Shown here piece after piece: positions 1-64,000 of a stretch of 64,000 nt of DNA; within the stretch, counting starts at the first letter, position 1; the number at the start of each line of letters is the position of its first letter. The stretch spans positions 1,088,921-1,152,920 of the forward strand of contig JAXGNN010000001.1 in the NCBI GenBank assembly GCA_040767925.1, read 5' to 3'. Source of the stretch: Christensenellales bacterium (lineage in GTDB: Bacteria; Bacillota; Clostridia; Christensenellales; CAG-138). Below the pieces are notes generated by a model. That model saw nothing but the letters and a program-made list of their open reading frames with translations, ran no database searches and had not been told where the DNA came from. The translations under genes were made by a program, and so were the position numbers.

Positions 1-194
1 CGTTCGACCCGGACGTTTTCATGTTCGCGCACACGGGCTGCAACGACGGCTTCATGAGCATGGCGTATTTCACCAACGACGGGCGCGGCTTCGCGCTGAT
101 GTTCAACTCCAACGAAGGACTCAACCTCTATTACGAAGTTCCCCGTGCGATCGCGCGGGAGTACGGCTACCCCATCCCGCCGGAAGCCATATAA
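1..194 (+). CDS. serine hydrolase / beta-lactamase-family protein, C-terminal end (5' part outside window)
   Basis: Frame 3 reads FDPDVFMFAHTGCNDGF...NSNEGLNLYYEVPRAIAREYGYPIPPEAI with stop TAA at 192-194. The HTG box resembles the KTG/HTG motif of class-C beta-lactamase-like esterases. Confidence 0.45.
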   Translation, partial: FDPDVFMFAHTGCNDGFMSMAYFTNDGRGFALMFNSNEGLNLYYEVPRAIAREYGYPIPPEAI

Positions 195-208
195 GGGAAA
201 GAGCGCAT

Positions 209-1807
209 ATGCTGGATATTCTCATTAAAAACGGCCTCGTCGCGGACGGCACGGGAAGGTCCGCATACCGGGCGGACGTCGCAATAAAGGATGGAAAAAT
301 CCTGCGCATCGCGCCTGTGATCAGCCTCGAAGCCGAAAAAACCATCGACGCGGCGGGCCTCGTCGTCGCGCCCGGGTTCATCGACTTCCACAGCCACGGG
401 GATATGTACGCCATATTCGGTTCCGACGGCTACAACCTCCTCGAGCAGGGCGTTACCACGGAGATCGCGGGGCATTGCGGGGATTCCGCCGCCCCTTCCC
501 GCCCCGGGCAGTACGACAAGCTGAAAAGCTTCCTCCCCCCGGAACTCGTGGACGCGGTGTCGGAAGCGACGCGGGATTTCGATGCGTTCGACGGCTTCAT
601 GACCAAGGCCCGGCTCGGCCCCAATATGGCGCTGTTCGTGGGCCATGGCAGCGTCCGCGGCCGCGTGATGGGCTTTAGCGGCGCGCGCCCTTCGCCGGAA
701 CAGATGGGAGAGATGAAGGATTGGGTCCAGCGAGCGATGGAATTCGGCTGCGTGGGGGTGTCCTCCGGCCTGATCTATCCGCCTTCCGTCTACGGGGGCC
801 AGCGGGAGCTCACGGAGCTGTGCAGCATCGTCGCGCAATACGGCGGGGTGTACGCCTCCCACATCCGGGGCGAGGGCGACACCGTCGTGGAGGCGGTGTC
901 GGAAGCCATCGCCATCGGCGAGGATAGCGGCTGCGACGTGATCATCTCCCACCATAAAATTTGCGGGAAGCACAACGAGGGCAAGTCTGAAACCACGCTC
1001 CGGCTGATCGAGGCGGCGAACGCAAGGGGAAAGATCGTCGTGCGCGCCGATCAGTATCCGTTCCTCGCGGGGCAGAGCGCGCTCGCGGCGGCGCTGCCGC
1101 CCGTTTTCGCGACGGAGGGCATCCCCGCGCTCGTAAAGCGCCTGAGCGACCCGGCCTTTCGCGCCGAGGTCACGGCGGAGCTGAAAAAACCATCCACCGG
1201 CAGCCTGATCAAAGAGAGCGGCTTCGACGGCGCGCTCGTATTGACCGCGCCCGCGGAGCCTGAACTCGTGGGCAAAACCATCGGAGAGATCGCGCGGGAG
1301 CGCGGGGCGGACGAATATGAGGTCATGTACGACATCATCGTGAAGAACAGCTTCGCGCCGTCCATGGCCTATTCCCACATCTGCGAATCCGACATGATGC
1401 GCATCCTCGCCAAACCCTACGTCATGGCAGGGGCGGATTCGGGCCACAACATCGAGCGTTTCGCGCGCGGCGCGCGCTGCGGCGCGCATCCGCGGGCCAT
1501 GAGCACGTTTCCCAAACACCTGCGCCTCGTGCGCGAGAACGGGCTCTTTCCCCTCGAAAAGGCCGTCGAGAGGATCACCGCCATGCCCGCGCGCGCCGCG
1601 CACCTCGCCGATACCGGAATGCTGCTCGAAGGATACCGCGCGGACGTCTGCGTTTTTGATTGGAACAACGTCGGAGAAACGAACGATTTCATCCACCCCT
1701 ATGCGAAAAACAAAGGCATCGGCTGGGTGATCGTCAACGGCGCAATCGCCGTGGAAAACGGGGATTATGACGGCGCGCGGCCAGGGAAGCTGCTCAAAAG
1801 GAGATAA
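209..1807 (+). CDS. N-acyl-D-amino-acid deacylase (D-aminoacylase), amidohydrolase superfamily
   Basis: 532 aa ORF. N-terminus MLDILIKNGLVADGTG..DVAIKDGKI and metal motif FIDFHSHGD are typical of D-aminoacylases. AAGGGAAAGAG lies upstream of the ATG. Confidence 0.75.
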   Translation: MLDILIKNGLVADGTGRSAYRADVAIKDGKILRIAPVISLEAEKTIDAAGLVVAPGFIDFHSHGDMYAIFGSDGYNLLEQGVTTEIAGHCGDSAAPSRPGQYDKLKSFLPPELVDAVSEATRDFDAFDGFMTKARLGPNMALFVGHGSVRGRVMGFSGARPSPEQMGEMKDWVQRAMEFGCVGVSSGLIYPPSVYGGQRELTELCSIVAQYGGVYASHIRGEGDTVVEAVSEAIAIGEDSGCDVIISHHKICGKHNEGKSETTLRLIEAANARGKIVVRADQYPFLAGQSALAAALPPVFATEGIPALVKRLSDPAFRAEVTAELKKPSTGSLIKESGFDGALVLTAPAEPELVGKTIGEIARERGADEYEVMYDIIVKNSFAPSMAYSHICESDMMRILAKPYVMAGADSGHNIERFARGARCGAHPRAMSTFPKHLRLVRENGLFPLEKAVERITAMPARAAHLADTGMLLEGYRADVCVFDWNNVGETNDFIHPYAKNKGIGWVIVNGAIAVENGDYDGARPGKLLKRR

Positions 1808-1810
1808 TCC

Positions 1811-4204
1811 ATGATCGACCACGGGAGGATATCCGCCATCGGGCCGACCGCGCGCGTTGAGCGCCTTCGCGCGGAACTGATCGCGTCCAAACCCATCCTT
1901 TGCAGCGAGAGGGCGCTGCTCGTCACGGAAAGCTACAGGCAGGCCGAGAGCGAGCCCGCGCCCATCCGGCGCGCGAAGGCGCTCGCCCACATCCTCGAAA
2001 ACATGACCCAGAACATATACGACGGGGAATTGATCGTGGGCAGCCACGGCAGCAACGGCAGGCGCTCCGCCCCCGTGTTCCCCGAGTATGCCATCGACTG
2101 GCTCATGGAGGAACTGGACGAAACGCTCGAAACGCGGCCGCAAGACACATTCGTCGTGCCCGCGCAGGTGAAGGCCGACCTGCACGCCGTCGCGCCGTAC
2201 TGGCGCGGCCGCACGGTGCACGAAAAATACCGCGCGCTGCTGCCCGGGGACGCCAGGCGCGCGCGGGACGCGTATCTGTTCACGCGCGACCTCTTCGAAC
2301 GCAGCGGTTACGGCCACACCTGCTATCAGATGGAAAAGCTGCTCAAGGCGGGCATCCGAGGGCTTCGCGAGGAAGTCAAAGGGAAGCTCGCCGGGCTTTG
2401 CCCGCTGACGGCGGAAGATATGGAAAGGCGGCTCTTTTACGAGGGGCTTTTGATCTGCTTCGACGCGGTGACGGCCTACGCGCGAAGATACGCGGACAAG
2501 GCCACTTCCTTGGCCGAAACGGAAGCCGACCCCAAACGCCGCGCGGAGCTCGGGAAAATCGCCTCCGTATGCCGCGGCGTGCCCGAGAATCCGGCGATGG
2601 ACATCTGGGAGGCCATGCAAGCCGTCGCCTTCATGCAGCTCATCATCCAGACCGAAACGAGCGGGGATTCCGTCTCGCCCGGCCGCATGGACCAATATCT
2701 CTATCCCTTCTATCAGAAGGATAGGGCGGACGGAACATATGCCGACGAACAGATACAGGAGCTTCTCGACTGCCTGTGGATCAAGTTTAACGAGATCATC
2801 AAGGTGCAGGACAGCGAGTCCATCCGCATCCACCCCGGCTTCCCGATGACGCCGAACGTCGCGGCGGGCGGGCAGACCGCAGACGGGAAAGACGCGGTCA
2901 ACGAGCTGAGCTTTATGATGCTCAACGCGCAATCGCACATCCGCCTCACCTGCCCGCAATTCACGGCGCGCTTTTTTGAAGGGACCCCCGAAGCATTCAA
3001 GCTGCGCGCGGCCGAGGTCATCAGCCTCGGCACGGGCATGCCGGCCCTGTTCGGCGACAAGGGCTGCATCGCGGCGATCGAACGGACGCTGCCGGAGCTC
3101 CCGGCGGAAAACGCAAGGGATTTTTCCATCGTCGGCTGTGTGGAGCTCGCGCCGAAGGGCTTTCAGGGCAGGGTCAACGGCGGACTTCTCAACGTGGCGC
3201 GCGTGGTTGATCTCGCGATCAACCGGGGAATCGACCGGCTGACGGGCGAAAGGCTCGGCGTTGATACCGGGATTCCCAACACATACGCGGAGCTGATGGG
3301 GGCCGTCGCGCGCCAGATGGAGCGCATCGTTTCGCTCCAGGTGCAAAACGCGCTCGCGGTGGATATGGCGCAGCGTGAGAATACGCCGCACCTGCTGCTC
3401 TCCAGCCTCATAGACGGCTGCATCGAATCGGGCAGGGATATGACGGCGGGCGGCTCGAGGTATGGCGCGACGCCCATCCTTTACGCGGGCCTCGCAACGG
3501 CGGCGGACTCCATCTGCGCGATCAAGAAATGCGTATTCGACGAGAAAGCCTTCTCGCTCAAGGAAGTGAACCGCGCGCTGGACGCAGATTTCGCCGGTTT
3601 CGCGGACATCCGGAAAAAACTCCTCGCCGCGCCCAAATACGGCGCGGGCGATCCCTACGCCGACGCCGTCATGCGCGAATTGACCGACCTGTTCTTCGGG
3701 ATCGTGGAGCGGCGCAGGGATATCGACAACAGGCCTTACACCTCCATGGTGCTCACGCTCGGCGGCACGGTGCCGCACGGCTGGAAAACCGGCGCGACCG
3801 CGGACGGGAGAAAGGCGAAGACGCCCGTTTCCGATTCCATGTCGCCCTCCAACCTCGCGCGCGGCACCAGCCCCACGGGCACGCTGCTCTCCGCCTCGCG
3901 GATCGATCAGACCCACATACTCGAAGGCAACGTGGTGAATCTGAAGTTCAGCCGCGGCGTGCTGTCCTCTCCCGAATCCCGGAAGAAGTTTGTGGATCTG
4001 GCGAATGTATACTTCGAGCGCCTCGGAGGCCAGGAACTGCAGGTCAACATGGCCGACGCGGCGATGCTGCGCGACGCGCAGGCGCATCCCGAAAACTATG
4101 CGGACCTGATCATTCGCGTGGCGGGCTACAGCGCGCGTTTCGTCGAGCTCGACCGGGAACTGCAGGACGACATCATCGCCCGCGCGGAGTACGCGGCCGT
4201 ATGA
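1811..4204 (+). CDS. glycyl radical enzyme, PFL2/dehydratase-lyase class, substrate unknown
   Basis: 797 aa. C-terminal glycine loop RVAGYSARF, Cys loop FSIVGCVELAP (GCVE type, not the PFL CC type). Strong RBS AAAGGAG. Confidence 0.9.
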   Translation: MIDHGRISAIGPTARVERLRAELIASKPILCSERALLVTESYRQAESEPAPIRRAKALAHILENMTQNIYDGELIVGSHGSNGRRSAPVFPEYAIDWLMEELDETLETRPQDTFVVPAQVKADLHAVAPYWRGRTVHEKYRALLPGDARRARDAYLFTRDLFERSGYGHTCYQMEKLLKAGIRGLREEVKGKLAGLCPLTAEDMERRLFYEGLLICFDAVTAYARRYADKATSLAETEADPKRRAELGKIASVCRGVPENPAMDIWEAMQAVAFMQLIIQTETSGDSVSPGRMDQYLYPFYQKDRADGTYADEQIQELLDCLWIKFNEIIKVQDSESIRIHPGFPMTPNVAAGGQTADGKDAVNELSFMMLNAQSHIRLTCPQFTARFFEGTPEAFKLRAAEVISLGTGMPALFGDKGCIAAIERTLPELPAENARDFSIVGCVELAPKGFQGRVNGGLLNVARVVDLAINRGIDRLTGERLGVDTGIPNTYAELMGAVARQMERIVSLQVQNALAVDMAQRENTPHLLLSSLIDGCIESGRDMTAGGSRYGATPILYAGLATAADSICAIKKCVFDEKAFSLKEVNRALDADFAGFADIRKKLLAAPKYGAGDPYADAVMRELTDLFFGIVERRRDIDNRPYTSMVLTLGGTVPHGWKTGATADGRKAKTPVSDSMSPSNLARGTSPTGTLLSASRIDQTHILEGNVVNLKFSRGVLSSPESRKKFVDLANVYFERLGGQELQVNMADAAMLRDAQAHPENYADLIIRVAGYSARFVELDRELQDDIIARAEYAAV

Positions 4205-4953
4205 TATTCGATATCCAGCGCTACTGCCTGCACGACGGGCCGGGCATCCGCACCGCGGTGTTCTTCAAGGGCTGCCCGCTCCAATGCGCGTGGTGCTCGA
4301 ATCCGGAATCCCAAAGCGCGCTCCCCGAGCTTCTGGGGGAGGCCCTGTGCGGAACGGACATGACGGCGCAGGAAATCGCGAAGGCCGCGCTCGCCGACAA
4401 GCCCTTTTACGACGGCTCGGGCGGCGGCGTGACCTTTACCGGCGGCGAGCCCATATCGCAGGCGGAATTGTGCGAAAAGAGCGCCCGCCTGTTGCTTGCC
4501 CAAGGCGTGGACCTCGCGCTGGAAACATGCGGATATGCTCCGTGGGAAGATCTCGAACGCGTGGCGCATCTCTGCCGCACGGTGTGTTTCGACATCAAGG
4601 CCGCGGACGGGGAATCGCACAGGCAGGCGACGGGCGCGGACAACCGCGTCATCCTCGAAAACTTCGCGCGGCTCGCCGCCGCGCATGCGGGCGTCGTCGT
4701 GCGCACGCCGCTCATACCGGACTTCAACATGGACGAAGGCTCCATTGAAGCCATATGGAGTTTGTCCTCATCCGCGGGGATCAAGGAGATGGAGTTGCTC
4801 CCGTATCACGCGCTGGGCGTTCATAAATATGAGCTTCTCGGAAGGCCCGCGCCTCAAATACGGCCTGTCAGGGAAAAGGAGCTGGATGCGATCTCCCGGA
4901 TCGCGCAACGGCTCTCCGAGAAAGGCACTGTGAAAATCACGATCATTCGATAG
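4201..4953 (+). CDS. glycyl-radical enzyme activating enzyme (radical SAM)
   Basis: MIFDIQRYCLHDGPGIRTAVFFKGCPLQCAWCSNPES contains the CX3CX2C radical-SAM motif. Its ATG overlaps the GRE stop (ATGA). The track ORF 3529-4953 is an upstream extension inside the GRE gene. 250 aa, with no ferredoxin-like CX2CX2CX3C insert visible. Confidence 0.9.
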   Translation: MIFDIQRYCLHDGPGIRTAVFFKGCPLQCAWCSNPESQSALPELLGEALCGTDMTAQEIAKAALADKPFYDGSGGGVTFTGGEPISQAELCEKSARLLLAQGVDLALETCGYAPWEDLERVAHLCRTVCFDIKAADGESHRQATGADNRVILENFARLAAAHAGVVVRTPLIPDFNMDEGSIEAIWSLSSSAGIKEMELLPYHALGVHKYELLGRPAPQIRPVREKELDAISRIAQRLSEKGTVKITIIR

Positions 4954-4963
4954 GAGAACGGCT

Positions 4964-6070
4964 ATGGATGAACTCAAAAAATACGCTGGGATATTGGCCG
5001 GGTACTCGTGCGACGTAAAGCCCGGCGAAAACGTCATGGTGCTCGCGGAGGGCGGCGAGGCGAAGCCGCTGGTGATCGAGCTTGTGAAGGAGATCTACCG
5101 CAGGGGCGCGAACCCCTTCGCGGAGCTCGTGGATGCGGACATCCAGAGGGAACTGCTGCTCGGGTGCAACGCGGGGCAGATGGGCGTTTTCGGGGATTAC
5201 AGCCTAGAAAAGCTCAAGAGGATGCATGCGCTCATCGTCATATCGGCGCTGGATAATCCCTATCAATACGCGGACGTTCCGCTCGGGAACATGCAGCATT
5301 ACAACTACAATTTCATGCAGCGCTGCTTCTTCGGATACGGGGTTTCCAACACCAAGTGGACTTACGTTAAGTACCCCACGCGGGCCATGGCGCAGCTGTT
5401 CGGCCAGAGCTTAGAAGAGTTCTCAAAATACTACTACGCGGTGTGTACAATGGATTACGCGCGCATGTCCAGGCTGATGGACAGGCTTGCCGCGCTGTTC
5501 GAGAGGACGGATCGCGTCCGGATCGTCGGGAAAGGAACGGACATCAGCTTCTCCATCAAGGGCATTCCGGCGCAAAAATCGGACGGCAGAAACGGCCTTC
5601 CCGACGGCGAGGTGTTCACCGCGCCCGTAAGGGATTCCGCGAACGGAACTGTAAGCTTCAACTGCCCGGTGTATTTCCGGGGCACGCTGTTTGAAAACAT
5701 CCGCCTTCGCTTTGAGAACGGGCGCGTCGTGGAGGCGTCTGCCAACAAAACCGAAAAGCTCAACCGGATACTCGAACTGGACGAGGCCGCCAAATACCTT
5801 GGGGAGTTCGCCATTGCCGTCAACAATCGCATTACGAAACCCATGAAGGACATCCTGTTCGACGAGAAGATCGGCGGGAGCTTCCACTTCGCGCTGGGCA
5901 ACTCCTACCCCATGACGGACAACGGCAACCATTCCGCCATCCATATGGATATCGTCAACATACAGACGCCAGAATACGGCGGCGGCGAGATCTATTTCGA
6001 CGGCGCGCTGATCCGCAAGGACGGCAAGTTCCTGCCCGCCGAACTCAAGGAACTCGACGAGCTGGTCTAG
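4964..6070 (+). CDS. aminopeptidase, M29 (AmpS/PepS) family
   Basis: 368 aa. The N-terminus MDELKKYAGILAGYSCDVKPGENVMV and overall pattern are typical of thermophilic-metalloprotease M29 aminopeptidases. Confidence 0.7.
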   Translation: MDELKKYAGILAGYSCDVKPGENVMVLAEGGEAKPLVIELVKEIYRRGANPFAELVDADIQRELLLGCNAGQMGVFGDYSLEKLKRMHALIVISALDNPYQYADVPLGNMQHYNYNFMQRCFFGYGVSNTKWTYVKYPTRAMAQLFGQSLEEFSKYYYAVCTMDYARMSRLMDRLAALFERTDRVRIVGKGTDISFSIKGIPAQKSDGRNGLPDGEVFTAPVRDSANGTVSFNCPVYFRGTLFENIRLRFENGRVVEASANKTEKLNRILELDEAAKYLGEFAIAVNNRITKPMKDILFDEKIGGSFHFALGNSYPMTDNGNHSAIHMDIVNIQTPEYGGGEIYFDGALIRKDGKFLPAELKELDELV

Positions 6071-6089
6071 GCGCGGGCAATCGCGGTAT

Positions 6090-7241
6090 ATGGAGCTGAA
6101 ATACTACAATTCCTATCTGGAGGTCGATCTCGACGTCATCCGAGAAAACCTCCGGAAAGCCCAAAGGCACCTCGGCCCGGCGGGCATCATACCCGTGTGC
6201 AAGGGGGATGCGTTGGGTATGGGCGCCGTGCCCGTCGCGCGCGTGCTGCGCGATGAATTCGGCTTCCGGCTCATCGCGGTGGCGCAGATGTGCGAGGCAA
6301 TCCGCCTGAGGGAAGCGGGATTCACCGACGTCGGCATCCTGGTCATGGGCGGTGTTCCCGCCCATGCCCTGCCCTATGCCGTATCCTGCGACATACAGAC
6401 GGCGGCCTTCCGGCCCGAAGCCGTGCGCGCGCTCGACGAATTGGCAATTGCGGCCGGAAAAACGGCCCGCGTGCACGTCAAGCTTGAAACCGGGCTCAAC
6501 AGGATCGGCGCGCGTCCCGGGAAGGAGTTGGATCGGCTCCTTGCGGCGCTCCGGGCGGCGAAGCGCGTGCATGTCGCGGGCGTATTCACGCAGTATTCCG
6601 CATGCGCGGCGAACGGCGATCCGTTCACATATGAGCAATACGGCCGCTTCAAACAGGGCGTGGACCAGCTCCGCGCCGGCGGATTTGACCCGCAATACGT
6701 TCACTCGTGCAGCACGGGCGCAGCGGTATGGTTCCGCGAGGGACAGGCCGATGCCGCGTACTGCACCCACGTGCGCTTCGGCTCCCTCTACTTCGGGCAG
6801 GGACAATTGGCGGACGGCAACAATCCTCTCGGCGTGGACGAACCGGAATCGTGGAGAGCTTTCGTCACAAACGTGCATGATATCCGCGCAGGCGAATCGG
6901 TCGGCTACGGGCGGCATTTCATCGCCCCGGAGGACATGCGCGTCGCGACCATCAGCATAGGCTATGCGGATGGCCTGATCAGAGCGCTCGCCATGGAACA
7001 GGGCGCCGTGCTGGTCAACAACGCAAAAACAAGGTACCTTGCGACGTGCATGGACCAAACGTTCGTCGACGTCACCGGCATCGGCTGCGCCATCGGGGAC
7101 GAGGCCACGATATTCGGCCGGGATCGGACGGGAACGGCGCGTCTCTCCCTGCTCGAGCTGGAAAAGCATACGGGCCAAGCGGTAGGGTATATTATGAGCA
7201 GCGTGGGCAGCCGCGTGCTGCGCGTATATAAAAATCAATAG
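6090..7241 (+). CDS. alr: alanine racemase family PLP enzyme (amino-acid racemase)
   Basis: 383 aa. PLP-lysine region IIPVCKGDALGMGA, C-terminal ISIGYADG and DQTFVDVT motifs typical of Alr. Confidence 0.75.
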   Translation: MELKYYNSYLEVDLDVIRENLRKAQRHLGPAGIIPVCKGDALGMGAVPVARVLRDEFGFRLIAVAQMCEAIRLREAGFTDVGILVMGGVPAHALPYAVSCDIQTAAFRPEAVRALDELAIAAGKTARVHVKLETGLNRIGARPGKELDRLLAALRAAKRVHVAGVFTQYSACAANGDPFTYEQYGRFKQGVDQLRAGGFDPQYVHSCSTGAAVWFREGQADAAYCTHVRFGSLYFGQGQLADGNNPLGVDEPESWRAFVTNVHDIRAGESVGYGRHFIAPEDMRVATISIGYADGLIRALAMEQGAVLVNNAKTRYLATCMDQTFVDVTGIGCAIGDEATIFGRDRTGTARLSLLELEKHTGQAVGYIMSSVGSRVLRVYKNQ

Positions 7242-7258
7242 CGCATACAGCAAAAGCC

Positions 7259-7280
7259 CGCCGTCGATATGAACGGCGGA
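7259..7280. terminator. hairpin between convergent alr and tetR genes
   Basis: CCGCCGT (7259-7265) pairs with ACGGCGG (7274-7280), 8-nt loop, followed by CTTTCTT. Confidence 0.4.
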
Positions 7281-7295
7281 CTTTCTTGCACCGCT

Positions 7296-7937
7296 TTACT
7301 CCGTAAGAAGCCGATACACCGCCCTCGTCGCGAGGGTCAGCATCTTTTGCAGATGATCCAGTTTTTCCGCGTTCACAAAGGGGATCGTCCTGAGGAAATA
7401 ACTCAGATACGTACCCCGGAGCGCGCCGGAAATCAGCTCGTACATTTCTTCAGCGGGGCGGTCAACCGTGACGGTTCCGTCCGCCCTGCCTTTTTCGTAA
7501 GCGGCGAGAAAATACGGGCGGATGATGGAGTCGATGCTTTCGTAGAGCCGCTCGACTTTGCCGCCCAAGGGTTCGTGTCGGAGCAGATAGATGTTGTAAT
7601 CCACGAACAGGGCGTAGAACGTCGGATCGTCCTTGGTGGCGTGCGCGTAGGAGTCGAGTATGGCCCTGAGCTGCTCCGCGCCGGAAAGCCGGCCGTAGCT
7701 TTCGGTGAAGATATTCGCCCTGTAATCCTCGGATACGGCTTCCACGAGATCGTGGAAGAGCCTGCTCGCGATATCGCACTTGGATTCGAAATGCTTGTAT
7801 ATGGATACCTTGCTCACGCCGGACGCGGCGGCGATTTCATTCATGGTCGTCGCCTCGATGCCCTTTTCAAAGAACAATCTGGCTGAAGCCTCAAGCACCC
7901 GGTTTAGGTTCTGCCGTTTGATCTCTTCGTTCTTCAT
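7296..7937 (-). CDS. TetR/AcrR family transcriptional regulator
   Basis: 213 aa. N-terminal HTH FFEKGIEATTMNEIAAASGVSKVSIYKHFESK. Confidence 0.85.
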   Translation of the reverse strand: MKNEEIKRQNLNRVLEASARLFFEKGIEATTMNEIAAASGVSKVSIYKHFESKCDIASRLFHDLVEAVSEDYRANIFTESYGRLSGAEQLRAILDSYAHATKDDPTFYALFVDYNIYLLRHEPLGGKVERLYESIDSIIRPYFLAAYEKGRADGTVTVDRPAEEMYELISGALRGTYLSYFLRTIPFVNAEKLDHLQKMLTLATRAVYRLLTE

Positions 7938-8164
7938 CTATCTGCGCCAAGCCTTTCATTTCGCTTTACCGGCGGTTAATGCATTCGATAATTATCATAC
8001 AATCTCCGGGAGTAAGTGTCAACGAATTGAACGACGGCCATAGGCCGCTTACGCTGAAACGCTTTGCGCGGCATCCTTATACCACGGGCGGAGGGTATGG
8101 GATGTGGCTGCCCGTGGAATGCAGCAGATCGAAATCTATCACGCTTTGCCTAAGAATGCATTGA

Positions 8165-8467
8165 CTCACCAACGAGGAAGCTATCACGCAGATAGTGGAG
8201 GATAATACCAATCAGCGTGAAAATATCCTGCCGAGCGAACGGGCCAAAGCTTTGCAAATGCAGTTGGAAGCTATCAAAAAGCAAGGGGCGCGAACCGGCG
8301 ACGCTCAACGCTACAATGAGATTGTAGCCGAGCGCAATAAAATGACCGTCAGGCAGGTGCAACGGTATATCAAGCTCAACGGTTTTATGCCCACCCTTAT
8401 CAAGATGGTGGACGAAAAGAAAATCTCGTTCACTCCCGCCGCGGAAATGTCGTATATTACGCCCTAG
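8165..8467 (+). pseudogene. ParB/Spo0J-like partition protein fragment (central HTH part only)
   Basis: Reads ..EEAITQIVEDNTNQRENILPSERAKAL...MTVRQVQRYIKLNGFMPTLIKMVDEKKISFTPAAEMSYI. An in-frame TGA lies at 8162 and there is no ATG. It lacks the N-terminal ParB box and the C-terminal domain. Confidence 0.5.
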
Positions 8468-8554
8468 GGGTTCTTTAAGAGACCGAACCGGAAACAGCGT
8501 TCGGTTCCGGTTCGATATTGCGCAGGGAAAAGCTGTTTTCCGTCTGGCTCAGCC

Positions 8555-9961
8555 TCAGCGCGATTGCAGGTAATCGGCGACGATCAATCCGCATTCCAGT
8601 TGGACGCCGACAAGGTTTCGGATCGGGACGACCTGATAGTTCATGTTCTCCTCGAGGAAGGAGGTGATTTTCCGAAAACCCTCCATCGATTTTTCAACGC
8701 CCTTCTCGAGCGCTTCGCGCTTCTTCGGGTCATTTTCTTCCTGTTCGTCCATGAGGGCAAGCTCGCTTTCGTTCGCCCGAAGCAGCATAGCGTAGACGAT
8801 GGCCTTATAGAACTTGGAAACGAGCAGATTATCGAATTTCTCCGCCACGGTGGCGGTTTTTTCGTACCTGGGATCGGCGTCGAGGCGTTTTTGCTCGGCG
8901 CCCGTATCCTCCTGCGTGTGGCGCGTGAAGGCTTCCACCGCCAGCAGGAAATGGTTATCCCGCGAAAGGTATTCGTGCGATACCTCGAGGATCGAGAGGA
9001 TTTCCGCGTTCATGCGGATGTCGTCCTCCATGCGCTGGAGCGCCGCCTGCTTGCGCGTGATGTCGGACGGCCTGCAGTCGTCGATGCGGGGGTCGTAGAA
9101 ATAAGGCAGCTCCGTGAGCAGGGTGAACGAGTTGTAGCGTTCCCGGGCATAGCTCGCGCTGCAGTCCCCGCTCGAGAAGTTCTTGACGATCTCCTTCATG
9201 TCGCCGCCGCAGTATTTCTCCTTGAAGTCGTATTCCGCGCTGACGCCCAGATTCGCATAGATCGCCGTGGCGTACTCCTCGCACGCGGGGCTTTCCGGCT
9301 CGCCCCTGTGGAGCGGCACGCCGTATTTCTCCGGCACGCCGTGCAGCTCGTTGAAAATCTCGGGCAGCGGCCAGGAGATATACCAGTATGCGCCGCCGAA
9401 GCCCGCGTTGTGCAGCGAATAGATGAAGTGCGGCTTTATTTCGTCGATCAGCTTCATCATGGCGGTCGTTTCGGGGATGCTGTCGTGGAAATGCAGCTGC
9501 TTATAATCTATCGGGAAAGTCCAGTCCACCTGTTCGAAACCGGCGGGCCTGAAGAAATTGCGCATATAGTTTGTGATGGTGAAAGGGCCCTTGAACCATT
9601 TTTCGTTCTTCTTGGTCCCGTCGGCGTCCCACGCCTTTACGATGTACCAAGTGTAATCCAGCTCCCGGCGGAGCTCCTCGTTTTTTGCGAGCTGCCACGA
9701 GAAATGCTCGAGCAGCATGGTGCCGATGGGTTCGTTCGGATGCGGCAGGCCGAACATGAGCGCGTTTTTGCTGCCGCTGCCTATTTTTAAACAGTAGAGC
9801 GGGTGGTTTTCCCGCGTTTTTCCGATTTCAAACAGGGATACGACGCCGGGGAACTGCCGGGCGAGCTGCTTGGAGCTTTCGTCCATCTCATCCACGGTGA
9901 GGAATTTCTGATAATCGGGAATCTGCTCGAGAAGCTGCTCAAATACTTTTTTCATACACAA
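8555..9961 (-). CDS. M14-like zinc carboxypeptidase family protein
   Basis: 468 aa. HxxE zinc motif GLPHPNEPIG and a later SLHNAGFGG His region. Sits next to the peptide ABC importer. Confidence 0.5.
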   Translation of the reverse strand: MCMKKVFEQLLEQIPDYQKFLTVDEMDESSKQLARQFPGVVSLFEIGKTRENHPLYCLKIGSGSKNALMFGLPHPNEPIGTMLLEHFSWQLAKNEELRRELDYTWYIVKAWDADGTKKNEKWFKGPFTITNYMRNFFRPAGFEQVDWTFPIDYKQLHFHDSIPETTAMMKLIDEIKPHFIYSLHNAGFGGAYWYISWPLPEIFNELHGVPEKYGVPLHRGEPESPACEEYATAIYANLGVSAEYDFKEKYCGGDMKEIVKNFSSGDCSASYARERYNSFTLLTELPYFYDPRIDDCRPSDITRKQAALQRMEDDIRMNAEILSILEVSHEYLSRDNHFLLAVEAFTRHTQEDTGAEQKRLDADPRYEKTATVAEKFDNLLVSKFYKAIVYAMLLRANESELALMDEQEENDPKKREALEKGVEKSMEGFRKITSFLEENMNYQVVPIRNLVGVQLECGLIVADYLQSR

Positions 9962-9991
9962 CCGTCCTAATCATTTGATCGGCGTGAGACC

Positions 9992-10021
9992 CGGGCAGGC
10001 GGGTCATGCCGCCTGCCCGGA
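9992..10021 (-). terminator. 12-bp GC hairpin downstream of the substrate-binding protein gene
   Basis: CCGGGCAGGCGG (9992-10003) pairs with CCGCCTGCCCGG (10010-10021). No clear U-tail on the minus strand. Confidence 0.3.
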
Positions 10022-10043
10022 TTCCAGCTAAGTTGAAAGGGGA

Positions 10044-11675
10044 TTATTCGAAGTAAGCGAAGGTGAACTCGCCCCAGCTGCCTACGCCCGCGTTCTGGCA
10101 AGGCGCGCCCACGAGGTTGGACGGGAAGCAGACGTATTCGGCGTACGAAATGATGGGGATGATCGCCATCTCGTCATGCATGATCTGCTGGACGCGGAAG
10201 TAGCGCTCCTGCCGGTACGCCTCGTCGCCGTTGGCGTTGGCCTCTGCGAGCAGCTGGTCGATTTCCGCGTTCGAATACTCGCCGAGGTTCGACATGCCGC
10301 CGGTGCCGATGCGGCTCGCGAGCGCCGAGGGGTCGGGGCCCTGGAAGCCGCCCATGAGCGCCATGCTGAAAGTGCCGGGCGCGCCGGAAAGCTCGTTGAC
10401 GGTCTGATCCCACGCGAGGTATTCCTGCGCGTTGACGGTGAGCTCAATGCCGGCCTCCTTGCAGGCGGCGGCGATCAGCCTTCCGACGTCGGGCGCGTTG
10501 TCAAGGTTGTATACCTCAAGCTGCAGCCCGCGCACATAGTAACCGTCCGCATCCTTGGTGTAGCCCGCTGCCTCAAGGGCGGCGACGGCGGCCTGGATGT
10601 CGTACTCGGGCGCGGCCGCCGCGGAGTTGGAGGCCCACTCGATGATGGAGGGATAGAAGTTATACTCGGGCGAACGCACGCCCGCGAAGACCTTGTTGTT
10701 GATGTCCGCGCGGTTGATGCAGTACGCGAGCGCCTGGCGCACGGCGAGCGGGGTTTCGTAGCCTGCGCGGAAATTGAACAGGATGTACATCGGCGAGGGG
10801 TAGACGTTCAGAACAGCCGCGTAGCCTTCCGACTGGAGGCTGGCGACGTCGGTGTTGGGAGCCGCGTCGAGATAGTCGATCTCGCCGGTGCGCAGCGCCT
10901 GCACAGCGGTGGTGGTGTCCGGGATGATCTTGAAGATCAGCTTGTCGATCCTGACTTCGGTTTCCCAGTAATTCTCGTTCTTCGCAAGGTCGATGCTCAC
11001 CGACGGGGTATAGCTGACGAACTTGAACGGGCCGGTGCCGACGGGCGACTCGCTGGCGGGGTTCTCGCCCCAGGGCTGCCCGTTGTCGAACAAGTGCTTG
11101 GGCAGCACGAACGTGCCGTACCAGCCGAGGTAGCCGAGAATGCCCATGTCGGGGCTCTTCATGACGAAGACGGCGGTATTCTCATCGGGGCATTCGACGT
11201 GGTCGAGGTTCCTCAGGAGGTAGTTCGCGATCAGCGCGGAATCCGCGGCGATCGTCTCGAAAGTATACTTCACGTCCGCGGAGGTGAACTTCTCGCCGTC
11301 ATGCCAGAAGGCGTTTTCAGCGAGGTGGAAGGTGATCCTTAGACCGTCGTCGCTCGTCTCCCAGCTCCTTGCGAGGTCGGGGATGAGCTGCTTGTTGGCG
11401 TCGAGCTTCAAAAGGCGGTTGTAGACGTTCTGCGCCACCGCGTAGTTGAAATCGTCGCCCGTGGTGTTGGGGTTGAGCGTCAGGGGATCGCCGTAGCTGC
11501 GGACCACGAGGGTCTGCTCCTCGGCGGGAGCGGGGGGTGCGGTTTCTCCGGCGCCGTCGGTTTTGTTCGGGCTGCCGGCGTTCGTGGGGGTGCCCGTTTC
11601 GGACGCGGGACCTCCGCACGCGGCCAGGGACGCAAGCACGAGCATGGCCATTAACAGTGCGAGCGCTTTTTTCAT
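10044..11675 (-). CDS. ABC transporter substrate-binding lipoprotein, family 5 (peptide/nickel, Opp/Dpp type)
   Basis: 543 aa. Lipobox LASLAACGG. Family-5 SBP length and pattern. Confidence 0.85.
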   Translation of the reverse strand: MKKALALLMAMLVLASLAACGGPASETGTPTNAGSPNKTDGAGETAPPAPAEEQTLVVRSYGDPLTLNPNTTGDDFNYAVAQNVYNRLLKLDANKQLIPDLARSWETSDDGLRITFHLAENAFWHDGEKFTSADVKYTFETIAADSALIANYLLRNLDHVECPDENTAVFVMKSPDMGILGYLGWYGTFVLPKHLFDNGQPWGENPASESPVGTGPFKFVSYTPSVSIDLAKNENYWETEVRIDKLIFKIIPDTTTAVQALRTGEIDYLDAAPNTDVASLQSEGYAAVLNVYPSPMYILFNFRAGYETPLAVRQALAYCINRADINNKVFAGVRSPEYNFYPSIIEWASNSAAAAPEYDIQAAVAALEAAGYTKDADGYYVRGLQLEVYNLDNAPDVGRLIAAACKEAGIELTVNAQEYLAWDQTVNELSGAPGTFSMALMGGFQGPDPSALASRIGTGGMSNLGEYSNAEIDQLLAEANANGDEAYRQERYFRVQQIMHDEMAIIPIISYAEYVCFPSNLVGAPCQNAGVGSWGEFTFAYFE

Positions 11676-11726
11676 GGCTTTTCCTCCTAAATGTCATTTA
11701 TTTGATGCGCGCGAAACGCGCGGCAA

Positions 11727-12713
11727 TCAAACCTTAAAGCAGGCGACGCGATGACCGCCCTCATGCGTCGTGGTCGGCGGGTATTCCTTCAGGCATTCCG
11801 CTCCCGCGACGGGGCAGCGGTCGGCGAAGAAGCAGCCGGGGCCGGGGTCGATCGGGGTGGGCGGTTCGCCGTCTATGCGGATCGGCTCGGTTTTATCGAA
11901 AATATCGATTGAAGCGCAGTTCGAAATCAGTGCCTGCGTGTACGGGTGCAGCGGGCTGTCGATGATCGCGTCCGCGGCGCCGTATTCGACGACGCGGCCG
12001 AGGTACATCACCGCGATGTTGTCGGCGACATGGCGCGTCAGGGCGATGTCGTGACTGATGAAAACGACCGTCACCTTCTTCTCGACGCTCTGTTCGAGCA
12101 GCATATTGATGATATCCGCGCGCACGGAAACGTCGAGCATGGAAACGGGCTCGTCCGCCACGATGACGGCGGGGTCCAGCGACATGGCGCGCAGGATCGC
12201 GATGCGCTGAAGCTGTCCTCCGGAAAGCTCGTGCGGATACCGCTTGAGGATATCGTCGGCGGGCCGGAGGTTGCCGGATTCGAGCAGCTCCACGCAGCGC
12301 CTGCGGCGCGCGGCCTTATCCGGACAGATGCCGTGGTTTTTCAGCGGGCGGCTCAGGAGCTGCTCGATGGTATCCCGCGGGGTGAACGCATCGTATGGGT
12401 TCTGGAAAACGATCTGCACGGTACGGTAGAATTTCTTCGCGTCCTCCTCGATCATCTTCCCGGTCGATACGCCGCCGATGAACACATCCCCCGCGCTCGG
12501 CGCCTCAAGCCTCGTGAGCAGCCTTGCGAGCGTCGATTTCCCGCAGCCGGATTCGCCGATGACGCCGAGCACCTCGCCCTGCGCCATGCCGATGCTCACG
12601 CCGTTGACCGCCTTGACGAGCTTGCGGCTCCGCCTGCCGCCAAACAGCGTGCCAGACCCCTTGACGGGGTAAAATTTCGAAATATCCTGAATTTCAATAT
12701 AGCTGCCGCTCAT
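11727..12713 (-). CDS. peptide ABC transporter ATP-binding protein (OppF/DppF-like)
   Basis: True start is MSGSYIEIQDISKFY at 12713 (ATGA overlap with the upstream gene). Walker A GESGCGKST, signature LSGGQLQR, C-terminal oligopeptide-type extension. The track ORF extends spuriously to 13022. Confidence 0.85.
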   Translation of the reverse strand: MSGSYIEIQDISKFYPVKGSGTLFGGRRSRKLVKAVNGVSIGMAQGEVLGVIGESGCGKSTLARLLTRLEAPSAGDVFIGGVSTGKMIEEDAKKFYRTVQIVFQNPYDAFTPRDTIEQLLSRPLKNHGICPDKAARRRRCVELLESGNLRPADDILKRYPHELSGGQLQRIAILRAMSLDPAVIVADEPVSMLDVSVRADIINMLLEQSVEKKVTVVFISHDIALTRHVADNIAVMYLGRVVEYGAADAIIDSPLHPYTQALISNCASIDIFDKTEPIRIDGEPPTPIDPGPGCFFADRCPVAGAECLKEYPPTTTHEGGHRVACFKV

Positions 12714-13681
12714 TGCTTTTCCACCTCGATCAGATGGCAAGACACAAAGTGGTCGTTGCCCAGGTTGGTCCGCGCGGGCGCGGCCGTTTTGCATTTCTCC
12801 ATCGCCTCGGGGCAGCGGCCGGCGAATATGCAGCCTTCGTGGCGAACGGACATATCCGGCAAAAACCCGGGGATGCTCTCGAGCACGATCCTTCTGCTGC
12901 GAAGCGGCGGGAACGCGGCGAGCAGGCCTTTCGTATACGGATGGGCGGGGCGCGCGAGCACGTCCGAAACGTGCCCGGACTCGAGGAGCGCGCCCGCGTA
13001 CATGACGGCGACCTTGTTGCATGAGCTTGACACCACCGAGATATCGTGCGTGATGATGATGCGGCTCGTCTTAAGCTCGCTCTCCATCTTCCGGAGCTCG
13101 AGGAGAATCTGCCCTTGCGTCACCACGTCGAGCGCGGTGGTCGCCTCGTCCATGATGAGGAGCTCCGGCTCGTGCAGCAGGCTCACGGCGATCATCACGC
13201 GCTGGAGCATGCCGCCCGAGAGCTCGTGCGGGTAGAGCCGGTAGACGCGTTCGTTGAGGTTGACGAGCGAGAGCATTTTCGCGGCCTGCTCGTGCGCCTG
13301 CTTCCTTGTGGCGTCGGGCTCGTGGATGCGGTAGATATCCTCGATCTGGTCGCCGATGCGGTGGACGGGGCTGAAGGAGTTCATCGCCTTTTGGAAGACG
13401 ACCGAAAGGTTCTTCCAGCGCAGCTTGTTGAGCTGTTCGTCCGGCATATTCAGCAAGTCCTGCCCGAGGAAAACGGCCTCGCCCTCCACGGCGGTCTTTT
13501 TCGCGGGCAGCAGCCTTAGGAGAGCCATCGCCATCGTGGATTTGCCGGAGCCGCTCTCCCCCACGATCCCCATCGAATCGCCCTGATCGATCGAGAAGGA
13601 AGCGCCGTTCACCGCGTAAACGCTCCTATTCTTGTTTTTATAGGTAACGGACAGGTTCCTTACGTCGAGTACGCGCGCCAT
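12710..13681 (-). CDS. peptide ABC transporter ATP-binding protein (OppD/DppD-like)
   Basis: 323 aa. Walker A GESGSGKST, signature LSGGMLQR. Confidence 0.85.
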   Translation of the reverse strand: MARVLDVRNLSVTYKNKNRSVYAVNGASFSIDQGDSMGIVGESGSGKSTMAMALLRLLPAKKTAVEGEAVFLGQDLLNMPDEQLNKLRWKNLSVVFQKAMNSFSPVHRIGDQIEDIYRIHEPDATRKQAHEQAAKMLSLVNLNERVYRLYPHELSGGMLQRVMIAVSLLHEPELLIMDEATTALDVVTQGQILLELRKMESELKTSRIIITHDISVVSSSCNKVAVMYAGALLESGHVSDVLARPAHPYTKGLLAAFPPLRSRRIVLESIPGFLPDMSVRHEGCIFAGRCPEAMEKCKTAAPARTNLGNDHFVSCHLIEVEKQ

Positions 13682-14539
13682 TTACCTTTCCCCCCTTTGC
13701 AGCTTCTGCGGGTTCAGGATGTGGTTGAGACCGTCCCCGAGAAGGTTGAAAACAAGCACCGTGAACACCACTGCGAGCCCCGCCAGAACCGATACCCAGG
13801 GCGCGTAGGTGATGTAGTTGCGCCCGTCGTTGATCATCTGCCCCCAGCTGATCACGTTGGGGTCGCCGAGGCCCATGAACGAGAGCGCGGCCTCGGTGAG
13901 CACCGCGTACGCCATGCTCATGGTCGTGTTGGAGATGACGGGGTACATGCCGTTGGGGATGATGTATTTAAATAGGATCTGGCCCCGCGTTTCGCCCATG
14001 GCGTGCGCGCCCATGACGAACACGCGCTCCTTGAGCGAAAGCGTCTGCGCGCGCATGAGCTTAGCGTTGCGCGGCCATGTGGTGAGGCCGATGATCACCA
14101 TCACGTTCGTGAGGCTGTTTCCGAAAAGCGCCACCACGAGCATAATGAGGAACAGATCGGGAATCATCATGAAGATATTGATGATTTCCGAGATGACCAT
14201 ATCCACCTTGCCGCCGAAAAATCCCGCGATTCCGCCGACGAGAAGCCCGATGCTGCCCGAGATGAACGCCGCCACGATGGCCACCCATAGGGACGTGCGC
14301 GTGCCGTATACCAGCATGGACCAGATATCCTGCCCCATGTGGTTCGTGCCCAGCCAGTGCCCCGGCGAACCCGGCTCCGCGAGGCTGTCCGGCCCGTAAA
14401 AATCGGCCGGATATTTCGTGATGAGCGGCGCGGACACGACGAGCAGCAGCAGGATCGCGACGCCGATGAGGCCGGCGAAAAACTGCCTGTCCTGCGTTAT
14501 GGCCGAAAGAGTTTTCAACAGCTTTTTCATTCTATCCAT
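13682..14539 (-). CDS. peptide ABC transporter permease (OppC/DppC-like)
   Basis: Membrane protein starting MDRMKKLLKTLSAI. The start may be 14539 or 14530. The track ORF extends to 14710, inside the upstream permease gene. Confidence 0.8.
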   Translation of the reverse strand: MDRMKKLLKTLSAITQDRQFFAGLIGVAILLLLVVSAPLITKYPADFYGPDSLAEPGSPGHWLGTNHMGQDIWSMLVYGTRTSLWVAIVAAFISGSIGLLVGGIAGFFGGKVDMVISEIINIFMMIPDLFLIMLVVALFGNSLTNVMVIIGLTTWPRNAKLMRAQTLSLKERVFVMGAHAMGETRGQILFKYIIPNGMYPVISNTTMSMAYAVLTEAALSFMGLGDPNVISWGQMINDGRNYITYAPWVSVLAGLAVVFTVLVFNLLGDGLNHILNPQKLQRGER

Positions 14540-14553
14540 CCAACCTTCGCGCA

Positions 14554-15516
14554 TTAGTAGCGGATCCTGGGATCGAGCACCGCGTAGATGACATCGATGA
14601 TGATCATGGTGACGCACACCGTGATCGACATGATGAGATAGATGCCCATCAGCACGGGGTAGTCGCGCTGGCTGATGGCGGTAAGCATGACGCGCCCCGT
14701 GCCCGGCCACGCGAACACGACTTCAATGAGCGCGACGCCGGCGATCAGGTACGCGAGGGTGATGCCGAATATGGTCACCACGGGCAATATGGCGTTTTTC
14801 AATACGTATTTGCGAAAAATACGCTTTTCGCTCATCCCCGCGGCGCGGTATGTCATGATGTAATCCTCGTTATTGACCTGGATAACGGAGGATTTGGCGA
14901 TGCGGAAGTAATAGGGGATATCGATGAGGACCAGGGTAAGCATGGGCAGGAACATATGCTTCGCCACGTCGAGCACGCGCTTGATGCCCGTATAGTTGGC
15001 GCGCACATCCTCCATGCCCGAGGAGGGGAACCAGCCGAGCTTGACCGCGAGGACGATGATCAGCATGAGCGCGAGCCAGAAGCCGGGCATGGCGTTGAGG
15101 AAATACGCCCCGCCCGAGTACAGCGCGTCCACGACGGAGCCCTCCTTGCGCGCGGCCACGATGCCCGCGGCCGTGCCGAGGACGAGGCCGATCACCGAGG
15201 CGACGCCCACCAGCAGCAGCGTAGGTCCGAGCTTTTCGCCGATGATATCTACAACAGGCCTTCCGAAAATGATGGAGTCTCCCAGATCGCCCCGGAGAAG
15301 CTGCCCGAAATAACGGAAATACTGAACGTGCAGCGGTTTATCGAGGCCGTATTTCGCCGCGAGCACCGCTTTCAACTCGGGGTTTGCGACGTTCCTGCCA
15401 AGAAGAATCGTGGTCGGATCGCCGGGGGCGATGTGCATGAGCACGAAGTTCAGGGTCATCACCAATACGATGGTGATGATGCTGATGAGCAGTTTTTTGA
15501 CGATGTATTTTTTCAT
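14554..15516 (-). CDS. peptide ABC transporter permease (OppB/DppB-like)
   Basis: True start MKKYIVKKLLISIITIVLV at 15516. The BPD-transporter pattern ends in DPRIRY. Confidence 0.85.
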   Translation of the reverse strand: MKKYIVKKLLISIITIVLVMTLNFVLMHIAPGDPTTILLGRNVANPELKAVLAAKYGLDKPLHVQYFRYFGQLLRGDLGDSIIFGRPVVDIIGEKLGPTLLLVGVASVIGLVLGTAAGIVAARKEGSVVDALYSGGAYFLNAMPGFWLALMLIIVLAVKLGWFPSSGMEDVRANYTGIKRVLDVAKHMFLPMLTLVLIDIPYYFRIAKSSVIQVNNEDYIMTYRAAGMSEKRIFRKYVLKNAILPVVTIFGITLAYLIAGVALIEVVFAWPGTGRVMLTAISQRDYPVLMGIYLIMSITVCVTMIIIDVIYAVLDPRIRY

Positions 15517-15735
15517 TGGCTTTTCCGCTCCCGGTTTTCTATTGATTCGTGGATGGCCTTGGATTTTGTATGCCGCGCGGCCTTCCGCGAAAGCGGCATG
15601 CGGCATATGGTAAAACGATCGCCTGCGGTTTGCTTTGCTGGCCAAACGCGCGGGCGCGGGAATCCGTGCCGGATGCTCCGGCCTGATCGCGAGGATAAGG
15701 CTGTTCCTGGAATTGCGCGGCTGACCGTTTTTGTC

Positions 15736-15759
15736 ATAATGTAGCATATGCTACATTAT
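15736..15759. promoter_or_regulatory. perfect 24-bp palindrome, candidate operator
   Basis: ATAATGTAGCAT/ATGCTACATTAT, plus a third half-site AAAATGTAGCG at 15765-15775. It lies about 25-50 nt downstream of the minus-strand promoter. Confidence 0.4.
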
Positions 15760-15789
15760 CGTGTAAAATGTAGCGTTTACTCATAAAGC

Positions 15790-15818
15790 ATTATAAGACC
15801 ATACTTATACGTTGTCAA
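15790..15818 (-). promoter_or_regulatory. consensus sigma-70-type promoter for the peptide ABC operon
   Basis: The minus strand reads TTGACA (15818-15813), a 17-nt spacer, then TATAAT (15795-15790). Confidence 0.5.
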
Positions 15819-15926
15819 CTTACAGATTCTGCGCATGCATACGATCACTGTCCCGGACGGACGCGCTTTTTTTATATAGAGAAGATTTTTCAGATTCGGC
15901 TTATGCGCGCGGCGCGCTGTTTTTCA

Positions 15927-15955
15927 TTGACATCGGCGCGTCTGCGCCGTACAAT
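15927..15955 (+). promoter_or_regulatory. promoter candidate for the RpiR-family gene
   Basis: TTGACA 15927-15932, 17-nt spacer, TACAAT 15950-15955. Confidence 0.4.
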
Positions 15956-16026
15956 CCCCATTGACGATTATGTATACTTGGGCGCATCGGGGCGCGGCGT
16001 AATTCATTTAGCAAAGGATTTAGATT

Positions 16027-16857
16027 ATGGATACGATGGGAAGGATTGCCGCGGAATACGGCGGCATGACCAAATCGCAGCAGAAAATCGTTCACTTCAT
16101 GCAGCTCAACGAGTACGACATGCTCGTCGATCCGCTCGCGGCCATTTCGCAGAAGATCGGCTGCAGCGAGGCGACGGTGGTGCGATTCGCGAGGCTGCTT
16201 GGCTATTCCGGCTATGCCGAAATGCAAAGGGCGCTTTATGACGAGCTGCTCGCCAGGATGAACCGTTCCCATTCCTCCCCGGAAGAAGCCATGGCGGACA
16301 ACCCGTATCTGCCGCTCGCAAGCGGCGGGGCGCGGCGCATCAGGGATATGTACGGCGCGCTCGACACGGCCGAGTTCGATGTTTTCTGCCGCGTGCTGAT
16401 GGAAGCGGAAAGCGTTTTGCTGATCGGCTACATGGATTCCTTCGGCGTCGCCGCGCACGCGCTGCATCTGTTCGACGACATCCGGCCCAACGTGGATTTC
16501 GCGCGATTGCTGTTTGAAACGAACGAGATCTATCGCCATCTGCATAAAAACGCCACAGTGCTTGTGGTTTCCTTCGCCCCGCATTACAAGCCCACCCACG
16601 ACATGCTCGAATTGGCCGTTCAACGCGGCAGCACCACGCTGCTCATCACCGACAGCAAGCTCAACCCGCTCGCGCAGATGGCCTCGCACGTGATCTGCGC
16701 CAAGCCGTTTTTCGATGCCGAAACCGGTTGCATGGACATCAGCGCGCCCGTGCACCTGATCTACGCGATGGCGCGCAAGATGGCGCTTGACAATCCCGTG
16801 CGGGTCGAAAGCTATCGCAAGTCCAGCCTGAGAAGGTTCGAGGAATATATCGGGTAG
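16027..16857 (+). CDS. MurR/RpiR family transcriptional regulator (HTH + SIS domain)
   Basis: 276 aa. N-terminal LTKSQQKIVHFMQLN...ISQKIGCSEATVVRFARLLGYSGY, followed by a SIS-type domain. Confidence 0.85.
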   Translation: MDTMGRIAAEYGGMTKSQQKIVHFMQLNEYDMLVDPLAAISQKIGCSEATVVRFARLLGYSGYAEMQRALYDELLARMNRSHSSPEEAMADNPYLPLASGGARRIRDMYGALDTAEFDVFCRVLMEAESVLLIGYMDSFGVAAHALHLFDDIRPNVDFARLLFETNEIYRHLHKNATVLVVSFAPHYKPTHDMLELAVQRGSTTLLITDSKLNPLAQMASHVICAKPFFDAETGCMDISAPVHLIYAMARKMALDNPVRVESYRKSSLRRFEEYIG

Positions 16858-17010
16858 GCTTGAATGACAGGCAACCAGGATTTTCACATCTTTGGGAAGC
16901 AGCGGGCAGGGGTTCATTCCATAATCAGTTCTTGAAACTGCTATCTCCTTCGTTCATTTGTATCACCCGCGTGTTCTTTAGACACCTTATCAACATCGGT
17001 TGATACAATG

Positions 17011-17040
17011 AAACCCGCTTCGGAGTGAGGCGGGTTTTGA
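17011..17040 (+). terminator. intrinsic-terminator-like hairpin inside the ORF-free gap
   Basis: AAACCCGCTTC (17011-17021) pairs with GAGGCGGGTTT (17027-17037) with one G-U pair, then TTTTGA. It lies about 150 nt past the rpiR stop. Confidence 0.45.
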
Positions 17041-17514
17041 TATATGAGGCGGAAATAGGCTAGATATCTAGGGACTCTTGAGGTTTATGGTATTTGAAGC
17101 GCTTGATGCTGGTGCGTTTTATGAGAGTGTTTCGGGTTTACAATGGGTTGATGAAGCGTTGTCTTGGAGTTTGAAACTTTGAGGGAGAAACGTTCACTCC
17201 ACGAGTATCATATATTACCGGCCAAACAGCTTTCCCAAACCCACAAACCCCACGCGGCGCTTGGGTCGCTCTCCGGCGCGGCCCTGCCCTCCGCCGGATA
17301 AAGCAAAAATATCATACCTGAAAGCAGTTACCATGAGCGGCAACCCTTTCAAATTGTCCTTGACAAGGGGTATATATTAGATAGGTCTATTAGGCGTTTG
17401 GCGTGGCAACCTATGCACATAGGTACAAGTGGTCGGCGGAATCGGTTTTCCATGCGCAGGCTAGCTATCGGATGGCCACCCCCCGCATAATTAGAGGCAT
17501 AAAATACTTAAAAA

Positions 17515-18225
17515 TTAGTCTTGTGCCCAGCTTTTCTGAAGCGTTCCGGCGGAATAGCGCTTTGCGATATCTGTAAGGATCCGTGCAATTTCTTCAATTC
17601 GGTCAAAGCGCCCGCCGCAGATGAGTGTTTTATCACATAGCTCGCCGCCTATGCCCGCGCCTGTCATGCCAAGCGCGAGGAAAGAGTCGAGGTTATCGGC
17701 GCTGATTCCACCGGTCGCTATGAGCTTCGCGTCGTTTAACGGCGCCATAACGGCCTTGATATAGGCTGTGCCGAGCTGCCCGCTGGGAAAGAGCTTGACG
17801 AAATCCGCGCCGGCACGCTGAGCCAGAACAATCTCCGTGGGCGTCATGGCGCCCGGTATAGACACGAGGCCCTTACGCTTGGTTTGCGCGATGATAAAGG
17901 AATCGACATTTGGCGAAACGATGAAGGAGGCTCCGGCCGTTGTGGCCGCATCGAGTTGCTCCGGCCTGACGACTGTGCCGGCGCCGACGGCCATTTCGGG
18001 GAAGGAAGCGGAGAGCATGGAGATCGCCTCCGAGGTTTTGCGTAGATTGTCTCCGTCCGCTTGGTCGAATGTCACCTCGATCAGGCCTACACCGCCTCTG
18101 AGCAGCGCACCGGCCAACGCGACCAACTCGCCGCCATATATGCTGCGACAGATGGCAATAATCTTTTTGTTCGAAATGAGATCGCATACTCTTGCTGCGC
18201 CATATCCGTGTTCAGATTCACACAT
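17515..18225 (-). CDS. eda: 2-dehydro-3-deoxyphosphogluconate / 4-hydroxy-2-oxoglutarate aldolase
   Basis: 236 aa. KDPG-aldolase pattern IAICRSIYGGE...GLIEVTF...GAGTV...FVKLFP. Confidence 0.8.
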   Translation of the reverse strand: MCESEHGYGAARVCDLISNKKIIAICRSIYGGELVALAGALLRGGVGLIEVTFDQADGDNLRKTSEAISMLSASFPEMAVGAGTVVRPEQLDAATTAGASFIVSPNVDSFIIAQTKRKGLVSIPGAMTPTEIVLAQRAGADFVKLFPSGQLGTAYIKAVMAPLNDAKLIATGGISADNLDSFLALGMTGAGIGGELCDKTLICGGRFDRIEEIARILTDIAKRYSAGTLQKSWAQD

Positions 18226-18477
18226 CGCAACGCTCCTGATGATCGGATCGTGCCTGCAGGCCGTAACGGAAGACTTTCATCCCCGCCTCGTATTGAGTCC
18301 GATAATTCGTAATACAACTTATTCCCAATTATAAAATATCACAGTCGTTGGGGCCCGTCAATACGCTTTTTTGCAGCAAATGGATACGCGAGATTTTTTG
18401 ACGAATTAACCGGTTCAAGTTTCGCAGTATAAACCACGTCGCATCGCCGGAAAGTCAGCACAAAATGGAAGACGTCC

Positions 18478-18506
18478 TTGACGCTTCGGCACGCGTATGG
18501 TATATT
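18478..18506 (+). promoter_or_regulatory. promoter candidate for the deacetylase operon
   Basis: TTGACG 18478-18483, 17-nt spacer, TATATT 18501-18506. It is followed by TGTATTGGTATTACAAG at 18510-18526. Confidence 0.4.
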
Positions 18507-18564
18507 TTCTGTATTGGTATTACAAGTAGATAATCATTGAAAACAATCATGCGAGGGGAAATCG

Positions 18565-19407
18565 ATGAGCATTATATGGCCCAACGGCGGCACGACCGCC
18601 TTTGCCTTCGGATTCGATCTGGACGGCGACACGATTTGGGAAAACAAGACCCGGCGCCTGCCCAACGGTGACCGGTACATCAAGGGCCGCTCCATCGGCC
18701 TGTACGGGCCGAACAAGGGTGCGTTGCGCGTGCTGGAGATCCTTGATGAGTTCAACATGAAGGCGACCTGGTTCATCCCGGCCGACATCGTCGAGGAGCA
18801 CGCGGGACTCGTGAACCTCATTCTGAAGGCGGGCCACGAAATCGCGCACCACGGCTGGGACCATCGCGAGGATTACGGCGCCACGTTCGAGGAGCAGATG
18901 GCTTACCTCGAGGGCTGCCAACAGATTTTTGAGCGCAATACCGGCGTGCGCGCCGTCGGCTTCCGCCCGTGCGGGCCCCTGCTGCCCCGGACCGAGGAGT
19001 GGCTCTATACGAAAGGCGGCGGCATCTACAACAGCTCCGACCTAATAGGGGACGACTGCGCGTATTACACCGTAAACGGCACCAAGACGCGCGCCGTCAC
19101 CATCCCCTGCCGCGCGGAGATGGACGACTACATACTCACGGTTTTCAACTCCTATCCGCCCGTGCTCGCGGGGATGCCCCGCATCGCCCCGTATACGCAC
19201 ACGCTCAGGAACTTCATCCGCGAGGTCGAGGGGGCCGTGCGCTTCGGCAACACGGTGAGCACCGCGTTCCATCCCCAGGTTGCGGGTTCGCCGGGCCGGG
19301 CGCTGATGCTCCGGAATTTCTGCGAATACCTCGCGTCCAACCCCCGGGTATGGGTGGCTACCTGCGAGGAGATCGCCATGCACTACAGAGCGACTGTGGA
19401 GGGTTGA
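18565..19407 (+). CDS. polysaccharide deacetylase (NodB homology) family protein
   Basis: 280 aa. NodB motifs FGFDLDGD and GHEIAHHGWDH. Confidence 0.8.
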   Translation: MSIIWPNGGTTAFAFGFDLDGDTIWENKTRRLPNGDRYIKGRSIGLYGPNKGALRVLEILDEFNMKATWFIPADIVEEHAGLVNLILKAGHEIAHHGWDHREDYGATFEEQMAYLEGCQQIFERNTGVRAVGFRPCGPLLPRTEEWLYTKGGGIYNSSDLIGDDCAYYTVNGTKTRAVTIPCRAEMDDYILTVFNSYPPVLAGMPRIAPYTHTLRNFIREVEGAVRFGNTVSTAFHPQVAGSPGRALMLRNFCEYLASNPRVWVATCEEIAMHYRATVEG

Positions 19408-19410
19408 GAA

Positions 19411-20250
19411 ATGTATATCGAGAAATTCAAATGGCCGGAAGGGAAAACATGCGCCGCGATGCTCAGCGTGAACCTGGACGCGGAATACTTCGGCCGCATC
19501 TACTATCCCGACGCCGACGTGGATCAGGGTCCCTTCAAGCTGATGGGGAGCCTCGGAATCAAGTATGGCCTGCCCCGGCTCCTGGACGTGTTCGACGCCT
19601 ACGGCGTGAAGGCCACTTTCTTCATCCCCGGCGCGGTCGCCAGGCGTTACCCTGAGGATGTGAAAAGCATCGCCGCCCGCGGCCACGAAATCGGCTGCCA
19701 CGGCAACGAGCACGAGAACCTCGCCCTGCTCGCCGCTGCTCAGCAGCGCGAGGCCCTCATGGAGGCTAAGCGGATCCTCACGGAGATCAGCGGCGCAACG
19801 CCCGTCGGCTTCCGCATGCCCGAGGGCGAGATCACCGAGGAAACCCTTTGCATCGTAAAATCCCTCGGCTTCGCCTATTCGAGCTCCCTCAACGACGACG
19901 ACGTGCCCTACGTGCGCCAGCCCGCCGGGCTGCTCGAGCTGCCGCTCAACTGGGGCCTGTACGATTTGCCCTATTTCGTGTTCAACTTCGATCCGCCGGT
20001 GCCCTATGGCCAATCGCGCGTCGCCTGCATCGACAAGGTTCTGGAAAACTGGAAGATCGAGCTCGAGGCCGCGCACAGATGGGGCACGCTGTATACGCTG
20101 CAGCTTGACCCGCAGGCAACGGGCGAGCAGGGAAAGCTCTTCATGCTCGAGGAACTGCTCGACGAGGTGAAGGCCAAGGGAGACATATGGATCGCGACCG
20201 GCAGGGAGATCGCGGAATACTGCGCCGAAAGCGCCTTTCACACCGCGTAA
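19411..20250 (+). CDS. polysaccharide deacetylase (NodB homology) family protein, paralogue
   Basis: 279 aa. LSVNLDAE, ATFFIPG and GHEIGCHGNEHE motifs. Confidence 0.8.
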   Translation: MYIEKFKWPEGKTCAAMLSVNLDAEYFGRIYYPDADVDQGPFKLMGSLGIKYGLPRLLDVFDAYGVKATFFIPGAVARRYPEDVKSIAARGHEIGCHGNEHENLALLAAAQQREALMEAKRILTEISGATPVGFRMPEGEITEETLCIVKSLGFAYSSSLNDDDVPYVRQPAGLLELPLNWGLYDLPYFVFNFDPPVPYGQSRVACIDKVLENWKIELEAAHRWGTLYTLQLDPQATGEQGKLFMLEELLDEVKAKGDIWIATGREIAEYCAESAFHTA

Positions 20251-20350
20251 GCCGCGCGCACGGGCAGAGCGGTTTCTTCCATACGGCGGACGCGCCCGCA
20301 AGTTCATGCGGTTGCTTGCCAATCAAGCCGCAAATACATGATACGAGGAG

Positions 20351-21679
20351 TTGCCAACCATGACCGAAGCCACCTTGAACACCTTTGCCGAAGCGTACGT
20401 TAACCTCGCGCTGTGCAAGACGAGATATGACCTTTGGGATATCTACTGGTATGCCGAAGGCCCGTTCTGGAGAAGGACGTCGATGCGCTTCAGCAGGGAC
20501 TATAAGATCATACCGGATTACGAGATCGCGGACCGCAAGCACGGCAAGACGCTGGAGGATATCCGAGACGAATCGCGCCACCTGCTGGCCTGCCTGGGGC
20601 TTTATAAAAAAACGGCCGAAGCCGCGGAGATGCAGCGCGTGGATTACCTCATCGATCACGTGAACCACCTCAACGTCCGCACGCGCATGATGCTCGGAGA
20701 GGCGTTCTCCTTCGACGAAATGACCAGGGAACTGTACTGCCTCGTCGCGCCTGAATACGATTACGGCAGATTCGACGACGCCGTGCGGGAAATGGGGCAG
20801 GCCCTGCCGGGCGGCGGCTCGCATACGCAGAAAATCCAGGCGTTCCTCAACAGGGTGCGCATCCCGCGCGAAACCCTATTGGCGACGATCACCGACACGA
20901 CTAAGGCGTTCCACGACATGACGCTCAAGCGCATGCCCGAGGTGCCGCCCTATAGTCTGCTCCGCACCCGCGTCAGGGACCTGCCGGACAATATGGCATT
21001 TTTATCGATTCTCTTCGGGTACGACTACGAGCGTGTCGAATATGAGCGCAACTACAACCTCAGCTATGACTGGACAGTCGACAAGATCGTCGAGTGCGTC
21101 GGCCACGAATGCGAGCCGGGGCACGTCACTCATTTCCTCAAGCGCACTCAGACCTTGGTCGATACCTGCTGGCCCGAGATGGCGATCATTTCCCAGTATT
21201 CCTCTTCCTCAGCCTATTGGGAGGGCGCGGCGCGCTGCTCCGTATATATGTGCTTCGACAACAACGTCGAAGAACTTGCGAATTTCGAGCGCGACGTGGT
21301 ATTCGCCGCAGCGAAGCTCGACCGTGGTCTCGCGGAGCTTATGCCGCTCTGGCACAAATTCTGCGACGCGGCCGGTTATGCCAAGCTTGAGGCAAGCCGC
21401 AAGGTTTGGGACGGCAAATGGAGCGAACAGCAGGCGGGCGATTTCCTTGAGCGATATATGTTTGCCGAGCCTGGCGCGGGACTCGCCATGGCGAAGTCCT
21501 TCGCGAATATGGACAGCGGCCACTTTGTAGCCCACGACTATGCGCGCGACGTGGTAAAGGAATACTACAGGCATATGGCTCCCGGGATTAGCGATCAGTG
21601 GCGCCTGTACAGCAAGCTGTGCAACGCCCATATGTCCATGGAAGGCATCAGGGACAAAACCTACCGCGTCGAATTCTGA
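20351..21679 (+). CDS. hypothetical protein with DUF885-like HExxPGH metallopeptidase-type motif
   Basis: 442 aa ORF with coding-like composition. The motif GHECEPGHVTHF resembles the DUF885 HExxPGH signature. The function is not established. Confidence 0.4.
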   Translation: MPTMTEATLNTFAEAYVNLALCKTRYDLWDIYWYAEGPFWRRTSMRFSRDYKIIPDYEIADRKHGKTLEDIRDESRHLLACLGLYKKTAEAAEMQRVDYLIDHVNHLNVRTRMMLGEAFSFDEMTRELYCLVAPEYDYGRFDDAVREMGQALPGGGSHTQKIQAFLNRVRIPRETLLATITDTTKAFHDMTLKRMPEVPPYSLLRTRVRDLPDNMAFLSILFGYDYERVEYERNYNLSYDWTVDKIVECVGHECEPGHVTHFLKRTQTLVDTCWPEMAIISQYSSSSAYWEGAARCSVYMCFDNNVEELANFERDVVFAAAKLDRGLAELMPLWHKFCDAAGYAKLEASRKVWDGKWSEQQAGDFLERYMFAEPGAGLAMAKSFANMDSGHFVAHDYARDVVKEYYRHMAPGISDQWRLYSKLCNAHMSMEGIRDKTYRVEF

Positions 21680-21719
21680 GCTTCGCCCACCCGTCCCCTA
21701 TCCCATTCAGCCAAGGATC

Positions 21720-21754
21720 AACGAGGCGCTGGCCGGTACGGCAAGCGCCTCGTT
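21720..21754. terminator. 10-bp hairpin between convergent genes
   Basis: AACGAGGCGC (21720-21729) pairs with GCGCCTCGTT (21745-21754). Confidence 0.4.
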
Positions 21755-21781
21755 CGTGCAACCGCCGAGCGGGCGCGGCGG

Positions 21782-22549
21782 TTATACGAGCATCCGCTTG
21801 CCGCCGTTGGGCGCGAGGATCTGGCCCGTCACGAAAGAGGCGGCGTCCGAGAGCAGGTACATCGTCGCGTTCGCGATGTCGTCGGTCGTGGCGATCCGCT
21901 TGAGCGGCGTGGCGGCGATCTCCTCCTCGATCTGCTCGGGGGTGTCGCAGGCGCGCATCGCCGGGGTGTCGGTCGTCGGCACGGGGATCACGTTGCATGT
22001 GATGTTATAGGGGGCGCCTTCCTTGGCGATGGAAGTCGTAAAGCCGATGACGCCGGCCTTGGCGGAAGCGTACGCCGCGCACCAGTCCCCCCCGCCGATG
22101 GCGTAGCCGGTGCTGATGTTGACGATCCTGCCATACCGCTGCTTCATCATGTGGGGGAAGCAGGCGCGTGTCACATAGAACTGGCTGTACAAGTTGAACC
22201 GGATCATATAGTCCCAATCCTCGTCGGAAAGGTCATAGAACTCCCGGGAGGGCGCGCCGCCGCCGGCGTTGTTGACCAGCAGGTCGACGCGGCCGAAGCA
22301 GTCGAGCGTATATCGTATCAGCGCGTCCACCTGCTTCGAGTCCATCACGTCGCAGCGGAAGTATTCGGCGGCGCCGCCCGCGTCCTCGATCCGCTTCTTG
22401 ACGTCGCAGCCGTTTTTTTCGGTCCGGCAGCAAAGCATGACCTTCGCGCCGTACTCCGCGAGCTTGATGGCGATATCCATGCCGATGCCGCTGCCGCTGC
22501 CGGTCACGATCGCGACCCTGCCGCCGAGTTTCAAAAAATCCTTCGTCAT
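21782..22549 (-). CDS. SDR family oxidoreductase
   Basis: 255 aa. TGSGSGIG cofactor motif, NNAG, and YxxxK (YASAK). Confidence 0.85.
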   Translation of the reverse strand: MTKDFLKLGGRVAIVTGSGSGIGMDIAIKLAEYGAKVMLCCRTEKNGCDVKKRIEDAGGAAEYFRCDVMDSKQVDALIRYTLDCFGRVDLLVNNAGGGAPSREFYDLSDEDWDYMIRFNLYSQFYVTRACFPHMMKQRYGRIVNISTGYAIGGGDWCAAYASAKAGVIGFTTSIAKEGAPYNITCNVIPVPTTDTPAMRACDTPEQIEEEIAATPLKRIATTDDIANATMYLLSDAASFVTGQILAPNGGKRMLV

Positions 22550-22569
22550 AAAAAATCCTCCGCTGGATG

Positions 22570-23283
22570 TTATTGCGCAGCTCTTGCTTTCTTCTTGCCC
22601 AGGTACGCGTCGATCACCGCCTGATCCCGCGCCAGCTCGTCCCCGGTGCCGGTTTTTACGATGCGGCCGAGCTCCATCACGCTCGCCGAATGGGCGATGG
22701 CGAGCGCCTTGCGCGCGTTTTGTTCCACCAGCAGCACGGAGACGCCCATGCCGTTGATGTCGTCTATGATGGCCATCACGTCGTTGACGATCAGCGGCGC
22801 GAGCCCCAGGGACGGTTCGTCCAGCAAAAGCACCTTCGGGTCCGACATCAGGCCGCGCGCGATCGCCAGCATCTGCTGCTCTCCGCCGGAAAGTGTGCCC
22901 GCGCGCTGGTTGCGCCGCTCCTTCAGGCGCGGGAACATCTCGAACGAGCGCAGGAGCCCCGGCTTGCGGTCCCTCACCAGGTAGCCGCCCATGAGCAGGT
23001 TCTCCTCCACCGACAGGTTCGGAAAAATGCGCCTGCCCTCCGGCACGAGGGAAACGCCCATTCCCACCACGATGTGGGTTTGAGAGGGGATCGGCGCGCC
23101 GTTTAGGCGGATCGCGCCTTTCTGCGTCGGCAGGATGCCGGCGATGCAGCGCAGCAGCGTCGATTTGCCGGCGCCGTTCGCGCCGATGACGGCGTGGATC
23201 TCGCCGTCCTTCAACTCCAGGTCGATCCCCCTGAGCGCCTGTATTTTGCCGTATGAGAACTGCAAATCCTCAATTTTCAGCAT
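22570..23283 (-). CDS. livF: branched-chain amino acid-type ABC transporter ATP-binding protein
   Basis: 237 aa. Walker A GANGAGKST, signature LSGGEQQM. Confidence 0.85.
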   Translation of the reverse strand: MLKIEDLQFSYGKIQALRGIDLELKDGEIHAVIGANGAGKSTLLRCIAGILPTQKGAIRLNGAPIPSQTHIVVGMGVSLVPEGRRIFPNLSVEENLLMGGYLVRDRKPGLLRSFEMFPRLKERRNQRAGTLSGGEQQMLAIARGLMSDPKVLLLDEPSLGLAPLIVNDVMAIIDDINGMGVSVLLVEQNARKALAIAHSASVMELGRIVKTGTGDELARDQAVIDAYLGKKKARAAQ

Positions 23284-24059
23284 GTTTCTTCCACCCCCAG
23301 ATAAGCGTCGATGACGGCCTGGTTGGTCTGGATTTCATCGGTCGTGCCCGTCGCGAGCAACTGGCCGAAATTCAAAACCGAGATGCGCTCGCAGACGTTC
23401 ATGATGACTTCCATATGATGGTCGATGATCACGATCGTCAAACCGTACTCGTCCCGGATGTCCCGGATGATTTCCATGAGCGCGGCGGACTCCTCCTCGT
23501 TCATGCCGGCGGAAGGTTCGTCGAGCAGCAGCACCTTGGGCCTTGTCGCGAGCGCGCGCACGATTTCAAGGCGGCGCTGCAAGCCGTAGGGCAGGTTGTG
23601 GGCGAGCTGGTCCTTCGCCTCCAGCAGGCCTATGCTCTCGAGCAGCTTCAGGCAGAACTCGCCCGCCGCTTTTTCCTGCTCGCGGTATTTCTTCGTTTTG
23701 AAAATGCCGCCCGCAAACGTATAATTCAGGTTTTGCTGGCAGGACGTCAGCACGTTCTGATAGATGCTCAGGTCGTTGAAAAGGCGGATGTTCTGGAACG
23801 TGCGCGCGATGCCCAGATTGGCGATCTCATGCGTCGGCTTGCCCGCGATGGACCTGCCGAACAGCTTGATATCGCCGGAGGAGGGCACGTAGACGCCGGT
23901 GATCATGTTGAACATCGTGGTTTTTCCCGCCCCGTTCGGACCGATGACGCCGTAGATCCGGCCCGCCTCGATCTGTATGCTGATATCGTCGGCCGCCACG
24001 ATGCCGCTGAAATTCTTTGTCAGATTGATTAGTTCCAACGCATATGCGCTCGCGCTCAT
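23277..24059 (-). CDS. livG: branched-chain amino acid-type ABC transporter ATP-binding protein
   Basis: 260 aa. Walker A GPNGAGKTT, LivG-type insert, LPYGLQRRLE. Confidence 0.85.
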   Translation of the reverse strand: MSASAYALELINLTKNFSGIVAADDISIQIEAGRIYGVIGPNGAGKTTMFNMITGVYVPSSGDIKLFGRSIAGKPTHEIANLGIARTFQNIRLFNDLSIYQNVLTSCQQNLNYTFAGGIFKTKKYREQEKAAGEFCLKLLESIGLLEAKDQLAHNLPYGLQRRLEIVRALATRPKVLLLDEPSAGMNEEESAALMEIIRDIRDEYGLTIVIIDHHMEVIMNVCERISVLNFGQLLATGTTDEIQTNQAVIDAYLGVEETC

Positions 24060-24125
24060 GTTCGTCTTCGCCCTTGCCCTTCCATTGAAATGAAAGCCTG
24101 AAAGTCAGCCGCTTATGGCACGGTT

Positions 24126-25049
24126 TTACCGGCTCCGCCTTCCGCCTTCCCTCCCGCCGCCGAACAGCCTGTTCAAGAGGCGTTTCACGGCCAATGCGCC
24201 GTTCTTGATATCCCGCCGGGTCAATTCCCGCGTGCCCATCAGCCCGGAAGGGCGGAACAATATGACCAGCACGACCAGCACGCCGTAGAGGACCATGCGC
24301 CATTCCTGCGCGAAACCGAAGCGCAGATATTCTGGCAGGGGCACGAGCAGGAGCGTCGCCAGGATCGTGCCGGTCAGGCTCCCCCGCCCTCCCAGGATGA
24401 CGGTGATGATGAGCTCGTCCGATTTGACATACGTGAACATGTTGGGCTGCAGGTAATGCATGTAATGCGCCAGAAGGCCGCCCGCAAGGCCGCACAGCGC
24501 GCAACTGATCGTCATGGCCAGCTTTTTATGTTGGAACGCGCTGATCCCCACGGAAGTGGCGGCCAGCTCGTTTTCCCGGATGGCCACGCAGTTGCGCCCG
24601 TGCTTCGTCTTTAAAAACGCCGTAATGAACACCACGACCAAAACCACGAGGCCGCACACGATCCACAGCTGCCACTTCACAGGCAGCGGCTCGATGCCGG
24701 TGAGGCCGCGGGCGCCGCCCGTCACATTGGGCAGGTTCTGGATGATGAGCTTGATGGCCTCGCCGATGCCCAGCGTCGCGATGATGAAATAGTCGTCCCG
24801 CAGGCGCAGCGTAGGATAGCTCAGCAGCATGCCCACGAAGCCGGACGCGACGGTGCCCCCGATCAGGCCGACGGCGATGGGCACATGAAGATGCATCACC
24901 AGCAGCGCCGAAACATATCCGCCGATGGCCATAAAGCCGGCATGCCCCATGGAAAACAGGCCCGTGAAGCCGCACAGCACGGACACGCCCAGGATCGCGA
25001 TCATATAGATGCCGGTCAGCGTCGCAACGCCACTCCAATACGATAGCAC
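24126..25049 (-). CDS. livM: branched-chain amino acid-type ABC transporter permease
   Basis: 307 aa polytopic membrane protein with a LivM-like pattern. Confidence 0.8.
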   Translation of the reverse strand: MLSYWSGVATLTGIYMIAILGVSVLCGFTGLFSMGHAGFMAIGGYVSALLVMHLHVPIAVGLIGGTVASGFVGMLLSYPTLRLRDDYFIIATLGIGEAIKLIIQNLPNVTGGARGLTGIEPLPVKWQLWIVCGLVVLVVVFITAFLKTKHGRNCVAIRENELAATSVGISAFQHKKLAMTISCALCGLAGGLLAHYMHYLQPNMFTYVKSDELIITVILGGRGSLTGTILATLLLVPLPEYLRFGFAQEWRMVLYGVLVVLVILFRPSGLMGTRELTRRDIKNGALAVKRLLNRLFGGGREGGRRSR

Positions 25050-25062
25050 TTACGGCACCCCC

Positions 25063-25938
25063 CTACGCTTTGTCTTCGCTCGACTTGCCGAGCAAGCCGG
25101 ACGGTTTTATCAGGAGCATGATGATGAGAAACAGATAGGAAAACAAATCCCTGTACGAGGTGGAGACGTAAGCCGAAACCATCGACTCGGACACCCCCAG
25201 GAGCAGCGCGCCGAGCACCGCGCCGGGCAGGCTGCCCAAGCCGCCCACGACGGATGCGATGAACGCCTTCGTCGTGTAGAAGCCGCCCAGGGTCGGATAC
25301 GTCGTATACTTGGAGCCGAGCATGGCGCCCGCGATGCCCGCCAGAGCGCCGGCAATGATGAACACATACAGGATCAGCTTCAAGGAGTTCACGCCCATGA
25401 TGGACGCGGTTTCCAAATCGAAGGACGCGGCGCGAATCGCAAGGCCCAGGCGGGTTTTACGGATAATCAGCTCAACGAGCGCCAGCGCCACGACGCTGAT
25501 CGCGAAAATCATGATATCGATCGTGCCGATGTTGCGGCCGAACAGCGAGATGGTGTCCGCGGCGAAGTTCACGGGAAAAACGCGCAGCTTGCCCGTAAAC
25601 GCGATGACGGTGAGGTTTTCGCCCAGCACCGAAATGCCGAGCCCCACGATCATAAAATAGGTTCTCCGCGCTTTTTTTTGCAGGAGCGGGCGATACGCAA
25701 ACGTTTCGATCACCATGCCCAGCGCGATCGCGCCCAATATGCCGGCGACGATGCCCATATAGATGTTTTCCATCACAAGGGTCAGGAGCCAGAAAACGCC
25801 GTACGCACCGATCGTGACGGCGATGCTGTGCGCGAAGTTCGTGAAGTTCAACACGCTGTAGATCAATGCGTAGCCGACGGCGATCAGCGCGTACACGCTG
25901 CCGACAGACAAACCGTTTATAAGCTGCTGCAAAAACAA
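25063..25938 (-). CDS. livH: branched-chain amino acid-type ABC transporter permease
   Basis: 291 aa. N-terminus MFLQQLINGLSVGSVYALIAVGYALIY is typical of LivH. Confidence 0.85.
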   Translation of the reverse strand: MFLQQLINGLSVGSVYALIAVGYALIYSVLNFTNFAHSIAVTIGAYGVFWLLTLVMENIYMGIVAGILGAIALGMVIETFAYRPLLQKKARRTYFMIVGLGISVLGENLTVIAFTGKLRVFPVNFAADTISLFGRNIGTIDIMIFAISVVALALVELIIRKTRLGLAIRAASFDLETASIMGVNSLKLILYVFIIAGALAGIAGAMLGSKYTTYPTLGGFYTTKAFIASVVGGLGSLPGAVLGALLLGVSESMVSAYVSTSYRDLFSYLFLIIMLLIKPSGLLGKSSEDKA

Positions 25939-26080
25939 TGTCGTTGCCTCCTTGCGATTTGAAACCGGCCGGCTCCGCCTGAAGCGTTGCCCCGCCCGCT
26001 TTCATCGTCTTCCCCGGGCTTGACTTTGGAGGGGAGCCTCCTCCCGGACAGGGAGGAGGCTTCGTCACGCGCGTTTCACT

Positions 26081-27271
26081 TTATTCCTTGGGCATGAACA
26101 GGTCGACCTGGACGTAATCCTGGTTTTCGATGTGGTAGATCGGAACCTCGCGCAGGGTCTTGTGCGTTTCGGCCACCATGGTGATGTTGCCGGTGACGCC
26201 GGAGATCGTGCCGAGCTTCTCAAGCCCGCTGCGGATCGACTCCGCGTCGGCGGCGCCCTGCGCCTTGATCGCCGCGAAGATCATCTCGATCGCGTCGTTG
26301 GCGAGGAATGCATCGGCCGCCGCGTTCTCGGTGGGGTCCCAATCCCACGCGTCGATGTAGCGCTGCACGAAAGCGGCGCTGTTCTCGTTATGGATGTCGA
26401 CCGACGTGGGGAAATACAGGCCCTCGCAGTTCACGCCGGCCAGCGTGAAGATATCGGGCGCCATCGCGCCGTCGGAAGTCACGACTTCATAGTCCATGCC
26501 CAGCTCCGCCATCTGGTTGCAGATCAGCCCGATCTCCTTATAGTAGCCGGAGGCGATATAGACCGCGTCGAACTGGCCTTCGTATTCCTTGATCTTGGTA
26601 AGCACCGAGCGGAAATCCACGTCGCCGTTGTTGAACGCTTCCTCGGCCACAATCGCGCCGCCGGCCGCCTCGAACGCCTTGGTGAACTCCTGCCGGATCC
26701 CCATGGAATAGTCCTGGCCGATGTTGTAGATGATCGCCATCGTCTTGAAGCCCAGCACGGAAACCGCGTACTGCGCCATGACCTCGCCCAGCTGCGGGTC
26801 GTTCAAGCCGCTGCGGAAGGAATACGGGCGGGTCGCGCCGTCTTCGGTGATGGTGATCTTGAGGTTCGAGGCGCAGGTCGCCACGAACGGGACGCCCAGC
26901 TCCTCGCAGACCTCAGCAAGCGCCAGGGTCGTCGTGGAGGATTCCGTGCCCACGAAGGCCACCACGCCGTCCTGCTGGATCGCCTTGCGGGCCGCGTTGG
27001 TGGTTTCCACCGCGTCGTCGCGCGTATCGTAACGGATGATCTCGATCTTTTTGCCCAGAAGGCCTCCGCTCTCGTTGATCTCGTTCGCGCGCATCTCGCA
27101 GGTTTCGGCGAGGATCTGCCCCCAAAGGGTGTTTTCTCCGGTGAGCGGAGCGATCGCGCCAATGCGGATCGTGTCCGATTTGCCCGCGGCCGGGGAGCCG
27201 CATGCAAAGAAGCAGCCGGCAGCGAGTGCCACAACCAGAAATAGTCCAACTGTTCTGACGAGCTTCTTCAT
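26081..27271 (-). CDS. ABC transporter substrate-binding lipoprotein, LivJ/LivK (family 4) type
   Basis: 396 aa. Lipobox FFACGS. Periplasmic-binding-protein type I pattern. Confidence 0.85.
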   Translation of the reverse strand: MKKLVRTVGLFLVVALAAGCFFACGSPAAGKSDTIRIGAIAPLTGENTLWGQILAETCEMRANEINESGGLLGKKIEIIRYDTRDDAVETTNAARKAIQQDGVVAFVGTESSTTTLALAEVCEELGVPFVATCASNLKITITEDGATRPYSFRSGLNDPQLGEVMAQYAVSVLGFKTMAIIYNIGQDYSMGIRQEFTKAFEAAGGAIVAEEAFNNGDVDFRSVLTKIKEYEGQFDAVYIASGYYKEIGLICNQMAELGMDYEVVTSDGAMAPDIFTLAGVNCEGLYFPTSVDIHNENSAAFVQRYIDAWDWDPTENAAADAFLANDAIEMIFAAIKAQGAADAESIRSGLEKLGTISGVTGNITMVAETHKTLREVPIYHIENQDYVQVDLFMPKE

Positions 27272-27355
27272 TTTCGCTTGTTCCTTCCTGTTATTTTATT
27301 TTGCGTTGATTGGGTGCGGTTTCAGCCTGCGTGGCGCGCTGCCGGCTCCGCCGGA

Positions 27356-28135
27356 TCAATATGTCCAGGAGCCGCCGCACGGGCAGACCACATGCCCGGT
27401 GATATAATCCGCGGCTTCGCTGCAGAGGAACGCGGCCGCCGCCGCCTGATCGTAGGGCAGGCCGACGCGGTACCACCTGAGGTTGCGCAACTCGTCCTCC
27501 ATGCTGCGGCCCTCGAAGTGCAGCGCCTCGGTATCGGTGGGGCCGACCGCGAGCGCGTTCACGTTGATACGGTAGGGCATGAGCTCCGAGGCGAGGTCGT
27601 ACGCGAGTCCGATCATCCCGCCCTTGGAAGCGGCATAATGCGGATCGCTGAAATCGTCCCCCAGCGCGGAGCCGGAACTGATCATAAGGATCTTACCCTT
27701 CTTTTTCCGGGTCATATAGGGCAGGCACTCGTTCGTGACATAATACGTGCCCGTGAGGTTGACGTGCACCACGCGGTCCCACTCCTCATAGCTCATTTTA
27801 TCGAAGGTCGTGCCGCCGCCGAAGGCGGCCGCGTTGTTCACGAGGATGTCGATGTCGCCGAACGCCTCGATTGTCTTGGCAACGAGGTTCTTCACGTCCT
27901 TCAGAACGCCGATGTCGCACTTGACCGCGATAGCCCGGCCGCCGTTGTCCACTATTTTTTTCGCAACCGCCTCGACCTTATCGAGCCTCCTGCCGCACAG
28001 TACTATATTCGCGCCCAGATCGCCGAACAAGGTGGCAATACCCTCGCCGATACCCGAGCCGCTGCCTGTCACGACGGCCGTCTTCCCCTCAAACCCGAAA
28101 TACCTGTTCATCGCGTCAACGGTAACCTGTCTCAT
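27356..28135 (-). CDS. SDR family oxidoreductase (tandem paralogue A)
   Basis: 259 aa. TGSGSGIG, NNAA, HYAASK. Confidence 0.85.
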   Translation of the reverse strand: MRQVTVDAMNRYFGFEGKTAVVTGSGSGIGEGIATLFGDLGANIVLCGRRLDKVEAVAKKIVDNGGRAIAVKCDIGVLKDVKNLVAKTIEAFGDIDILVNNAAAFGGGTTFDKMSYEEWDRVVHVNLTGTYYVTNECLPYMTRKKKGKILMISSGSALGDDFSDPHYAASKGGMIGLAYDLASELMPYRINVNALAVGPTDTEALHFEGRSMEDELRNLRWYRVGLPYDQAAAAAFLCSEAADYITGHVVCPCGGSWTY

Positions 28136-28216
28136 CGCTTTTTCTCCTGTTCGTTCATTTGATCGATCATCGGTGCGGCTGTCCCGCTACTCGCACGCCG
28201 GCAAAGGGGTGCGCGC

Positions 28217-28996
28217 CTAATACATCGGATTTCCGCCGCTCGTACAAATGACGTGGCCGGTGATGTAGTCCGCGGCTTCGCTGCACAGGAACGCCGCGGC
28301 GGCCGCCTGATCGTAGGGCGTGCCGATCCGGTACCACCTGTGCCCCTTAAGCTCGTCCTCTAGGGTGCGGCCTCCGTAGGTGAGCATTTCGGTCTGTGTG
28401 CTGCCCACAACCAGAGAATTGACGTTGATGCGGTAGGGCATGAGCTCGGAGGCAAGCTCGTATGCCAAGCTGAGCATGCCGTACTTGCTCGCGGCGTAAT
28501 GCGGATCCGCAAAATCCTTGCCCAACGCGGACGTGGAGCTGATCATGACGATCTTGCCCTTCTTTTTCCGGGTCATATACGGCAGGCACTCGTTGGTCAT
28601 ATAGTAGGTACCCGTGAGGTTCACATGCACGACGCGGTCCCATTCCTCGTAGGTCATCTTGTCAAACGTCCGCGTCCCGCCGAACGCCGCCGCGTTGTTG
28701 ACGAGGAAATCGATGTCTCCGAATGCTTCGATTGTTTTCATGACGAGGTTCCTGACATCGTCCAGCACGCCAATGTCGCAGCGCACGGCGATGGCGCTGC
28801 CGCCCTCCTCCACAATGCGCTGCGTGACGGATTGGATTTTATCCTCGCGTCTGCCGCAAAGAACGACGTTCGCACCAAGCTGTCCGAACAGGATGGCGAT
28901 CCCCTCGCCAATACCTGAGCCGGCACCGCTTATGACGGCAGTTTTTCCACGAAAGCCGAAATATGTTGCCATCGCGTCAATGGTGATCTGCCTCAC
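28217..28996 (-). CDS. SDR family oxidoreductase (tandem paralogue B)
   Basis: GTG start at 28996 preceded by GAGGGGGAG. It aligns residue-for-residue with paralogue A (VRQITIDAMATYFGFRGKTAVISGAGSGIG) and has the same 780-nt length. The track ORF extends to 29089. Confidence 0.8.
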   Translation of the reverse strand: MRQITIDAMATYFGFRGKTAVISGAGSGIGEGIAILFGQLGANVVLCGRREDKIQSVTQRIVEEGGSAIAVRCDIGVLDDVRNLVMKTIEAFGDIDFLVNNAAAFGGTRTFDKMTYEEWDRVVHVNLTGTYYMTNECLPYMTRKKKGKIVMISSTSALGKDFADPHYAASKYGMLSLAYELASELMPYRINVNSLVVGSTQTEMLTYGGRTLEDELKGHRWYRIGTPYDQAAAAAFLCSEAADYITGHVICTSGGNPMY

Positions 28997-29072
28997 GCTG
29001 CTCTCCCCCTCATTTACCGCATTTGTGTTATGTACTTGGTCCGCTTGATGGAGCTTCGTTGTGAAACCGATG

Positions 29073-29089
29073 ATGTTGTAATACAACAT
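29073..29089. promoter_or_regulatory. 17-nt perfect palindrome upstream of SDR paralogue B, candidate operator
   Basis: ATGTTGTA-A-TACAACAT. It shares the 9-mer TTGTAATAC with the minus-strand reading of 18510-18526. Confidence 0.3.
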
Positions 29090-29282
29090 TTAACATACGA
29101 ATCTTGTTTTGTCAACGGAGTTTCTTCTTTTCGTATCCTCCGGGCATTCGCGTTTTCCGTGATTTCTTGCGTCGATGATCAATTGATTTCTCATGAAAAG
29201 ATTTCGCCATCAGCCTTATGAACGGTTGGAGAGCATCACTCTGTCAATTCGGAAAGTTTAATTAAGCATACAACTTATGGGA

Positions 29283-30056
29283 TTATTTCGGCAGGTACCC
29301 AAGCTCTTGGCTGATGCTCCGTTGCGTAGCGAGGATCGTTTCCGCGAGGGCCTCCACGCGCTCGTCCGGCAGGCGCGAAACCGGCGCGGAAATGCTGAAC
29401 GCCGCAGAGCATTGCCGCGAATAGTCATGGATTGCGGCGCCGATGCAGCGCACGCCGCACTCGTTTTCCTCGTTATCCAACGCGTAGCCACGCAGCCGGA
29501 TGGCGGCGAGCTCCTCCCGGAGCGGCTCGAGCGCGACGATGGTGTTTTCCGTATAGGCACGGATTTCGCTTTCCTTCCAGATCTGCGCGACTTCGCCGTC
29601 GGTAAGCGTGGCCAGGATGCTCTTGCCCGTCGCAGTACAGTAGAGAGGCCGGCGCATCCCGGCGTATGAAGCCATGCGGATGCCCATATGCGTACACTCC
29701 GCCTTGTAAAGATAAATAATGCTGTTCCCGTCGCGCAAAACAAGGTGCACCGTTTCATCCGTCAGATCTCGCAAGTAGTCGAGATGGGGCCTCGCGACGG
29801 CCCAAATATCCATATCCTCCACAACGCGGCCGGCGATGTTGTACAGCTTCATTGTGAGTTGATAGCACTGCGTAGCCTGGTTTTTGCGGATATACCCGAG
29901 ATTTCCGAGAGTGAGGAGTAAGCGGTGGACGGAGCTTTTGTGCAGTCCGGTTGCCTCTGAAAGCTCCACCAGGTGCATGCCCGCGGATTTTTGAGACAGC
30001 AGCTCCAGCAAGTTGAGCGCGCGCTCGATGGATTGAACCGTACTTTTCTGTTCCAT
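29283..30056 (-). CDS. IclR family transcriptional regulator (KdgR-like)
   Basis: MEQKSTVQSIERALNLLELL...HLVELSEATGLHKSSVHRLL HTH plus an IclR effector domain. An alternative upstream start lies at 30101. Confidence 0.8.
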   Translation of the reverse strand: MEQKSTVQSIERALNLLELLSQKSAGMHLVELSEATGLHKSSVHRLLLTLGNLGYIRKNQATQCYQLTMKLYNIAGRVVEDMDIWAVARPHLDYLRDLTDETVHLVLRDGNSIIYLYKAECTHMGIRMASYAGMRRPLYCTATGKSILATLTDGEVAQIWKESEIRAYTENTIVALEPLREELAAIRLRGYALDNEENECGVRCIGAAIHDYSRQCSAAFSISAPVSRLPDERVEALAETILATQRSISQELGYLPK

Positions 30057-30134
30057 ATAGATAGGCTCCCTTGCCGGCCGCAGGGCCGACGATCGTTCCA
30101 TTCGCGATTTTTATGTTAGCAGCAAAATAATCGT

Positions 30135-30162
30135 TTGCAAGTTTCCCGGAAATTTGTATAAT
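30135..30162 (+). promoter_or_regulatory. promoter candidate for kdgK
   Basis: TTGCAA 30135-30140, 16-nt spacer, TATAAT 30157-30162. Confidence 0.45.
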
Positions 30163-30177
30163 ATGATTGCGATTAAT

Positions 30178-30190
30178 GAAACCCGGTTTC
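30178..30190. promoter_or_regulatory. KdgR-box-like palindrome
   Basis: GAAACC-C-GGTTTC is a perfect palindrome within TTAATGAAACCCGGTTTCGCATT. It resembles the enterobacterial KdgR box AATGAAAC..GTTTCATT and lies just downstream of the -10. Confidence 0.45.
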
Positions 30191-30245
30191 GCATTGCGGT
30201 ACTAATAGCATATCACCAATACAACTTCCACGCAAGGGGATGTTT

Positions 30246-31268
30246 ATGAAAAAAGTCGTTGCATTCGGCGAAATTATGCTGCGCCTGGCGCCGGAAGGCT
30301 ACCACCGCTTTTTGCAGGCACAGACCTTCGAGGTTGCCTTTGGCGGAAGCGAGGCGAACGTCGCCATGTCGCTTGCGAACTATGGCGTGAACGCGGCATT
30401 CGTAACCAAGCTGCCCGAGCATGAAATCGGTCAGGCCGCAATCAACAAGCTGCGCCAATACGGCGTGAATACCTCCGAGATCGTGCGCGGTGGCAGACGC
30501 ATCGGCGTATATTATCTAGAAAAGGGCGCGGCGCAACGCCCTTCGAAGGTGATTTACGACCGCGTCGGATCTGCGATCGCCGCGGCCGGGCGCGAGGAAT
30601 TCGATTGGGAAAAGATTTTATCGGATGCGGACTGGTTCCATTTCACCGGCATCACGCCGGCGTTGAGCAAAAACGTTGCGAAACTGTGTATGGATGCCTG
30701 CAAGGCAGCCAAGGCAAAAGGCATCCCTGTCTCCTGCGATCTCAACTATCGCCAAAATCTATGGACGCGCGAGCAGGCGCGCAGTGTTATGACCGCACTT
30801 GCGCCTTATATCGACGTGTGCATCGCCAACGAAGAGGACGCTAAGGATGTGTTCGGCATCGAAGCGGCCGATAGCGACATTGGCTATGGCAGATTGAGTT
30901 ACGCCGGGTATCGGGACGTGGCCAAGCAACTGACGGAGCGCTTTGGCTTTTCCAGAGTGGCTATCACGCTGCGCGTTTCGCTTTCCGCTAGCGATAACGA
31001 ATGGAGCGCCATGCTTTGCGAAGGCGGAGAATACTATTTTTCCCGTAAATACCAGATCCACATCGTCGATCGCGTCGGCGCGGGGGACAGCTTTGCCGCA
31101 GGCTTGATCTATGGCTTGATCAACGGGTTTGACGCGCAGAACGCCATCGATTTCGCGGCCGCGGCCTCCTGCCTGAAGCATAGCATCGAGGGCGACTTCA
31201 ATATGGTATCTGTCGAGGAGGTCGAAAAGCTTATAGCCGGGGATAGTTCCGGGCGCGTGCAGCGTTAG
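30246..31268 (+). CDS. kdgK: 2-dehydro-3-deoxygluconokinase (PfkB family)
   Basis: MKKVVAFGEIMLRLAPEGYHRFLQAQTFEVAFGGSEANVA is the classic KdgK N-terminus, and GAGDSFAAG is present. The RBS AAGGGGA favours the ATG at 30246 over 30240. Confidence 0.9.
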   Translation: MKKVVAFGEIMLRLAPEGYHRFLQAQTFEVAFGGSEANVAMSLANYGVNAAFVTKLPEHEIGQAAINKLRQYGVNTSEIVRGGRRIGVYYLEKGAAQRPSKVIYDRVGSAIAAAGREEFDWEKILSDADWFHFTGITPALSKNVAKLCMDACKAAKAKGIPVSCDLNYRQNLWTREQARSVMTALAPYIDVCIANEEDAKDVFGIEAADSDIGYGRLSYAGYRDVAKQLTERFGFSRVAITLRVSLSASDNEWSAMLCEGGEYYFSRKYQIHIVDRVGAGDSFAAGLIYGLINGFDAQNAIDFAAAASCLKHSIEGDFNMVSVEEVEKLIAGDSSGRVQR

Positions 31269-31277
31269 GTGACCCGT

Positions 31278-32234
31278 ATGAAGGGAAAAACGACGCAGGT
31301 TCTGATTACACCGCGCTCCTTCGGCTCCACAGATCCGGCCGTCTTCAACATGTTGGAGGATGCGGGCTTTTCCATCGCGTGCAATGATACAGGCAAGGTG
31401 TTCGACAAAGCCACGATGATCAAGAAACTCGCCGACTGCGAGGGCGTGATCTTGGGGGTCGATCCCATGGATGCGGATGTCATCGGCGCAGCGCCGAAGC
31501 TCAAGGCGATCTCGCGCTACGGCGTAGGCTTGGATAACGTCGATTTAGAGGCGGCCGCACGGCATGGGATCCGGGTTTCCCATGCCGCTGGGGCGAACAG
31601 CGAGGCCGTAGCGGACTACGCGTTCGCGCTGATGCTCGCCGTCGCCCGCAGAGTTCCGTTTATCGACCGAAACTGCCGTGCGGGGAAGTGGATGAAGCTT
31701 GTCAGCGTAGATGTGAACCACGCCAAACTGGGAATATTGGGCCTTGGAGCGATCGGCAGGCAGGTCGCCAAGCGCGCGCGGGGCTTCGACATGGACGTGA
31801 TAGCGTATGATCTGATCTGGGATGAAGCTTTCGCGCAGGCGAACGGCGTCAAGCGTGCTTTGCCGGAGGAAATCTACCGGACGTGCGATTTTATCTCGAT
31901 GCACCTCCCCCTCACGAATGAAACGAAGAATTTCATCGGCGCCGCACAGATTGCTATGATGAAGCCGAACGCGATCCTCATCAATACGGCACGCGGCGGC
32001 CTGATCGACGAGGAAGCCCTCCTTGTCGCTTTGCGGGACGGCCGGATCTACGGTGCAGGAATCGATACGTTTTCGCACGAGCCGCCTAACGACGCATGGT
32101 ATGGCCCCAATAACGTAGTGATCGGTTCCCACTGTTCCTCATCCACCATATGCGCGGAGCGTAACATGAGTTGGGCCGCAGCGCGCAACCTCATCAAGGA
32201 TCTGCGCGGAGGCGAAATCGGAGCGCGCCGGTGA
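31278..32234 (+). CDS. D-isomer-specific 2-hydroxyacid dehydrogenase (phosphoglycerate dehydrogenase-like)
   Basis: GILGLGAIGRQVAKRA NAD motif with the catalytic R/E/H pattern. A GTG at 31269 is an alternative start. Confidence 0.8.
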   Translation: MKGKTTQVLITPRSFGSTDPAVFNMLEDAGFSIACNDTGKVFDKATMIKKLADCEGVILGVDPMDADVIGAAPKLKAISRYGVGLDNVDLEAAARHGIRVSHAAGANSEAVADYAFALMLAVARRVPFIDRNCRAGKWMKLVSVDVNHAKLGILGLGAIGRQVAKRARGFDMDVIAYDLIWDEAFAQANGVKRALPEEIYRTCDFISMHLPLTNETKNFIGAAQIAMMKPNAILINTARGGLIDEEALLVALRDGRIYGAGIDTFSHEPPNDAWYGPNNVVIGSHCSSSTICAERNMSWAAARNLIKDLRGGEIGARR

Positions 32235-32394
32235 TTTTTCCTCTATTGGGCGGCTGTCCCGAAAGGTTGTGGGCAGGCTGTGATAAACGCTTTCGGCAAA
32301 GAGCGTACCTGCAAAACGTTGAAAACGCCATCCCGGAACGAAGGCGTTTCGGGATCTTTTCGGGCTGACAATCCGCGCCTTTGAGCGGCACTTT

Positions 32395-32739
32395 TTACAC
32401 GTTGCCCGCTCGCTCGGGATCCAGTCCGGCAGTAATGATCTCTCGCGCCGTGTTATTCAGATGCTCAAGCATATATCGCTGGGCAGTTTCCGCATCGCGC
32501 ATCTCGATTGCGGTCAGAATCTTTTTATGGTACTCTGTTCCCTTCTTTCCCATATAGGAAACGTTGTCATCGAATAGCCTCAAGTAGGATTCCCCGAGAA
32601 TTTCGTACACGCTTTGGATGAAGGGGTTCTGCGTCGCCTCGGCGATCAGCCAATGAAACTGATAATCCGCCGCCGCGATTTCCCCGGCATCCTGCGCATT
32701 GTCCATGTCGAATATACTCTCAGCCAAAACCGGCGGCAA
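32395..32739 (-). pseudogene. GntR-family regulator fragment (C-terminal FCD domain half only)
   Basis: ..DYQFHWLIAEATQNPFIQSVY...HKKILTAIEMRDAETAQRYMLEHL. There is no winged-HTH N-terminus, and the 5' end overlaps the next fragment. Confidence 0.5.
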
Positions 32740-32941
32740 CCTCTACGAGACCGCCATCAGCTACGTCTGCAAAAACGGCCAGCTCAAGGACACGGCGAGC
32801 GATCTTTTCCAGCACATCAACACCATCCGCTATCGCATCAATAAAATGAAGAGCCTGCTGCACTACAAGGATTCCGATTACGTCTTCTACGCGGACATCT
32901 CGCTTGCGGTGCGGATCCACCTGCTCCAGCAGATTCCATAA
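32699..32941 (+). pseudogene. PucR/CdaR-family regulator fragment (C-terminal HTH only)
   Basis: LYETAISYVCKNGQLKDTASDLFQHINTIRYRINKMKSLL matches the PucR C-terminal HTH. Only about 80 codons are present. Confidence 0.5.
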
Positions 32942-33179
32942 ATTTCACCCGGCCGCGGCGTTTGTAAATTGTCTAAATGCCCGGCTGCATATTTGGAGCA
33001 TCCACAGCCCATCCAATGATAAAATCAATGTACCGGCCGACCCTGTGCGGCGCCCGCACGGATGGCGGCCGGCACTTCCTTTCTGGACGGCGTTGCGGGC
33101 GCAATGCGCGTCCAATCTTAAAAATCGCGCAAACGGCACGCAGTTTGAACCATGACTCTATATTTTGGGGAGGAAATCC

Positions 33180-34640
33180 ATGTATACCAACCAGGTATTC
33201 AATCAGACGTTCCATTTCAGCTTCGCAAGCAAAGACCAGCTTTACCGGCTGCACAACGCCTCTCTGGAAATCCTGGAGCGCGTCGGCGTCGTCGTCTACG
33301 AGCCGGAGGCGCTCAGGCTCTTCCGGGAGGGCGGCGCCTATGTGAAGGAGAATCTGGTGCGCATCCCGGCCCACATGGTGGAGGAGGCCATCCGCAGCGC
33401 CCCCAGCCGCATCGCAGTCGCCTCCCCTTCCGGGAAGAGGACGATGTTCCTCGAGCGCAACAACGTCTATTTCGGCACGGGCACCGACCTGCCCATGCAC
33501 AGGGATATCAACACCCTCGAGGTGCGCCCCGCGGTATACGCCGACCTTGAGAACTCCGCCAAAGTCATCGCGGAGTGCGAGCATTTCAGCTTCATCGCCA
33601 ACAACGGCCTCGCCAGCGACGTTTCGCAGGAGCTGCACGACTTGTTCAGCCTGAAGGCGATGCGCTCCTATTGCGACAAGCCCAACCTCGTGACGGCGAC
33701 GGGCTACGGCAACCTGAAGGCCATGATCGACATCTGCGCGGAGCTTGCCGGCGGCTACGAGGAACTGCGCCGCAACCCCACGATGCTTCTCTACAACGAG
33801 CCGGTTTCCCCGCTGATGAACAGCACGGAGGCCATCCAGAAACTGCTCTTGTGCGCCGAGTACGGCATCCCCACCACGTATGCCGCGGGCGGCGTTTCGG
33901 GCGGCACGTCGCCCGTCACCCTCTCGGGCAGCTTCGTGCAGGGGAACGCCGAAGGCCTTGCCGGGCTCGTGCTGCACCAGCTTAAAAAGAAGGGCGCGCC
34001 CTTTATCTACGGCTATGTTTACGGCGCCATGGACATGCGCACCACCACCAACATCTACGGCGGCCCGGAGCTCGGGATGATGCACGCGCTCGTCGCCGAA
34101 ATGGGCAAGTTCTACGATTTACCCGTATACGGCACGGCCGGCTGCACCGACGCGCTTCGCGTGGACGCGCAGGCGGGGCTCGACGCGGGCTACAGCGTCC
34201 TCTGCGCGCTGCTGAGCGGGCAGAACCTCGTGCACGACTGCGGCTACACCGGCTCGGGGCTGGTGGGCAACCTCGAAATGACGCTGTTCGTCGACGAGAC
34301 GATCGGCTACATGAAGCGCTTCGTCAAGGGCGTCCAGTATGACGACGAGTCGCTCGCGCTCGATTTGATCGAATCCGTCGGCCCGGGCGGGGATTTCGTC
34401 TCGCAGAAGCACACCTTCTCCCATTTCCGCGAGGAGCTGTTCTATCCCAAATACATGAACCGCAAGCAGTACGCCGCCTGGCACGAGGAGGGGCGCCCGA
34501 GCCCCGAGGATAAGCTCAACAAAAAGGCGCGGACGATCCTCGCAAAAGACCACGCGGTGCTTTTGAGCGAAGCGCAGCTCAAAGTTTTCAACGAAATCAT
34601 CGCCGGGCGTCAAAAGGCGCTCGAGCTTGGGAACAAATAA
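33180..34640 (+). CDS. MttB-superfamily (trimethylamine methyltransferase family) corrinoid-dependent methyltransferase, non-pyrrolysine type
   Basis: MYTNQVFNQ..LHNASLEILERVGVVVYEPEALRLFREGGAYV is an MttB-family N-terminus. The ORF is uninterrupted with no in-frame TAG. GGAGG lies 6 nt before the ATG at 33180, and the track start at 33165 is TTG. Confidence 0.85.
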   Translation: MYTNQVFNQTFHFSFASKDQLYRLHNASLEILERVGVVVYEPEALRLFREGGAYVKENLVRIPAHMVEEAIRSAPSRIAVASPSGKRTMFLERNNVYFGTGTDLPMHRDINTLEVRPAVYADLENSAKVIAECEHFSFIANNGLASDVSQELHDLFSLKAMRSYCDKPNLVTATGYGNLKAMIDICAELAGGYEELRRNPTMLLYNEPVSPLMNSTEAIQKLLLCAEYGIPTTYAAGGVSGGTSPVTLSGSFVQGNAEGLAGLVLHQLKKKGAPFIYGYVYGAMDMRTTTNIYGGPELGMMHALVAEMGKFYDLPVYGTAGCTDALRVDAQAGLDAGYSVLCALLSGQNLVHDCGYTGSGLVGNLEMTLFVDETIGYMKRFVKGVQYDDESLALDLIESVGPGGDFVSQKHTFSHFREELFYPKYMNRKQYAAWHEEGRPSPEDKLNKKARTILAKDHAVLLSEAQLKVFNEIIAGRQKALELGNK

Positions 34641-34657
34641 TTAAGGAGGCTACATTC

Positions 34658-35290
34658 ATGAGTGAACTTTTCCGTAAAATGGCCGAGGCCGTCATCGACG
34701 GCGACGAATCGTCCGTCGCCAGCTATGTTGCGCAGGCGCTGGCCCAGGCCGTACCGGCTGAGGAGATATTGAACTCCGGCCTCATGAAGGGCATGGACCA
34801 GGTGGCCGTCTACTTCGGCGCGGGCGAGTTCTTCGTGCCCGAGGTGCTCATGTCGGCCAAGGCCATGCAGGCGGGCAACAGCCTGTTGAAGCCCTATCTC
34901 ATGAGGGACGGCGCGAGCCGGAAGGGCAAGGTCATCATCGGGACCGTCGAGGGCGACCTGCACGACATCGGCAAGAAGATCGTCGCCATGATGCTCGAGG
35001 GAGACGGCTTCAACGTGATCGACCTCGGCATAAACGTCACGACAGAGGCTTTCATGGAGGCCATTGAAAAAGAGCAGCCGCAGATACTGGGCATGTCCGC
35101 CATGCTGACCACTACCATGACCGCCATGCAGAGCGTCGTCGAGCGGCTCGCGCAGCTGGGCTACGGCGACAAGGTCAAGGTGATGGTGGGCGGCGCCCCG
35201 CTTTCGGAAGCCTTCGCCCAGAAGATCGGCGCGCACTACTCCCACGACGCCACCTCGGCCATCGCCCTCGCCAACCGCCTGATCGGCTGA
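34658..35290 (+). CDS. cobalamin-binding corrinoid protein (MtbC/MtgC-like)
   Basis: 210 aa. B12-binding DxHxxG motif GDLHDIGKKIV. Confidence 0.9.
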   Translation: MSELFRKMAEAVIDGDESSVASYVAQALAQAVPAEEILNSGLMKGMDQVAVYFGAGEFFVPEVLMSAKAMQAGNSLLKPYLMRDGASRKGKVIIGTVEGDLHDIGKKIVAMMLEGDGFNVIDLGINVTTEAFMEAIEKEQPQILGMSAMLTTTMTAMQSVVERLAQLGYGDKVKVMVGGAPLSEAFAQKIGAHYSHDATSAIALANRLIG

Positions 35291-35333
35291 AAAATCCGCA
35301 TCCTACATTCCATTGCTGAAGGAGGCATTGCGC

Positions 35334-36344
35334 ATGAGCACGAATCCATGGATCCTCGATGTCATCGGAACCCAGAAGAAGAAAGCCTTCCCGATCCTCT
35401 CTTTCCCGTCCGTCCACCTGATGAACGTTTCGGTCGCGAAGCTTCTGAGCAGCAGCGAGCTTCAGGCTGAGGGCATGAAAGCCGTGGCCGAGCGTTGCGC
35501 CTCGCTCGCGAGCGTGAGCATGATGGACCTTTCCATCGAGGCGGAAGCGTTCGGCGCGCGGCTCAACGCCTCCGAAAACGAGGTGCCGACCATCGTGGGC
35601 GTCACCGTCGCGGACGAGGAGCAGGCGGCGGCGCTGCGCATCCCCGCGGTCGGCGAAGGCCGCACGGGCCGCAGCATCGACGCGGTCACAAAAGCGTGCA
35701 AGCTCATCACCGACAGGCCGGTGTTCGCCGGCGTGATCGGGCCCTTTTCGCTCGCGGGCAGGCTCGCGGACGTCGGGGAGATCATGATGCACTGCTTCCG
35801 CAAGCCCGAAATGGTGCATTGCCTCATGGAGAAGACGACGGATTTCCTGATCCGGTACATCAACGCGTATAAGGACACCGGCGCGAGCGGCGTGGTCCTC
35901 GCGGAGCCGCTCACGGGGCTGCTTTCGCCGCGGCTCGCCGTGAAGTTCTCGGAGCCGTACGTCCAGAAGCTCGTCGCCGCGACGAAAGCGGACGACTTCG
36001 TCTTCCTCTATCACAACTGCGGCAACAGCACCTACCACATGATCGATTCCATCCTGCGCGTGGACGCGGACGCCTACCATTTCGGCAACGCCGTAAAAAT
36101 GGAGGACATGCTCGCGAAGATGCCCCCGGACGTGCTGGGCCTGGGCAACATCGACCCCGCCTCGCAGTTCTGCTTCGGCACGCCCGAATCCATGAAGGTT
36201 GAGACGAAGCGCGTGATGGAAGCCTGCTGCAAGTATCCGAACTACGTCGTCTCCTCGGGATGCGATATTCCGAGCGGCTCGAGCTGGGACAATATCGACG
36301 CGTTCTTCGAGGCGGTCGAGGAGTTTTACGCGGAAAAGACGTAA
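35334..36344 (+). CDS. uroporphyrinogen decarboxylase (URO-D)/MtaA-MtbA family methylcobamide methyltransferase
   Basis: About 336 aa with a URO-D-family pattern. GAAGGAGG lies 8 nt before the ATG at 35334. It is the third gene of the methyltransferase trio. Confidence 0.7.
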   Translation: MSTNPWILDVIGTQKKKAFPILSFPSVHLMNVSVAKLLSSSELQAEGMKAVAERCASLASVSMMDLSIEAEAFGARLNASENEVPTIVGVTVADEEQAAALRIPAVGEGRTGRSIDAVTKACKLITDRPVFAGVIGPFSLAGRLADVGEIMMHCFRKPEMVHCLMEKTTDFLIRYINAYKDTGASGVVLAEPLTGLLSPRLAVKFSEPYVQKLVAATKADDFVFLYHNCGNSTYHMIDSILRVDADAYHFGNAVKMEDMLAKMPPDVLGLGNIDPASQFCFGTPESMKVETKRVMEACCKYPNYVVSSGCDIPSGSSWDNIDAFFEAVEEFYAEKT

Positions 36345-36391
36345 TGTCCAGCCGGCCGAAAGGTTTGCCGCAAAGTTTTACCTATGAACAG

Positions 36392-36424
36392 AGGCCGATT
36401 GCAGGAAGCAGTCGGCCTTTTTCT
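36392..36424 (+). terminator. intrinsic terminator of the methyltransferase operon
   Basis: AGGCCGATTGC (36392-36402) pairs with GCAGTCGGCCT (36408-36418) with one G-U pair, then TTTTTCTG. Confidence 0.6.
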
Positions 36425-36543
36425 GCGCGGGAATGCAGCTTGGCGCGTTTGAGCATGGCGGACGGGCAATACTAGAACCGATCGCGGCGCGGGCGGCAAA
36501 CGCCGCCGCGCGAGGAAGGGTAAAATCCAAAACGGCGGAAGCA

Positions 36544-37362
36544 ATGAAAAAGGAAAGATTTCTCGGCTGGTACTTCAAGCACCAGCGGGACGGCGAAACG
36601 GTCGCCTTCATCCCCGGCAGCGCCGCGTGCGGCGCGTTCATCCAAATGATCTACGGCGGCGGCTCCCGCCAGTTCGACGTTTCGGGCCTCACCGTGCGCG
36701 ACGGCGCGATCCGCGCCGGCAACTGCGTCTTTTCAGAACGCGGGGTAAAAATCGACTTGCCCGGCGTGCGGGGGGAAATCCGGTACGGCCCGCTGACGCG
36801 TCTGAAAACGGACATCATGGGGCCTTTCCGGCACCTGCCGATGGAGTGCCGCCACGGCGTGATCAGCATGGGGCACGCGCTCGAGGGCTCCGTCATAATC
36901 GACGGACAAACCATATCCTTCGACGGCGGCACGGGCTATATCGAATGCGACGGCGGGACTTCCTTCCCCCGATCATACCAGTGGGTGCAGTGCAACGTCT
37001 TTCCCGAGCCGTGCAGCGTCATAGCGTCCATCGCGGAGATCCCCTTCCTCGGGCTGCGCTTCACGGGCTGCATCTGCGCAATCGTATACCAGGGGAAAGA
37101 ATACCGCATCGCCACCTACCGGGGCGCGCGCATACGCGCCGCGACGCCGGAGCACATCCGCCTTTCTCAGGGCAGGCTGCTATTGGAGGTCAACATCGTG
37201 AACGGCGCCCCGGGCCATCCACTCAAATCCCCCGTGCGCGGCCGCATGACGGGGATCATCCGCGAGAGCAACTGCGCCTCGGCCCGTTTCCGGCTCTGGG
37301 AGGGCGGCAGGCAGGTCTTCGACCTCACGGGCGAAAACGTCGGGTACGAGTATGTGCGCTAG
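36544..37362 (+). CDS. hypothetical protein, tocopherol-cyclase-like (GWYFK N-terminus)
   Basis: The true start MKKERFLGWYFKHQRDGE at 36544 resembles the N-terminus of bacterial tocopherol-cyclase-family proteins. This assignment comes from memory of the motif only. Confidence 0.35.
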   Translation: MKKERFLGWYFKHQRDGETVAFIPGSAACGAFIQMIYGGGSRQFDVSGLTVRDGAIRAGNCVFSERGVKIDLPGVRGEIRYGPLTRLKTDIMGPFRHLPMECRHGVISMGHALEGSVIIDGQTISFDGGTGYIECDGGTSFPRSYQWVQCNVFPEPCSVIASIAEIPFLGLRFTGCICAIVYQGKEYRIATYRGARIRAATPEHIRLSQGRLLLEVNIVNGAPGHPLKSPVRGRMTGIIRESNCASARFRLWEGGRQVFDLTGENVGYEYVR

Positions 37363-37430
37363 GAACCGATCCGTCATCTGCGTGCGGGGGTCCGGCTGGA
37401 GCAATAGCGAAATTGATGCGGTCCATATCG

Positions 37431-38186
37431 CTATTTTGCGCACAGCATAAGATACGAAGAAGTAAGCTGCAGATAACCGCGCTCGTTGTGCGCGATATCC
37501 GCCCAATCAAGAACCGCGGCAAGCACAAACACGGGATCAAACACCGATTGACCCTTGCTTTTGCCGGCGTAGTTTTTTGCGACGGCCCCCACCACAGTCG
37601 TTTCCTCACAGCCGCCTTCACCCAATCGATAATTGCGTCCATTCCCTTTATATGCTTTACCGCCGTTTTGCTTAAGCAAATCCACGATAACGTCAAATAC
37701 CGCAAACTCATAGGGCGGCGTAATGGGCAACTGATCGCAGAGAAAGCTCTTCCCGTCCCTTTCCATGCGTATTTCATATAGCTTGCCATTAATAGAACGC
37801 ACCTCCGCTTTGCCGCCCGCCTGGATAAGCTTTGCCTTGATGATTTCCGACGCCTTTGAACTGGTTGCATCCATTTTCACGTTCAGCATGTTAGCTTCCT
37901 CCATTTCCACATTTTCCGTTTCTGTTGTCAGGCGCAATTTTACGAGTATTTGGTTAAGCGCCTTCTTCGCATAGGGATATGAGATACCGAGTTCGTCCTG
38001 CACGGCTTTTAAATTGCCTTCGTTTCGAAGGAATACAAGTAAAAAATACAGTTGTTCCTGCGCTAAAAAATCAAATCGCGATCGTTCAAAGCGATTCTTG
38101 AGTTCCAGCCCGCACTGATCACAAACGAGTACTCTTACAGAAAGCTCTTCTCCGCATGCAGGGCAGCATCCGATCATTTTTGCCAT
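37431..38186 (-). CDS. DUF2089-type zinc-ribbon/HTH protein fused to an uncharacterised C-terminal domain
   Basis: CPACGEELSVRVLVCDQCGLEL zinc ribbon, then LAQEQLYFLLVFLRNEGNLKAVQDELGISYPYAKKAL HTH, then about 130 aa of unknown domain. GC content is visibly lower than in the neighbouring genes. Confidence 0.55.
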   Translation of the reverse strand: MAKMIGCCPACGEELSVRVLVCDQCGLELKNRFERSRFDFLAQEQLYFLLVFLRNEGNLKAVQDELGISYPYAKKALNQILVKLRLTTETENVEMEEANMLNVKMDATSSKASEIIKAKLIQAGGKAEVRSINGKLYEIRMERDGKSFLCDQLPITPPYEFAVFDVIVDLLKQNGGKAYKGNGRNYRLGEGGCEETTVVGAVAKNYAGKSKGQSVFDPVFVLAAVLDWADIAHNERGYLQLTSSYLMLCAK

Positions 38187-38525
38187 TCTCCCACCTCACT
38201 TTCTGTATGTATAATAATACTAATCTAATAATATATCAATATTAGAATTAATATTATTTATCCTAATTCTGTTTTAGATTATTTTTTCTTTTCCATTATT
38301 ACTGCGATGCCACCCTTGCCGTCGGCAGCAGCCTCAAGGCTTCAAAACACCGCGCCCGCGTTGCGCTGGAGGCGCGTATGCTCCACGGCGCGAAAGAAAC
38401 CCGCCATGCGGCCGGCTAAGCGGGGCGCAGAACGTTGTACGCAGCGCAGCACGTATGTTATCATTCTAATCAATTACCCTGTGCCGATCCGCGCGAAGCG
38501 GCGGCAAGGGCTTTCCGAGGCGAAT

Positions 38526-38933
38526 ATGCAGTGCAGAACCTATCCCCTCAACGAGCTGGAATCCTATAAATTCGTGGTCGTATTATCCCGATGCGGCGGA
38601 AAGATCATGCTGAGCCGGCGCCGGGGAAGGAAAACCTGGGAAACGCAGGGCGGGCATATCGAAGCGGGCGAGACGCCCATCGGCGCGGCGAGACGGGAGC
38701 TCTATGAGGAGTCCGGCGCGGTAAAATACCGCATCGCGCCGGCGTTCGATTACCGGGCGGGGGACGAAACCTCCGAGGCGAACGGCATGGTGTTCACGGC
38801 CGAAATCGAGGAGCTTGCGGCGCTGCCCGCAAGCGAGATGGCGGAAATCGCGTTCTTCGACGCGCTCCCGGAAAACCTCACCTATCCGGACATCACGCCC
38901 GTGCTGTTCCAGAGGGCGGAGGAGCTATTTTAG
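38526..38933 (+). CDS. NUDIX hydrolase
   Basis: Nudix box GGHIEAGETPIGAARRELYEESG. True start MQCRTYPLNE at 38526; the track ORF begins spuriously at 38307. Confidence 0.8.
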   Translation: MQCRTYPLNELESYKFVVVLSRCGGKIMLSRRRGRKTWETQGGHIEAGETPIGAARRELYEESGAVKYRIAPAFDYRAGDETSEANGMVFTAEIEELAALPASEMAEIAFFDALPENLTYPDITPVLFQRAEELF

Positions 38934-39036
38934 CGGGCGCGAAAGATGGAATAAATTGCAATTGCGCGAGGGTAGTCGCGCTCCTCCACGCTGGAAGCGA
39001 AGCATGTGCGACAGGTGAGGCGCCCAATCCATATGA

Positions 39037-39204
39037 ATTTCAATCCACGCCCCCCGCGAGGGGAGCGACGACACGTTGGATGCGGCGATCGCTGCGCTGC
39101 ACGAAATTTCAATCCACGCCCCCCGCGAGGGGAGCGACCGTAGTTCAATCCGTGCAGCCGGGATTCCACGGATTTCAATCCACGCTCCCCGCGAGGGGAG
39201 CGAC
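39037..39204 (-). CRISPR. type I-C CRISPR mini-array: 3 repeats (33 nt), 2 spacers (36 and 33 nt)
   Basis: Repeats lie at 39037-39069, 39106-39138 and 39172-39204. The minus-strand repeat GTCGCTCCCCTCGCGGGG(A/G)GCGTGGATTGAAAT ends in the I-C-typical ATTGAAAT. Plus-strand spacers are GACACGTTGGATGCGGCGATCGCTGCGCTGCACGAA and CGTAGTTCAATCCGTGCAGCCGGGATTCCACGG. Confidence 0.85.
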
Positions 39205-39370
39205 CGCTAGGTTATGTGTGCTATACGGATTATACACCAATCCATTGACTCGTGCGCGTTATTATTATGACTTTCTTTGAGAAAAAACTGAAAACACCGT
39301 ATAAATCCGGTGCGAACACGCCGGGGTTTTTATGCGCGCTTGTAGGTCGCACCGACGCCGCGTTTCGGCA

Positions 39371-39661
39371 TCATACGATGAATGGACCTCCAGGGTCATA
39401 GCCGGCTTTCGCGCCGAAATGCTGGATTTTATTTTTATAATTGTTGCCCAGATTATAGAACCTCAGACTGTCACGCTCCCGATCGATGAGCGCAACCAGC
39501 GCGGCCTGCAATCGCGCCGCCTGGACGGCATCCAACGAGCATTCGAAAACGGAATTCTGGACTCTCTGCCCGTAGTCGACGCACTTTTTCGCGACTTGCC
39601 GCAGGCGGCGTCTCCCCTCCGCCGTTTCCGTATTGACATCGTATGTTATCAACAGGATCAT
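39371..39661 (-). CDS. cas2: CRISPR-associated endoribonuclease Cas2
   Basis: MILLITYDVNTETAEGRRRLRQVAKKCVDYGQRVQNSVFEC, 96 aa. The track ORF extends upstream to 39772. Confidence 0.85.
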   Translation of the reverse strand: MILLITYDVNTETAEGRRRLRQVAKKCVDYGQRVQNSVFECSLDAVQAARLQAALVALIDRERDSLRFYNLGNNYKNKIQHFGAKAGYDPGGPFIV

Positions 39662-39668
39662 TTCCGCC

Positions 39669-40502
39669 TCACTTCCAGAAAAACGGGGGATATGCGTCCA
39701 GGTCGCCCCTAAGATATCGCGCAAGCAGCAGCGCCTGTGCATACGGAACCAAGCCCCACTGCATTTTCTCATTCAGATAAGGATGGGTGATGGTTTCCTG
39801 TTTTTTATTCTGCCACGCATTGAGTACGGTCCTGCGGGCGGCATCCTTCAAAAGGATCGCCCCGTTTTCCTTGCGGTCAAAATCGGACGCTTTCAAGGCG
39901 CGCAGGTTTACGAGCGAGAGCGCGAGCCGATCCGCGAAAACGCACCGGAACTCCTCCATGAGATCGAGCGCGAGAGAAACGCGCCCCGGCCTATCTTTAT
40001 GCAAGAAACCGACATATGGGTCCAGCCCGACCTCCCTGAGCGCACCGGCGCAATCGCCGGCAAGCAGCGAGTAGAGAAAAGAGACCAGCGCGTTCATCCG
40101 ATCTTTGGGCGGTCTGCGACTCCTGCCCTCAAAGCGAAAGCCAGGATCGTCTGCGAGAATCAGCTCGTTAAAATGCGAAAAGTAGCGTTCGGAGGCCACG
40201 CCCTCCAGCCCGCGCAGGCTGCCGGCGTCAGCGCAAGCTGCGGTCTCGCGTGTTTTCTCGGCGAGGAACCTGCAGCTTTCCTTCATTCCGGGCACATCGA
40301 CGCGCATGGGATGATCCCGCGTGAATCTCTCCAGCATCCAACGGGTATTGTGGAGTTTCGCCGTTATGAAAGACCGAGCGATCCGCACGCTCTGATCTTC
40401 ATCGTCCGCGATGCGATATTGCGTTCTGCGCAGCAGCACGTTGCCGTTCTCATTGCCGCAAACGGCTGCCATAAACCTTCCCGAGACGGAAAAGAAGCTC
40501 AT
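39669..40502 (-). pseudogene. cas1: cas1 (type I-C), 5'-truncated
   Basis: Begins inside the conserved ..SGRFMAAVCGNENGNVLLRRTQYRIADDE region. Roughly the first 60-70 residues of a normal I-C Cas1 are absent, and the 5' end overlaps the cas8c remnant. Confidence 0.7.
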
Positions 40503-41403
40503 CCTCCTCCGTCTTCGCGCGGGGATCTAGGAACTCCATGAAAGCGTCCTGATAGGCGGCCTCGCCGTTTTCCGCCCAGAAGACCACCGTGTCCCCGTTC
40601 ATGATGAGACGATGCTCGGGGTCTCCCAAAAGGTGATTGAGAGCAGAAGTGTACGCGAACGCCGCGTATTCCGAAACGGGGGCGTTCAGGCTCTGCTCCT
40701 TGCCGTAGGACTCGTAAGCGGGCGCGTTGAAGCTGACCAGCGAGGCCCCGCTCGACTGCGCCCCGCGCACGCCCTTGACTTTGGGATGGGTTGCGGCGAG
40801 AGGCTGCCCCTCCCGCCCCGTGACGAGGCATTGGCCGGTCGTCTCGCTTTGGTTGCAGGAACGGTAACTCTCCCACGCGGCGCGGATATCGGGATCCTCG
40901 AAGGCAAAGCGCCCGTCCGGCGACAGGAACGCGAGGTTCGCTCCGGAGACGAGCTCCTCCCAATAGAGCTTCAATGCCGGATGTCCCGCGGCCTGTAAGG
41001 GGCGCCAGCTTTCAAAAAATGCCCGCACGGCGGCCGCAGCCTCCCCGGACGCGCCACCCAAAACCTCGAGATGGAGCGCGCGCGCCGCCTCAAAACAAAC
41101 CTGAGAGCGCTCGGGCCTGCCCTTCTCGTCGACGCCCAGCAGATACGACGAGTTGTCGCAAAGAAAATTCGCCGCGACGCCCGAAGAGCGAACGACCGGC
41201 TCCGGCACGGGGAAGGATTGCGGCCTCTCGTAGGTCCTGTTGCCCTGCTGCACGCTCTGTTTGAGCGTGACAATATTGTCTATCCCGCCGTCCCGGGAGA
41301 GCCAGAGGCCGAACGAGACGCCCAATTTCGCGTAGTTCAGCGGCGCGATCTCGCCCCGCTCGGCAAGGGTCTCGTAATAACGCGCCAAAGCCTGCAGGAT
41401 CAT
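40450..41403 (-). pseudogene. cas8c: cas8c/csd1, 3'-truncated (about half length)
   Basis: Canonical start MILQALARYYETLAERGEIAP at 41403 (ATGA overlap with cas5). Only 317 codons are present, whereas Cas8c proteins are normally about 600 aa. The reading frame runs into cas1 sequence and stops at 40450. Confidence 0.7.
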
Positions 41404-42062
41404 ACCGTCACCCCGCATTCCCGAAGGTCCAGGAGGCCGTCGACGAGCTTCGCGCGAAAGAACACGGGCCTGAGGTCCTCCGGGTCGGAATAATCCATCC
41501 CGAAGAGCATATAGCCCAACTCCCGCGTACCCTGAAGCTCCTCGTGAGGCGGCGGCAGCGCACCCTCGTACGGCCGTACGTTTGCGGGGAACTCCCGACA
41601 TCCAAAATAGGGCTGCATGAAGGTCTTCCCGCGCTTGAGGCGCTCCATCGTCTGCGCATAAAACTTCTCGGGCGTGTCCCCGGGGTTCGCCTTGTCTGTC
41701 ATGTCGAAGTGGGCGGAGATGATGTACCGCACGTCCGTCAGCACCGTCGAGGCGCGCTGCTGGATTTCCCTGGACGCGTCGATGTACAGCGCTCGGGCGT
41801 CCCCGCCGTACGCCGCCTTGAGGTCGCCTGCGAGCACCTTCGCCTTGACCTCGTTTCTGCGGATGTTCGTGAAGCGTATGGGGTTGCACACGAATATGCT
41901 GTCCACCACCCAGCGCATGCCGGGATGAAAGAAGACAGCCTCGACCAGCCCGCGCGCCGCGCTCGGCGTCATCACTTCGTAGGACGCCCTTTCGGTCTTG
42001 AGCTCCGGCCTCGAGAACAGCGCGTAATCGCCCCACGCCTCCAAGCGTATGCCATAAGCCAT
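41400..42062 (-). CDS. cas5: CRISPR-associated protein Cas5, subtype I-C (Cas5d)
   Basis: MAYGIRLEAWGDYALFSRPELKTERASYEVMTPSAARGL is the typical Cas5d N-terminus. 220 aa. Confidence 0.85.
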   Translation of the reverse strand: MAYGIRLEAWGDYALFSRPELKTERASYEVMTPSAARGLVEAVFFHPGMRWVVDSIFVCNPIRFTNIRRNEVKAKVLAGDLKAAYGGDARALYIDASREIQQRASTVLTDVRYIISAHFDMTDKANPGDTPEKFYAQTMERLKRGKTFMQPYFGCREFPANVRPYEGALPPPHEELQGTRELGYMLFGMDYSDPEDLRPVFFRAKLVDGLLDLRECGVTV

Positions 42063-42113
42063 TTCATCGCCTTCCTTTCATAGCTGTTATATCAATCCGA
42101 ACAACGCGCCCGT

Positions 42114-44278
42114 TCAGGCATAGATACCGACGCCCGCGGAATCCGGAATTCGCAGACCGATTTCATTTGAGTACAGGGAAGTATCGCGCAGTACCGCAAT
42201 CCCTTCGCCCACCAACTCGAGCGCGCCGAGCGCGCGCAGCGCGTTGAACTGCCCTTCATAGAGCGAGACGGAGTGCCTCGCCGCCTCCCGCATGAGGCGG
42301 CGGGAGGCGACGCCCCGTTTCAGCGCCTCCGCGATGCCCCGCGCGCCGTCGTCCAGCGCGACGAGTACGGGGCGCGTGGGCGCGTCTATGACGCGGAACT
42401 GCCGGGCGACCTGCGCGAAGGGGATCATCAGTCCGTTCCGGGCGCATGCGTCCAGCGCGTGAACGATGCGCTGCGCGTCCAGCGCCTCTCCCCTGAACGC
42501 GTACAGCGCCGTGAAATACTTCTGGATCGCCTCGGGCGAGGCGATGTCAACACAATCCTTTGCGACGCTGCGCGCGACGTCCACCGGCTGCCTGAGCGAC
42601 GCGGCGCGCCTTGAGACATAGCGCTCCTCCGGCCGGAAAACATACACGACGGCGTCGTCAGGCGAAAGCCTGCCCTCGCGGTTGCAGCGCCCGGCCGCCT
42701 GCACAATCGAATCGATGCCCGCCTCCTCGCGGAAAACGCAAGGAAAATCCACATCCACGCCCGCCTCGATGAGGCTTGTAGAAACCACGCGGCATGGCAG
42801 GCCCTCGATCAGCCGCGCACGGATCACTTCCAGCACCGCTTTTCGATGCTCCGGCGTCATCAGTGTGGAAAGGTGGAATCTACCATCGCCGGCAAGCCCG
42901 TGATAGAGCGCCTGCGCCTGCGCGCGGGTATTGACGATGCAAAGCGCGCGATCCGTCGCATTGAGGCGTCCGATCAGTTCCGCGTCCGTCATTTCCCCCG
43001 CGAATGCGAAGCGCACCCGGCGGAGCGCAGCATACAAGGCCTTATGGTCCGCGCAGATCTCCCGCGGGCGGAGCGGGGGATCGAAGAGACCATCAAGCGC
43101 GGGTTGCGTGGCGCTGCAGAGCACGGCGGTGCAGCGGTAATTGCGCACAAGCTCTTCAATGGCGCGGATGCACGGCAGCATCAGATCTATGGGGAACATC
43201 TGCGCCTCGTCGAAGATTACGACGCTGTTGGCGATGTTGTGCAACTTGCGGCAGCTTGAAGGCGAGTGGCCGAAGAGCGATTCGAAGAATTGCACGTTGG
43301 TGGTCACAACTATGGGCAAGTCCCAGTTTTCCGCGGCGAGGCGGTAAACGTTCCTGTCCTCGTCGCCGCCGTCATACCGGGCGTTGCTGTGATGCTCCAG
43401 CACGTTTTCCGGTCCGAGCGCTTCCCGGAACACCTTCGCCGTCTGGTCGATGATCGAAGTGTATGGTATGACGTAAATGACGCGCCGAAGCCCGTTTTGC
43501 ACCGCATGGTTGAGCGCGAAGGCGAGCGAGGAGAGCGTCTTCCCCCCGCCTGTGGGCACGGTGAGGGAGAACAGCCCGCGCGGCTGCGCTGCGCGCGTCA
43601 TGCAAGCCTCGAGAACCTCTTTTCTTTTAACCGCCAGCGCGTCTTTCGGCCCGCCAAACAGGCCGAGCCGCGCTTCAAGCCGCCCGAGAAGCGTCCGCAG
43701 GTCGGCCTGGGGCAGCGTGCGCAAGGGCTCGTCCCGCATGAACGCTTCGGTGTCGAGGTAGTCCGCGTCCACCAGACACGAGAATACCATCCGCGTCCAG
43801 AACGCATAAGAAAAACCTTTGTGCTGCGGCGCATGGTCGAGCGCGGGCAGGCTGGGATTCAACTCTATTTCACCGATGGCATCCGCGTATGCTAGATAAT
43901 TTCCCTCTCGCCCGAGCTGCCGCTTGAGCTTGCCCATCAGCGTGGGCATATCCTCGGCGTCGCTTGACGCGCCGCCGTCCGGCAGGCCGCGTGATGCCCT
44001 GCCGCGCAGTACGCAAGCAGGCGCGCCGCCGGACGATGCGCTGATTCATAAAGCTCCGCGGCTGCCGCCGAATGTTCCACCCGGATCGGCTCGCCGTGCA
44101 AGCGCCTCTGTCCGTCAGGTGCGCATTTCCCCACGTCATGCGCAAGGCCGACCGAAAACGCCTGAGCCTGCGCCCCGAACTCCGAGGCGAAATCCGCTGC
44201 AAGCCGAGCGACGTTCCGGGCATGCTCCTCAAAAGGCTGCTCGCGCCCGTCCTCACTCGTATGCGCGATTAAATCCAT
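42114..44278 (-). pseudogene. cas3: cas3 (HD nuclease + DEAD/DEAH helicase) interrupted by a single-base frameshift
   Basis: The HD part (44278-43937, LAHDVGK ... AGHH) and the remainder (43949-42114; VDADYLDTE, helicase motifs PTGGGKT, DEAQ) are in different frames. Reading across 43985-43995 in the other frame restores the canonical GHH(A/R)GLPDGG. Confidence 0.8.
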
Positions 44279-44516
44279 ATGATGCTCCTTTTACGTTGTA
44301 TGCTTATGAAGGCGTCCCTGTTTCCGATACCGCTATTATCCGGCATGATCTGTACAATAAAAAGGACCGGAGATGCCGATGTACGCTTTTTTACAAGATT
44401 AGATTATCATATTTTATCATATTACGAAAAAAACAGGTATATCTGCGTTTGATTTCGACATAATCCGATAAGCGCCCTCTATCGGGAAGCAGCATCCCTC
44501 AACGCGCGTCGCCGTA

Positions 44517-44541
44517 TGAAAAAAGCCGATGTCCTCGGCTT
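44517..44541 (-). terminator. intrinsic terminator downstream of cysE
   Basis: The minus strand reads AAGCCGA-GGACA-TCGGCTT followed by TTTTTTC. Confidence 0.6.
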
Positions 44542-44579
44542 TTATCTCCAGACGATGCGGTTATGCCGCAGAGCGCCCC

Positions 44580-45464
44580 CTACAACGTCTCCAGCCCGCC
44601 GTCCGCCGGGCCGTAATAGACCTTCTGCCCCGCCTCGACGGAATGCGTGAGCCACACGTTGCCGCCGATGACGGCGCGCGCGCCGATCTTCGTCCGCCCG
44701 CCGAGTATGGTCGCCCCGGCGTAGATGACGACGTGGTCGCCGATGTCCGGATGCCGCTTGGTGCCCTTGATGGGGTGGCCGTCCTCATCGAGATCGAAGC
44801 TCTTCGCGCCGAGCGTCACGCCCTGATAAAGCTTGACGTGCGCGCCGATGGTGCAGGTTTCCCCGATGACGACGCCCGTGCCGTGGTCGATGAAGAAATA
44901 ATCTCCGATCCCGGCGCCGGGGTGAATGTCTATGCCCGTGATCTGGTGTGCGTACTCGGTCATCATGCGCGGGATGAGCGGCACTTTGAGCTCGTAGAGC
45001 CTGTGGGCGAGGCGGAAGATGCTGACCGCCTCGAAGGCGGGGTACGCGAGCATGATCTCATCCTTGGATTTGGCCGCGGGGTCCCCCTCGTAGGCCGCGG
45101 CGATGTCCGTCTCGAGCGTTTTGGCGATGGCGGGCAGGCTGCCGATGAAGGCGTTGATGCAGTCGTCCGCGCCGCCGCAGCCGGGGTCGACCGCGTGGAT
45201 CATCTCCCCGAGGACCAGCGCCGCCTGGTTGAGGTAGTTGCTGATGACGCTCTGCGCGTCCGCGCCGGTGACATCCGCGCCGAAAATCTGCGGATACATC
45301 GCGCTTCGGACAAGCAGTATCAGCTTTACGACCTTCTCCTTGAGGCCGGGCCGGTTGATCGAGCCCGCGCGGAAGGAGGCGTGTATCGAAGCGAGCTCCT
45401 TCGAGGCGTTGTAGATGCAGCTCGCGCGCCTGTCGGCTTTGTCTTCCATGTTGGTCACCGTCAT
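44580..45464 (-). CDS. cysE: serine O-acetyltransferase (long form)
   Basis: 294 aa. Hexapeptide-repeat C-terminal half [28 protein letters not shown]...[14 protein letters not shown]. Confidence 0.85.
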
Positions 45465-45593
45465 ATATCGGCCTTCATTTCCTACTAAATTAATAAGAAT
45501 TATAGTTCAATAAACATATGCAGTCAATAGGTTTATTGAGCGGATAATATTTAATATGACATGCGATTCGAATTGCTACTACAAATATATAAA

Positions 45594-45616
45594 AAGCGGC
45601 GCAGGCGCGCCGCTCC
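45594..45616 (-). terminator. hairpin H copy 1 with U-tail on the minus strand (likely the original cysK terminator)
   Basis: AAGCGGCGCAGGCGCGCCGCTCC. On the minus strand the AGCGGCGC/GCGCCGCT stem is followed by TTTTTATATATTT. Confidence 0.5.
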
Positions 45617-45857
45617 TGGCTGTCGAAAACCCGGGGATTGTCAAGGGGGCGCGCCCCTTGACTTTAATCCGGCTTTGACGAACAAGGTGAATTGCCGCAA
45701 AGCGGCAAGAGAAGATGCCCTGGGGCACATGTGCGTCAAAACGGATGAAAGCCGTAGGCTTTCGAACTTTTCACGCTTTGCCGCCCGGAAATGCGAAGCA
45801 TTTTAGGCGAAGCGTGTAATCTCAAAGAAGTGGCAAGGCCACTTCTTTGACAAGCTG
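45617..45857 (+). repeat. structured intergenic repeat element, copy A (multiple stem-loops)
   Basis: Module 1 is 45630-45674 (hairpin GTCAAGGGG..CCCCTTGAC) and module 2 is 45740-45762 (GAAAGCC-GTA-GGCTTTC). Extra hairpins are TTGCCGC-AAA-GCGGCAA and a 12-bp stem at 45823-45849. Modules 1 and 2 recur inverted at 50601-50688. Confidence 0.55.
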
Positions 45858-45880
45858 AAGCGGCGCAGGCGCGCCGCTCC
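45858..45880. repeat. hairpin H copy 2 (exact 23-nt direct repeat of 45594-45616)
   Basis: Identical AAGCGGCGCAGGCGCGCCGCTCC located 264 bp from copy 1, immediately downstream of the cysK stop. It has no U-tail. Confidence 0.6.
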
Positions 45881-45903
45881 GGCTTTGTAATCCCAAGAAT
45901 AGT

Positions 45904-46836
45904 TCATTCCGCGAACAGCGGCGAGGAAAGATACCGTTCGCCCGTGTCGGGCAGAATCACGACGATGGTCTTGCCCCTGTTCTCCGGTCGCCTGGCGAGC
46001 TCGATCGCCGCCCATGCCGCGGCGCCCGAGGAAATTCCCACGAGCACGCCTTCGGCCCTGCCGATCGCGCGGCTTGCGGCGAATGCGTCCTCGTTCGTGA
46101 CGGCGATGACCTCGTCATAGATATTCGTGTTGAGCACCTCGGGCACGAAGCCCGCGCCGATGCCCTGTATTTTGTGCGGACCCGCGACGCCCGCGGAGAG
46201 CACCGGGGACGCGGCGGGTTCCACCGCCACGATCCTGATCGCCGGGTTCATCGCCTTCAGGTATTCGCCCGCGCCCGTGATGGTGCCGCCCGTGCCGACG
46301 CCCGCGACGAAGATGTCGACCTTTCCCCCGGTATCCTCCCAGATCTCGGGGCCCGTGGTCCTGCGGTGCACCTCCGGGTTGGCGGGGTTCGTGAACTGGC
46401 CGGGGAGGAAGCTTCCCGGCGTTTCCCGCGCGAGCTCGTCGGCCTTGGCGATGGCGCCCTTCATGCCCTTCGCTCCCTCGGTGAGAACGAGCTCCGCGCC
46501 GTACGCCTTCATGATCTGGCGGCGCTCGACGGACATGGTCTCCGGCATGACGATGATGATCCTGTATCCCCGCGCCGCCGCGACCGACGCGAGGCCGATG
46601 CCCGTGTTGCCTGAGGTCGGCTCGATGATGACGGAGCCTTCCCGGAGAAGCCCTTTCTCCTCCGCGTCGTCGATCATCGCCTTGGCGATGCGGTCCTTGA
46701 CGCTGCCCGCCGGGTTGCAGTATTCGAGCTTGGCGATCAGTTTCGCCCCGAGCCTGTGCTGCCTCTGTGTGTTCGTCAACTCAAGCAGCGGGGTTTTCCC
46801 GATGAGCTGATCGGCGGATGTATAAACGTGCGCCAT
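45904..46836 (-). CDS. cysK: cysteine synthase A (O-acetylserine sulfhydrylase)
   Basis: 310 aa. [17 protein letters not shown]-lysine motif and GTGGTITG. Confidence 0.9.
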
Positions 46837-46895
46837 GATGCAATCTCCTTATCGATATTTTCTATTCTTCCATGTCCTTTTAGTCTGGTTACGTT

Positions 46896-46924
46896 ATTAT
46901 ATGCCAATTAACATATAAAATCAA
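46896..46924 (-). promoter_or_regulatory. promoter candidate for cysK
   Basis: The minus strand reads TTGATT (46924-46919), a 17-nt spacer, then TATAAT (46901-46896). Confidence 0.4.
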
Positions 46925-46938
46925 TATGTTTATATGTT
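46910..46938. promoter_or_regulatory. inverted repeat overlapping the cysK promoter, candidate Rrf2 (CymR-like) operator
   Basis: AACATATAAA - 9 nt - TTTATATGTT, a perfect 10-bp inverted repeat. It shares ATAAACATAT with the inverted repeat upstream of cysE (45507-45539). Confidence 0.4.
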
Positions 46939-47011
46939 TTATGTTCGGATTACCTTGAAGCCCCATAAGCCTTATGGTAAACTGTGTTTATCAAACGAGG
47001 CGGTGTGCACG

Positions 47012-47449
47012 ATGATCGTTTCCACGAAGGGAAGGTACGCCCTGAGCGTCATGATGGACCTCGCGGAGCGCGGCGCGGACGAAGGCGGATACGCGCTTCT
47101 GATGGACATCGCGGTGCGGCAGGGCATCTCGGAAAAATACCTCGAGGGCATCATGTCGGTTTTGAGCAAGAGCGGCCTCGTGCTCGCCCAGCGCGGTAGA
47201 GGCGGCGGCTATAAGCTCGCCAAAGCCCCTGCGGAGTACACGGTGGGCGGCATCCTGAAGCTGACGGAAGGCTCCCTCTCCCCCGTGTCCTGCACGGACG
47301 GCAAGGGCTCCGGTTGCTTCAAGGCGTCCGAATGCCGCATGTATCCCATGTGGGCGAAGCTCGAGCAAATGATCGGGGACTATTTCGAGGGAATCACCAT
47401 CGCAGATTTGATCAACGAGGGCGGCGGCGCGGACAATTATATGATTTGA
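47012..47449 (+). CDS. Rrf2 family transcriptional regulator (CymR/IscR-like)
   Basis: MIVSTKGRYALSVMMDLAERG... is the Rrf2 N-terminus, and Cys residues follow in ..SPVSCTDGKGSGCFKASECRM. The track ORF starts spuriously at 46934. Confidence 0.85.
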   Translation: MIVSTKGRYALSVMMDLAERGADEGGYALLMDIAVRQGISEKYLEGIMSVLSKSGLVLAQRGRGGGYKLAKAPAEYTVGGILKLTEGSLSPVSCTDGKGSGCFKASECRMYPMWAKLEQMIGDYFEGITIADLINEGGGADNYMI

Positions 47450-47481
47450 CTTACAGCTGCGGAAATTCGTCATGATACGGG

Positions 47482-47510
47482 TTGACAGCGCGGACGGCGG
47501 TGTTTATAAT
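47482..47510 (+). promoter_or_regulatory. consensus promoter of the metNIQ leader
   Basis: TTGACA 47482-47487, 17-nt spacer, TATAAT 47505-47510. Confidence 0.55.
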
Positions 47511-47558
47511 AGGCCGTAATTGATCGAACATGAGATTTGAAGAGAGGAGACGCGTCAT

Positions 47559-47681
47559 ATGGCAGGGATAAGGAGCACGAACGTCGGTTCCATGATGATG
47601 TGCATGGACATGTGCATGAGCATGAGCATGCGCATGTTCCCGCGCGCCCCGACATGGGACTCGTCTTGTTCTATCAGCTGA
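47559..47681 (+). promoter_or_regulatory. Met-codon-rich leader peptide ORF (40 codons), putative attenuator leader
   Basis: GAGGAG lies 9 nt upstream of the ATG. The ORF translates as MAGIRSTNVGSMMMCMDMCMSMSMRMFPRAPTWDSSCSIS with stop TGA at 47679-47681. It is absent from the ORF track because it is under 60 aa. Confidence 0.55.
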
Positions 47682-47708
47682 TATTCGCTCGAAAGAGCGC
47701 AATGATGC

Positions 47709-47749
47709 GGGCAGGAAACAACGCGGGTTTCCTGCCCTGATTTTATGTT
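47709..47749 (+). terminator. intrinsic terminator in the metN leader
   Basis: GGGCAGGAAAC (47709-47719) pairs perfectly with GTTTCCTGCCC (47727-47737), 7-nt loop, followed by TGATTTTATGTT. It ends 22 nt before the metN start. Confidence 0.7.
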
Positions 47750-47771
47750 CAGAGAAGACGGAGAAGCGAGC

Positions 47772-48764
47772 ATGATCGAGATTCGGCACCTGACAAAGAC
47801 CTTCCCCATGGCCACCGGGCCCATCACGGCGCTGTCGGACGTCAGCCTTACGATAGACGACGGGGAGGTTTTCGGCATCATCGGCCTTTCCGGCGCGGGC
47901 AAGAGCACGCTCGTGCGCTGCATCAACCTGCTCGAGCGGCCGACGGAGGGCGCCGTGCTGCTCGACGGGAACGACCTGACCAAACTTCCCAAGAAGGAGC
48001 TTCTTCGCGTGCGCCGCATGATCGGCATGATCTTCCAGGGCTTCAACCTGCTCGAGCAGCGGACCGCGCTGGGGAACGTGCTCTTTCCCCTCGAGATCGC
48101 GGGCATGCCGAAAAAGGAGGCGCGGGAGCGCGCGGAAAGCCTCCTCGCGCTCGTGGGGCTCTCCGAGCGGGCGAAGGCGTATCCCTCTCAGCTCTCCGGC
48201 GGGCAGAAGCAGCGCGTGGCCATCGCCCGCGCGCTGGCGACGAAGCCCAAATACCTTTTATGCGACGAGGCGACGAGCGCGCTCGACCCCAACACCACGC
48301 GCTCCATACTGGAATTGCTGCGCGAGATCAACAAAAGCCTCGGCGTGACGATCGTGGTCATCACGCACGAGATGAGCGTCATTGAGCGCATCTGCGACCG
48401 GGTCGCCGTCATCGACAACAGCCGCATCGCGGAAATCGGCCGCGTGAGCGACATATTCACCGACCCGCAGTCCGATATCGCAAAGGAGCTCGTGCTTCCC
48501 CGCGCGAAGGCCGTGGAGCGCATCGCGAGCGACGGCGCAAGGCTTCGGCTCGTGTTCAACGGGGAGGCCTCCACGCGGCCCGTCGTCTCGAACCTCGTGC
48601 TCGAATGCCGGGCGCACGTCAACATCCTCTTCGCCGACATGAAGGACATCGACGGCAGGAACTACGGCCACATGCTCCTGCAGCTTCCCGACGACCCGCG
48701 CCAGACCGAGCGCGTGACGGCGTGGCTTTCGGCAAACGGCGTATCTTTTTCAAGGGAGGCGTAA
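47772..48764 (+). CDS. metN: methionine ABC transporter ATP-binding protein
   Basis: MIEIRHLTKTF.., Walker A GLSGAGKST, LSGGQKQR, and a C-terminal NIL domain (..NILFADMKDIDGRNYGHMLLQL). RBS GGAGAAG. Confidence 0.9.
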   Translation: MIEIRHLTKTFPMATGPITALSDVSLTIDDGEVFGIIGLSGAGKSTLVRCINLLERPTEGAVLLDGNDLTKLPKKELLRVRRMIGMIFQGFNLLEQRTALGNVLFPLEIAGMPKKEARERAESLLALVGLSERAKAYPSQLSGGQKQRVAIARALATKPKYLLCDEATSALDPNTTRSILELLREINKSLGVTIVVITHEMSVIERICDRVAVIDNSRIAEIGRVSDIFTDPQSDIAKELVLPRAKAVERIASDGARLRLVFNGEASTRPVVSNLVLECRAHVNILFADMKDIDGRNYGHMLLQLPDDPRQTERVTAWLSANGVSFSREA

Positions 48765-48766
48765 CC

Positions 48767-49447
48767 ATGTTTTCGGATATGCTCCAAAAGCTCTGGGAGA
48801 GCGGCATCCTGCAGCTCGGGATCTGGGAGACGCTGTACATGACCTTCCTCTCGAGCGCGTTCGCCTACCTCATCGGCCTGCCCCTCGGCCTCGTGCTCTC
48901 CGTCACCGACAAGGGGGGCATACGGCCGATCCCCGCCCTCAACCGCGCGCTCGGCATCCTCGTGAACGCGTTTCGCAGCGTCCCCTTCATCATCCTGATG
49001 GTGGCGCTGCTCCCCGTCGCTAAGTTCGTGGTGGGCACGAGCCTCGGCAACAGGGCGATGATCGTCACCCTCGTCATCGCCGCCGCGCCCTACGTCGCAA
49101 GGATGGTGGAATCCTCCATCAAGGAGGTGGACGCCGGCGTCATCGAGGCCGCGCAGGCCATGGGCGCCTCCTCTTTGCGGATCGTATTCAGGGTGCTCAT
49201 CCCCGAGGCGAAGCCCGCGCTCGTCATCGGCGCCGTCATCTCGAGCGTGACGATCCTCGGCTATTCCGCCATGGCGGGCACCATCGGCGGCGGCGGCCTC
49301 GGCAAGATCGCCATCACCTACGGCTACCAGCGCTTCGAGGACGACATCATCTGGGTTTGCGTCGCGCTCACGATCCTCATCGTGCAGCTCATTCAGGAAT
49401 TCGGCATGCGCCTCGCGCACCGCATCGACAAGCGCGTGCGCCAGTAG
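48767..49447 (+). CDS. metI: methionine ABC transporter permease
   Basis: MFSDMLQKLWESGILQLGIWETLYMTF with a MetI-type pattern. The track ORF starts spuriously at 48605. Confidence 0.9.
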   Translation: MFSDMLQKLWESGILQLGIWETLYMTFLSSAFAYLIGLPLGLVLSVTDKGGIRPIPALNRALGILVNAFRSVPFIILMVALLPVAKFVVGTSLGNRAMIVTLVIAAAPYVARMVESSIKEVDAGVIEAAQAMGASSLRIVFRVLIPEAKPALVIGAVISSVTILGYSAMAGTIGGGGLGKIAITYGYQRFEDDIIWVCVALTILIVQLIQEFGMRLAHRIDKRVRQ

Positions 49448-49666
49448 CGTATACAAACTTCGCGTGCATCCGGGAGACCGGCCAGCATAGATTTTATCTC
49501 TTCAGGGAAAGGACGGCGCATCATGAAAATCAAGAGTCCGAACGGCGCGTTTTTGGTTTTCGCCTATCCCCGGCACATGCGAATGCCCGCGCGGGCGACC
49601 GCAATCGATCGACCGCATCCGGAGCCCGGGAATGACAAAACCAATCATTTTTAAAGGAGATAAACC

Positions 49667-50536
49667 ATGAAAAAGCTGTTCACCATCCTCGTTTCCGCCA
49701 TACTCATCCTGACGCTCGCGGCGTCTTTCGCGGGCTGCGGCACGGCCGGCAACGCCGGCGGCGCAACCCCCAAGGCGCAGGGAACGCCCGACGCGGAGCA
49801 CACCGTCACCGTGGGCGCGAGTTCCACGCCGCACGCGGAGATCCTCGAGCAGGTCAAGGACGCGCTCGCGGCCGAGGGCTACTCGCTCGTGATCGTCGTC
49901 TACGACGATTACGTGCTGCCCAACCAGGCGCTCGCGGACGGCACGCTCGACGCGAACTACTTCCAGCACGTCCCCTACCTCGACAGCTATAACGCCGCAA
50001 ACGGCACGGACCTCGTCCCCGCGGCCTCCGTCCATTACGAGCCCTTCGGCATCTACGGCAACGGCGTCGCGAGCCTCGCGGAGCTCCCGGCCGGCGCCAC
50101 CATCATCATCCCCGCCGACGACAGCAACGAGACGCGCGCGCTGCTCCTGCTCCGGCAGGAGGGCCTCATCGTTTTGCCCGAGGGCGCGAACGCGGCGGAC
50201 GGCGTGACCACGCTTGACATTGCGGACAGCAAAGGGTACAATATCGTCACCGTGCAGGCGGATACGGTCGCCGCGCAGCTCAACAACAGCGACGCGGGCA
50301 CCATCGCCGTCATCAACGGCAATTACGCGCTCGGCGCGGGGCTGAAGATCGCGGACGCGCTCGCCATCGAGGACGCCTCGGGCGACGCGGCCCAGACCTA
50401 CGCCAACATCATCGCGGTGCGCGCGGGCGGCGAAAACAGCGCAAAAATCCAGGCGCTCGTCGCGGCGCTGCAGACGGCCGCCGTCAGGGATTACATCAAT
50501 TCCGCATACAACGGCGCGGTCGTCCCCCTGTTCTGA
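49667..50536 (+). CDS. metQ: methionine-binding lipoprotein (NlpA/MetQ family)
   Basis: 289 aa. Lipobox SFAGCGT and a MetQ pattern (VGASSTPHAEIL.., NYFQH..YL). Confidence 0.9.
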   Translation: MKKLFTILVSAILILTLAASFAGCGTAGNAGGATPKAQGTPDAEHTVTVGASSTPHAEILEQVKDALAAEGYSLVIVVYDDYVLPNQALADGTLDANYFQHVPYLDSYNAANGTDLVPAASVHYEPFGIYGNGVASLAELPAGATIIIPADDSNETRALLLLRQEGLIVLPEGANAADGVTTLDIADSKGYNIVTVQADTVAAQLNNSDAGTIAVINGNYALGAGLKIADALAIEDASGDAAQTYANIIAVRAGGENSAKIQALVAALQTAAVRDYINSAYNGAVVPLF

Positions 50537-50560
50537 TCACCCCTTTTATTTGTTTGCCCC

Positions 50561-50700
50561 AAGCGAAGCCCGCGCAAAAGCGCGGGCTTCGCACATCACA
50601 AAGCCTCCGGCTTTCATCCGTTCCGGCGTACACGCCGCCGCAGCCGGAATGAAGTCAAGGGGCGCGGTTCCTTGACAATCCCCGGGGTCTGTAGCCTACT
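50561..50700 (-). repeat. structured intergenic repeat element, copy B (inverted relative to copy A)
   Basis: On the minus strand, module 1 (50643-50688) reads CCCCGGGGATTGTCAAGGAACCGCGCCCCTTGACTTCATTCCGGCT and module 2 (50601-50623) reads AACGGATGAAAGCCGGAGGCTTT. There is also a 13-bp hairpin GCGAAGCCCGCGC/GCGCGGGCTTCGC at 50565-50593. Confidence 0.55.
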
Positions 50701-50753
50701 CTCGCTCCCGTTGTGTTTTCCCAGAAGAAGTGCTATCATGCAGCGGTGAGGTC

Positions 50754-53033
50754 ATGGCAATGAGGCGTTATGCGATAAAAATCAGCGGCATCGTGCAGGG
50801 CGTGGGCTTCCGGCCCTTCCTGTTCAGAGAGGCCGCCAGGCTTTCCCTTCGCGGCTTCGCGCGCAACACGAGCTACGGCGTCTACGCCGAAGTCGAGGGC
50901 GAGGAGGCCGCGTGCGAGCGGTTCATCGAAGCCCTTCGCGAAAGCCCGCCCCCGCTCGCGCGCGTCACGGCAGTCGCGGCCGTCCCCATGGAATGGAAGG
51001 GGGACGCGGCTTTCGCCATCGTCGAGAGCGAACCCGGCGCGCACGCCGCGCTCGTCTCGCCCGACGTGGGGATCTGCGAGGCGTGCTGGCGTGAAATATT
51101 CGACCCCAAAGACCGGCGCTACCGCTATCCCTTCACCAACTGCACGGACTGCGGGCCGCGCTTCACCATCATAAACGACATCCCCTACGACCGCCAAAGC
51201 ACCTCCATGGCGCGTTTTACCCAGTGCCCGGAGTGTCAGGGCGAATACGACGATCCCCTGTGCCGTCGCTTCCACGCGCAGCCCAACGCCTGTTCCGCCT
51301 GCGGGCCGAGGCTCTCCTTCCTCATAAACGGAAAGGAGGCCGAAGGCGATCCGTTCGCGCTGTTCGAGGAATTCGTCCGCTCCGGCAAAACCGTGGCGGT
51401 CAAGGGCCTCGGCGGCTTCCACCTCGCCTGCGACGCGAAAAACGAGGAAGCGGTCGCCCGCCTTCGCCACAACAAGGCGCGCTACGAGAAGCCCCTCGCC
51501 GTCATGCTGCGCGATGTGGAAACCGTCCGCCTGCACTGCGAGCTGTCCTTCGAGGAGGAAGCGCTCCTGACGAGCCGCAGAAAGCCCATCGTGCTCCTAA
51601 AAAAGCGGCCGGACTGCGCCATCGCCCCCTCCGTCGCGCCGGGGAACGCGCGGCTCGGCGCCATGCTCCCCTATACGCCGCTGCACTGCCTTTTGATGGA
51701 AAATCGCGAGGCGCTCGTGATGACGAGCGGCAACGTTTCCGATCGCCCCATGCTTTTTCGCGACGGGGACGCAGTCGCGGGCTTATCGTCCCTCGCGGAC
51801 GCCATTTTGACGCACGACCGGGGGATCGTGCGGCGCGTGGACGACAGCGTGATGATTGTTTCCCAAGGCAGGCCGCGCTTCCTCCGCCGCGCGCGGGGGT
51901 ATGCGCCGGAGCCCGTGTCTATCAAAGGGTGCGGCCGCGCCATATTCGCCGCGGGCGCGCAGCAGAAGAACATTTTCTGCCTCGTCAAAGGGAACGACGC
52001 GTTTTTGAGCGGCCACATCGGAGACCTCGACGACCCGGAGACGGAGCGCAGCTACCGCGAGGAGGCCGCGTCCTACATGCGGCTGTTCGACGCTTCTCCC
52101 GAAATCGCGGCGTGCGACCTTCATCCGGATTACCTCGCGACGCGCTACGCCAAAAGCCTCGGCTTGCCCGTCGTTCCCGTGCAGCACCACAGGGCGCACT
52201 TCGCCTCCGTCCTCGCGGAGCACGGCGTTTCCGAAAGCGCCGTCGGATTCGTCTTCGACGGCGCGGGTCTCGGCGACGACGGGACGATCTGGGGCGGCGA
52301 GGCGTTTTATGGGAACATTCAAAAAAGCCGCCGCGCGGGGCACCTTCTGCCCTTCCCCCTCTTGGGCGGGGACGCCGCCGCGCGGGAGCCGTGGCGCCCT
52401 GCGCTCGCCCTCGCCGAGATCGCCCTCGGGCGGGAGGAGGCGCTCTCGCTCCATTCCCACAAAAGCGGCGCGGAAATCCTGCTGCGCGCGCGGGACGCGG
52501 GCATAAACGCGCCGGTTTCGACGAGCATGGGCCGGCTCTTCGACGCGGTAAGCTCCCTTGCGGGCGTGCGCGACGTTTCCTCCTACGAGGGGCAGGCCGC
52601 GGTGGAACTCGAGCAGACGGCGGACATGGGCTTTCCGGGAAGCTACCGGTTCGACATTTTTGAGGAAAGCGAAACGCTCGTCTTCGACTGGCGAAATCTC
52701 GTCCGCGCGGCCGTCTTTGACGCGAAAGCGGGCCTCGGCGCGGGCGCGATCTCCGCGAAGTTTCACAGGGCGTGCGCCGCGCTCGTCCGCGATGCGGCGC
52801 TGCTCCTTCGCGAAAGGACGGGGTGTTTCACAGTCGCCCTCTCGGGCGGATGCTTCATGAACGAAATCCTGTATCAGGAGAGCGGGAAACTGCTCGAGGC
52901 GGAGGGCTTTCGCGTCTATTCCAACGAGGCGGTGCCCGTCAACGACGGGGGCGTCGCCTACGGGCAGGCGGCGGTCGCCGCCGCAAACGATGGAGGGAAT
53001 TATGTGCCTTGCGATACCGGGAAGGATCGTTGA
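50754..53033 (+). CDS. hypF: [NiFe]-hydrogenase maturation carbamoyltransferase HypF
   Basis: Acylphosphatase N-terminus (ISGIVQGVGFRPF), two CxxC-pair zinc fingers, and YrdC and Kae1-like domains. RBS GGTGAGG precedes the ATG at 50754. Confidence 0.9.
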   Translation: MAMRRYAIKISGIVQGVGFRPFLFREAARLSLRGFARNTSYGVYAEVEGEEAACERFIEALRESPPPLARVTAVAAVPMEWKGDAAFAIVESEPGAHAALVSPDVGICEACWREIFDPKDRRYRYPFTNCTDCGPRFTIINDIPYDRQSTSMARFTQCPECQGEYDDPLCRRFHAQPNACSACGPRLSFLINGKEAEGDPFALFEEFVRSGKTVAVKGLGGFHLACDAKNEEAVARLRHNKARYEKPLAVMLRDVETVRLHCELSFEEEALLTSRRKPIVLLKKRPDCAIAPSVAPGNARLGAMLPYTPLHCLLMENREALVMTSGNVSDRPMLFRDGDAVAGLSSLADAILTHDRGIVRRVDDSVMIVSQGRPRFLRRARGYAPEPVSIKGCGRAIFAAGAQQKNIFCLVKGNDAFLSGHIGDLDDPETERSYREEAASYMRLFDASPEIAACDLHPDYLATRYAKSLGLPVVPVQHHRAHFASVLAEHGVSESAVGFVFDGAGLGDDGTIWGGEAFYGNIQKSRRAGHLLPFPLLGGDAAAREPWRPALALAEIALGREEALSLHSHKSGAEILLRARDAGINAPVSTSMGRLFDAVSSLAGVRDVSSYEGQAAVELEQTADMGFPGSYRFDIFEESETLVFDWRNLVRAAVFDAKAGLGAGAISAKFHRACAALVRDAALLLRERTGCFTVALSGGCFMNEILYQESGKLLEAEGFRVYSNEAVPVNDGGVAYGQAAVAAANDGGNYVPCDTGKDR

Positions 53034-53217
53034 AATCAAGGAGGGCGAGGCCGTAATCGACTACGGCGGCGTGACGCGCAAAGCTTCCCTCCGGCTCTGC
53101 CCGGAGGCGGAGGCGGGCGCCTCGGCGCTCGTGCACGCGGGCTTCGTCATCCAACTGCTCGACGAAGATTCAGCAAAGGAGCTCGCGGATGTTCTTCTGG
53201 AAACGGAGGGCCCGTGA
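53002..53217 (+). CDS. hypC: hydrogenase assembly chaperone HypC
   Basis: Must start with MCLAIPGRIVEI (essential Cys2). It overlaps the hypF 3' end by 32 nt. Confidence 0.9.
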   Translation: MCLAIPGRIVEIKEGEAVIDYGGVTRKASLRLCPEAEAGASALVHAGFVIQLLDEDSAKELADVLLETEGP

Positions 53218-54281
53218 TGGACTTCCGTTCGCTGCAAAGCGAAATCGAAAACGCCGCTCTCGGGCTGCCGCCCGTGACGCTGATGGAGGTGTGCGGCACG
53301 CACACGCACGCCGTACGGCGCCTCGGCATCCGCCAACTGCTGCCGGGGAACGTGCGGCTCATCTCCGGCCCCGGCTGCCCCGTGTGCGTGACGGATGAAA
53401 GCGACCTCGCCCGCGCGCTTTATCTCGCGAAGCGGAAGGACGTCGTGTTCTGCTGCTTCGGCGACATGCTGCGCGTGCCCGTGGGAGGCGAAAGCCTCCT
53501 TGCGCTTTCCACGGCGGGCGCGGACGTGCGCGCCTGCGTCTCCCCGATGGACGCGCTCCGGCATGCGCGGGAAACGTCCGAAAAAAGCGTCGTTTGGTTC
53601 GGCGTGGGGTTTGAGACGACTTCCCCGCATTCCGCGGCGCTCGTCGAGGCAGCCGCAGCCCAGGGGATCAAGAACCTCTCCATGCTTTCGGCGCACAAGA
53701 CCATGCCGCCGGCGCTGCGCGCGCTTCTGAGGGAGAATAACCGGGTGGACGGGCTCGTCTGCCCCGGCCACGTCGCCGCGGTCGCGGGCGCGGAAGCCTT
53801 CCGCTTCGTGCCGGAGGAGTTGCACCTCCCCGCCGCGGTGGCGGGGTTCGGCGCGGAAGAGATCCTCCTCGCCATCCTCGCGCTCGTCCGCATGGTGAGG
53901 GGAGGCAGGCCCGCGCTCGTCAACGCATACCCGCGCGCAGTGACGGCGCAGGGCAACGCGACGGCACAGGCGCTCGTCGAAAAGGCGTTCGAGCCCTGCG
54001 ACGCGCTCTGGCGCGGCCTTGGCAGGATCGAAAACAGCGGCCTTCGGCTGCGCGCGGAATACGGGGAGTTCGACGCGGCCAAGCGCTTTTCCATACCCGA
54101 CCTCCCCGTATCCGGGGCGCGGGCTTGTCGCTGCGCCGAGATCCTCCGCGGGCTCGTCGAGCCGTTCGACTGTCCGCTCTTCGGCGCCGTCTGCACGCCG
54201 GGGGAGCCCGTCGGCGCGTGCATGGTGTCGGCGGAAGGCGCATGCGCCGCATATTATAACTTCGGAGGCGAGAAGCCATGA
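53217..54281 (+). CDS. hypD: hydrogenase formation protein HypD
   Basis: MEVCGTHTH, GPGCPVCV and FETT motifs. The ATG overlaps the hypC stop (TGATG). Confidence 0.9.
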   Translation: MDFRSLQSEIENAALGLPPVTLMEVCGTHTHAVRRLGIRQLLPGNVRLISGPGCPVCVTDESDLARALYLAKRKDVVFCCFGDMLRVPVGGESLLALSTAGADVRACVSPMDALRHARETSEKSVVWFGVGFETTSPHSAALVEAAAAQGIKNLSMLSAHKTMPPALRALLRENNRVDGLVCPGHVAAVAGAEAFRFVPEELHLPAAVAGFGAEEILLAILALVRMVRGGRPALVNAYPRAVTAQGNATAQALVEKAFEPCDALWRGLGRIENSGLRLRAEYGEFDAAKRFSIPDLPVSGARACRCAEILRGLVEPFDCPLFGAVCTPGEPVGACMVSAEGACAAYYNFGGEKP

Positions 54282-55276
54282 CGGAAACGGTCACTATGGC
54301 GCACGGCGCGGGCGGCGCCGCCTATCGCGAGCTCGTGGAGGAGGTGTTCCTCCCCGCGTTCAGCAATGAATTCCTCGCGCCCCTGAGCGACTCCGCCCTC
54401 CTGCCCGGCGCGGGGCGGCTCGCCTTCACGACGGACGGATACGTCGTGCGGCCGCTTTTCTTCCCCGGCGGGGACATCGGCAGGCTCGCCGTATCGGGCA
54501 CGGTCAACGACCTCGCGGTATCCGGCGCGCTGCCGCGCTACATTTCCTCCGCCATGGTCGTCGAGGCGGGCTTTCCCGTGGAAGCGCTCCGCCGCGTCGT
54601 CCGCTCCATGGCGGACGCGGCGCGCGAGGCGGGCGTTTCCATCGTCACGGGGGACACGAAGGTCGTCCCCTCCGGCGCGTGCGACGGCCTACACATCACG
54701 ACCTCGGGCGTGGGAATTTTCCCCGAAGGCGCGTGCGTGCCGCCGCAGCGCGTTGAAATCGGGGACGTCATCCTCATAAGCTCGCCCGTCGCCTCCCACG
54801 GCATGGCCGTCATGGCGGCGCGCGGCGACATGGGCTTCGACCCGCCGATCGAAAGCGACGCGCGGCCGATGAACGACGCGGTAAAAAGAGTGCTCGACGC
54901 GGGCGTCCGCGTGCGCGCCATGCGCGACCCGACGCGCGGCGGCGTCGCGGCGACGCTGTGCGAGTGGGCAGGCCGAAGCGCGGACATACTTATAGACGAG
55001 GCCGCCCTTCCCATCCGGCCGGACGCCGCCGCCGCGTGCGCGATCCTGGGCATCGACCCGCTGTACGTCGCGAACGAGGGGGTTATCCTCTTCTCCGTCG
55101 TCCGGGCGGACGCGGAAAAGGCGCTCGCGGCGCTCAGGGCGCTGCCGCACTGCGAAAGCGCGGCCGTTATCGGCGAGGTCGCCGCGGGTGCGGGCGCGGT
55201 CGCGGCGAGGACCCGCATCGGGACGCTTCGCCGGGTTTTGCCGCCCTATGGGGAGCTGCTCCCGAGGATCTGCTAG
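54278..55276 (+). CDS. hypE: hydrogenase expression/formation protein HypE
   Basis: MAHGAGG motif, AIR-synthase-like fold pattern, and the C-terminal PRIC motif. Confidence 0.9.
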   Translation: MTETVTMAHGAGGAAYRELVEEVFLPAFSNEFLAPLSDSALLPGAGRLAFTTDGYVVRPLFFPGGDIGRLAVSGTVNDLAVSGALPRYISSAMVVEAGFPVEALRRVVRSMADAAREAGVSIVTGDTKVVPSGACDGLHITTSGVGIFPEGACVPPQRVEIGDVILISSPVASHGMAVMAARGDMGFDPPIESDARPMNDAVKRVLDAGVRVRAMRDPTRGGVAATLCEWAGRSADILIDEAALPIRPDAAAACAILGIDPLYVANEGVILFSVVRADAEKALAALRALPHCESAAVIGEVAAGAGAVAARTRIGTLRRVLPPYGELLPRIC

Positions 55277-55302
55277 AAAAGGATGCCTTTCGACAGACGC
55301 TC

Positions 55303-55331
55303 TTGACGGAACGCGAAAGACTACCTATAAT
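55303..55331 (+). promoter_or_regulatory. promoter candidate for the hydrogenase structural operon
   Basis: TTGACG 55303-55308, 17-nt spacer, TATAAT 55326-55331. Confidence 0.45.
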
Positions 55332-55410
55332 ATACATTCTGAGCAGACCGCCCAAACTTTCAGGCAGCCAGCATGAAAGATGGGCGTTCTTATTTCCCTC
55401 TCAGGAGCGG

Positions 55411-56832
55411 ATGGATATGAATGGATTGATTCCCCTGCTGTGCGTCCTCGTCCCGCTGGTCGGCGCGTGCCTGCTGCCCCTTGCCGGGCGCAGGAGCGCG
55501 AAGCTGAGAAATGGCCTCGCCCTCGCCCTCGTCGCTTCCGCGTTCGCGCTCTCGCTCGCGGCGCTCCCCGCCGTGTTCGCGGGAAGCCCCCTTTCGCTAC
55601 GCGCCGCGCTGCCGCTCGGGCTGAGCTTCGGCCTGCGGGCGGACGCGCTTGCGGTCTTCATGGCGCTCGCCTCGTCCTTCGTCGCGATATTCATCGTGAT
55701 CTACTCCTACGGCTACGTCAGGGAGTACGGGAACCAGAACGAGTATTACATGATGGTCGTGCTCTTCATCGGGGCGATGATGGGCCTCGTGTATTCGACG
55801 AACCTCGTCTTCCTCTACATGTTCTGGGAGATCAGCGCCGTGTGCTGCTGGCGGCTCATCGGCTTCTACCGCGAGGAGATCACGATCGTGCGCGCGAACA
55901 AAGCCTTCCTCGTGACGGTGATGGGCGCGTTCCTCATGCTCGCGGGTTTCCTCGGCATTTACGCACAAACGGGCACGTTCGAACTCGACGCGATGAAGGG
56001 CGTCCCCATCCCGGCGTGGACGGTCGTGCTCATCCTATTCGGCATTCTCTCGAAGTCCGCGACCTTCCCGCTGCACAGCTGGCTGCCGGACGCGGGCGTC
56101 GCCCCCTCCCCCGTGACCTCGCTTTTGCACGCGGCGGTGCTCGTGAAGATCGGCGTGTTCGTCTACGTCCGTCTCCTCGTCAAAACCTTCGACATCGACC
56201 GGGCGTTTACGCTCGCGGTGCCCGTCGCCGCCGCGGTGAGCGCGCTCGTCTCGGCGGGCATGGCGCTTCGGGCAAACGACATCAAGCGGGTCGTCGCCTA
56301 CTCGACCATCAGCCAGCTCGCCTTCATTTTGCTTGGCATCTCCTGCGGCACCGAGACGGGGCTCGTGGGCGGCCTTCTCTACATTTTCACCCACAGCATC
56401 GCCAAAGGCGGGCTTTTCCTGTGCGCGGGCATCGTGGAGCACAGCCTGCACACCAAGGACATCACGCGGATGGGCGGCCTCGCCAAACGCTTCCCCGTGA
56501 CCGCCGCCGCCTTCGCGCTGTGCGCCTTCTCGGTGATGGGCATACCGCCTTTCTCGGGCTTTTTCGCGAAATATCTCGTCATCGCGGGCGCCATCGACGC
56601 GGGGCACCCGCTGCTCGCGGCCACCTTCCTCCTCGGCGCGGTGATGACTGTCCTCTACCTCGCGCGCGTATTCGCCAAAGTGTTCCTCGGGCCGGAAACC
56701 TTCCCCGATAAAAAGGAGGGTACGCCCGTCATGCTCGCGAGCGTTCTGGCGCTCGCCGCCGCGGCGCTCGCGCTCGGCTTCGCGATCGACCTTCCCGGCT
56801 CCCTCGCGAAACTGGTTTGGGAGGCGATGTGA
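55411..56832 (+). CDS. group 4 hydrogenase antiporter-like subunit (NuoN/NuoM/HyfB-MrpD family)
   Basis: Polytopic protein starting MDMNGLIPLL. The start may be 55411 or 55417. It has the proton-conducting-transporter pattern (..HSWLPDAGVAPSPVTSLLHAA..). The track ORF extends spuriously into hypE. Confidence 0.8.
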   Translation: MDMNGLIPLLCVLVPLVGACLLPLAGRRSAKLRNGLALALVASAFALSLAALPAVFAGSPLSLRAALPLGLSFGLRADALAVFMALASSFVAIFIVIYSYGYVREYGNQNEYYMMVVLFIGAMMGLVYSTNLVFLYMFWEISAVCCWRLIGFYREEITIVRANKAFLVTVMGAFLMLAGFLGIYAQTGTFELDAMKGVPIPAWTVVLILFGILSKSATFPLHSWLPDAGVAPSPVTSLLHAAVLVKIGVFVYVRLLVKTFDIDRAFTLAVPVAAAVSALVSAGMALRANDIKRVVAYSTISQLAFILLGISCGTETGLVGGLLYIFTHSIAKGGLFLCAGIVEHSLHTKDITRMGGLAKRFPVTAAAFALCAFSVMGIPPFSGFFAKYLVIAGAIDAGHPLLAATFLLGAVMTVLYLARVFAKVFLGPETFPDKKEGTPVMLASVLALAAAALALGFAIDLPGSLAKLVWEAM

Positions 56833-56833
56833 T

Positions 56834-58708
56834 ATGTTTCAATCCTTCTGTGAATTCCTCAATCATCCCGTAAGGCTCCTTCTGCTCCTTTGCGCGCTGC
56901 CGGCGGTTATGGGCGCGCTCGCCTTTTTCCTCCGCGGCAAACGCGCGGGCGCACTGCGCATGGCGCTCGCGCTCGCAACGGGCGCCGCCAACCTCTTTTT
57001 CGCGCTCAGCCTCTACCTCGGCGGCGGCGCCGCCGGGACCCTTCCCTTCGCGGGACAGGGTTTCGAGATGCGCCTGATCGTCTCCGGCCTTTCGGCGCTG
57101 ATGCTGCTCTTCGCGGCGTTCATGTTCCTGCTCACGGCCGTTTACGCGGCCTCGTGGTATGATAAGCGGGAAAAGGGCGGCGCGTATCTCCTGTTCCTGT
57201 TCATCAGCCTCGGCATGGTGAACGGGGCCTTGATGTGCGACAACCTCGGCGCGCTGCTCTTCTTCTGGGAAGGGCTTCTATGCACGCTTTTCACGCTGCT
57301 GCTTCTAAACGGCAGGGAAAACCCGAAAACAGCGGTGAAGGCGCTCGCGCTCTCCGGCACGGCGGACCTTCTGTTGATGCTCGGCATCGTGACGACCGCG
57401 CGCGTCGCGGGCACGCTGAACATGAGCGAGATGAGCCCTCTCCCGGCGGCGGGCCTCGGCGCGCTCGGCTGCGCCTGCATGCTTTTGGGCGCGATGGGCA
57501 AGGCGGGCGCAATGCCCTTCCACAGCTGGATTCCCGGCGCGGCGCAGGACGCCCCGACGCCCTTCCTCGCGGCGTTCCCCGGCTCGCTCGAAAAGATCGC
57601 GGGGATCTACCTCCTCGTGCGCGTCACGCGGGACGTTTACGCCGTGGAGCACGGCTCCGGCATGAGCGTTTTTATGATGGTCATGGGCGCCGTGACGCTC
57701 TTTTTCGGCGTCGCCATGGCGCTCATCCAGAAGGACATGAAGCGCCTGCTCTCCTACCACGCGATCAGCCAGGTGGGGTATATGATACTCGGCATCGGCA
57801 CGGGGCTTTCGGTAGGCGTCGTCGGGGGCGTGTTCCACATGATGAACAACGTGCTTTATAAATCCGGCCTGTTCATCGCGGCGGGCGCCGTGGAGGACCG
57901 CGCGGGCTCGACCGACCTGCATAAGATCGGCGGCCTCGGCAAATTCATGCCCGTCACCGCGGCCTGCTTCATCGTTTTTGCGCTCTCCATCGCGGGTGTG
58001 CCCGGCTTCAACGGCTTCTTCTCCAAGGAGCTCATCTTCGACGCGGCGCTCGAGAGCGGCGCGGCCTACTACATCGCGGCGCTCGCCGGCGCGTTCATGA
58101 CGGCGGCGTCCTTCCTCAAGCTCGGCGGCGCGGCCTTCTTCGGCCCCTTCCGCCTGCCCCAGGGCCACAAGAGCGTCCGGGAAGCGCCGGCGGGCATGCT
58201 CGTACCCGCGATCGTCCTCGCCGCGCTTTGCATCCTCTTCGGCGCGTACAACGCCTTCCCGCTCGAAACGCTCATCTCCCCCGCGCTCCGCGATTTCACG
58301 GAGCACGCGGGCTGGCCGGAATCGGGCGTTCTCGTTGCGATCTCCTGCGGCGTGCTGCTCCTCGCCCTCCTCGACCACATCTACGGCCGCCGCCGCGACA
58401 AGGGCGCGCTCGCCGCCGCGGATCATATCCACTACGCGCCGGGCATCAAACAGCTCTATGCCTTGGCGGAGAAGGGCCGCTTCGACCCGTACAACTGGCT
58501 CGCCGGCGCGGCGAACGGTTTCTCCGCCGCGTGCGAATGGGTGGAGAAGGGGGTATCCTACGCGTACGACAAGGCGATCCCCGGGCTCGTGACGGGCGCC
58601 GCAAGCGCCCTGAGGCGGTTCTGGAACGGCAGCATCTCGAGATATCTCATCGTCGCGCTCGCGGGAGTCGCCTTCATACTGGCGATCTTCCTCGCCGTGA
58701 TGCTCTAA
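56834..58708 (+). CDS. group 4 hydrogenase antiporter-like subunit, long (NuoL/MrpA-like)
   Basis: 624 aa polytopic protein with FHSWIPGAAQDAPTPFLAAF, longer than the two flanking paralogues. Confidence 0.75.
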   Translation: MFQSFCEFLNHPVRLLLLLCALPAVMGALAFFLRGKRAGALRMALALATGAANLFFALSLYLGGGAAGTLPFAGQGFEMRLIVSGLSALMLLFAAFMFLLTAVYAASWYDKREKGGAYLLFLFISLGMVNGALMCDNLGALLFFWEGLLCTLFTLLLLNGRENPKTAVKALALSGTADLLLMLGIVTTARVAGTLNMSEMSPLPAAGLGALGCACMLLGAMGKAGAMPFHSWIPGAAQDAPTPFLAAFPGSLEKIAGIYLLVRVTRDVYAVEHGSGMSVFMMVMGAVTLFFGVAMALIQKDMKRLLSYHAISQVGYMILGIGTGLSVGVVGGVFHMMNNVLYKSGLFIAAGAVEDRAGSTDLHKIGGLGKFMPVTAACFIVFALSIAGVPGFNGFFSKELIFDAALESGAAYYIAALAGAFMTAASFLKLGGAAFFGPFRLPQGHKSVREAPAGMLVPAIVLAALCILFGAYNAFPLETLISPALRDFTEHAGWPESGVLVAISCGVLLLALLDHIYGRRRDKGALAAADHIHYAPGIKQLYALAEKGRFDPYNWLAGAANGFSAACEWVEKGVSYAYDKAIPGLVTGAASALRRFWNGSISRYLIVALAGVAFILAIFLAVML

Positions 58709-58721
58709 GGGGGTGAAAGGC

Positions 58722-60185
58722 ATGGCGTTCATCGATTATCTCCCTTCCCTGTTCATCGCGCTGCCCCTCGCGGCGCTGATCGTCAACAACGCGGTGCCGC
58801 GCGCGCGGATGCGCGAGCGCACCATTCTGATGTCCGGCGTCGTGGCGGGCGTGCAGCTCCTTTTCGCGCTCGCGTGCTTCGCGCTGCTCGCCGCTTCCGG
58901 CAGGGAGGAGGCGCGCTTCGGCCTCCTTTGGGACATCTCGGCGCCCGCGGCCTCGTATCTGCGCGTGAACCTCGTTTCGCTCTTCCTTCTGATGTGCGCG
59001 GGCATGGTGACGCTCGTATCCGTGCTGACCGCACACAAGACCATAGACGATCACCGCTGCTCGTATACGAACCTCCTCATGTCCCTGATGCTCGGCATGA
59101 ACGGGATGCTCCTCGCCGGCGACCTCTTCACGCTCTACGTGTTCCTCGAGATCACGGGCATTGCGAGCTTCGTGCTCATCGCCATGTACAAGAGCACCAA
59201 GGGCCTCGAGGGCGCGTTCAAATACCTGACGATGTCCGCCTTCGCGACCATCATGATCCTCTCCGGCCTCGCGCTCCTGTTCATGAAGACGGGCTCCCTC
59301 GCCTACGCCGACCTCAACGCCAAGGTGCTCTCCGGCAGGGAGGATCCCCGCACCTGGCTCTGCTGGGGGGCGATCGTCATCATCATCTCCGGCTTCGCGA
59401 TCAAGGCGGGCGCCGCGCCCTTCCACAGCTGGCTGCCCGACGCGCACCAGAGCGCGGACACGGCGGTGTCGATCCTCCTCTCGGGCATCGTCATCAAGAT
59501 CGCGGGCGCGTACGGCTTCATCGTATTGACAGAGCTTTTCGAAGGCGTGTACGCCGTCCGCCTGACGCTCGCCATCCTCGGGATCGTGACGATCGTCTTC
59601 GGCGCGCTGCTCGCGCTCGTGCAGACGCATTTCAAGCGCATCGCAGCGTATTCCTCGGTGAGCCAGATGGGCTACATACTGCTCGGCCTCTCGGCCGGCA
59701 CCCCGCTCGGCCTCATGGGCGCGCTCATGCACATCTTCAGCCACGCGGCGTTCAAGGCGACGCTCTTCTCCAACGCGGCGGCGCTGCACGAGAAGCTCGG
59801 CACGCTCGACATCGAGGAGATGGGCGGCTTGCAGAAGCGGATGCCCGTGACGGGGTTTTCCTCGATCACCTCCTTCCTTTCCGCCGCGGGGATCCCCCCG
59901 TTCGCGGGCTTCTGGAGCAAGCTTGTGATCCTCATCGCCCTGTGGAAGGCGGGCGCCCCGGGCTTCGCGCCCGCGGCGCTGCTGGCGAGCATATTGACCG
60001 CGGCGTATTTTTTGCGGCTCCAGAAAAAGGTGTTCTTCGGGCCGGAGAACCGCCGCTTCGCGGACGTCGCGGAGATCGGCGGCAGCATCCGCACCGCGGA
60101 AATCGCGCTCTCGGCGGTTTCCCTCGGCGCGGGCCTGCTCTTCCCGCTGGTTTTACTCTACTTCGAGCGCATCGGGCTCATCTGA
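58722..60185 (+). CDS. group 4 hydrogenase antiporter-like subunit (NuoM/MrpD-like)
   Basis: FHSWLPDAHQSADTAVSILLSG. The ATG at 58722 lies 7 nt after AAGGGGG. The track start at 58713 is GTG. Confidence 0.8.
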   Translation: MAFIDYLPSLFIALPLAALIVNNAVPRARMRERTILMSGVVAGVQLLFALACFALLAASGREEARFGLLWDISAPAASYLRVNLVSLFLLMCAGMVTLVSVLTAHKTIDDHRCSYTNLLMSLMLGMNGMLLAGDLFTLYVFLEITGIASFVLIAMYKSTKGLEGAFKYLTMSAFATIMILSGLALLFMKTGSLAYADLNAKVLSGREDPRTWLCWGAIVIIISGFAIKAGAAPFHSWLPDAHQSADTAVSILLSGIVIKIAGAYGFIVLTELFEGVYAVRLTLAILGIVTIVFGALLALVQTHFKRIAAYSSVSQMGYILLGLSAGTPLGLMGALMHIFSHAAFKATLFSNAAALHEKLGTLDIEEMGGLQKRMPVTGFSSITSFLSAAGIPPFAGFWSKLVILIALWKAGAPGFAPAALLASILTAAYFLRLQKKVFFGPENRRFADVAEIGGSIRTAEIALSAVSLGAGLLFPLVLLYFERIGLI

Positions 60186-60198
60186 GGGGGTGATGGGA

Positions 60199-60693
60199 AT
60201 GGAAGCTGCCGTTTACGTATGCCTCGGCTTCATGCTGGTTTCCGGCGTCGCCGCCGTGATGGGCGACCGGCTCATCGGCTCCGCGATCGCCCTCGCCATC
60301 ACGAGCGCGGCGAGCGGCGTATTGATGTACCTACTCGGCGCGCCCTGGGCCGCGATCTTTGAAATTTCGGTCTGCTCGGGGCTTGTGACCGTGATCTTCA
60401 TTTCGGCGGTGAGCCTCTCGAGCGGGGACAGGACGCAACTGCCTCCCGAGGGGCAGGATAAAGAGCGCACCAGGCGCCTGCCCGCAATCCTCATCGTCGC
60501 GGGCGTGGCGCTGTTCCTCATCGCGGCGTTTTCAGGCTTCTCGGTGGGCGGAGAGGCTGCCGCGCAGAGCGGGGCCTCCTTCAGCGAAACGCTGTGGGAA
60601 TCCCGTCAGGCGGACATCTGGGGGCAGATGATCGCGCTCATCACGGGCACTGCGGCCATCGTGGTATTTTTCAAGGAGAGTGAGAATCAATGA
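60199..60693 (+). CDS. NuoJ-like membrane subunit
   Basis: About 165 aa. LGAPWAAIFEISVCSGLVTVIFISAV resembles the NuoJ core. The start is uncertain (60190, 60193 or 60199). Confidence 0.6.
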   Translation: MEAAVYVCLGFMLVSGVAAVMGDRLIGSAIALAITSAASGVLMYLLGAPWAAIFEISVCSGLVTVIFISAVSLSSGDRTQLPPEGQDKERTRRLPAILIVAGVALFLIAAFSGFSVGGEAAAQSGASFSETLWESRQADIWGQMIALITGTAAIVVFFKESENQ

Positions 60694-60995
60694 ACTTCCC
60701 GACCGTCATCCTCATTGCAGGCCTTCTGATGATCCTCGCGGGCTGCGTGGGCTTAATCCGCACCTGCCACATGCTCAAGATCATCATCGGCCTCGAGGTC
60801 GCCATGAAGGCCATCACGGTGTTTATCATACTCGGCGGTTCTCTCAACGGGAACATGGCGCTCGCGCAGGCGTTCGTCGTCACCGTCATCGTCGTCGAGG
60901 TGGTGACGGCGGTGGTGCTTTCGGGCATCGCCATCAGCCTCTACCGCAAGCACGGCAGCATGGACATCCGCAAGCTGCGCTCCCTCAAGGGGTAA
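60690..60995 (+). CDS. NuoK/MrpC-like membrane subunit
   Basis: 101 aa, three TM helices, with a conserved Glu in IIGLEVAMKAI. ATGA overlap with the previous gene. Confidence 0.7.
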   Translation: MNFPTVILIAGLLMILAGCVGLIRTCHMLKIIIGLEVAMKAITVFIILGGSLNGNMALAQAFVVTVIVVEVVTAVVLSGIAISLYRKHGSMDIRKLRSLKG

Positions 60996-61004
60996 GGAGG
61001 GCAT

Positions 61005-61331
61005 ATGGACAAGATACTCGTTTCCGCGCCGGTGGTTTTCCTCTTCTTCGCGCTCCTGATCGCGCTCATTTCGCTGTATCTTGGAAGAAAGGCGGACAAA
61101 ACGCCCGGCGGCGAGCACGAGCTCGATCCCTACGCCTGCGGGCAGGACGAGAGCACGGTGCGCCACTACGTGAGCCCGAACTATTACAGGATGTTCTCCT
61201 ACGCGTTCTTCTTCACGGTCATGCACGTGCTCGTTCTGACCGTCGCCACGGCGCCGGCGGGCCATACGCTGCTCCCCGTCGCGTATATCCTCGCGGGCGT
61301 GCTGGCCATGCTGATACTGTTCAGGAGGTAA
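61005..61331 (+). CDS. NuoA-like membrane subunit
   Basis: 108 aa. LDPYACGQDE matches the NuoA PYECG loop. Confidence 0.65.
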   Translation: MDKILVSAPVVFLFFALLIALISLYLGRKADKTPGGEHELDPYACGQDESTVRHYVSPNYYRMFSYAFFFTVMHVLVLTVATAPAGHTLLPVAYILAGVLAMLILFRR

Positions 61332-61334
61332 CGT

Positions 61335-61844
61335 ATGGGGCTTTTGGATCAAGCGATCGCCTGGGGTAAGAGGAAATCCCCGTGGATCATCCATTTCAAC
61401 GCGGGCGCGTGCAACGGCTGCGACATCGAGGTCGTCGACGCGCTGACGCCCCGGTTCGATTTGGAGCGGCTGGGCGTATTGCAGCAGGGCAGCCCGCGCC
61501 ACGCGGACGTGCTCGTCGTGACGGGCGCGGTGACGCTGCAGACGCGCGAGCGGCTCAAGAAAATCTACGACCAGATGTCTTCCCCGAAGTTCGTCATCGC
61601 CATCGGGACCTGCGCGTGCAGCGGCGGCATATTCGACGGCTGCTACTGCGTGACGGGCGGCGTGGACGAGGTCATCCCCGTGGACGCGTACATACCGGGC
61701 TGCGCGGTGCGCCCCGAGGCCATCATCCACGCGGTCGACGAGCTGCTTAAGACCGTAAAACCCCAAAAAGGCGTGAAGAAGCCCCGGAAGAAAGAGAAGG
61801 AGGTTAAGGAAGATGACGGAGCAGGAAGCGGTCAAGAAGATTAA
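61335..61844 (+). CDS. [NiFe]-hydrogenase small subunit, NuoB/HycG-like
   Basis: GACNGCDIE, GTCACSGG and IPGCAVRP provide the Cys ligands for a proximal [4Fe-4S] cluster. Lys-rich C-terminal tail. Confidence 0.85.
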   Translation: MGLLDQAIAWGKRKSPWIIHFNAGACNGCDIEVVDALTPRFDLERLGVLQQGSPRHADVLVVTGAVTLQTRERLKKIYDQMSSPKFVIAIGTCACSGGIFDGCYCVTGGVDEVIPVDAYIPGCAVRPEAIIHAVDELLKTVKPQKGVKKPRKKEKEVKEDDGAGSGQED

Positions 61845-62319
61845 CGCGCACTTTCCCTTCGCAAACGCCGTTTCGCCGCGGCGCCTGCGCGTGTTTACGG
61901 ATTATCTGCCACCCGCGCAGTTCGAGCAGGTGCTGCGCTTCGCGCACGACGAAATGGGCTTCACCCACGGCGAGCACGTCGTGGGCACGGACGAGGGCGA
62001 GGACCTCGGCTTCTCCTATATCGTGTCGAACGGGGATTTCATCCTCCTCGTCGTCCGTGAAAAGGTGCCCAAGGCGAACCCCGCCGCGCGCTCCCAGTAC
62101 GGCCTTTACCCCTCTTTGCTGCTGCACGAACGCGAGCTCGTGGACCTTTTCGGCGCGGACATGAAGAACCTGCCCGAGGGCCCCTCCTTTCCCCTGCCCG
62201 ACGGCTGGCCCAAGGGCCAGTACCCGCTGCGCAAGGAGTGGAAGCCCGAATACTTCAACCGGAAAACCATGCGCTACGAGCCGCCCACGGAGGGCGAAAA
62301 CGAGGAGGCAGGCACATGA
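61813..62319 (+). CDS. NuoC-like (30 kDa) hydrogenase subunit
   Basis: 168 aa. The ..LLLHERELVDLFG.. pattern is typical of NuoC/HycE-N. It overlaps the small subunit gene by 32 nt. Confidence 0.75.
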   Translation: MTEQEAVKKINAHFPFANAVSPRRLRVFTDYLPPAQFEQVLRFAHDEMGFTHGEHVVGTDEGEDLGFSYIVSNGDFILLVVREKVPKANPAARSQYGLYPSLLLHERELVDLFGADMKNLPEGPSFPLPDGWPKGQYPLRKEWKPEYFNRKTMRYEPPTEGENEEAGT

Positions 62320-63545
62320 ACGAGCAAAACGACGGCAGGGTCGTGCTGCCCATAGGGCCGCAGCACCCCTCGCTCAAGGAGCCCGGCAGCTTCAAGATCA
62401 CGCTCGACGGCGAGGTCGTGGAGAAGGCCGTGGTCGAGATCGGCTACAACCACAGGGGGCTCGAGAAGGCCTGCGAGAGCCGCACCTACGTGCGCGATCT
62501 GTATATCATCGAGCGCGTGTGCGGCATCTGCTCCCACGCGCACACGTCGGCCTTCTGCCAGTGCGTCGAGGAGATGTGCGGTCTCGAAATCCCGCGCCGC
62601 GCCATGTACATCCGCGGCGTCGTGGGCGAGCTGGAAAGGCTCCACAGCCACCTTCTGTGGCTCGGCGTCGCCGCGCACGAAATTGGGTTCGACACGCTCT
62701 TCATGTACACCTGGCGCGACCGCGAGCGCGTGCTCGACATGCTCGCCGCCATCGGCGGCAACCGCGTCAACTACGGCGTCAACACCTTCGGCGGCGTGCG
62801 GCGCGACCTCGACGCGGACCTGACCGCGGAAATCCTAAAAGTCGTGGCCACGCTCGAGGAGAAGCTCAACTATTACGCGGAGCTCGCCGCGACCGATCCC
62901 ACGCTCATCGCGCGGCTCTCGGGCATCGGCATCCTGAAGCCCGAGGACGTAAGGCGCTTCAGCGCGGTGGGCCCCGTTGCCCGCGCGGCGGGCATCATGG
63001 GCGACATCCGCATCAAGGAGCCTTACGGCGTCTTTAAAGAGATTTCGGTCAACGGCGTCACGGACGACCACGGCGACGTATACGGCCGCACGATCGTGCG
63101 CGTGAAGGAGATGCAGGAGAGCGTCCGCCTCATCCGCACGATGATCGCCGAGATGCCGGAAGGGCCGCTCGCGGCGAAGGCGCCGCGCAGGGTGCCCGCG
63201 GGCGAAAACCTCTACCGGGTCGAGGCGCCGCGCGGGGAGAACATCCATTACATCCGCGCGAACGGCTCCGACATGCCCGACCGCGTGCGCGTGCGCGCGC
63301 CGACCGAGGCGAACTGGCACGGCATGAGCTACATGCTCGAGGGCTTCCACCTCGCGGACGTGCCCATCATCATCGCGGCGATCGACCCCTGCTACTCCTG
63401 CGCGGATCGCGCGGTTTCACTTTCGGGCGAAAACGGCGCGGAGACGGTCGATTTCGGGGAACTGCGCCGCCGCGGCATCGAGCATTACAGAAAGCGCGGC
63501 ATAGACCCCTCCCTCATCCGTTTGAGGGAATTCCCGGCGCGTTGA
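62316..63545 (+). CDS. group 4 [NiFe]-hydrogenase large (catalytic) subunit, NuoD-like
   Basis: GPQHPS, GYNHRGLEK, an N-terminal Ni-Fe motif ERVCGICSHAH and a C-terminal DPCYSCADR. All four metal-binding Cys are present. Confidence 0.9.
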   Translation: MNEQNDGRVVLPIGPQHPSLKEPGSFKITLDGEVVEKAVVEIGYNHRGLEKACESRTYVRDLYIIERVCGICSHAHTSAFCQCVEEMCGLEIPRRAMYIRGVVGELERLHSHLLWLGVAAHEIGFDTLFMYTWRDRERVLDMLAAIGGNRVNYGVNTFGGVRRDLDADLTAEILKVVATLEEKLNYYAELAATDPTLIARLSGIGILKPEDVRRFSAVGPVARAAGIMGDIRIKEPYGVFKEISVNGVTDDHGDVYGRTIVRVKEMQESVRLIRTMIAEMPEGPLAAKAPRRVPAGENLYRVEAPRGENIHYIRANGSDMPDRVRVRAPTEANWHGMSYMLEGFHLADVPIIIAAIDPCYSCADRAVSLSGENGAETVDFGELRRRGIEHYRKRGIDPSLIRLREFPAR

Positions 63546-63560
63546 GCCAAGGAGGCCGAG

Positions 63561-64000
63561 ATGCTCTCTTCGATCCTGAAAATACTGCTGTTTCCGGGCT
63601 TCCTGTTTTTAACGGGATACGCCCTGTGCCTCGAATACGTGGACCGCAAGCTCTACGCGCGCATGCAGAACCGCGTGGGGCCGCCGTGGTATCAGCCCGT
63701 GGCGGACTTCTTCAAGCTCGTCGGCAAGAAGGTCATCATCCCGCGCAACGCCAAGCAGAGGACCTTCGCGGCGCTGCCGGTCGTGTCCCTCGCCGCGGTC
63801 GTCACGGCCTTCATCAGCGTGCCCGTGTGGGGGAAGGGCGCGATCATCAATTACGAGGGCGACCTCGTCGTGGTGCTCTACCTCCTGACGATCCCGACCG
63901 TGTGCCTGTTCCTCGCGGGCTTCGGCTCGCACGACGTGTATACCATCATGGGGGCGTTCCGCACGCTCACGCAGATGTTCGCCTACGAGGTGCCCCTCTT
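63561..64000 (+). CDS. NuoH/HycD/CooK-like membrane subunit (3' end outside window)
   Basis: RBS AAGGAGG, then MLSSILKILLFPGFLFLTGYALCLEYVDRKLYARMQNRVGPP.., a NuoH-type N-terminus. The frame is open to the window end. Confidence 0.8.
   Translation, partial: MLSSILKILLFPGFLFLTGYALCLEYVDRKLYARMQNRVGPPWYQPVADFFKLVGKKVIIPRNAKQRTFAALPVVSLAAVVTAFISVPVWGKGAIINYEGDLVVVLYLLTIPTVCLFLAGFGSHDVYTIMGAFRTLTQMFAYEVPL

Follow-up and report, generated by a model that had tools for sequence, protein, structure and literature searches.

A glycyl radical enzyme of an uncharacterised clade in a D-aminoacylase and peptidase operon, with a possible role in forming 2-amino-4-ketopentanoate from a hydroxylated amino acid

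The window, i.e., the whole 64,000-nt stretch of Christensenellales DNA that was analysed, begins within an operon of which five co-directional genes occupy positions 209 to 7241, with gaps of 3, −4, 10 and 19 nt according to the ORF calls. They encode a 532-aa amidohydrolase of the D-aminoacylase (N-acyl-D-amino-acid deacylase) family (209–1807, + strand; Amidohydro_3), a 797-aa glycyl radical enzyme (GRE; 1811–4204, +; PFL-like and Gly_radical domains), a 250-aa GRE activating enzyme or activase (4201–4953, +; Radical_SAM and Fer4_12), the gene of which overlaps the GRE stop codon by 4 nt (ATGA), a 368-aa M29 aminopeptidase of the AmpS/PepS type (4964–6070, +; Peptidase_M29, 170.7 bits), and a 383-aa PLP racemase of the alanine racemase fold (6090–7241, +; Ala_racemase_N and Ala_racemase_C). 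The 3′ end of a gene for an S12 serine hydrolase of the beta-lactamase fold lies at 1–194 on the + strand (Pfam Beta-lactamase, 124.8 bits; SVSK and HTG motifs in the translation). Its full gene (13028–14194 of locus L007) starts 972 nt before the window at an ATG with an AAAGGAG ribosome-binding site. Further upstream, also outside the window, an M20 peptidase gene (Peptidase_M20, 132 bits) opens the operon, and a promoter-like site (TTGACA-17-TAAACT) precedes the M20 and S12 genes. Between the racemase gene and a convergent gene for a TetR-family regulator (7296–7937, −; TetR_N, 57.7 bits), a GC-rich, terminator-like hairpin was found (7258–7279, no strand assigned; 7 pairs, 6 of them GC; a consensus match only), which is likely to mark the end of the operon. 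The TetR gene has its own promoter-like site at 8022–7994 (11/12 in the promoter scan). Because the gaps are short and a single promoter-like and a single terminator-like site enclose them, the genes from M20 to the racemase are likely co-transcribed. A previous sequence-only reading had described this tightly packed cluster, its five gene identities and the convergent TetR gene, and our gene boundaries, domain matches and motifs agree with it on each of these points. It had also considered the gene set unlike the usual GRE neighbourhoods, which proved correct; a search of the genome (93% complete) for microcompartment shell genes (PF00936) gave no hit. The GC content of the region (62–64%, against 60% for the genome) led us to reject the idea of a recently acquired island.

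A PDB search with the amidohydrolase gave D-aminoacylase 1m7j as the best match (255 bits, E = 7e-75), and the N-acyl-D-glutamate deacylase 3gip matched as well. Residues His61/His63, Cys90, His218, His248/249 and Asp409 align with the metal and catalytic residues of 1m7j, including the Cys/His/His metal site and the catalytic Asp of the A. faecalis D-aminoacylase. The gene is thus assigned by alignment to the D-aminoacylase family, with all metal ligands kept.

The GRE matches PF02901 (647 bits) and PF01228 (83.6 bits) and carries the glycyl loop IRVAGYSARF, with Gly772 as the glycyl residue. The Cys loop, IVGCVELA, contains Cys443-Val-Glu445, a Cys-x-Glu motif of the 1,2-eliminase/isomerase class that is invariant in the clade described below; the other key residues are His169, Asp286, Arg454 and Asn456. 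An AF2 model has a TM-score of 0.95 to glycerol dehydratase (GD); the model was used for fold and confidence only, and the residue roles discussed here come from sequence alignment. The genome encodes this single GRE and a single activase. From its intact motifs, the protein is predicted to be a functional, oxygen-sensitive GRE of the 1,2-eliminase/isomerase type.

The sequence-only reading had set the GRE apart from the characterised families by its gene context, and the comparisons place it in none of them. Its identity to solved GREs does not exceed 37%, and it misses every NCBIfam equivalog cut-off, with about half the required score. The CutC model TIGR04394 gave 497.9 bits against a cut-off of 1050, and His169 stands at the GD His164 position where CutC has Asp. 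The sulfonate models HpfG and HpsG gave 525 and 485 bits, respectively, against cut-offs of 1000 (30% identity). In a phylogenetic tree, the window GRE was nested with a support value of 100 in an uncharacterised clade of 27 rows, and within it in a 9-row subclade with P0008, P0013, P0031 and P0040; its terminal branch is long (0.42), and its amino-acid composition is atypical. We define this group here as the Asp286 ('GDS') clade, marked by Asp286 and by activases lacking a ferredoxin-like insert. The window GRE shares its active-site strings GYGH, ET[SN]GDSVS, HPGFPMTPN, VGCVELAP and FQGRVNGG, and thereby the GYGH/GDS/R454-x-N456 signature. No characterised member of the clade was found in the literature on GREs with D-aminoacylase, AKP (2-amino-4-ketopentanoate), OrtA/OrtB or hydroxy-amino acids, or on AKP thiolase from 2019, and a 2026 review lists no enzyme of the clade. 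In two preprints of 2026 on metal-dependent bile salt hydrolases, GREs and D-aminoacylases both come up, though only in the reference lists and methods, with no link between them.

The window activase has a CX3CX2C motif at residues 25–32 and no ferredoxin-like insert; the CX2CX2CX3C motif was missing from all six Asp286-clade activases checked, the window's included, while activases of the sister clade keep the insert. Like PflA, the protein consists of a radical-SAM domain only, with 250 aa and no auxiliary clusters. By sequence, however, it groups with the eliminase-type activases: it passes TIGR02494 (250 bits against a cut-off of 174), skipping profile positions of about 48–98, and fails the PflA model TIGR02493 (141 bits). 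This grouping suggests that the insert was lost secondarily in the clade.

Usable flanking sequence was available for 13 other Asp286 loci (L001, L003/L014/L156, L010, L011, L012, L015/L142, L016, L120, L121, L122, L141, L147 and L150). Both subunits of AKP thiolase, OrtA and OrtB, are encoded beside the GRE in 10 of the 13, and the OrtB proteins are 61–75% identical to the one encoded elsewhere in the window genome. The sequences of L015/L142 and L120 end before the expected OrtAB position, and no OrtAB was found within reach in L147. A PLP-dependent amino-acid enzyme adjoins the GRE in all 13 loci. In 12 of them it is a class-III-fold racemase resembling isoleucine 2-epimerase: the L003 copy best matches isoleucine 2-epimerase (412 bits) and broad-specificity racemases in the PDB, against 264–275 bits for GABA aminotransferases, and the other copies are 52–59% identical to that of L001. 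L147 has only a class I/II aminotransferase. In L147 and Alkaliphilus metalliredigens, an aminotransferase of this class and genes for keto-acid or sugar-acid enzymes adjoin the Asp286 GRE, a context compatible with a single carbon skeleton in amino and oxo/hydroxy forms. Genes for an amino-acid transporter (AGCS or APC) and for a sigma-54 activator are also present at most Asp286 loci. The window locus lacks the linkage to OrtAB and the class-III racemase and has the Alr-fold racemase in the operon instead.

The sequence-only reading had taken the D-aminoacylase and peptidase neighbourhood as a guide to the substrate, and this part did not hold up. The context was found only in this genome and in metagenome contigs that are about 93% identical. 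Beside GRE relatives, no homologue of the amidohydrolase, M29, racemase, M20 or S12 proteins was found in 160 loci; the only hit was an unrelated Alr (33%) in L122. All 15 congeneric genomes searched lacked the GRE, and no orthologous operon without the GRE was found in them (D-aminoacylases at most 47% and racemases at most 34% identical). The peptidase context is therefore specific to this lineage and, not being conserved, cannot alone define the GRE substrate. The informative context is that of the OrtAB, racemase and transporter operons of the relatives.

Asp286 aligns with Asp278 of HypD, an essential residue that makes contact with both the amine and the hydroxyl group of the substrate (PMC7077986). 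In the sister clade (L009, L013, L135, L145 and L146), position 286 is Asn, and the operons have the order GntR-TRAP-GRE-AE-D-2-hydroxyacid dehydrogenase-HMGL, with no PLP enzyme. A single Asp/Asn switch would part the Asp286 clade from a sister activity on a 2-hydroxy or 2-oxo acid analogue. The earlier proposal of a radical step on a D-amino acid, N-acyl amino acid or peptide-derived substrate accordingly survives as far as an alpha-amino-acid substrate is concerned, for which Asp286, the PLP enzymes and OrtAB argue; the D-aminoacylase and peptidase context no longer serves as its basis. A D-configured substrate is plausible because racemases accompany the GRE and, in the window, the D-aminoacylase gene lies 3 nt upstream.

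The genome holds a complete oxidative ornithine pathway (Orr, OraSE, Ord and OrtAB), as known from Clostridium/Acetoanaerobium sticklandii, in the cluster ord-ortA-ortB-oraS-oraE-oraF-orr on another contig, which could supply the proposed downstream steps. Its only OrtAB lies in this cluster, unlinked to the GRE, and no class-III racemase of the isoleucine 2-epimerase type was found in the genome; both points count against a role in AKP formation. In the ornithine pathway, AKP arises by the action of a B12/PLP aminomutase and a dehydrogenase, whereas the GRE would provide a B12-independent, redox-neutral entry from another substrate. For comparison, the trans-4-hydroxy-D-proline C-N lyase HplG (PDB ID 7VUA), likewise a CxE-type GRE, produces AKP in a reaction of the kind proposed here and passes it on to OrtAB (PMC13450708).

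Since the relatives adjoin AKP-splitting enzymes, the GRE probably opens a new anaerobic breakdown route for a hydroxylated amino acid. We propose, with a probability of roughly 0.5, that it converts a 4-hydroxy C5 alpha-amino acid into AKP, which would then be cleaved by the single OrtAB of the genome; that the clade forms AKP is inferred from gene neighbourhood. As the substrate, we propose a C5 alpha-amino acid that probably has the D configuration and carries a hydroxyl at C4 and a leaving group at C5. The activase would generate the Gly772 radical, and Cys443 would become a thiyl radical that takes hydrogen from C4. Glu445 and His169 would handle the C4 hydroxyl, Asp286 would bind the alpha-ammonium group and Arg454 the carboxylate. 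Departure of the C5 substituent and return of hydrogen to C5 would then yield AKP. The first candidate substrate is 4,5-dihydroxynorvaline, in a reaction resembling that of a diol dehydratase, and the second is 4-hydroxyornithine or another 5-N-substituted analogue; these compounds are rare in nature. Known diol dehydratases take hydrogen from the terminal carbon and yield aldehydes, not methyl ketones, so that the regiochemistry on a 4,5-diol would need an HpsG/HplG-like mode. OrtAB would cleave AKP into acetyl-CoA and D-alanine, which the Alr-fold racemase of the operon could turn into L-alanine. As the weakest step of this scheme, the M20, S12, D-aminoacylase and M29 enzymes may cleave N-acyl or peptide conjugates and so supply the substrate directly in its D-form. 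The lineage may have acquired the GRE and its ferredoxin-less activase together, as a cassette of two genes, from an uncharacterised clade among the amino-acid-fermenting Clostridia. The complete picture, in which the Asp286 clade represents a new GRE activity, i.e., a dehydratase or lyase that forms AKP from a 4-hydroxy C5 amino acid bearing a primary amine, with a B12-independent, redox-neutral entry into OrtAB, an Asp/Asn switch, a ferredoxin-less activase and, here, consumption of a D-amino acid from N-acyl or peptide conjugates, has in our judgement slightly less than an even chance of being right.

The GRE-activase cassette might instead be functionally separate from its neighbours, having landed in a salvage operon for D-Ala peptides and N-acyl-D-amino acids (M20, S12 D-peptidase, D-aminoacylase, M29 and alanine racemase), with at most D-alanine shared and the GRE still forming AKP, in this case from a free amino acid with an uptake route elsewhere. 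With 203.8 against 168 bits, the racemase passes the alanine racemase equivalog cut-off TIGR00492, so the hydrolases may serve D-Ala peptides instead, a point against the AKP reading as well; of the five Alr-fold genes in the genome it is the second-best scorer, 29% identical to the best Alr. One relative of the racemase is 94% identical. Those at 44–52% identity are encoded beside an S12 hydrolase and an Opp transporter and have no GRE, as in L139, where a 51% identical copy closes an array of Opp transporter, regulator, S12 hydrolase and racemase; the hydrolase genes may therefore form a separate D-Ala-peptide module. The dispersal of D-aminoacylase and M29 paralogues across the genome and genus, the lack of these hydrolase neighbours in GRE relatives and the absence of the GRE from the congeners point the same way. 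However, the cassette sits mid-operon, with 3 nt before the GRE gene and 10 nt after that of the activase, and the order activase-M29-racemase-TetR is kept in the approximately 93%-identical contigs (L137/L138), which come from other samples. Moreover, neither an amino-acid transporter nor a class-III racemase lies beside the window GRE, so that a substrate in the right configuration must come from something else. We consider such a separation unlikely, though it deserves to be kept in mind.

A hydroxyproline isomer as the substrate, whether for a HypD-like dehydratase or an HplG-like C-N lyase (e.g., on cis- or trans-4-hydroxy-D-proline) fed by peptidases acting on collagen-type peptides, appears improbable. 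Among the 4-hydroxy amino acids, hydroxyproline far exceeds all others in abundance, Asp286 and His169 align with Asp278 and His160 of HypD (trans-4-hydroxy-L-proline dehydratase, PDB ID 6VXC), which also acts on an amino acid, and the AKP/OrtAB link of the relatives is that of the HplG pathway. However, Asp286 is the only residue of the HypD substrate-binding set that is kept: the carboxylate triad Ser334/Tyr450/Thr645 is replaced by His341, Leu459 and Leu650, and Asp339 and Phe340 by Met346 and Thr347. Identity to HypD is 31%, and the HypD model NF043068 gave 507.4 bits against a cut-off of 1100, compared with 1413 bits for the true HypD of Sedimentibacter; this comparison protein was taken from the Sedimentibacter genome, as no HypD was found among the relatives of the window GRE. 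No proC lies adjacent to the GRE. A D-amino-acid substrate is plausible for the window GRE, as in HplG, yet with 29% identity to 7VUA (352 bits) it belongs to a different clade, and it shows the OrtAB linkage only through its relatives. HplG has a proline-racemase-type epimerase as a partner, whereas the Asp286 clade has PLP racemases and AGCS/APC transporters, and no proline-racemase-family gene was found in the window genome or in the annotated operons of the relatives. PLP racemases act on primary amines. Unlike that of HplG, the substrate of the Asp286 clade is probably a primary amine, and its activase has no ferredoxin domain.

That the GRE is a glycerol or 1,2-propanediol dehydratase, or another small-molecule eliminase (choline, isethionate or DHPS), in a coincidental neighbourhood is very improbable: GD (1R8W, 37%) and propanediol dehydratase (5I2A and 9RCO, 35–36%) are its best sequence and fold matches, and the CxE loop, His164 (His169) and Ser282 of GD are kept, but His281, Tyr339, Trp445 and Asp447 are replaced by Asp, Thr, Arg and Asn, all equivalog models are missed, neither a microcompartment shell gene in the genome nor an aldehyde or alcohol dehydrogenase gene in the operon was found, and the relatives lie in amino-acid operons.

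Much of the hard anaerobic chemistry of gut and sediment microbes is due to GREs, the majority of whose clades lack an assigned function. For the Asp286 clade, the present analysis predicts AKP as the product and binding roles for Asp286 (amine) and Arg454 (carboxylate); the Asn286 sister clade in hydroxy-acid operons offers a natural control, and Emergencia timonensis and A. metalliredigens are cultivable carriers of an Asp286 GRE. To our knowledge, the role of the auxiliary clusters in other GRE activases is not yet established. If the clade does form AKP, it would offer a second GRE route to this compound, independent of HplG, and would reveal a new amino acid open to fermentation, which may stem from pentose acids. 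It would also be a case of an eliminase-type GRE served by an activase devoid of auxiliary clusters. The arrangement in the window suggests that such a pathway can draw on D-amino-acid or N-acyl conjugates.

The glycyl radical enzyme (GRE) of 797 aa is encoded at window 1811-4204 as the second of five tightly packed forward-strand genes (209-7241), separated by 3, -4, 10 and 19 nt. Profile matches were obtained to the PFL-like domain (647 bits) and to the Gly_radical domain (84 bits), and the protein contains the IRVAGYSARF and IVGCVELA motifs. It is preceded by a 532-aa protein (209-1807) with a domain match to Amidohydro_3, whose nearest solved relatives, a D-aminoacylase (PDB ID 1m7j, E 7e-75) and an N-acyl-D-glutamate deacylase, align with it at the metal and catalytic residues. 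The GRE gene is followed by genes for a 250-aa radical-SAM activase (4201-4953), whose start overlaps the GRE stop codon (ATGA), an M29 aminopeptidase (4964-6070) and an alanine-racemase-fold protein (6090-7241). A GC-rich hairpin (7258-7279) lies between the racemase gene and a convergent TetR gene on the reverse strand (7296-7937). The open reading frames, spacing and domains agree with the co-directional cluster and convergent TetR gene described in the sequence-only reading. The genome sequence upstream revealed that the operon starts outside the window, with one gene for an M20 peptidase and one for a hydrolase of the S12/beta-lactamase fold that carries SVSK and HTG motifs; a TTGACA-17-TAAACT site precedes both, and a gene for an MFS transporter diverges from this start. 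The earlier observation is therefore borne out, and with these two genes the unit comprises seven. Further upstream (L007 3631-7491, on C1 of the genome, 6.5-10.4 kb before the window), genes encoding a GmrSD-C/DUF5655 protein and a 760-aa AAA_21/SMC-like ATPase are followed by one for an HTH protein. Such defence-type genes flanking the operon fit a variable genomic region, and the GC content of the operon region showed no anomaly.

The GRE was scored against the NCBIfam equivalog models of HpfG (525, cut-off 1000), HypD (507/1100), CutC (498/1050), HpsG (485/1000) and PflD (476/1109), and none came near its cut-off. A PDB search revealed glycerol dehydratase (520 bits), propanediol dehydratase, CutC and HpzG as the top matches, with HplG reaching just 352 bits. 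The sequence identity is 37% with glycerol dehydratase, 35-36% with propanediol dehydratase, 35% with HpzG, 32-33% with CutC, 31% with HypD, 30% with IslA and HpsG, and 29% with HplG. The AF2 model (pLDDT 87, pTM 0.89) superposed on all eliminase-type GREs with a TM-score of ~0.95. In residue mapping, His164 and Ser282 of glycerol dehydratase are retained, whereas His281, Tyr339, Trp445 and Asp447 are replaced by Asp286, Thr347, Arg454 and Asn456. A bona fide HypD from a Sedimentibacter genome (1413 bits) served as the second reference, with residue roles taken from PMC7077986; its His160 and Asp278 are retained, whereas Ser334, Asp339, Phe340, Tyr450 and Thr645 are replaced by His, Met, Thr, Leu and Leu. 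The GRE neither clusters tightly with a known family nor keeps the binding sets of glycerol dehydratase and HypD, so the sequence-only reading of a GRE of unknown substrate was not refuted. By sequence, the enzyme is outside every characterised family. It is a genuine and intact GRE whose mechanism is of a known kind, with a substrate and product logic that are probably new.

A large protein collection contained about 75 clusters at 54-65% identity to the GRE and none closer. A tree of 58 sequences placed the enzyme inside an uncharacterised 27-row clade (support 100), in a 9-row subclade with the tree sequences P0008, P0013, P0031 and P0040. Members of the clade are recognised by the string ET[SN]G-D-SVS, which holds Asp286, and GYGH, R454-x-N456 and HPGFPMT are invariant in it. 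No paper on this Asp286 clade was found, and the clade is absent from the mid-2026 GRE review.

Usable flanks were available for 13 non-redundant loci of the Asp286 clade, two from cultured organisms (Alkaliphilus metalliredigens and Emergencia timonensis) and the rest from MAGs and metagenome contigs. The peptidase context from which a peptide-derived substrate had been suggested was not conserved among them. OrtA and OrtB, which form the PLP/CoA-dependent 2-amino-4-ketopentanoate (AKP) thiolase of the final step of oxidative ornithine fermentation, are encoded in 10 of the 13 loci, with OrtB 61-75% identical to the copy in the ornithine cluster of the window genome. Two of the three loci in which OrtAB was not seen end just before its expected place, and none was found within reach in the metagenome locus L147. 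A "class III aminotransferase" is present in 12 of the 13 loci. Among solved structures, the copy in locus L003 is closest to isoleucine 2-epimerase (412 bits), to a broad-specificity racemase and to an alanine/serine racemase, with GABA aminotransferases far below at 264-275 bits; the other copies are 52-59% identical to that of A. metalliredigens. Most loci also encode a permease of the AGCS (Na+/alanine symporter) or APC family, together with a sigma-54 activator, and one (L122) has an extra Alr-fold racemase. HplG is the sole GRE known to feed OrtAB (PMC13450708). In one of the 13 loci (L016 4791-19848), an Ord-OrtA-OrtB-sigma54 block occurs twice around the GRE with equal tblastn scores; the block is either truly duplicated or the MAG is misassembled there. 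The E. timonensis genome has 16 PFL-like GRE matches, several in tandem on one contig, and none of the 16 reaches the HypD cut-off.

In the sister clade (54-60% identity), position 286 is occupied by Asn. Flanks were available for five of its loci (L009 5912-8338, L013 5066-7495, L135 8001-10421, L145 and L146), which encode GntR, TRAP DctPQM, the GRE, its activase, a D-2-hydroxyacid dehydrogenase and an HMGL-like enzyme; neither OrtAB nor a PLP enzyme was found in the five. A second, tandem GRE in L009 (3506-5869), upstream of the Asn286 enzyme, has GCVT for GCVE in the Cys loop and GVGN for G-x-G-H, and lacks both the eliminase Glu and His. Position 286 aligns with Asp278 of HypD, which touches the amine and hydroxyl of hydroxyproline and whose D278N variant is inactive (PMC7077986). 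A hydroxy- or oxo-acid analogue is the probable substrate of the sister clade, which is likewise uncharacterised. From sequence and gene context, the two clades are most simply read as acting on 2-amino and 2-hydroxy/oxo versions of one carboxylate skeleton. We infer that Arg454, invariant in both clades, would bind the carboxylate and that residue 286 would read the C2 substituent. Two loci bridge these contexts. In L147 (Ga0172377_10002068, 5674-17042), an Asp286-type GRE 65% identical to the window enzyme lies in the order IclR, HMGL-like, class I/II aminotransferase, GRE, activase, TRAP, 2-hydroxyacid dehydrogenase, GntR. The aminotransferase gene lies directly upstream of the GRE, and this hybrid context suggests that an amino group serves as a transient handle on a keto acid. 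In A. metalliredigens (CP000724; L001 3424-9936), genes for GntP, an IlvD/EDD dehydratase, a FAH-family protein, a class I/II aminotransferase and an HpcH/HpaI aldolase lie directly upstream of, and run into, GRE-activase-OrtAB-racemase, and may constitute a sugar-acid-to-AKP route.

Six activases of the Asp286 clade were checked; all have lengths of 250-269 aa and lack a CX2CX2CX3C motif, whereas the sister-clade activases retain two (the ferredoxin insert). The window activase passes TIGR02494 (250 bits) with profile positions ~48-98 skipped, and fails the PflA model TIGR02493 (141 bits). By profile, it belongs to the eliminase-type activases but has lost the insert. The ferredoxin-like domain is found in the vast majority of GRE activases, with PFL-AE and RNR-AE as notable exceptions (2026 review). 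The deletion, shared by these activases, also shows that the GRE and its activase have moved as a pair.

A single GRE, a single activase and a single OrtAB are encoded in the window genome (2.7 Mb, 93% complete, 60% GC), with OrtAB in a complete ord-ortA-ortB-oraS-oraE-oraF-orr cluster on contig 2. In this region (L008, C2:528000-547000, and C2:548433-549107), the cluster, with a MutL-like oraF, is followed by an ornithine carbamoyltransferase gene, and the best alanine racemase gene of the genome lies ~3 kb beyond. Five Alr-fold genes were found, and no isoleucine-2-epimerase-type racemase, BMC shell or proline-racemase-family gene was detected in this 93% complete assembly. A search of 15 congeneric genomes revealed no Asp286-type GRE, no relative of the racemase above 34% and none of the D-aminoacylase above 47%. 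On two metagenome contigs (L137 and L138, ~93% DNA identity), the activase 3' end is likewise followed by M29, racemase and TetR, indicating that the arrangement is real and common to sister strains; their synteny stops near window 8148 (within 7938-8555). Relatives of the racemase at 44-52% identity are common in Clostridia, and in one case (L139) the genes before it encode an Opp transporter, a regulator and an S12 hydrolase, with no GRE. The window operon is a lineage-specific setting with a minimal activase.

The data show that the radical machinery is intact, that the GRE is a member of the Asp286 clade, which genes accompany its relatives in their operons, that Asp or Asn at position 286 correlates with context, and that the genome has the downstream pathway; a reaction can be proposed on this base. 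The GRE would act on a 4-hydroxy C5 alpha-amino acid through a ketyl-radical beta-elimination or isomerisation like those of CutC, HpsG and HplG: hydrogen would be abstracted at C4, the C5 substituent would leave, and hydrogen return to C5 would give AKP, which OrtAB would convert to acetyl-CoA and D-alanine. The D-configuration of this alanine follows the HplG and ornithine literature. The racemase would then yield L-alanine, or might instead epimerise the GRE substrate or AKP. Because sugar-acid and aminotransferase genes occur in A. metalliredigens and L147 and the GRE is close to diol dehydratases, the first candidate substrate is 4,5-dihydroxynorvaline, the transamination product of 2-keto-3-deoxypentonate; analogues with a 5-amino or 5-guanidino group rank next. 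The least secure step is the supply of the D-form from conjugates, for which the D-aminoacylase (encoded 3 nt upstream of the GRE) and the hydrolases of the S12, M20 and M29 families may be responsible; this would stand in for the absent class III racemase and transporter. Alternatively, an operon for the salvage of D-Ala peptides may merely host the GRE-activase cassette, which we consider improbable but by no means negligible. On the proposed route to AKP, the comparative data give a specific and cheaply testable hypothesis, and the window enzyme is therefore more than another orphan GRE.

Follow-up and report, generated by a model that had tools for sequence, protein, structure and literature searches.

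The genes for the metNIQ importer in the window, the whole 64-kb stretch of DNA that was analysed, are preceded by a leader that very probably acts as a ribosome-mediated attenuator, sensing the charging of elongator tRNA-Met, and possibly of tRNA-Cys as well, and thereby controlling the importer. A preliminary description of the sequence had put forward a methionine attenuator at this place. The reading is supported by conservation, by covariation, by folding with the ribosome at defined positions and by the lack of a matching Rfam family, and it is from these that a response to methionine is predicted. The first part of the leader consists of the following elements.

47482–47510, + strand: sigma-70 promoter, TTGACA (47482–47487), 17 nt, TATAAT (47505–47510); 12/12 match to the consensus.
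47544–47549, + strand: Shine-Dalgarno (SD) sequence of the upstream ORF (uORF), GAGGAG, 9 nt 5' of the ATG at 47559.
47559–47681, + strand: SD-led leader ORF of 40 codons plus TGA, encoding MAGIRSTNVGSMMMCMDMCMSMSMRMFPRAPTWDSSCSIS.
47592–47636, + strand: regulatory codon run, 9 AUG and 2 UGC in 15 codons; putative stall site.

The promoter, SD and 40-codon uORF are present as had been described, with the promoter perfect at all 12 positions; shuffles of the 1.4-kb region give an expectation of 0.8 promoter-like sites. Transcription is predicted to start near 47517. A promoter with at least 10/12 consensus positions and a 17-nt spacer is found in each of the 30 related leaders examined (perfect in 22/30), and the layout of promoter, SD, ORF and met gene is the same in 30/30 relatives. 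The distance from the promoter to the start of the uORF is 29–54 nt in these 30 leaders; the uORF of the window starts 48 nt past the −10 box. The relatives have an SD at the same place, conserved as GAAAGGAG/GGAG. The window DNA has a G+C content of ~61%.

The nine Met and two Cys codons counted earlier within 15 codons (47592–47636) are confirmed, and the run is unique in the 64-kb window: it is the single case with nine Met codons among 94,806 stop-free 15-codon stretches in six frames. All 15-codon stretches of the 64 kb with at least seven Met codons lie on the leader or on its antisense strand. The run has the form (CATGNN)x6, in which each intervening codon invariably ends in C, and its Cys codons are single and scattered among the Met codons. 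In the runs of the leader family Met makes up 59% of the residues and Cys 35% of the rest, and both synonymous Cys codons occur.

The uORF is followed by a small hairpin, a terminator and the importer genes.

47682–47704, + strand: small hairpin, core CGCTC-GAAA-GAGCG at 47686–47699, between the stop codon and the terminator and nested in the antiterminator.
47709–47747, + strand: intrinsic terminator just 5' of metN, stem 47709–47719/47727–47737, loop AACGCGG, tail TGATTTTATG.
47760–48764, + strand: metN, ABC ATPase with NIL domain (Pfam ABC_tran and NIL); SD GGAGAAG at 47760–47766, ATG at 47772.
48605–49447, + strand: metI, permease (Pfam BPD_transp_1); the coordinates are those of the ORF span, and the true start is probably at ~48.76–48.78 kb.
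49667–50536, + strand: metQ, NlpA-family substrate-binding lipoprotein (Pfam Lipoprotein_9, 222 bits).

Both the GAAA hairpin and the perfect 11-bp terminator stem before metN are found as previously reported. Seven of the 11 pairs of the stem are G-C and the loop is 7 nt long; the U tract of the window (UGAUUUUAUG) is shorter and poorer than those of the relatives. Across the family, compensatory changes are seen in 8 of 12 aligned stem pairs, cognate terminator arms have a mean of −19.1 compared with −8.6 for non-cognate arms, and the loop (consensus GCGAG) is conserved and complementary to the tail of the uORF (R2, below). The best NCBIfam match of MetN is MetN TIGR02314 and that of MetQ is the MetQ/NlpA family, both below cutoff. 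The MetN protein of the window is at most 71% identical to proteins from Oscillospiraceae and Eubacteriales MAGs.

Leaders of the same kind are found at 32 of 80 related metN loci, where 5–12 Met codons per 15-codon stretch occur ~150–200 nt 5' of metN (at least seven in 21 of the 32); the codons lie in an SD-led uORF, and a strong terminator comes after it. The carriers are Oscillospiraceae, Ruminococcaceae and other Clostridia MAGs, together with the cultured Huintestinicola butyrica (strain Sanger_06). In a search with a peptide profile, 190 unnamed protein clusters match, one of which (P0109) is identical to the peptide of the window. Such leaders stand 5' of metNIQ, of metQ-first operons, of a separate metQ gene and of an operon with a gene for a Cys/Met PLP enzyme, and similar ones (L132, L150) lie 5' of metY in another lineage. 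Simple tests for the antiterminator and R0 gave mixed results in distant metagenome leader families, being positive for L126, L118 and L105 and not positive for L132, L150, L100, L116, L119 and L109; about half of the metagenome pattern matches were eukaryote-like TG/CA microsatellites and were discarded.

As the attenuator reading had anticipated, relatives keep the uORF and its Met run along with the terminator, and the indels preserve the frame: 42/42 gap runs in the uORF alignment columns have lengths divisible by 3. At the N terminus the residues are free to vary, yet the frame of the Met codons is maintained, and the SD, start and stop of the uORF are conserved. The reading frame of the uORF thus appears to be under selection, which argues that the leader is translated. 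Covarying helices had likewise been anticipated, and both the terminator and a second helix, R0:R2, covary in the relatives. The segments from which the alternative pairings would be built are given below.

47547–47561, + strand: R0, SD-to-start-codon segment, proposed anti-antiterminator ("protector") strand; pairs with R2.
47606–47639, + strand: H1, hairpin within the Met/Cys run (47606–47618/47627–47639); window MFE and RNAalifold.
47653–47671, + strand: R2, tail of the uORF (CATGGGACTCGTCTTGTTC), alternative partner of R0 or of the terminator 5' arm and loop; folding and family consensus.
47715–47727, + strand: R3, antiterminator target within the terminator (distal 5' arm and loop).

The MFE structure of the window contains a 13-bp R0:R2 helix (47547–47561/47653–47667; duplex −13.4 kcal/mol), which is also predicted independently by RNAalifold and shows compensatory changes in 5 of 7 pairs. 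Cognate R0:R2 combinations have a mean of −15.1, compared with −10.5 for non-cognate ones, with 0/5000 permutations as low. The segment 47547–47561 was absent from the preliminary description. The pairing designated there as 1:2 does form, with 9 bp and −11.2 kcal/mol, and is one register of hairpin H1; the family-conserved register of H1 is 47611–47618/47627–47634, and its pair variation is one-sided only, from G-U to G-C or A-U. RNAalifold and the per-sequence MFEs give R0:R2, H1 and the terminator, with 86.8% of cells paired and 15 pairs with double changes, a result that 0/500 shuffles reach. A 12-bp pairing of 47526–47537 with the U-tail region (47739–47750) was also considered and rejected; it is not conserved, and its cognate and non-cognate values are −4.73 and −4.67.

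R2 ends 7 nt 5' of the stop codon, so that a terminating ribosome would cover it. Its family consensus is GGCTCGCC-TTGTTTC, and the TCG (Ser) and TGT (Cys) codons that are invariant in the aligned core leaders point to a constraint at the level of the RNA. The preliminary description had placed the antiterminator strand at 47635–47643; the family-conserved strand lies further 3', at 47658–47671, in the uORF tail. The pairing proposed from the former position (2:3) forms, with 5 bp and −8.8 kcal/mol, but is weak and is seen at few ribosome positions only.

Support for the R2:R3 antiterminator comes from the family as a whole; the window's own version is weak. In the alignment, 82% of the antiterminator cells are paired, compared with 30–67% in slid controls; covariation is only moderate (5/500 shuffles, few double changes), and the counts for the lower antiterminator helix are affected by an ambiguity of register near alignment columns 130 and 199–200. 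Because of this ambiguity, an alignment-free comparison of cognate and non-cognate duplexes was added, giving −12.05 versus −10.10 for R2:R3 with 0/5000 permutations as low; the negative control in this test, R0:R3, was not significant. The interaction energy lies 2–3 standard deviations below that of shuffled sequences in about half of 30 relatives (14/30 at ≤5/200 shuffles). In folds of the stalled state (ribosome at the last Met, terminator 3' arm not yet made), R2 pairs with 9–12 of the 11–16 nt of the 5' arm in most relatives and with 7–8 of 11 in the window; ~17/20 relatives have a hairpin at the position of the small hairpin, with a different sequence. The window's own R2:R3, at ~−6 kcal/mol, is no better than shuffled sequence (z = −0.2), and its cognate duplex is barely ahead of the non-cognate ones (−10.4 versus −9.8).

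When the ribosome is moved along the leader of the window, 7–8 of the 11 nucleotides of the arm are sequestered with the A site at 47592–47649, and 0–2 from 47664 to the stop codon. In these predicted folds the leader behaves as expected of an attenuator, the 5' arm being sequestered with the A site in the Met run and free with the ribosome at the end of the uORF. In equilibrium folding the terminator has a probability of ~1.0 at every ribosome position. Since it always wins at equilibrium, the switch must be kinetic, and the discriminating folds are only those of nascent transcripts that lack the 3' arm; equilibrium folds are uninformative. With R0 free behind the stalled ribosome, R0:R2 re-forms and antitermination is blocked, so the model needs following ribosomes to occupy R0.

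These elements suggest the following mechanism. The consensus promoter would fire constitutively, and a ribosome would load on the 40-codon leader ORF. With Met-tRNA plentiful, the ribosome would reach the UGA and cover R2, the terminator (47709–47737) would form and transcription would stop before metN. With Met-tRNA scarce, the ribosome would stall in the run of nine AUG codons (47592–47636) and leave R2 exposed; R2 would then pair with R3, enclosing the small GAAA hairpin, and the 3' arm of the terminator, left partnerless, would allow RNA polymerase to read through into metNIQ. If the leader is not translated, R0 would pair with R2 and the terminator would form by default. Translation of the uORF, stalling at AUG codons under methionine limitation and the resulting rise in read-through are inferred here, and R0 would presumably be kept occupied by following ribosomes during the stall. 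Methionine starvation should also lower the charging of initiator tRNA, which could oppose induction.

Control by known RNA elements was considered, as the preliminary description had proposed that SAM riboswitches and T-boxes be excluded. Neither the window nor any of 20 related leaders has an Rfam match at the gathering score. On 46500–48800 the SAM riboswitch models give no match at E-values up to 10, and at gathering score they remain without a match across the window and 60 related loci. The T-box model (RF00230, gathering 93 bits) has no match in the window. This test has power: at an orthologous metN locus (L077) the same model detects a T-box of 107.5 bits, with an AUG specifier, at the position that the leader occupies here. 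The best Rfam match on the leader itself, the wcaG RNA (RF01761; 24.6 bits, E = 0.078, 47676–47777), is below its gathering score of 42 and rests on the two hairpins; it was rejected, and it has no gathering-score match in 20 related leaders.

The uORF and terminator might also form an attenuator with a signal other than tRNA charging. It is conceivable, if quite improbable, that arrest of the ribosome is brought about by the nascent peptide, rich in Met and Cys, acting with a small molecule (free methionine or SAM, for example) in the manner of TnaC and tryptophan. The residues that follow the run, R-A-Q-K, are conserved as amino acids while their third codon positions vary, which could reflect a constraint on the peptide; the changes at the third position of the R codon (CGC/CGT), however, also keep the H1 pairing through G-U. 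Known arrest peptides are sequence-specific, whereas the relatives differ widely in how many Met residues they have and in how these are arranged, from MMSMCSM to MMMGMMRMMMMCMMM. Moreover, a stall induced by the ligand would leave R2 exposed, and an abundance of methionine would then increase importer expression, which is backwards as regulatory logic.

Slightly less probable still, and very unlikely in our view, is a functional Met/Cys-rich peptide, metal-binding or redox-active, with a partial terminator and with metNIQ controlled at the promoter by an Rrf2-family (CymR/IscR-like) repressor. The leader peptides have Mx(1–2)M and Cys motifs reminiscent of those that bind Cu(I); gene callers do predict these peptides as proteins, and the leader is directly preceded by an Rrf2 regulator and cysK in the window and at three related loci (L081–L083). 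The upstream neighbour changes between loci, however (Rrf2, FliB_C or GDSL lipase), while the leader always stays with met genes. Besides Met and Cys, the peptides have no conserved residue outside the RNA-constrained tail, and they range in length from 18 to 40 aa; a function of the peptide alone would leave the covarying helices of the SD region, the uORF tail and the terminator unexplained. Promoter control by the Rrf2 repressor may act in addition to attenuation. An untranslated RNA element, in which the CAUG/AUG repeat is bound by a TRAP-like or other protein, or by a ligand as in a new riboswitch, and the ORF is incidental, is the least credible of the alternatives: the (CATGNN)x6 period with its invariant C and the folding of the Met run into a conserved hairpin would suit it, but relatives have ATGATGATG runs in place of the CATGNN period, no Rfam model fits, and the SD distance, the in-frame start, the fixed distance between stop codon and R2 and the restriction of indels to multiples of 3 all speak for translation.

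The attenuator reading bears on a gap among known leaders. Leader-peptide attenuation is a textbook mechanism, and methionine has so far been absent from its specificities. To our knowledge, the leaders in Rfam are those for Trp, His, Leu, Thr, Phe and Leu/Phe, with none for Met. Comparative studies did not report attenuation as an RNA control of met operons (PMC1262725), and leader peptides were regarded as uncommon in Firmicutes (PMC2965389). In the present family, a leader dense in Met and Cys codons is kept 5' of metNIQ across dozens of genomes of Clostridia from gut and rumen, indicating how a large, poorly cultured clade may sense the supply of sulfur amino acids at metNIQ. The 190 matching small-protein clusters could be re-annotated as regulatory leaders, not hypothetical proteins, and the cultured carrier H. 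butyrica (L019) allows direct testing. Methionine also raises a question of its own, as the regulatory codon is the start codon and starvation hits both initiator and elongator tRNA.

A broader proposal can be offered only tentatively, and we would hold it to be somewhat doubtful as a whole: that Met-run leader peptides form a widespread unannotated class that, in Oscillospiraceae and their gut and rumen relatives among the Clostridia, replaces the S-box or T-box as the control of methionine uptake, that they are dual sensors of Met and Cys charging whose protector helix is made from the leader's own ribosome-binding region, and that analogous leaders have arisen or spread elsewhere before metQ-first operons, metY and a LivJ-like binding protein. 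If this were true, a protector built from the ribosome-binding site would imply that the switch also reads whether initiation occurs, and initiation itself depends on methionine.

As to precedents, the preliminary description knew of no Met-codon leader attenuator. A literature search found no described Met leader except one, which requires an amendment to that statement: 'metL' of Streptomyces lividans TK24, 5' of metNIQ, was proposed as a methionine-dependent attenuator (Droste et al. 2021, PMC8079986). The C-terminal part of that peptide alternates Cys and Met (CMCRRMCAF) and resembles YMCMRRMCM in the related leader L071. It differs, however, in having two internal Met codons only, in its leaderless transcript and in that no typical intrinsic terminator was found; it was annotated without comparative or experimental support (PMC8079986) and belongs to the Actinobacteria.

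Among other systems that sense sulfur amino acids, the Met T-box (RF00230) similarly reads the charging of tRNA-Met and antiterminates 5' of Met transporter genes, as is inferred for the leader; it does so by binding uncharged tRNA directly, without translation, and the leader of the window lacks T-box features. SAM riboswitches, by which met genes in Firmicutes are usually controlled by way of a terminator (PMC2965389), sense SAM through an RNA aptamer, unlike the present leader. Scarcity of the cognate amino acid is sensed by the mycobacterial polycysteine uORFs (bioRxiv 10.1101/834739; Seliverstov et al. 2005, PMC1262725) and by the uORFC-8-2 motif of cysS (PMC8632094). They likewise control a downstream operon through sulfur-amino-acid codons, and Cys is strongly enriched here too, but their runs are of Cys only, whereas Met dominates in the present family. 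The mycobacterial uORFs are leaderless and lack intrinsic terminators (PMC1262725), in contrast with the SD-led uORF and strong terminator described here; neither a leaderless start nor a consecutive Cys run is found in the leader of the window.

The closest comparison is with the classical attenuators of Proteobacteria (trpL, hisL, leuL, thrL, ilvL, pheL). Differences are seen in the regulatory codon, which is AUG (with UGC/UGU), a specificity outside the Rfam leader families, and in the density of the run, where as many as 12 of 15 codons are Met. The protector strand is formed by the SD-to-start segment, and not by the segment of the regulatory codons as in region 1 of trp, and the antiterminator is directed at the loop and the distal 5' arm of the terminator. 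The operon encodes an importer, and the hosts are Clostridia. The overall design is nevertheless the same: a short promoter-proximal ORF rich in codons for the end product, an intrinsic terminator 5' of the first structural gene, a ribosome whose position is predicted to select between exclusive terminator and antiterminator pairings, and a third pairing predicted to enforce termination when the leader is not translated. In the trp attenuator the terminator is more stable than the antiterminator; the same holds for the present leader, and in both the choice between the two would be a kinetic one.

The leader of metNIQ, the operon of the methionine importer, is likely to be a methionine-responsive leader-peptide attenuator. 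Reading of the sequence at 47200-48000 recovered every leader element of the preliminary description as it had been listed there.

Features of the window's leader and of the neighbouring genes
47482-47510, plus strand: sigma-70 promoter, TTGACA-17 nt-TATAAT, matching the consensus at 12/12 positions
47544-47549, plus strand: Shine-Dalgarno (SD) sequence GAGGAG of the upstream ORF (uORF), 9 nt 5' of the ATG at 47559
47559-47681, plus strand: leader ORF, product MAGIRSTNVGSMMMCMDMCMSMSMRMFPRAPTWDSSCSIS
47592-47636, plus strand: Met/Cys run, 15 codons with 9 Met and 2 Cys
47686-47699, plus strand: small hairpin CGCTC-GAAA-GAGCG
47709-47719/47727-47737, plus strand: intrinsic terminator, 11-bp stem, then TGATTTTATG
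start at 47772, plus strand: metN, with its own SD; ABC_tran and NIL domains
3' of metN: permease, then NlpA/MetQ lipoprotein (domain matches)
46934-47449, upstream of the leader: Rrf2-family regulator (domain/family match)
upstream of the leader, divergent, minus strand: cysK (TIGR01139, 456 bits)

The density of 9 Met in 15 codons occurs once only among the 94,806 stop-free 15-codon windows in the six frames of the 64-kb window, and at least 7 Met are reached only in the leader or on its antisense strand, which is also Met-rich because CATG is a palindrome.

A search with the MetN protein against one genome per species gave 80 metN loci, chiefly from Oscillospiraceae, Ruminococcaceae and other Clostridia MAGs, with MetN identities of 57-71% to that of the window. 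A stop-free stretch with 5-12 Met in 15 codons (for example MMMGMMRMMMMCMMM and MMMDMMMCMCSMCMM) lies about 150-200 nt 5' of metN in 32 of them, and at least 7 Met are found in 21 of these 32. Each run is part of a small ORF (18-40 codons) with GAAAGGAG ahead, followed in nearly all relatives by a strong intrinsic terminator. The downstream genes are metN-metI-metQ without exception, at times with an inserted Cys/Met PLP enzyme, while the upstream genes vary by locus (Rrf2, FliB_C, GDSL lipase). A profile built from 21 leader peptides matched 190 protein clusters in a large protein collection (E ≤ 0.001), one of them identical to the window's peptide; among the 120 matches listed none has an informative name, the sole source name being 'hypothetical protein'. 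One carrier is cultured and a possible experimental system: Huintestinicola butyrica strain Sanger_06 (NZ_JAOQKB010000002.1) has a short leader, MMAMMMCKCCEMNIEKSAVSSAFCE, and a terminator about 148-28 nt 5' of metN.

A sigma-70 promoter with a 17-nt spacer lies 29-54 nt 5' of the uORF start in each of the 30 leaders examined (L001-L068). It is unusually near the consensus, agreeing at 10/12 positions or better, and is a perfect TTGACA-17-TATAAT in 22 of the 30; such promoters fit a constitutively transcribed unit that is regulated further downstream. In the window, cysK and the Rrf2-family regulator together occupy 45904-47449, directly 5' of the leader, and an Rrf2 gene adjoins the leader in three further loci (L081-L083). 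The top equivalog matches of the window's regulator are IscR and CymR, each under its cutoff. This regulator may add to the attenuator a further layer of sulfur-metabolism control, exerted at the promoter.

The alignment indicates that the uORF is read as codons. In a 20-sequence alignment, 42/42 gap runs in the uORF columns are multiples of 3 in length, and the Met codons stay in frame with the SD-led start while peptide length and N-terminal residues vary freely. Met accounts for 251/426 residues inside the runs, and Cys for 35% of the non-Met residues, where MetN has 1.7%. Cys is encoded in the runs by TGC (51) as well as TGT (10), in a ratio roughly equal to that in the metN genes (142:41), which hints that Cys may be selected at the codon level. 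Of the two positions with conserved Cys, one follows the codon pattern YRC (Cys, Tyr, Arg or His), a variation that does no more than preserve a hairpin. The window's run reads as (CATGNN)x6; relatives carry ATGATGATG runs instead, and the absence of this period argues against a periodic RNA binding site. These comparative data are best accounted for by classical attenuation through the translating ribosome, AUG being the regulatory codon. A peptide that arrests the ribosome in response to a ligand fits them less well, as does an untranslated RNA that binds a protein or ligand; a functional small peptide, with the Rrf2 regulator controlling the promoter, is also a poorer fit.

The preliminary description had recognised neither a SAM riboswitch nor a T-box here, and the Rfam searches bear this out. 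No family reached its gathering score in the 64-kb window, so both are excluded for its leader, and no match overlapped the leader in 20 related loci. SAM riboswitches were found in 0/60 scanned loci, of which 40 were metN loci that lack a strong Met run. A permissive scan of 46500-48800 returned nothing but a sub-threshold wcaG RNA match at 47676-47777 (24.6 bits, gathering score 42, E = 0.078); it covers the terminator together with the small hairpin and the start of metN, and was taken as a chance likeness of the two hairpins that carry its score. In one relative (L077:2682-2937), a T-box leader lies directly 5' of the orthologous metN (107.5 bits, gathering score 93). Its specifier loop, GAA-C-AUG-G, makes it a methionine T-box, so that a sensor of tRNA-Met charging occupies the slot of the Met leader peptide in an orthologue.

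RNAalifold on the alignment and the minimum free energy (MFE) folds of individual sequences have three helices in common, the terminator and the two below.

Conserved helices, window coordinates (RNAalifold and MFE)
47606-47618/47627-47639: H1, a hairpin within the Met run
47547-47561 with 47653-47667: R0:R2, a long-range helix between the SD-to-start segment (R0) and the uORF tail (R2)

In the alignment 86.8% of cells are paired and 15 pairs have changes on both sides; the observed pairing values were reached by 0/500 shuffles, and slid controls drop to 29-54% paired. Compensatory pairs are 5/7 in R0:R2 and 8/12 in the terminator. R2 is also complementary to the terminator loop and the distal half of the terminator 5' arm (together R3), and the loop sequence, GCGAG, is conserved with no other visible reason. 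In an alignment-free test, duplexes of each leader's own segments (cognate) were compared with those formed with segments of other leaders (non-cognate). Cognate energies were lower for the terminator arms (-19.1 vs -8.6 kcal/mol), R0:R2 (-15.1 vs -10.5) and R2:R3 (-12.05 vs -10.10), each with 0/5000 permutations as low; the negative control, R0:R3, gave no difference. A 12-bp complementarity, 47526-47537 with 47739-47750 (GAACATGAGATT / GATTTTATGTTC, -12.7 kcal/mol), joins the leader 5' end to the terminator U-tail region and is part of the window's MFE. It is not conserved among relatives (-4.73 vs -4.67) and is therefore probably chance or lineage-specific.

Relatives were folded without the terminator 3' arm and with a ribosome stalled on the final Met codon. 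In almost every one, R2 pairs in the MFE with 9-12 of the 5' arm's 11-16 nt, and the small hairpin nests inside this pairing. The R2:R3 interaction energy lies 2-3 sd under dinucleotide shuffles in about half (14/30 at ≤5/200 shuffles), including short leaders of unrelated sequence (L014, L026, L030, L034). Of the antiterminator's cells in the alignment 82% are paired, where slid controls give 30-67%; its double changes are few, and its covariation score was matched by 5/500 shuffles. In the window itself R2:R3 is no better than shuffles (about -6 kcal/mol, z = -0.2; duplex -10.4 cognate vs -9.8 non-cognate), and the terminator U tract is short.

The window was also scanned, masking all sequence that lies behind the ribosome and leaving the terminator 3' arm untranscribed. 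With the A site at 47592-47649, 7-8 of 11 nt of the 5' arm pair upstream at every position; for A sites between 47664 and the stop codon the number falls to 0-2. This modelled dependence on ribosome position is as expected for an attenuator. The antiterminator pairing proposed by eye in the preliminary description (47635-47643 with the terminator left arm) arises at three positions, where the partner is 47636-47645, while the main partner is 47664-47671. The analysis as a whole supports the attenuator interpretation but corrects its helix assignments.

When Met-tRNA is plentiful, the ribosome would reach the stop codon and cover R2, and the terminator would form. When it is scarce, a stall in the Met run would leave R2 free to capture the terminator 5' arm and loop, giving read-through into metNIQ. 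Without translation, R2 would be held by R0 and the terminator would again form. In the full window transcript at equilibrium the terminator wins at all times, which means that the choice has to be made kinetically, like that of the trp leader. Folds in which R0 is free behind a stalled ribosome contain R0:R2 again and no antiterminator. For the model to work, R0 must hence be occupied while the stall lasts, and we infer that an initiating or queued ribosome does this.

Similar leaders occur elsewhere too. A Met/Cys leader that has a consensus promoter and a terminator of its own is found after metI and ahead of a separate NlpA/MetQ gene in L071, L072 and L056, whose metN has no Met leader; it forms a second transcription unit inside the met cluster (4719-5082 in L071; leader MKYAAISENMMMYMCMRRMCMRT...). 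About half of the matches in a metagenome scan for ATGTGCATG-N6-ATGTGCATG were unrelated TG/CA-type microsatellites, chiefly from marine samples (L091, L093, L099, L113, L128 and L140 among them). After their removal, about 50 bacterial leaders of several distinct peptide families were obtained, the majority 5' of metN-metI-metQ or metQ-metN-metI operons; others are listed below.

Leaders ahead of other genes
L132, ~2503-2611 (oriented sequence), minus strand of contig: uORF ahead of metY
L150, 1911-2010: leader ahead of metY
L119, ~345-444 (oriented sequence), minus strand: uORF, leader MFRSMCFIIEQITMCMMMMCMNDGSSPGVTDV and terminator

On the GC-rich contigs L132 and L150, a Met/Cys leader (MLNAILMTAMAMCMYMMCMPTAVG...) with a TTGACA promoter near, no clear SD and a terminator (ACGACCCA...TGGGTCGTTTTG) precedes homocysteine synthase MetY (NCBIfam NF006096, 731 bits, cutoff 726), so that in another lineage a Met-run leader is found ahead of a gene for biosynthesis. 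The L119 leader precedes a LivJ-like (Peripla_BP_6) substrate-binding protein and may be part of another kind of methionine uptake system. All metagenome families have strong terminators; simple antiterminator and R0 tests gave a mixed outcome.

The only Met leader precedent found in the open-access literature is 'metL' of Streptomyces lividans (MSTTSDRTPATEATTTPGARCMCRRMCAF), annotated 5' of metNIQ from RNA-seq data; it is leaderless, without a typical terminator, and an annotation only (PMC8079986). Seliverstov et al. did not find RNA structures 5' of methionine operons in Actinobacteria (PMC1262725). Naville and Gautheret viewed Firmicutes leader peptides as a novelty, with none for Met in their list (PMC2965389). 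The closest sulfur-amino-acid analogues are the mycobacterial polycysteine uORFs (bioRxiv 10.1101/834739) and a Cys-codon uORF at cysS (PMC8632094). The design proposed for the window leader is that of trpL, hisL and leuL, with five differences: the amino acid that it would sense, how densely the codon run is packed, a putative protector strand formed by the SD-to-start segment, a putative antiterminator that targets the terminator loop, and the host clade.
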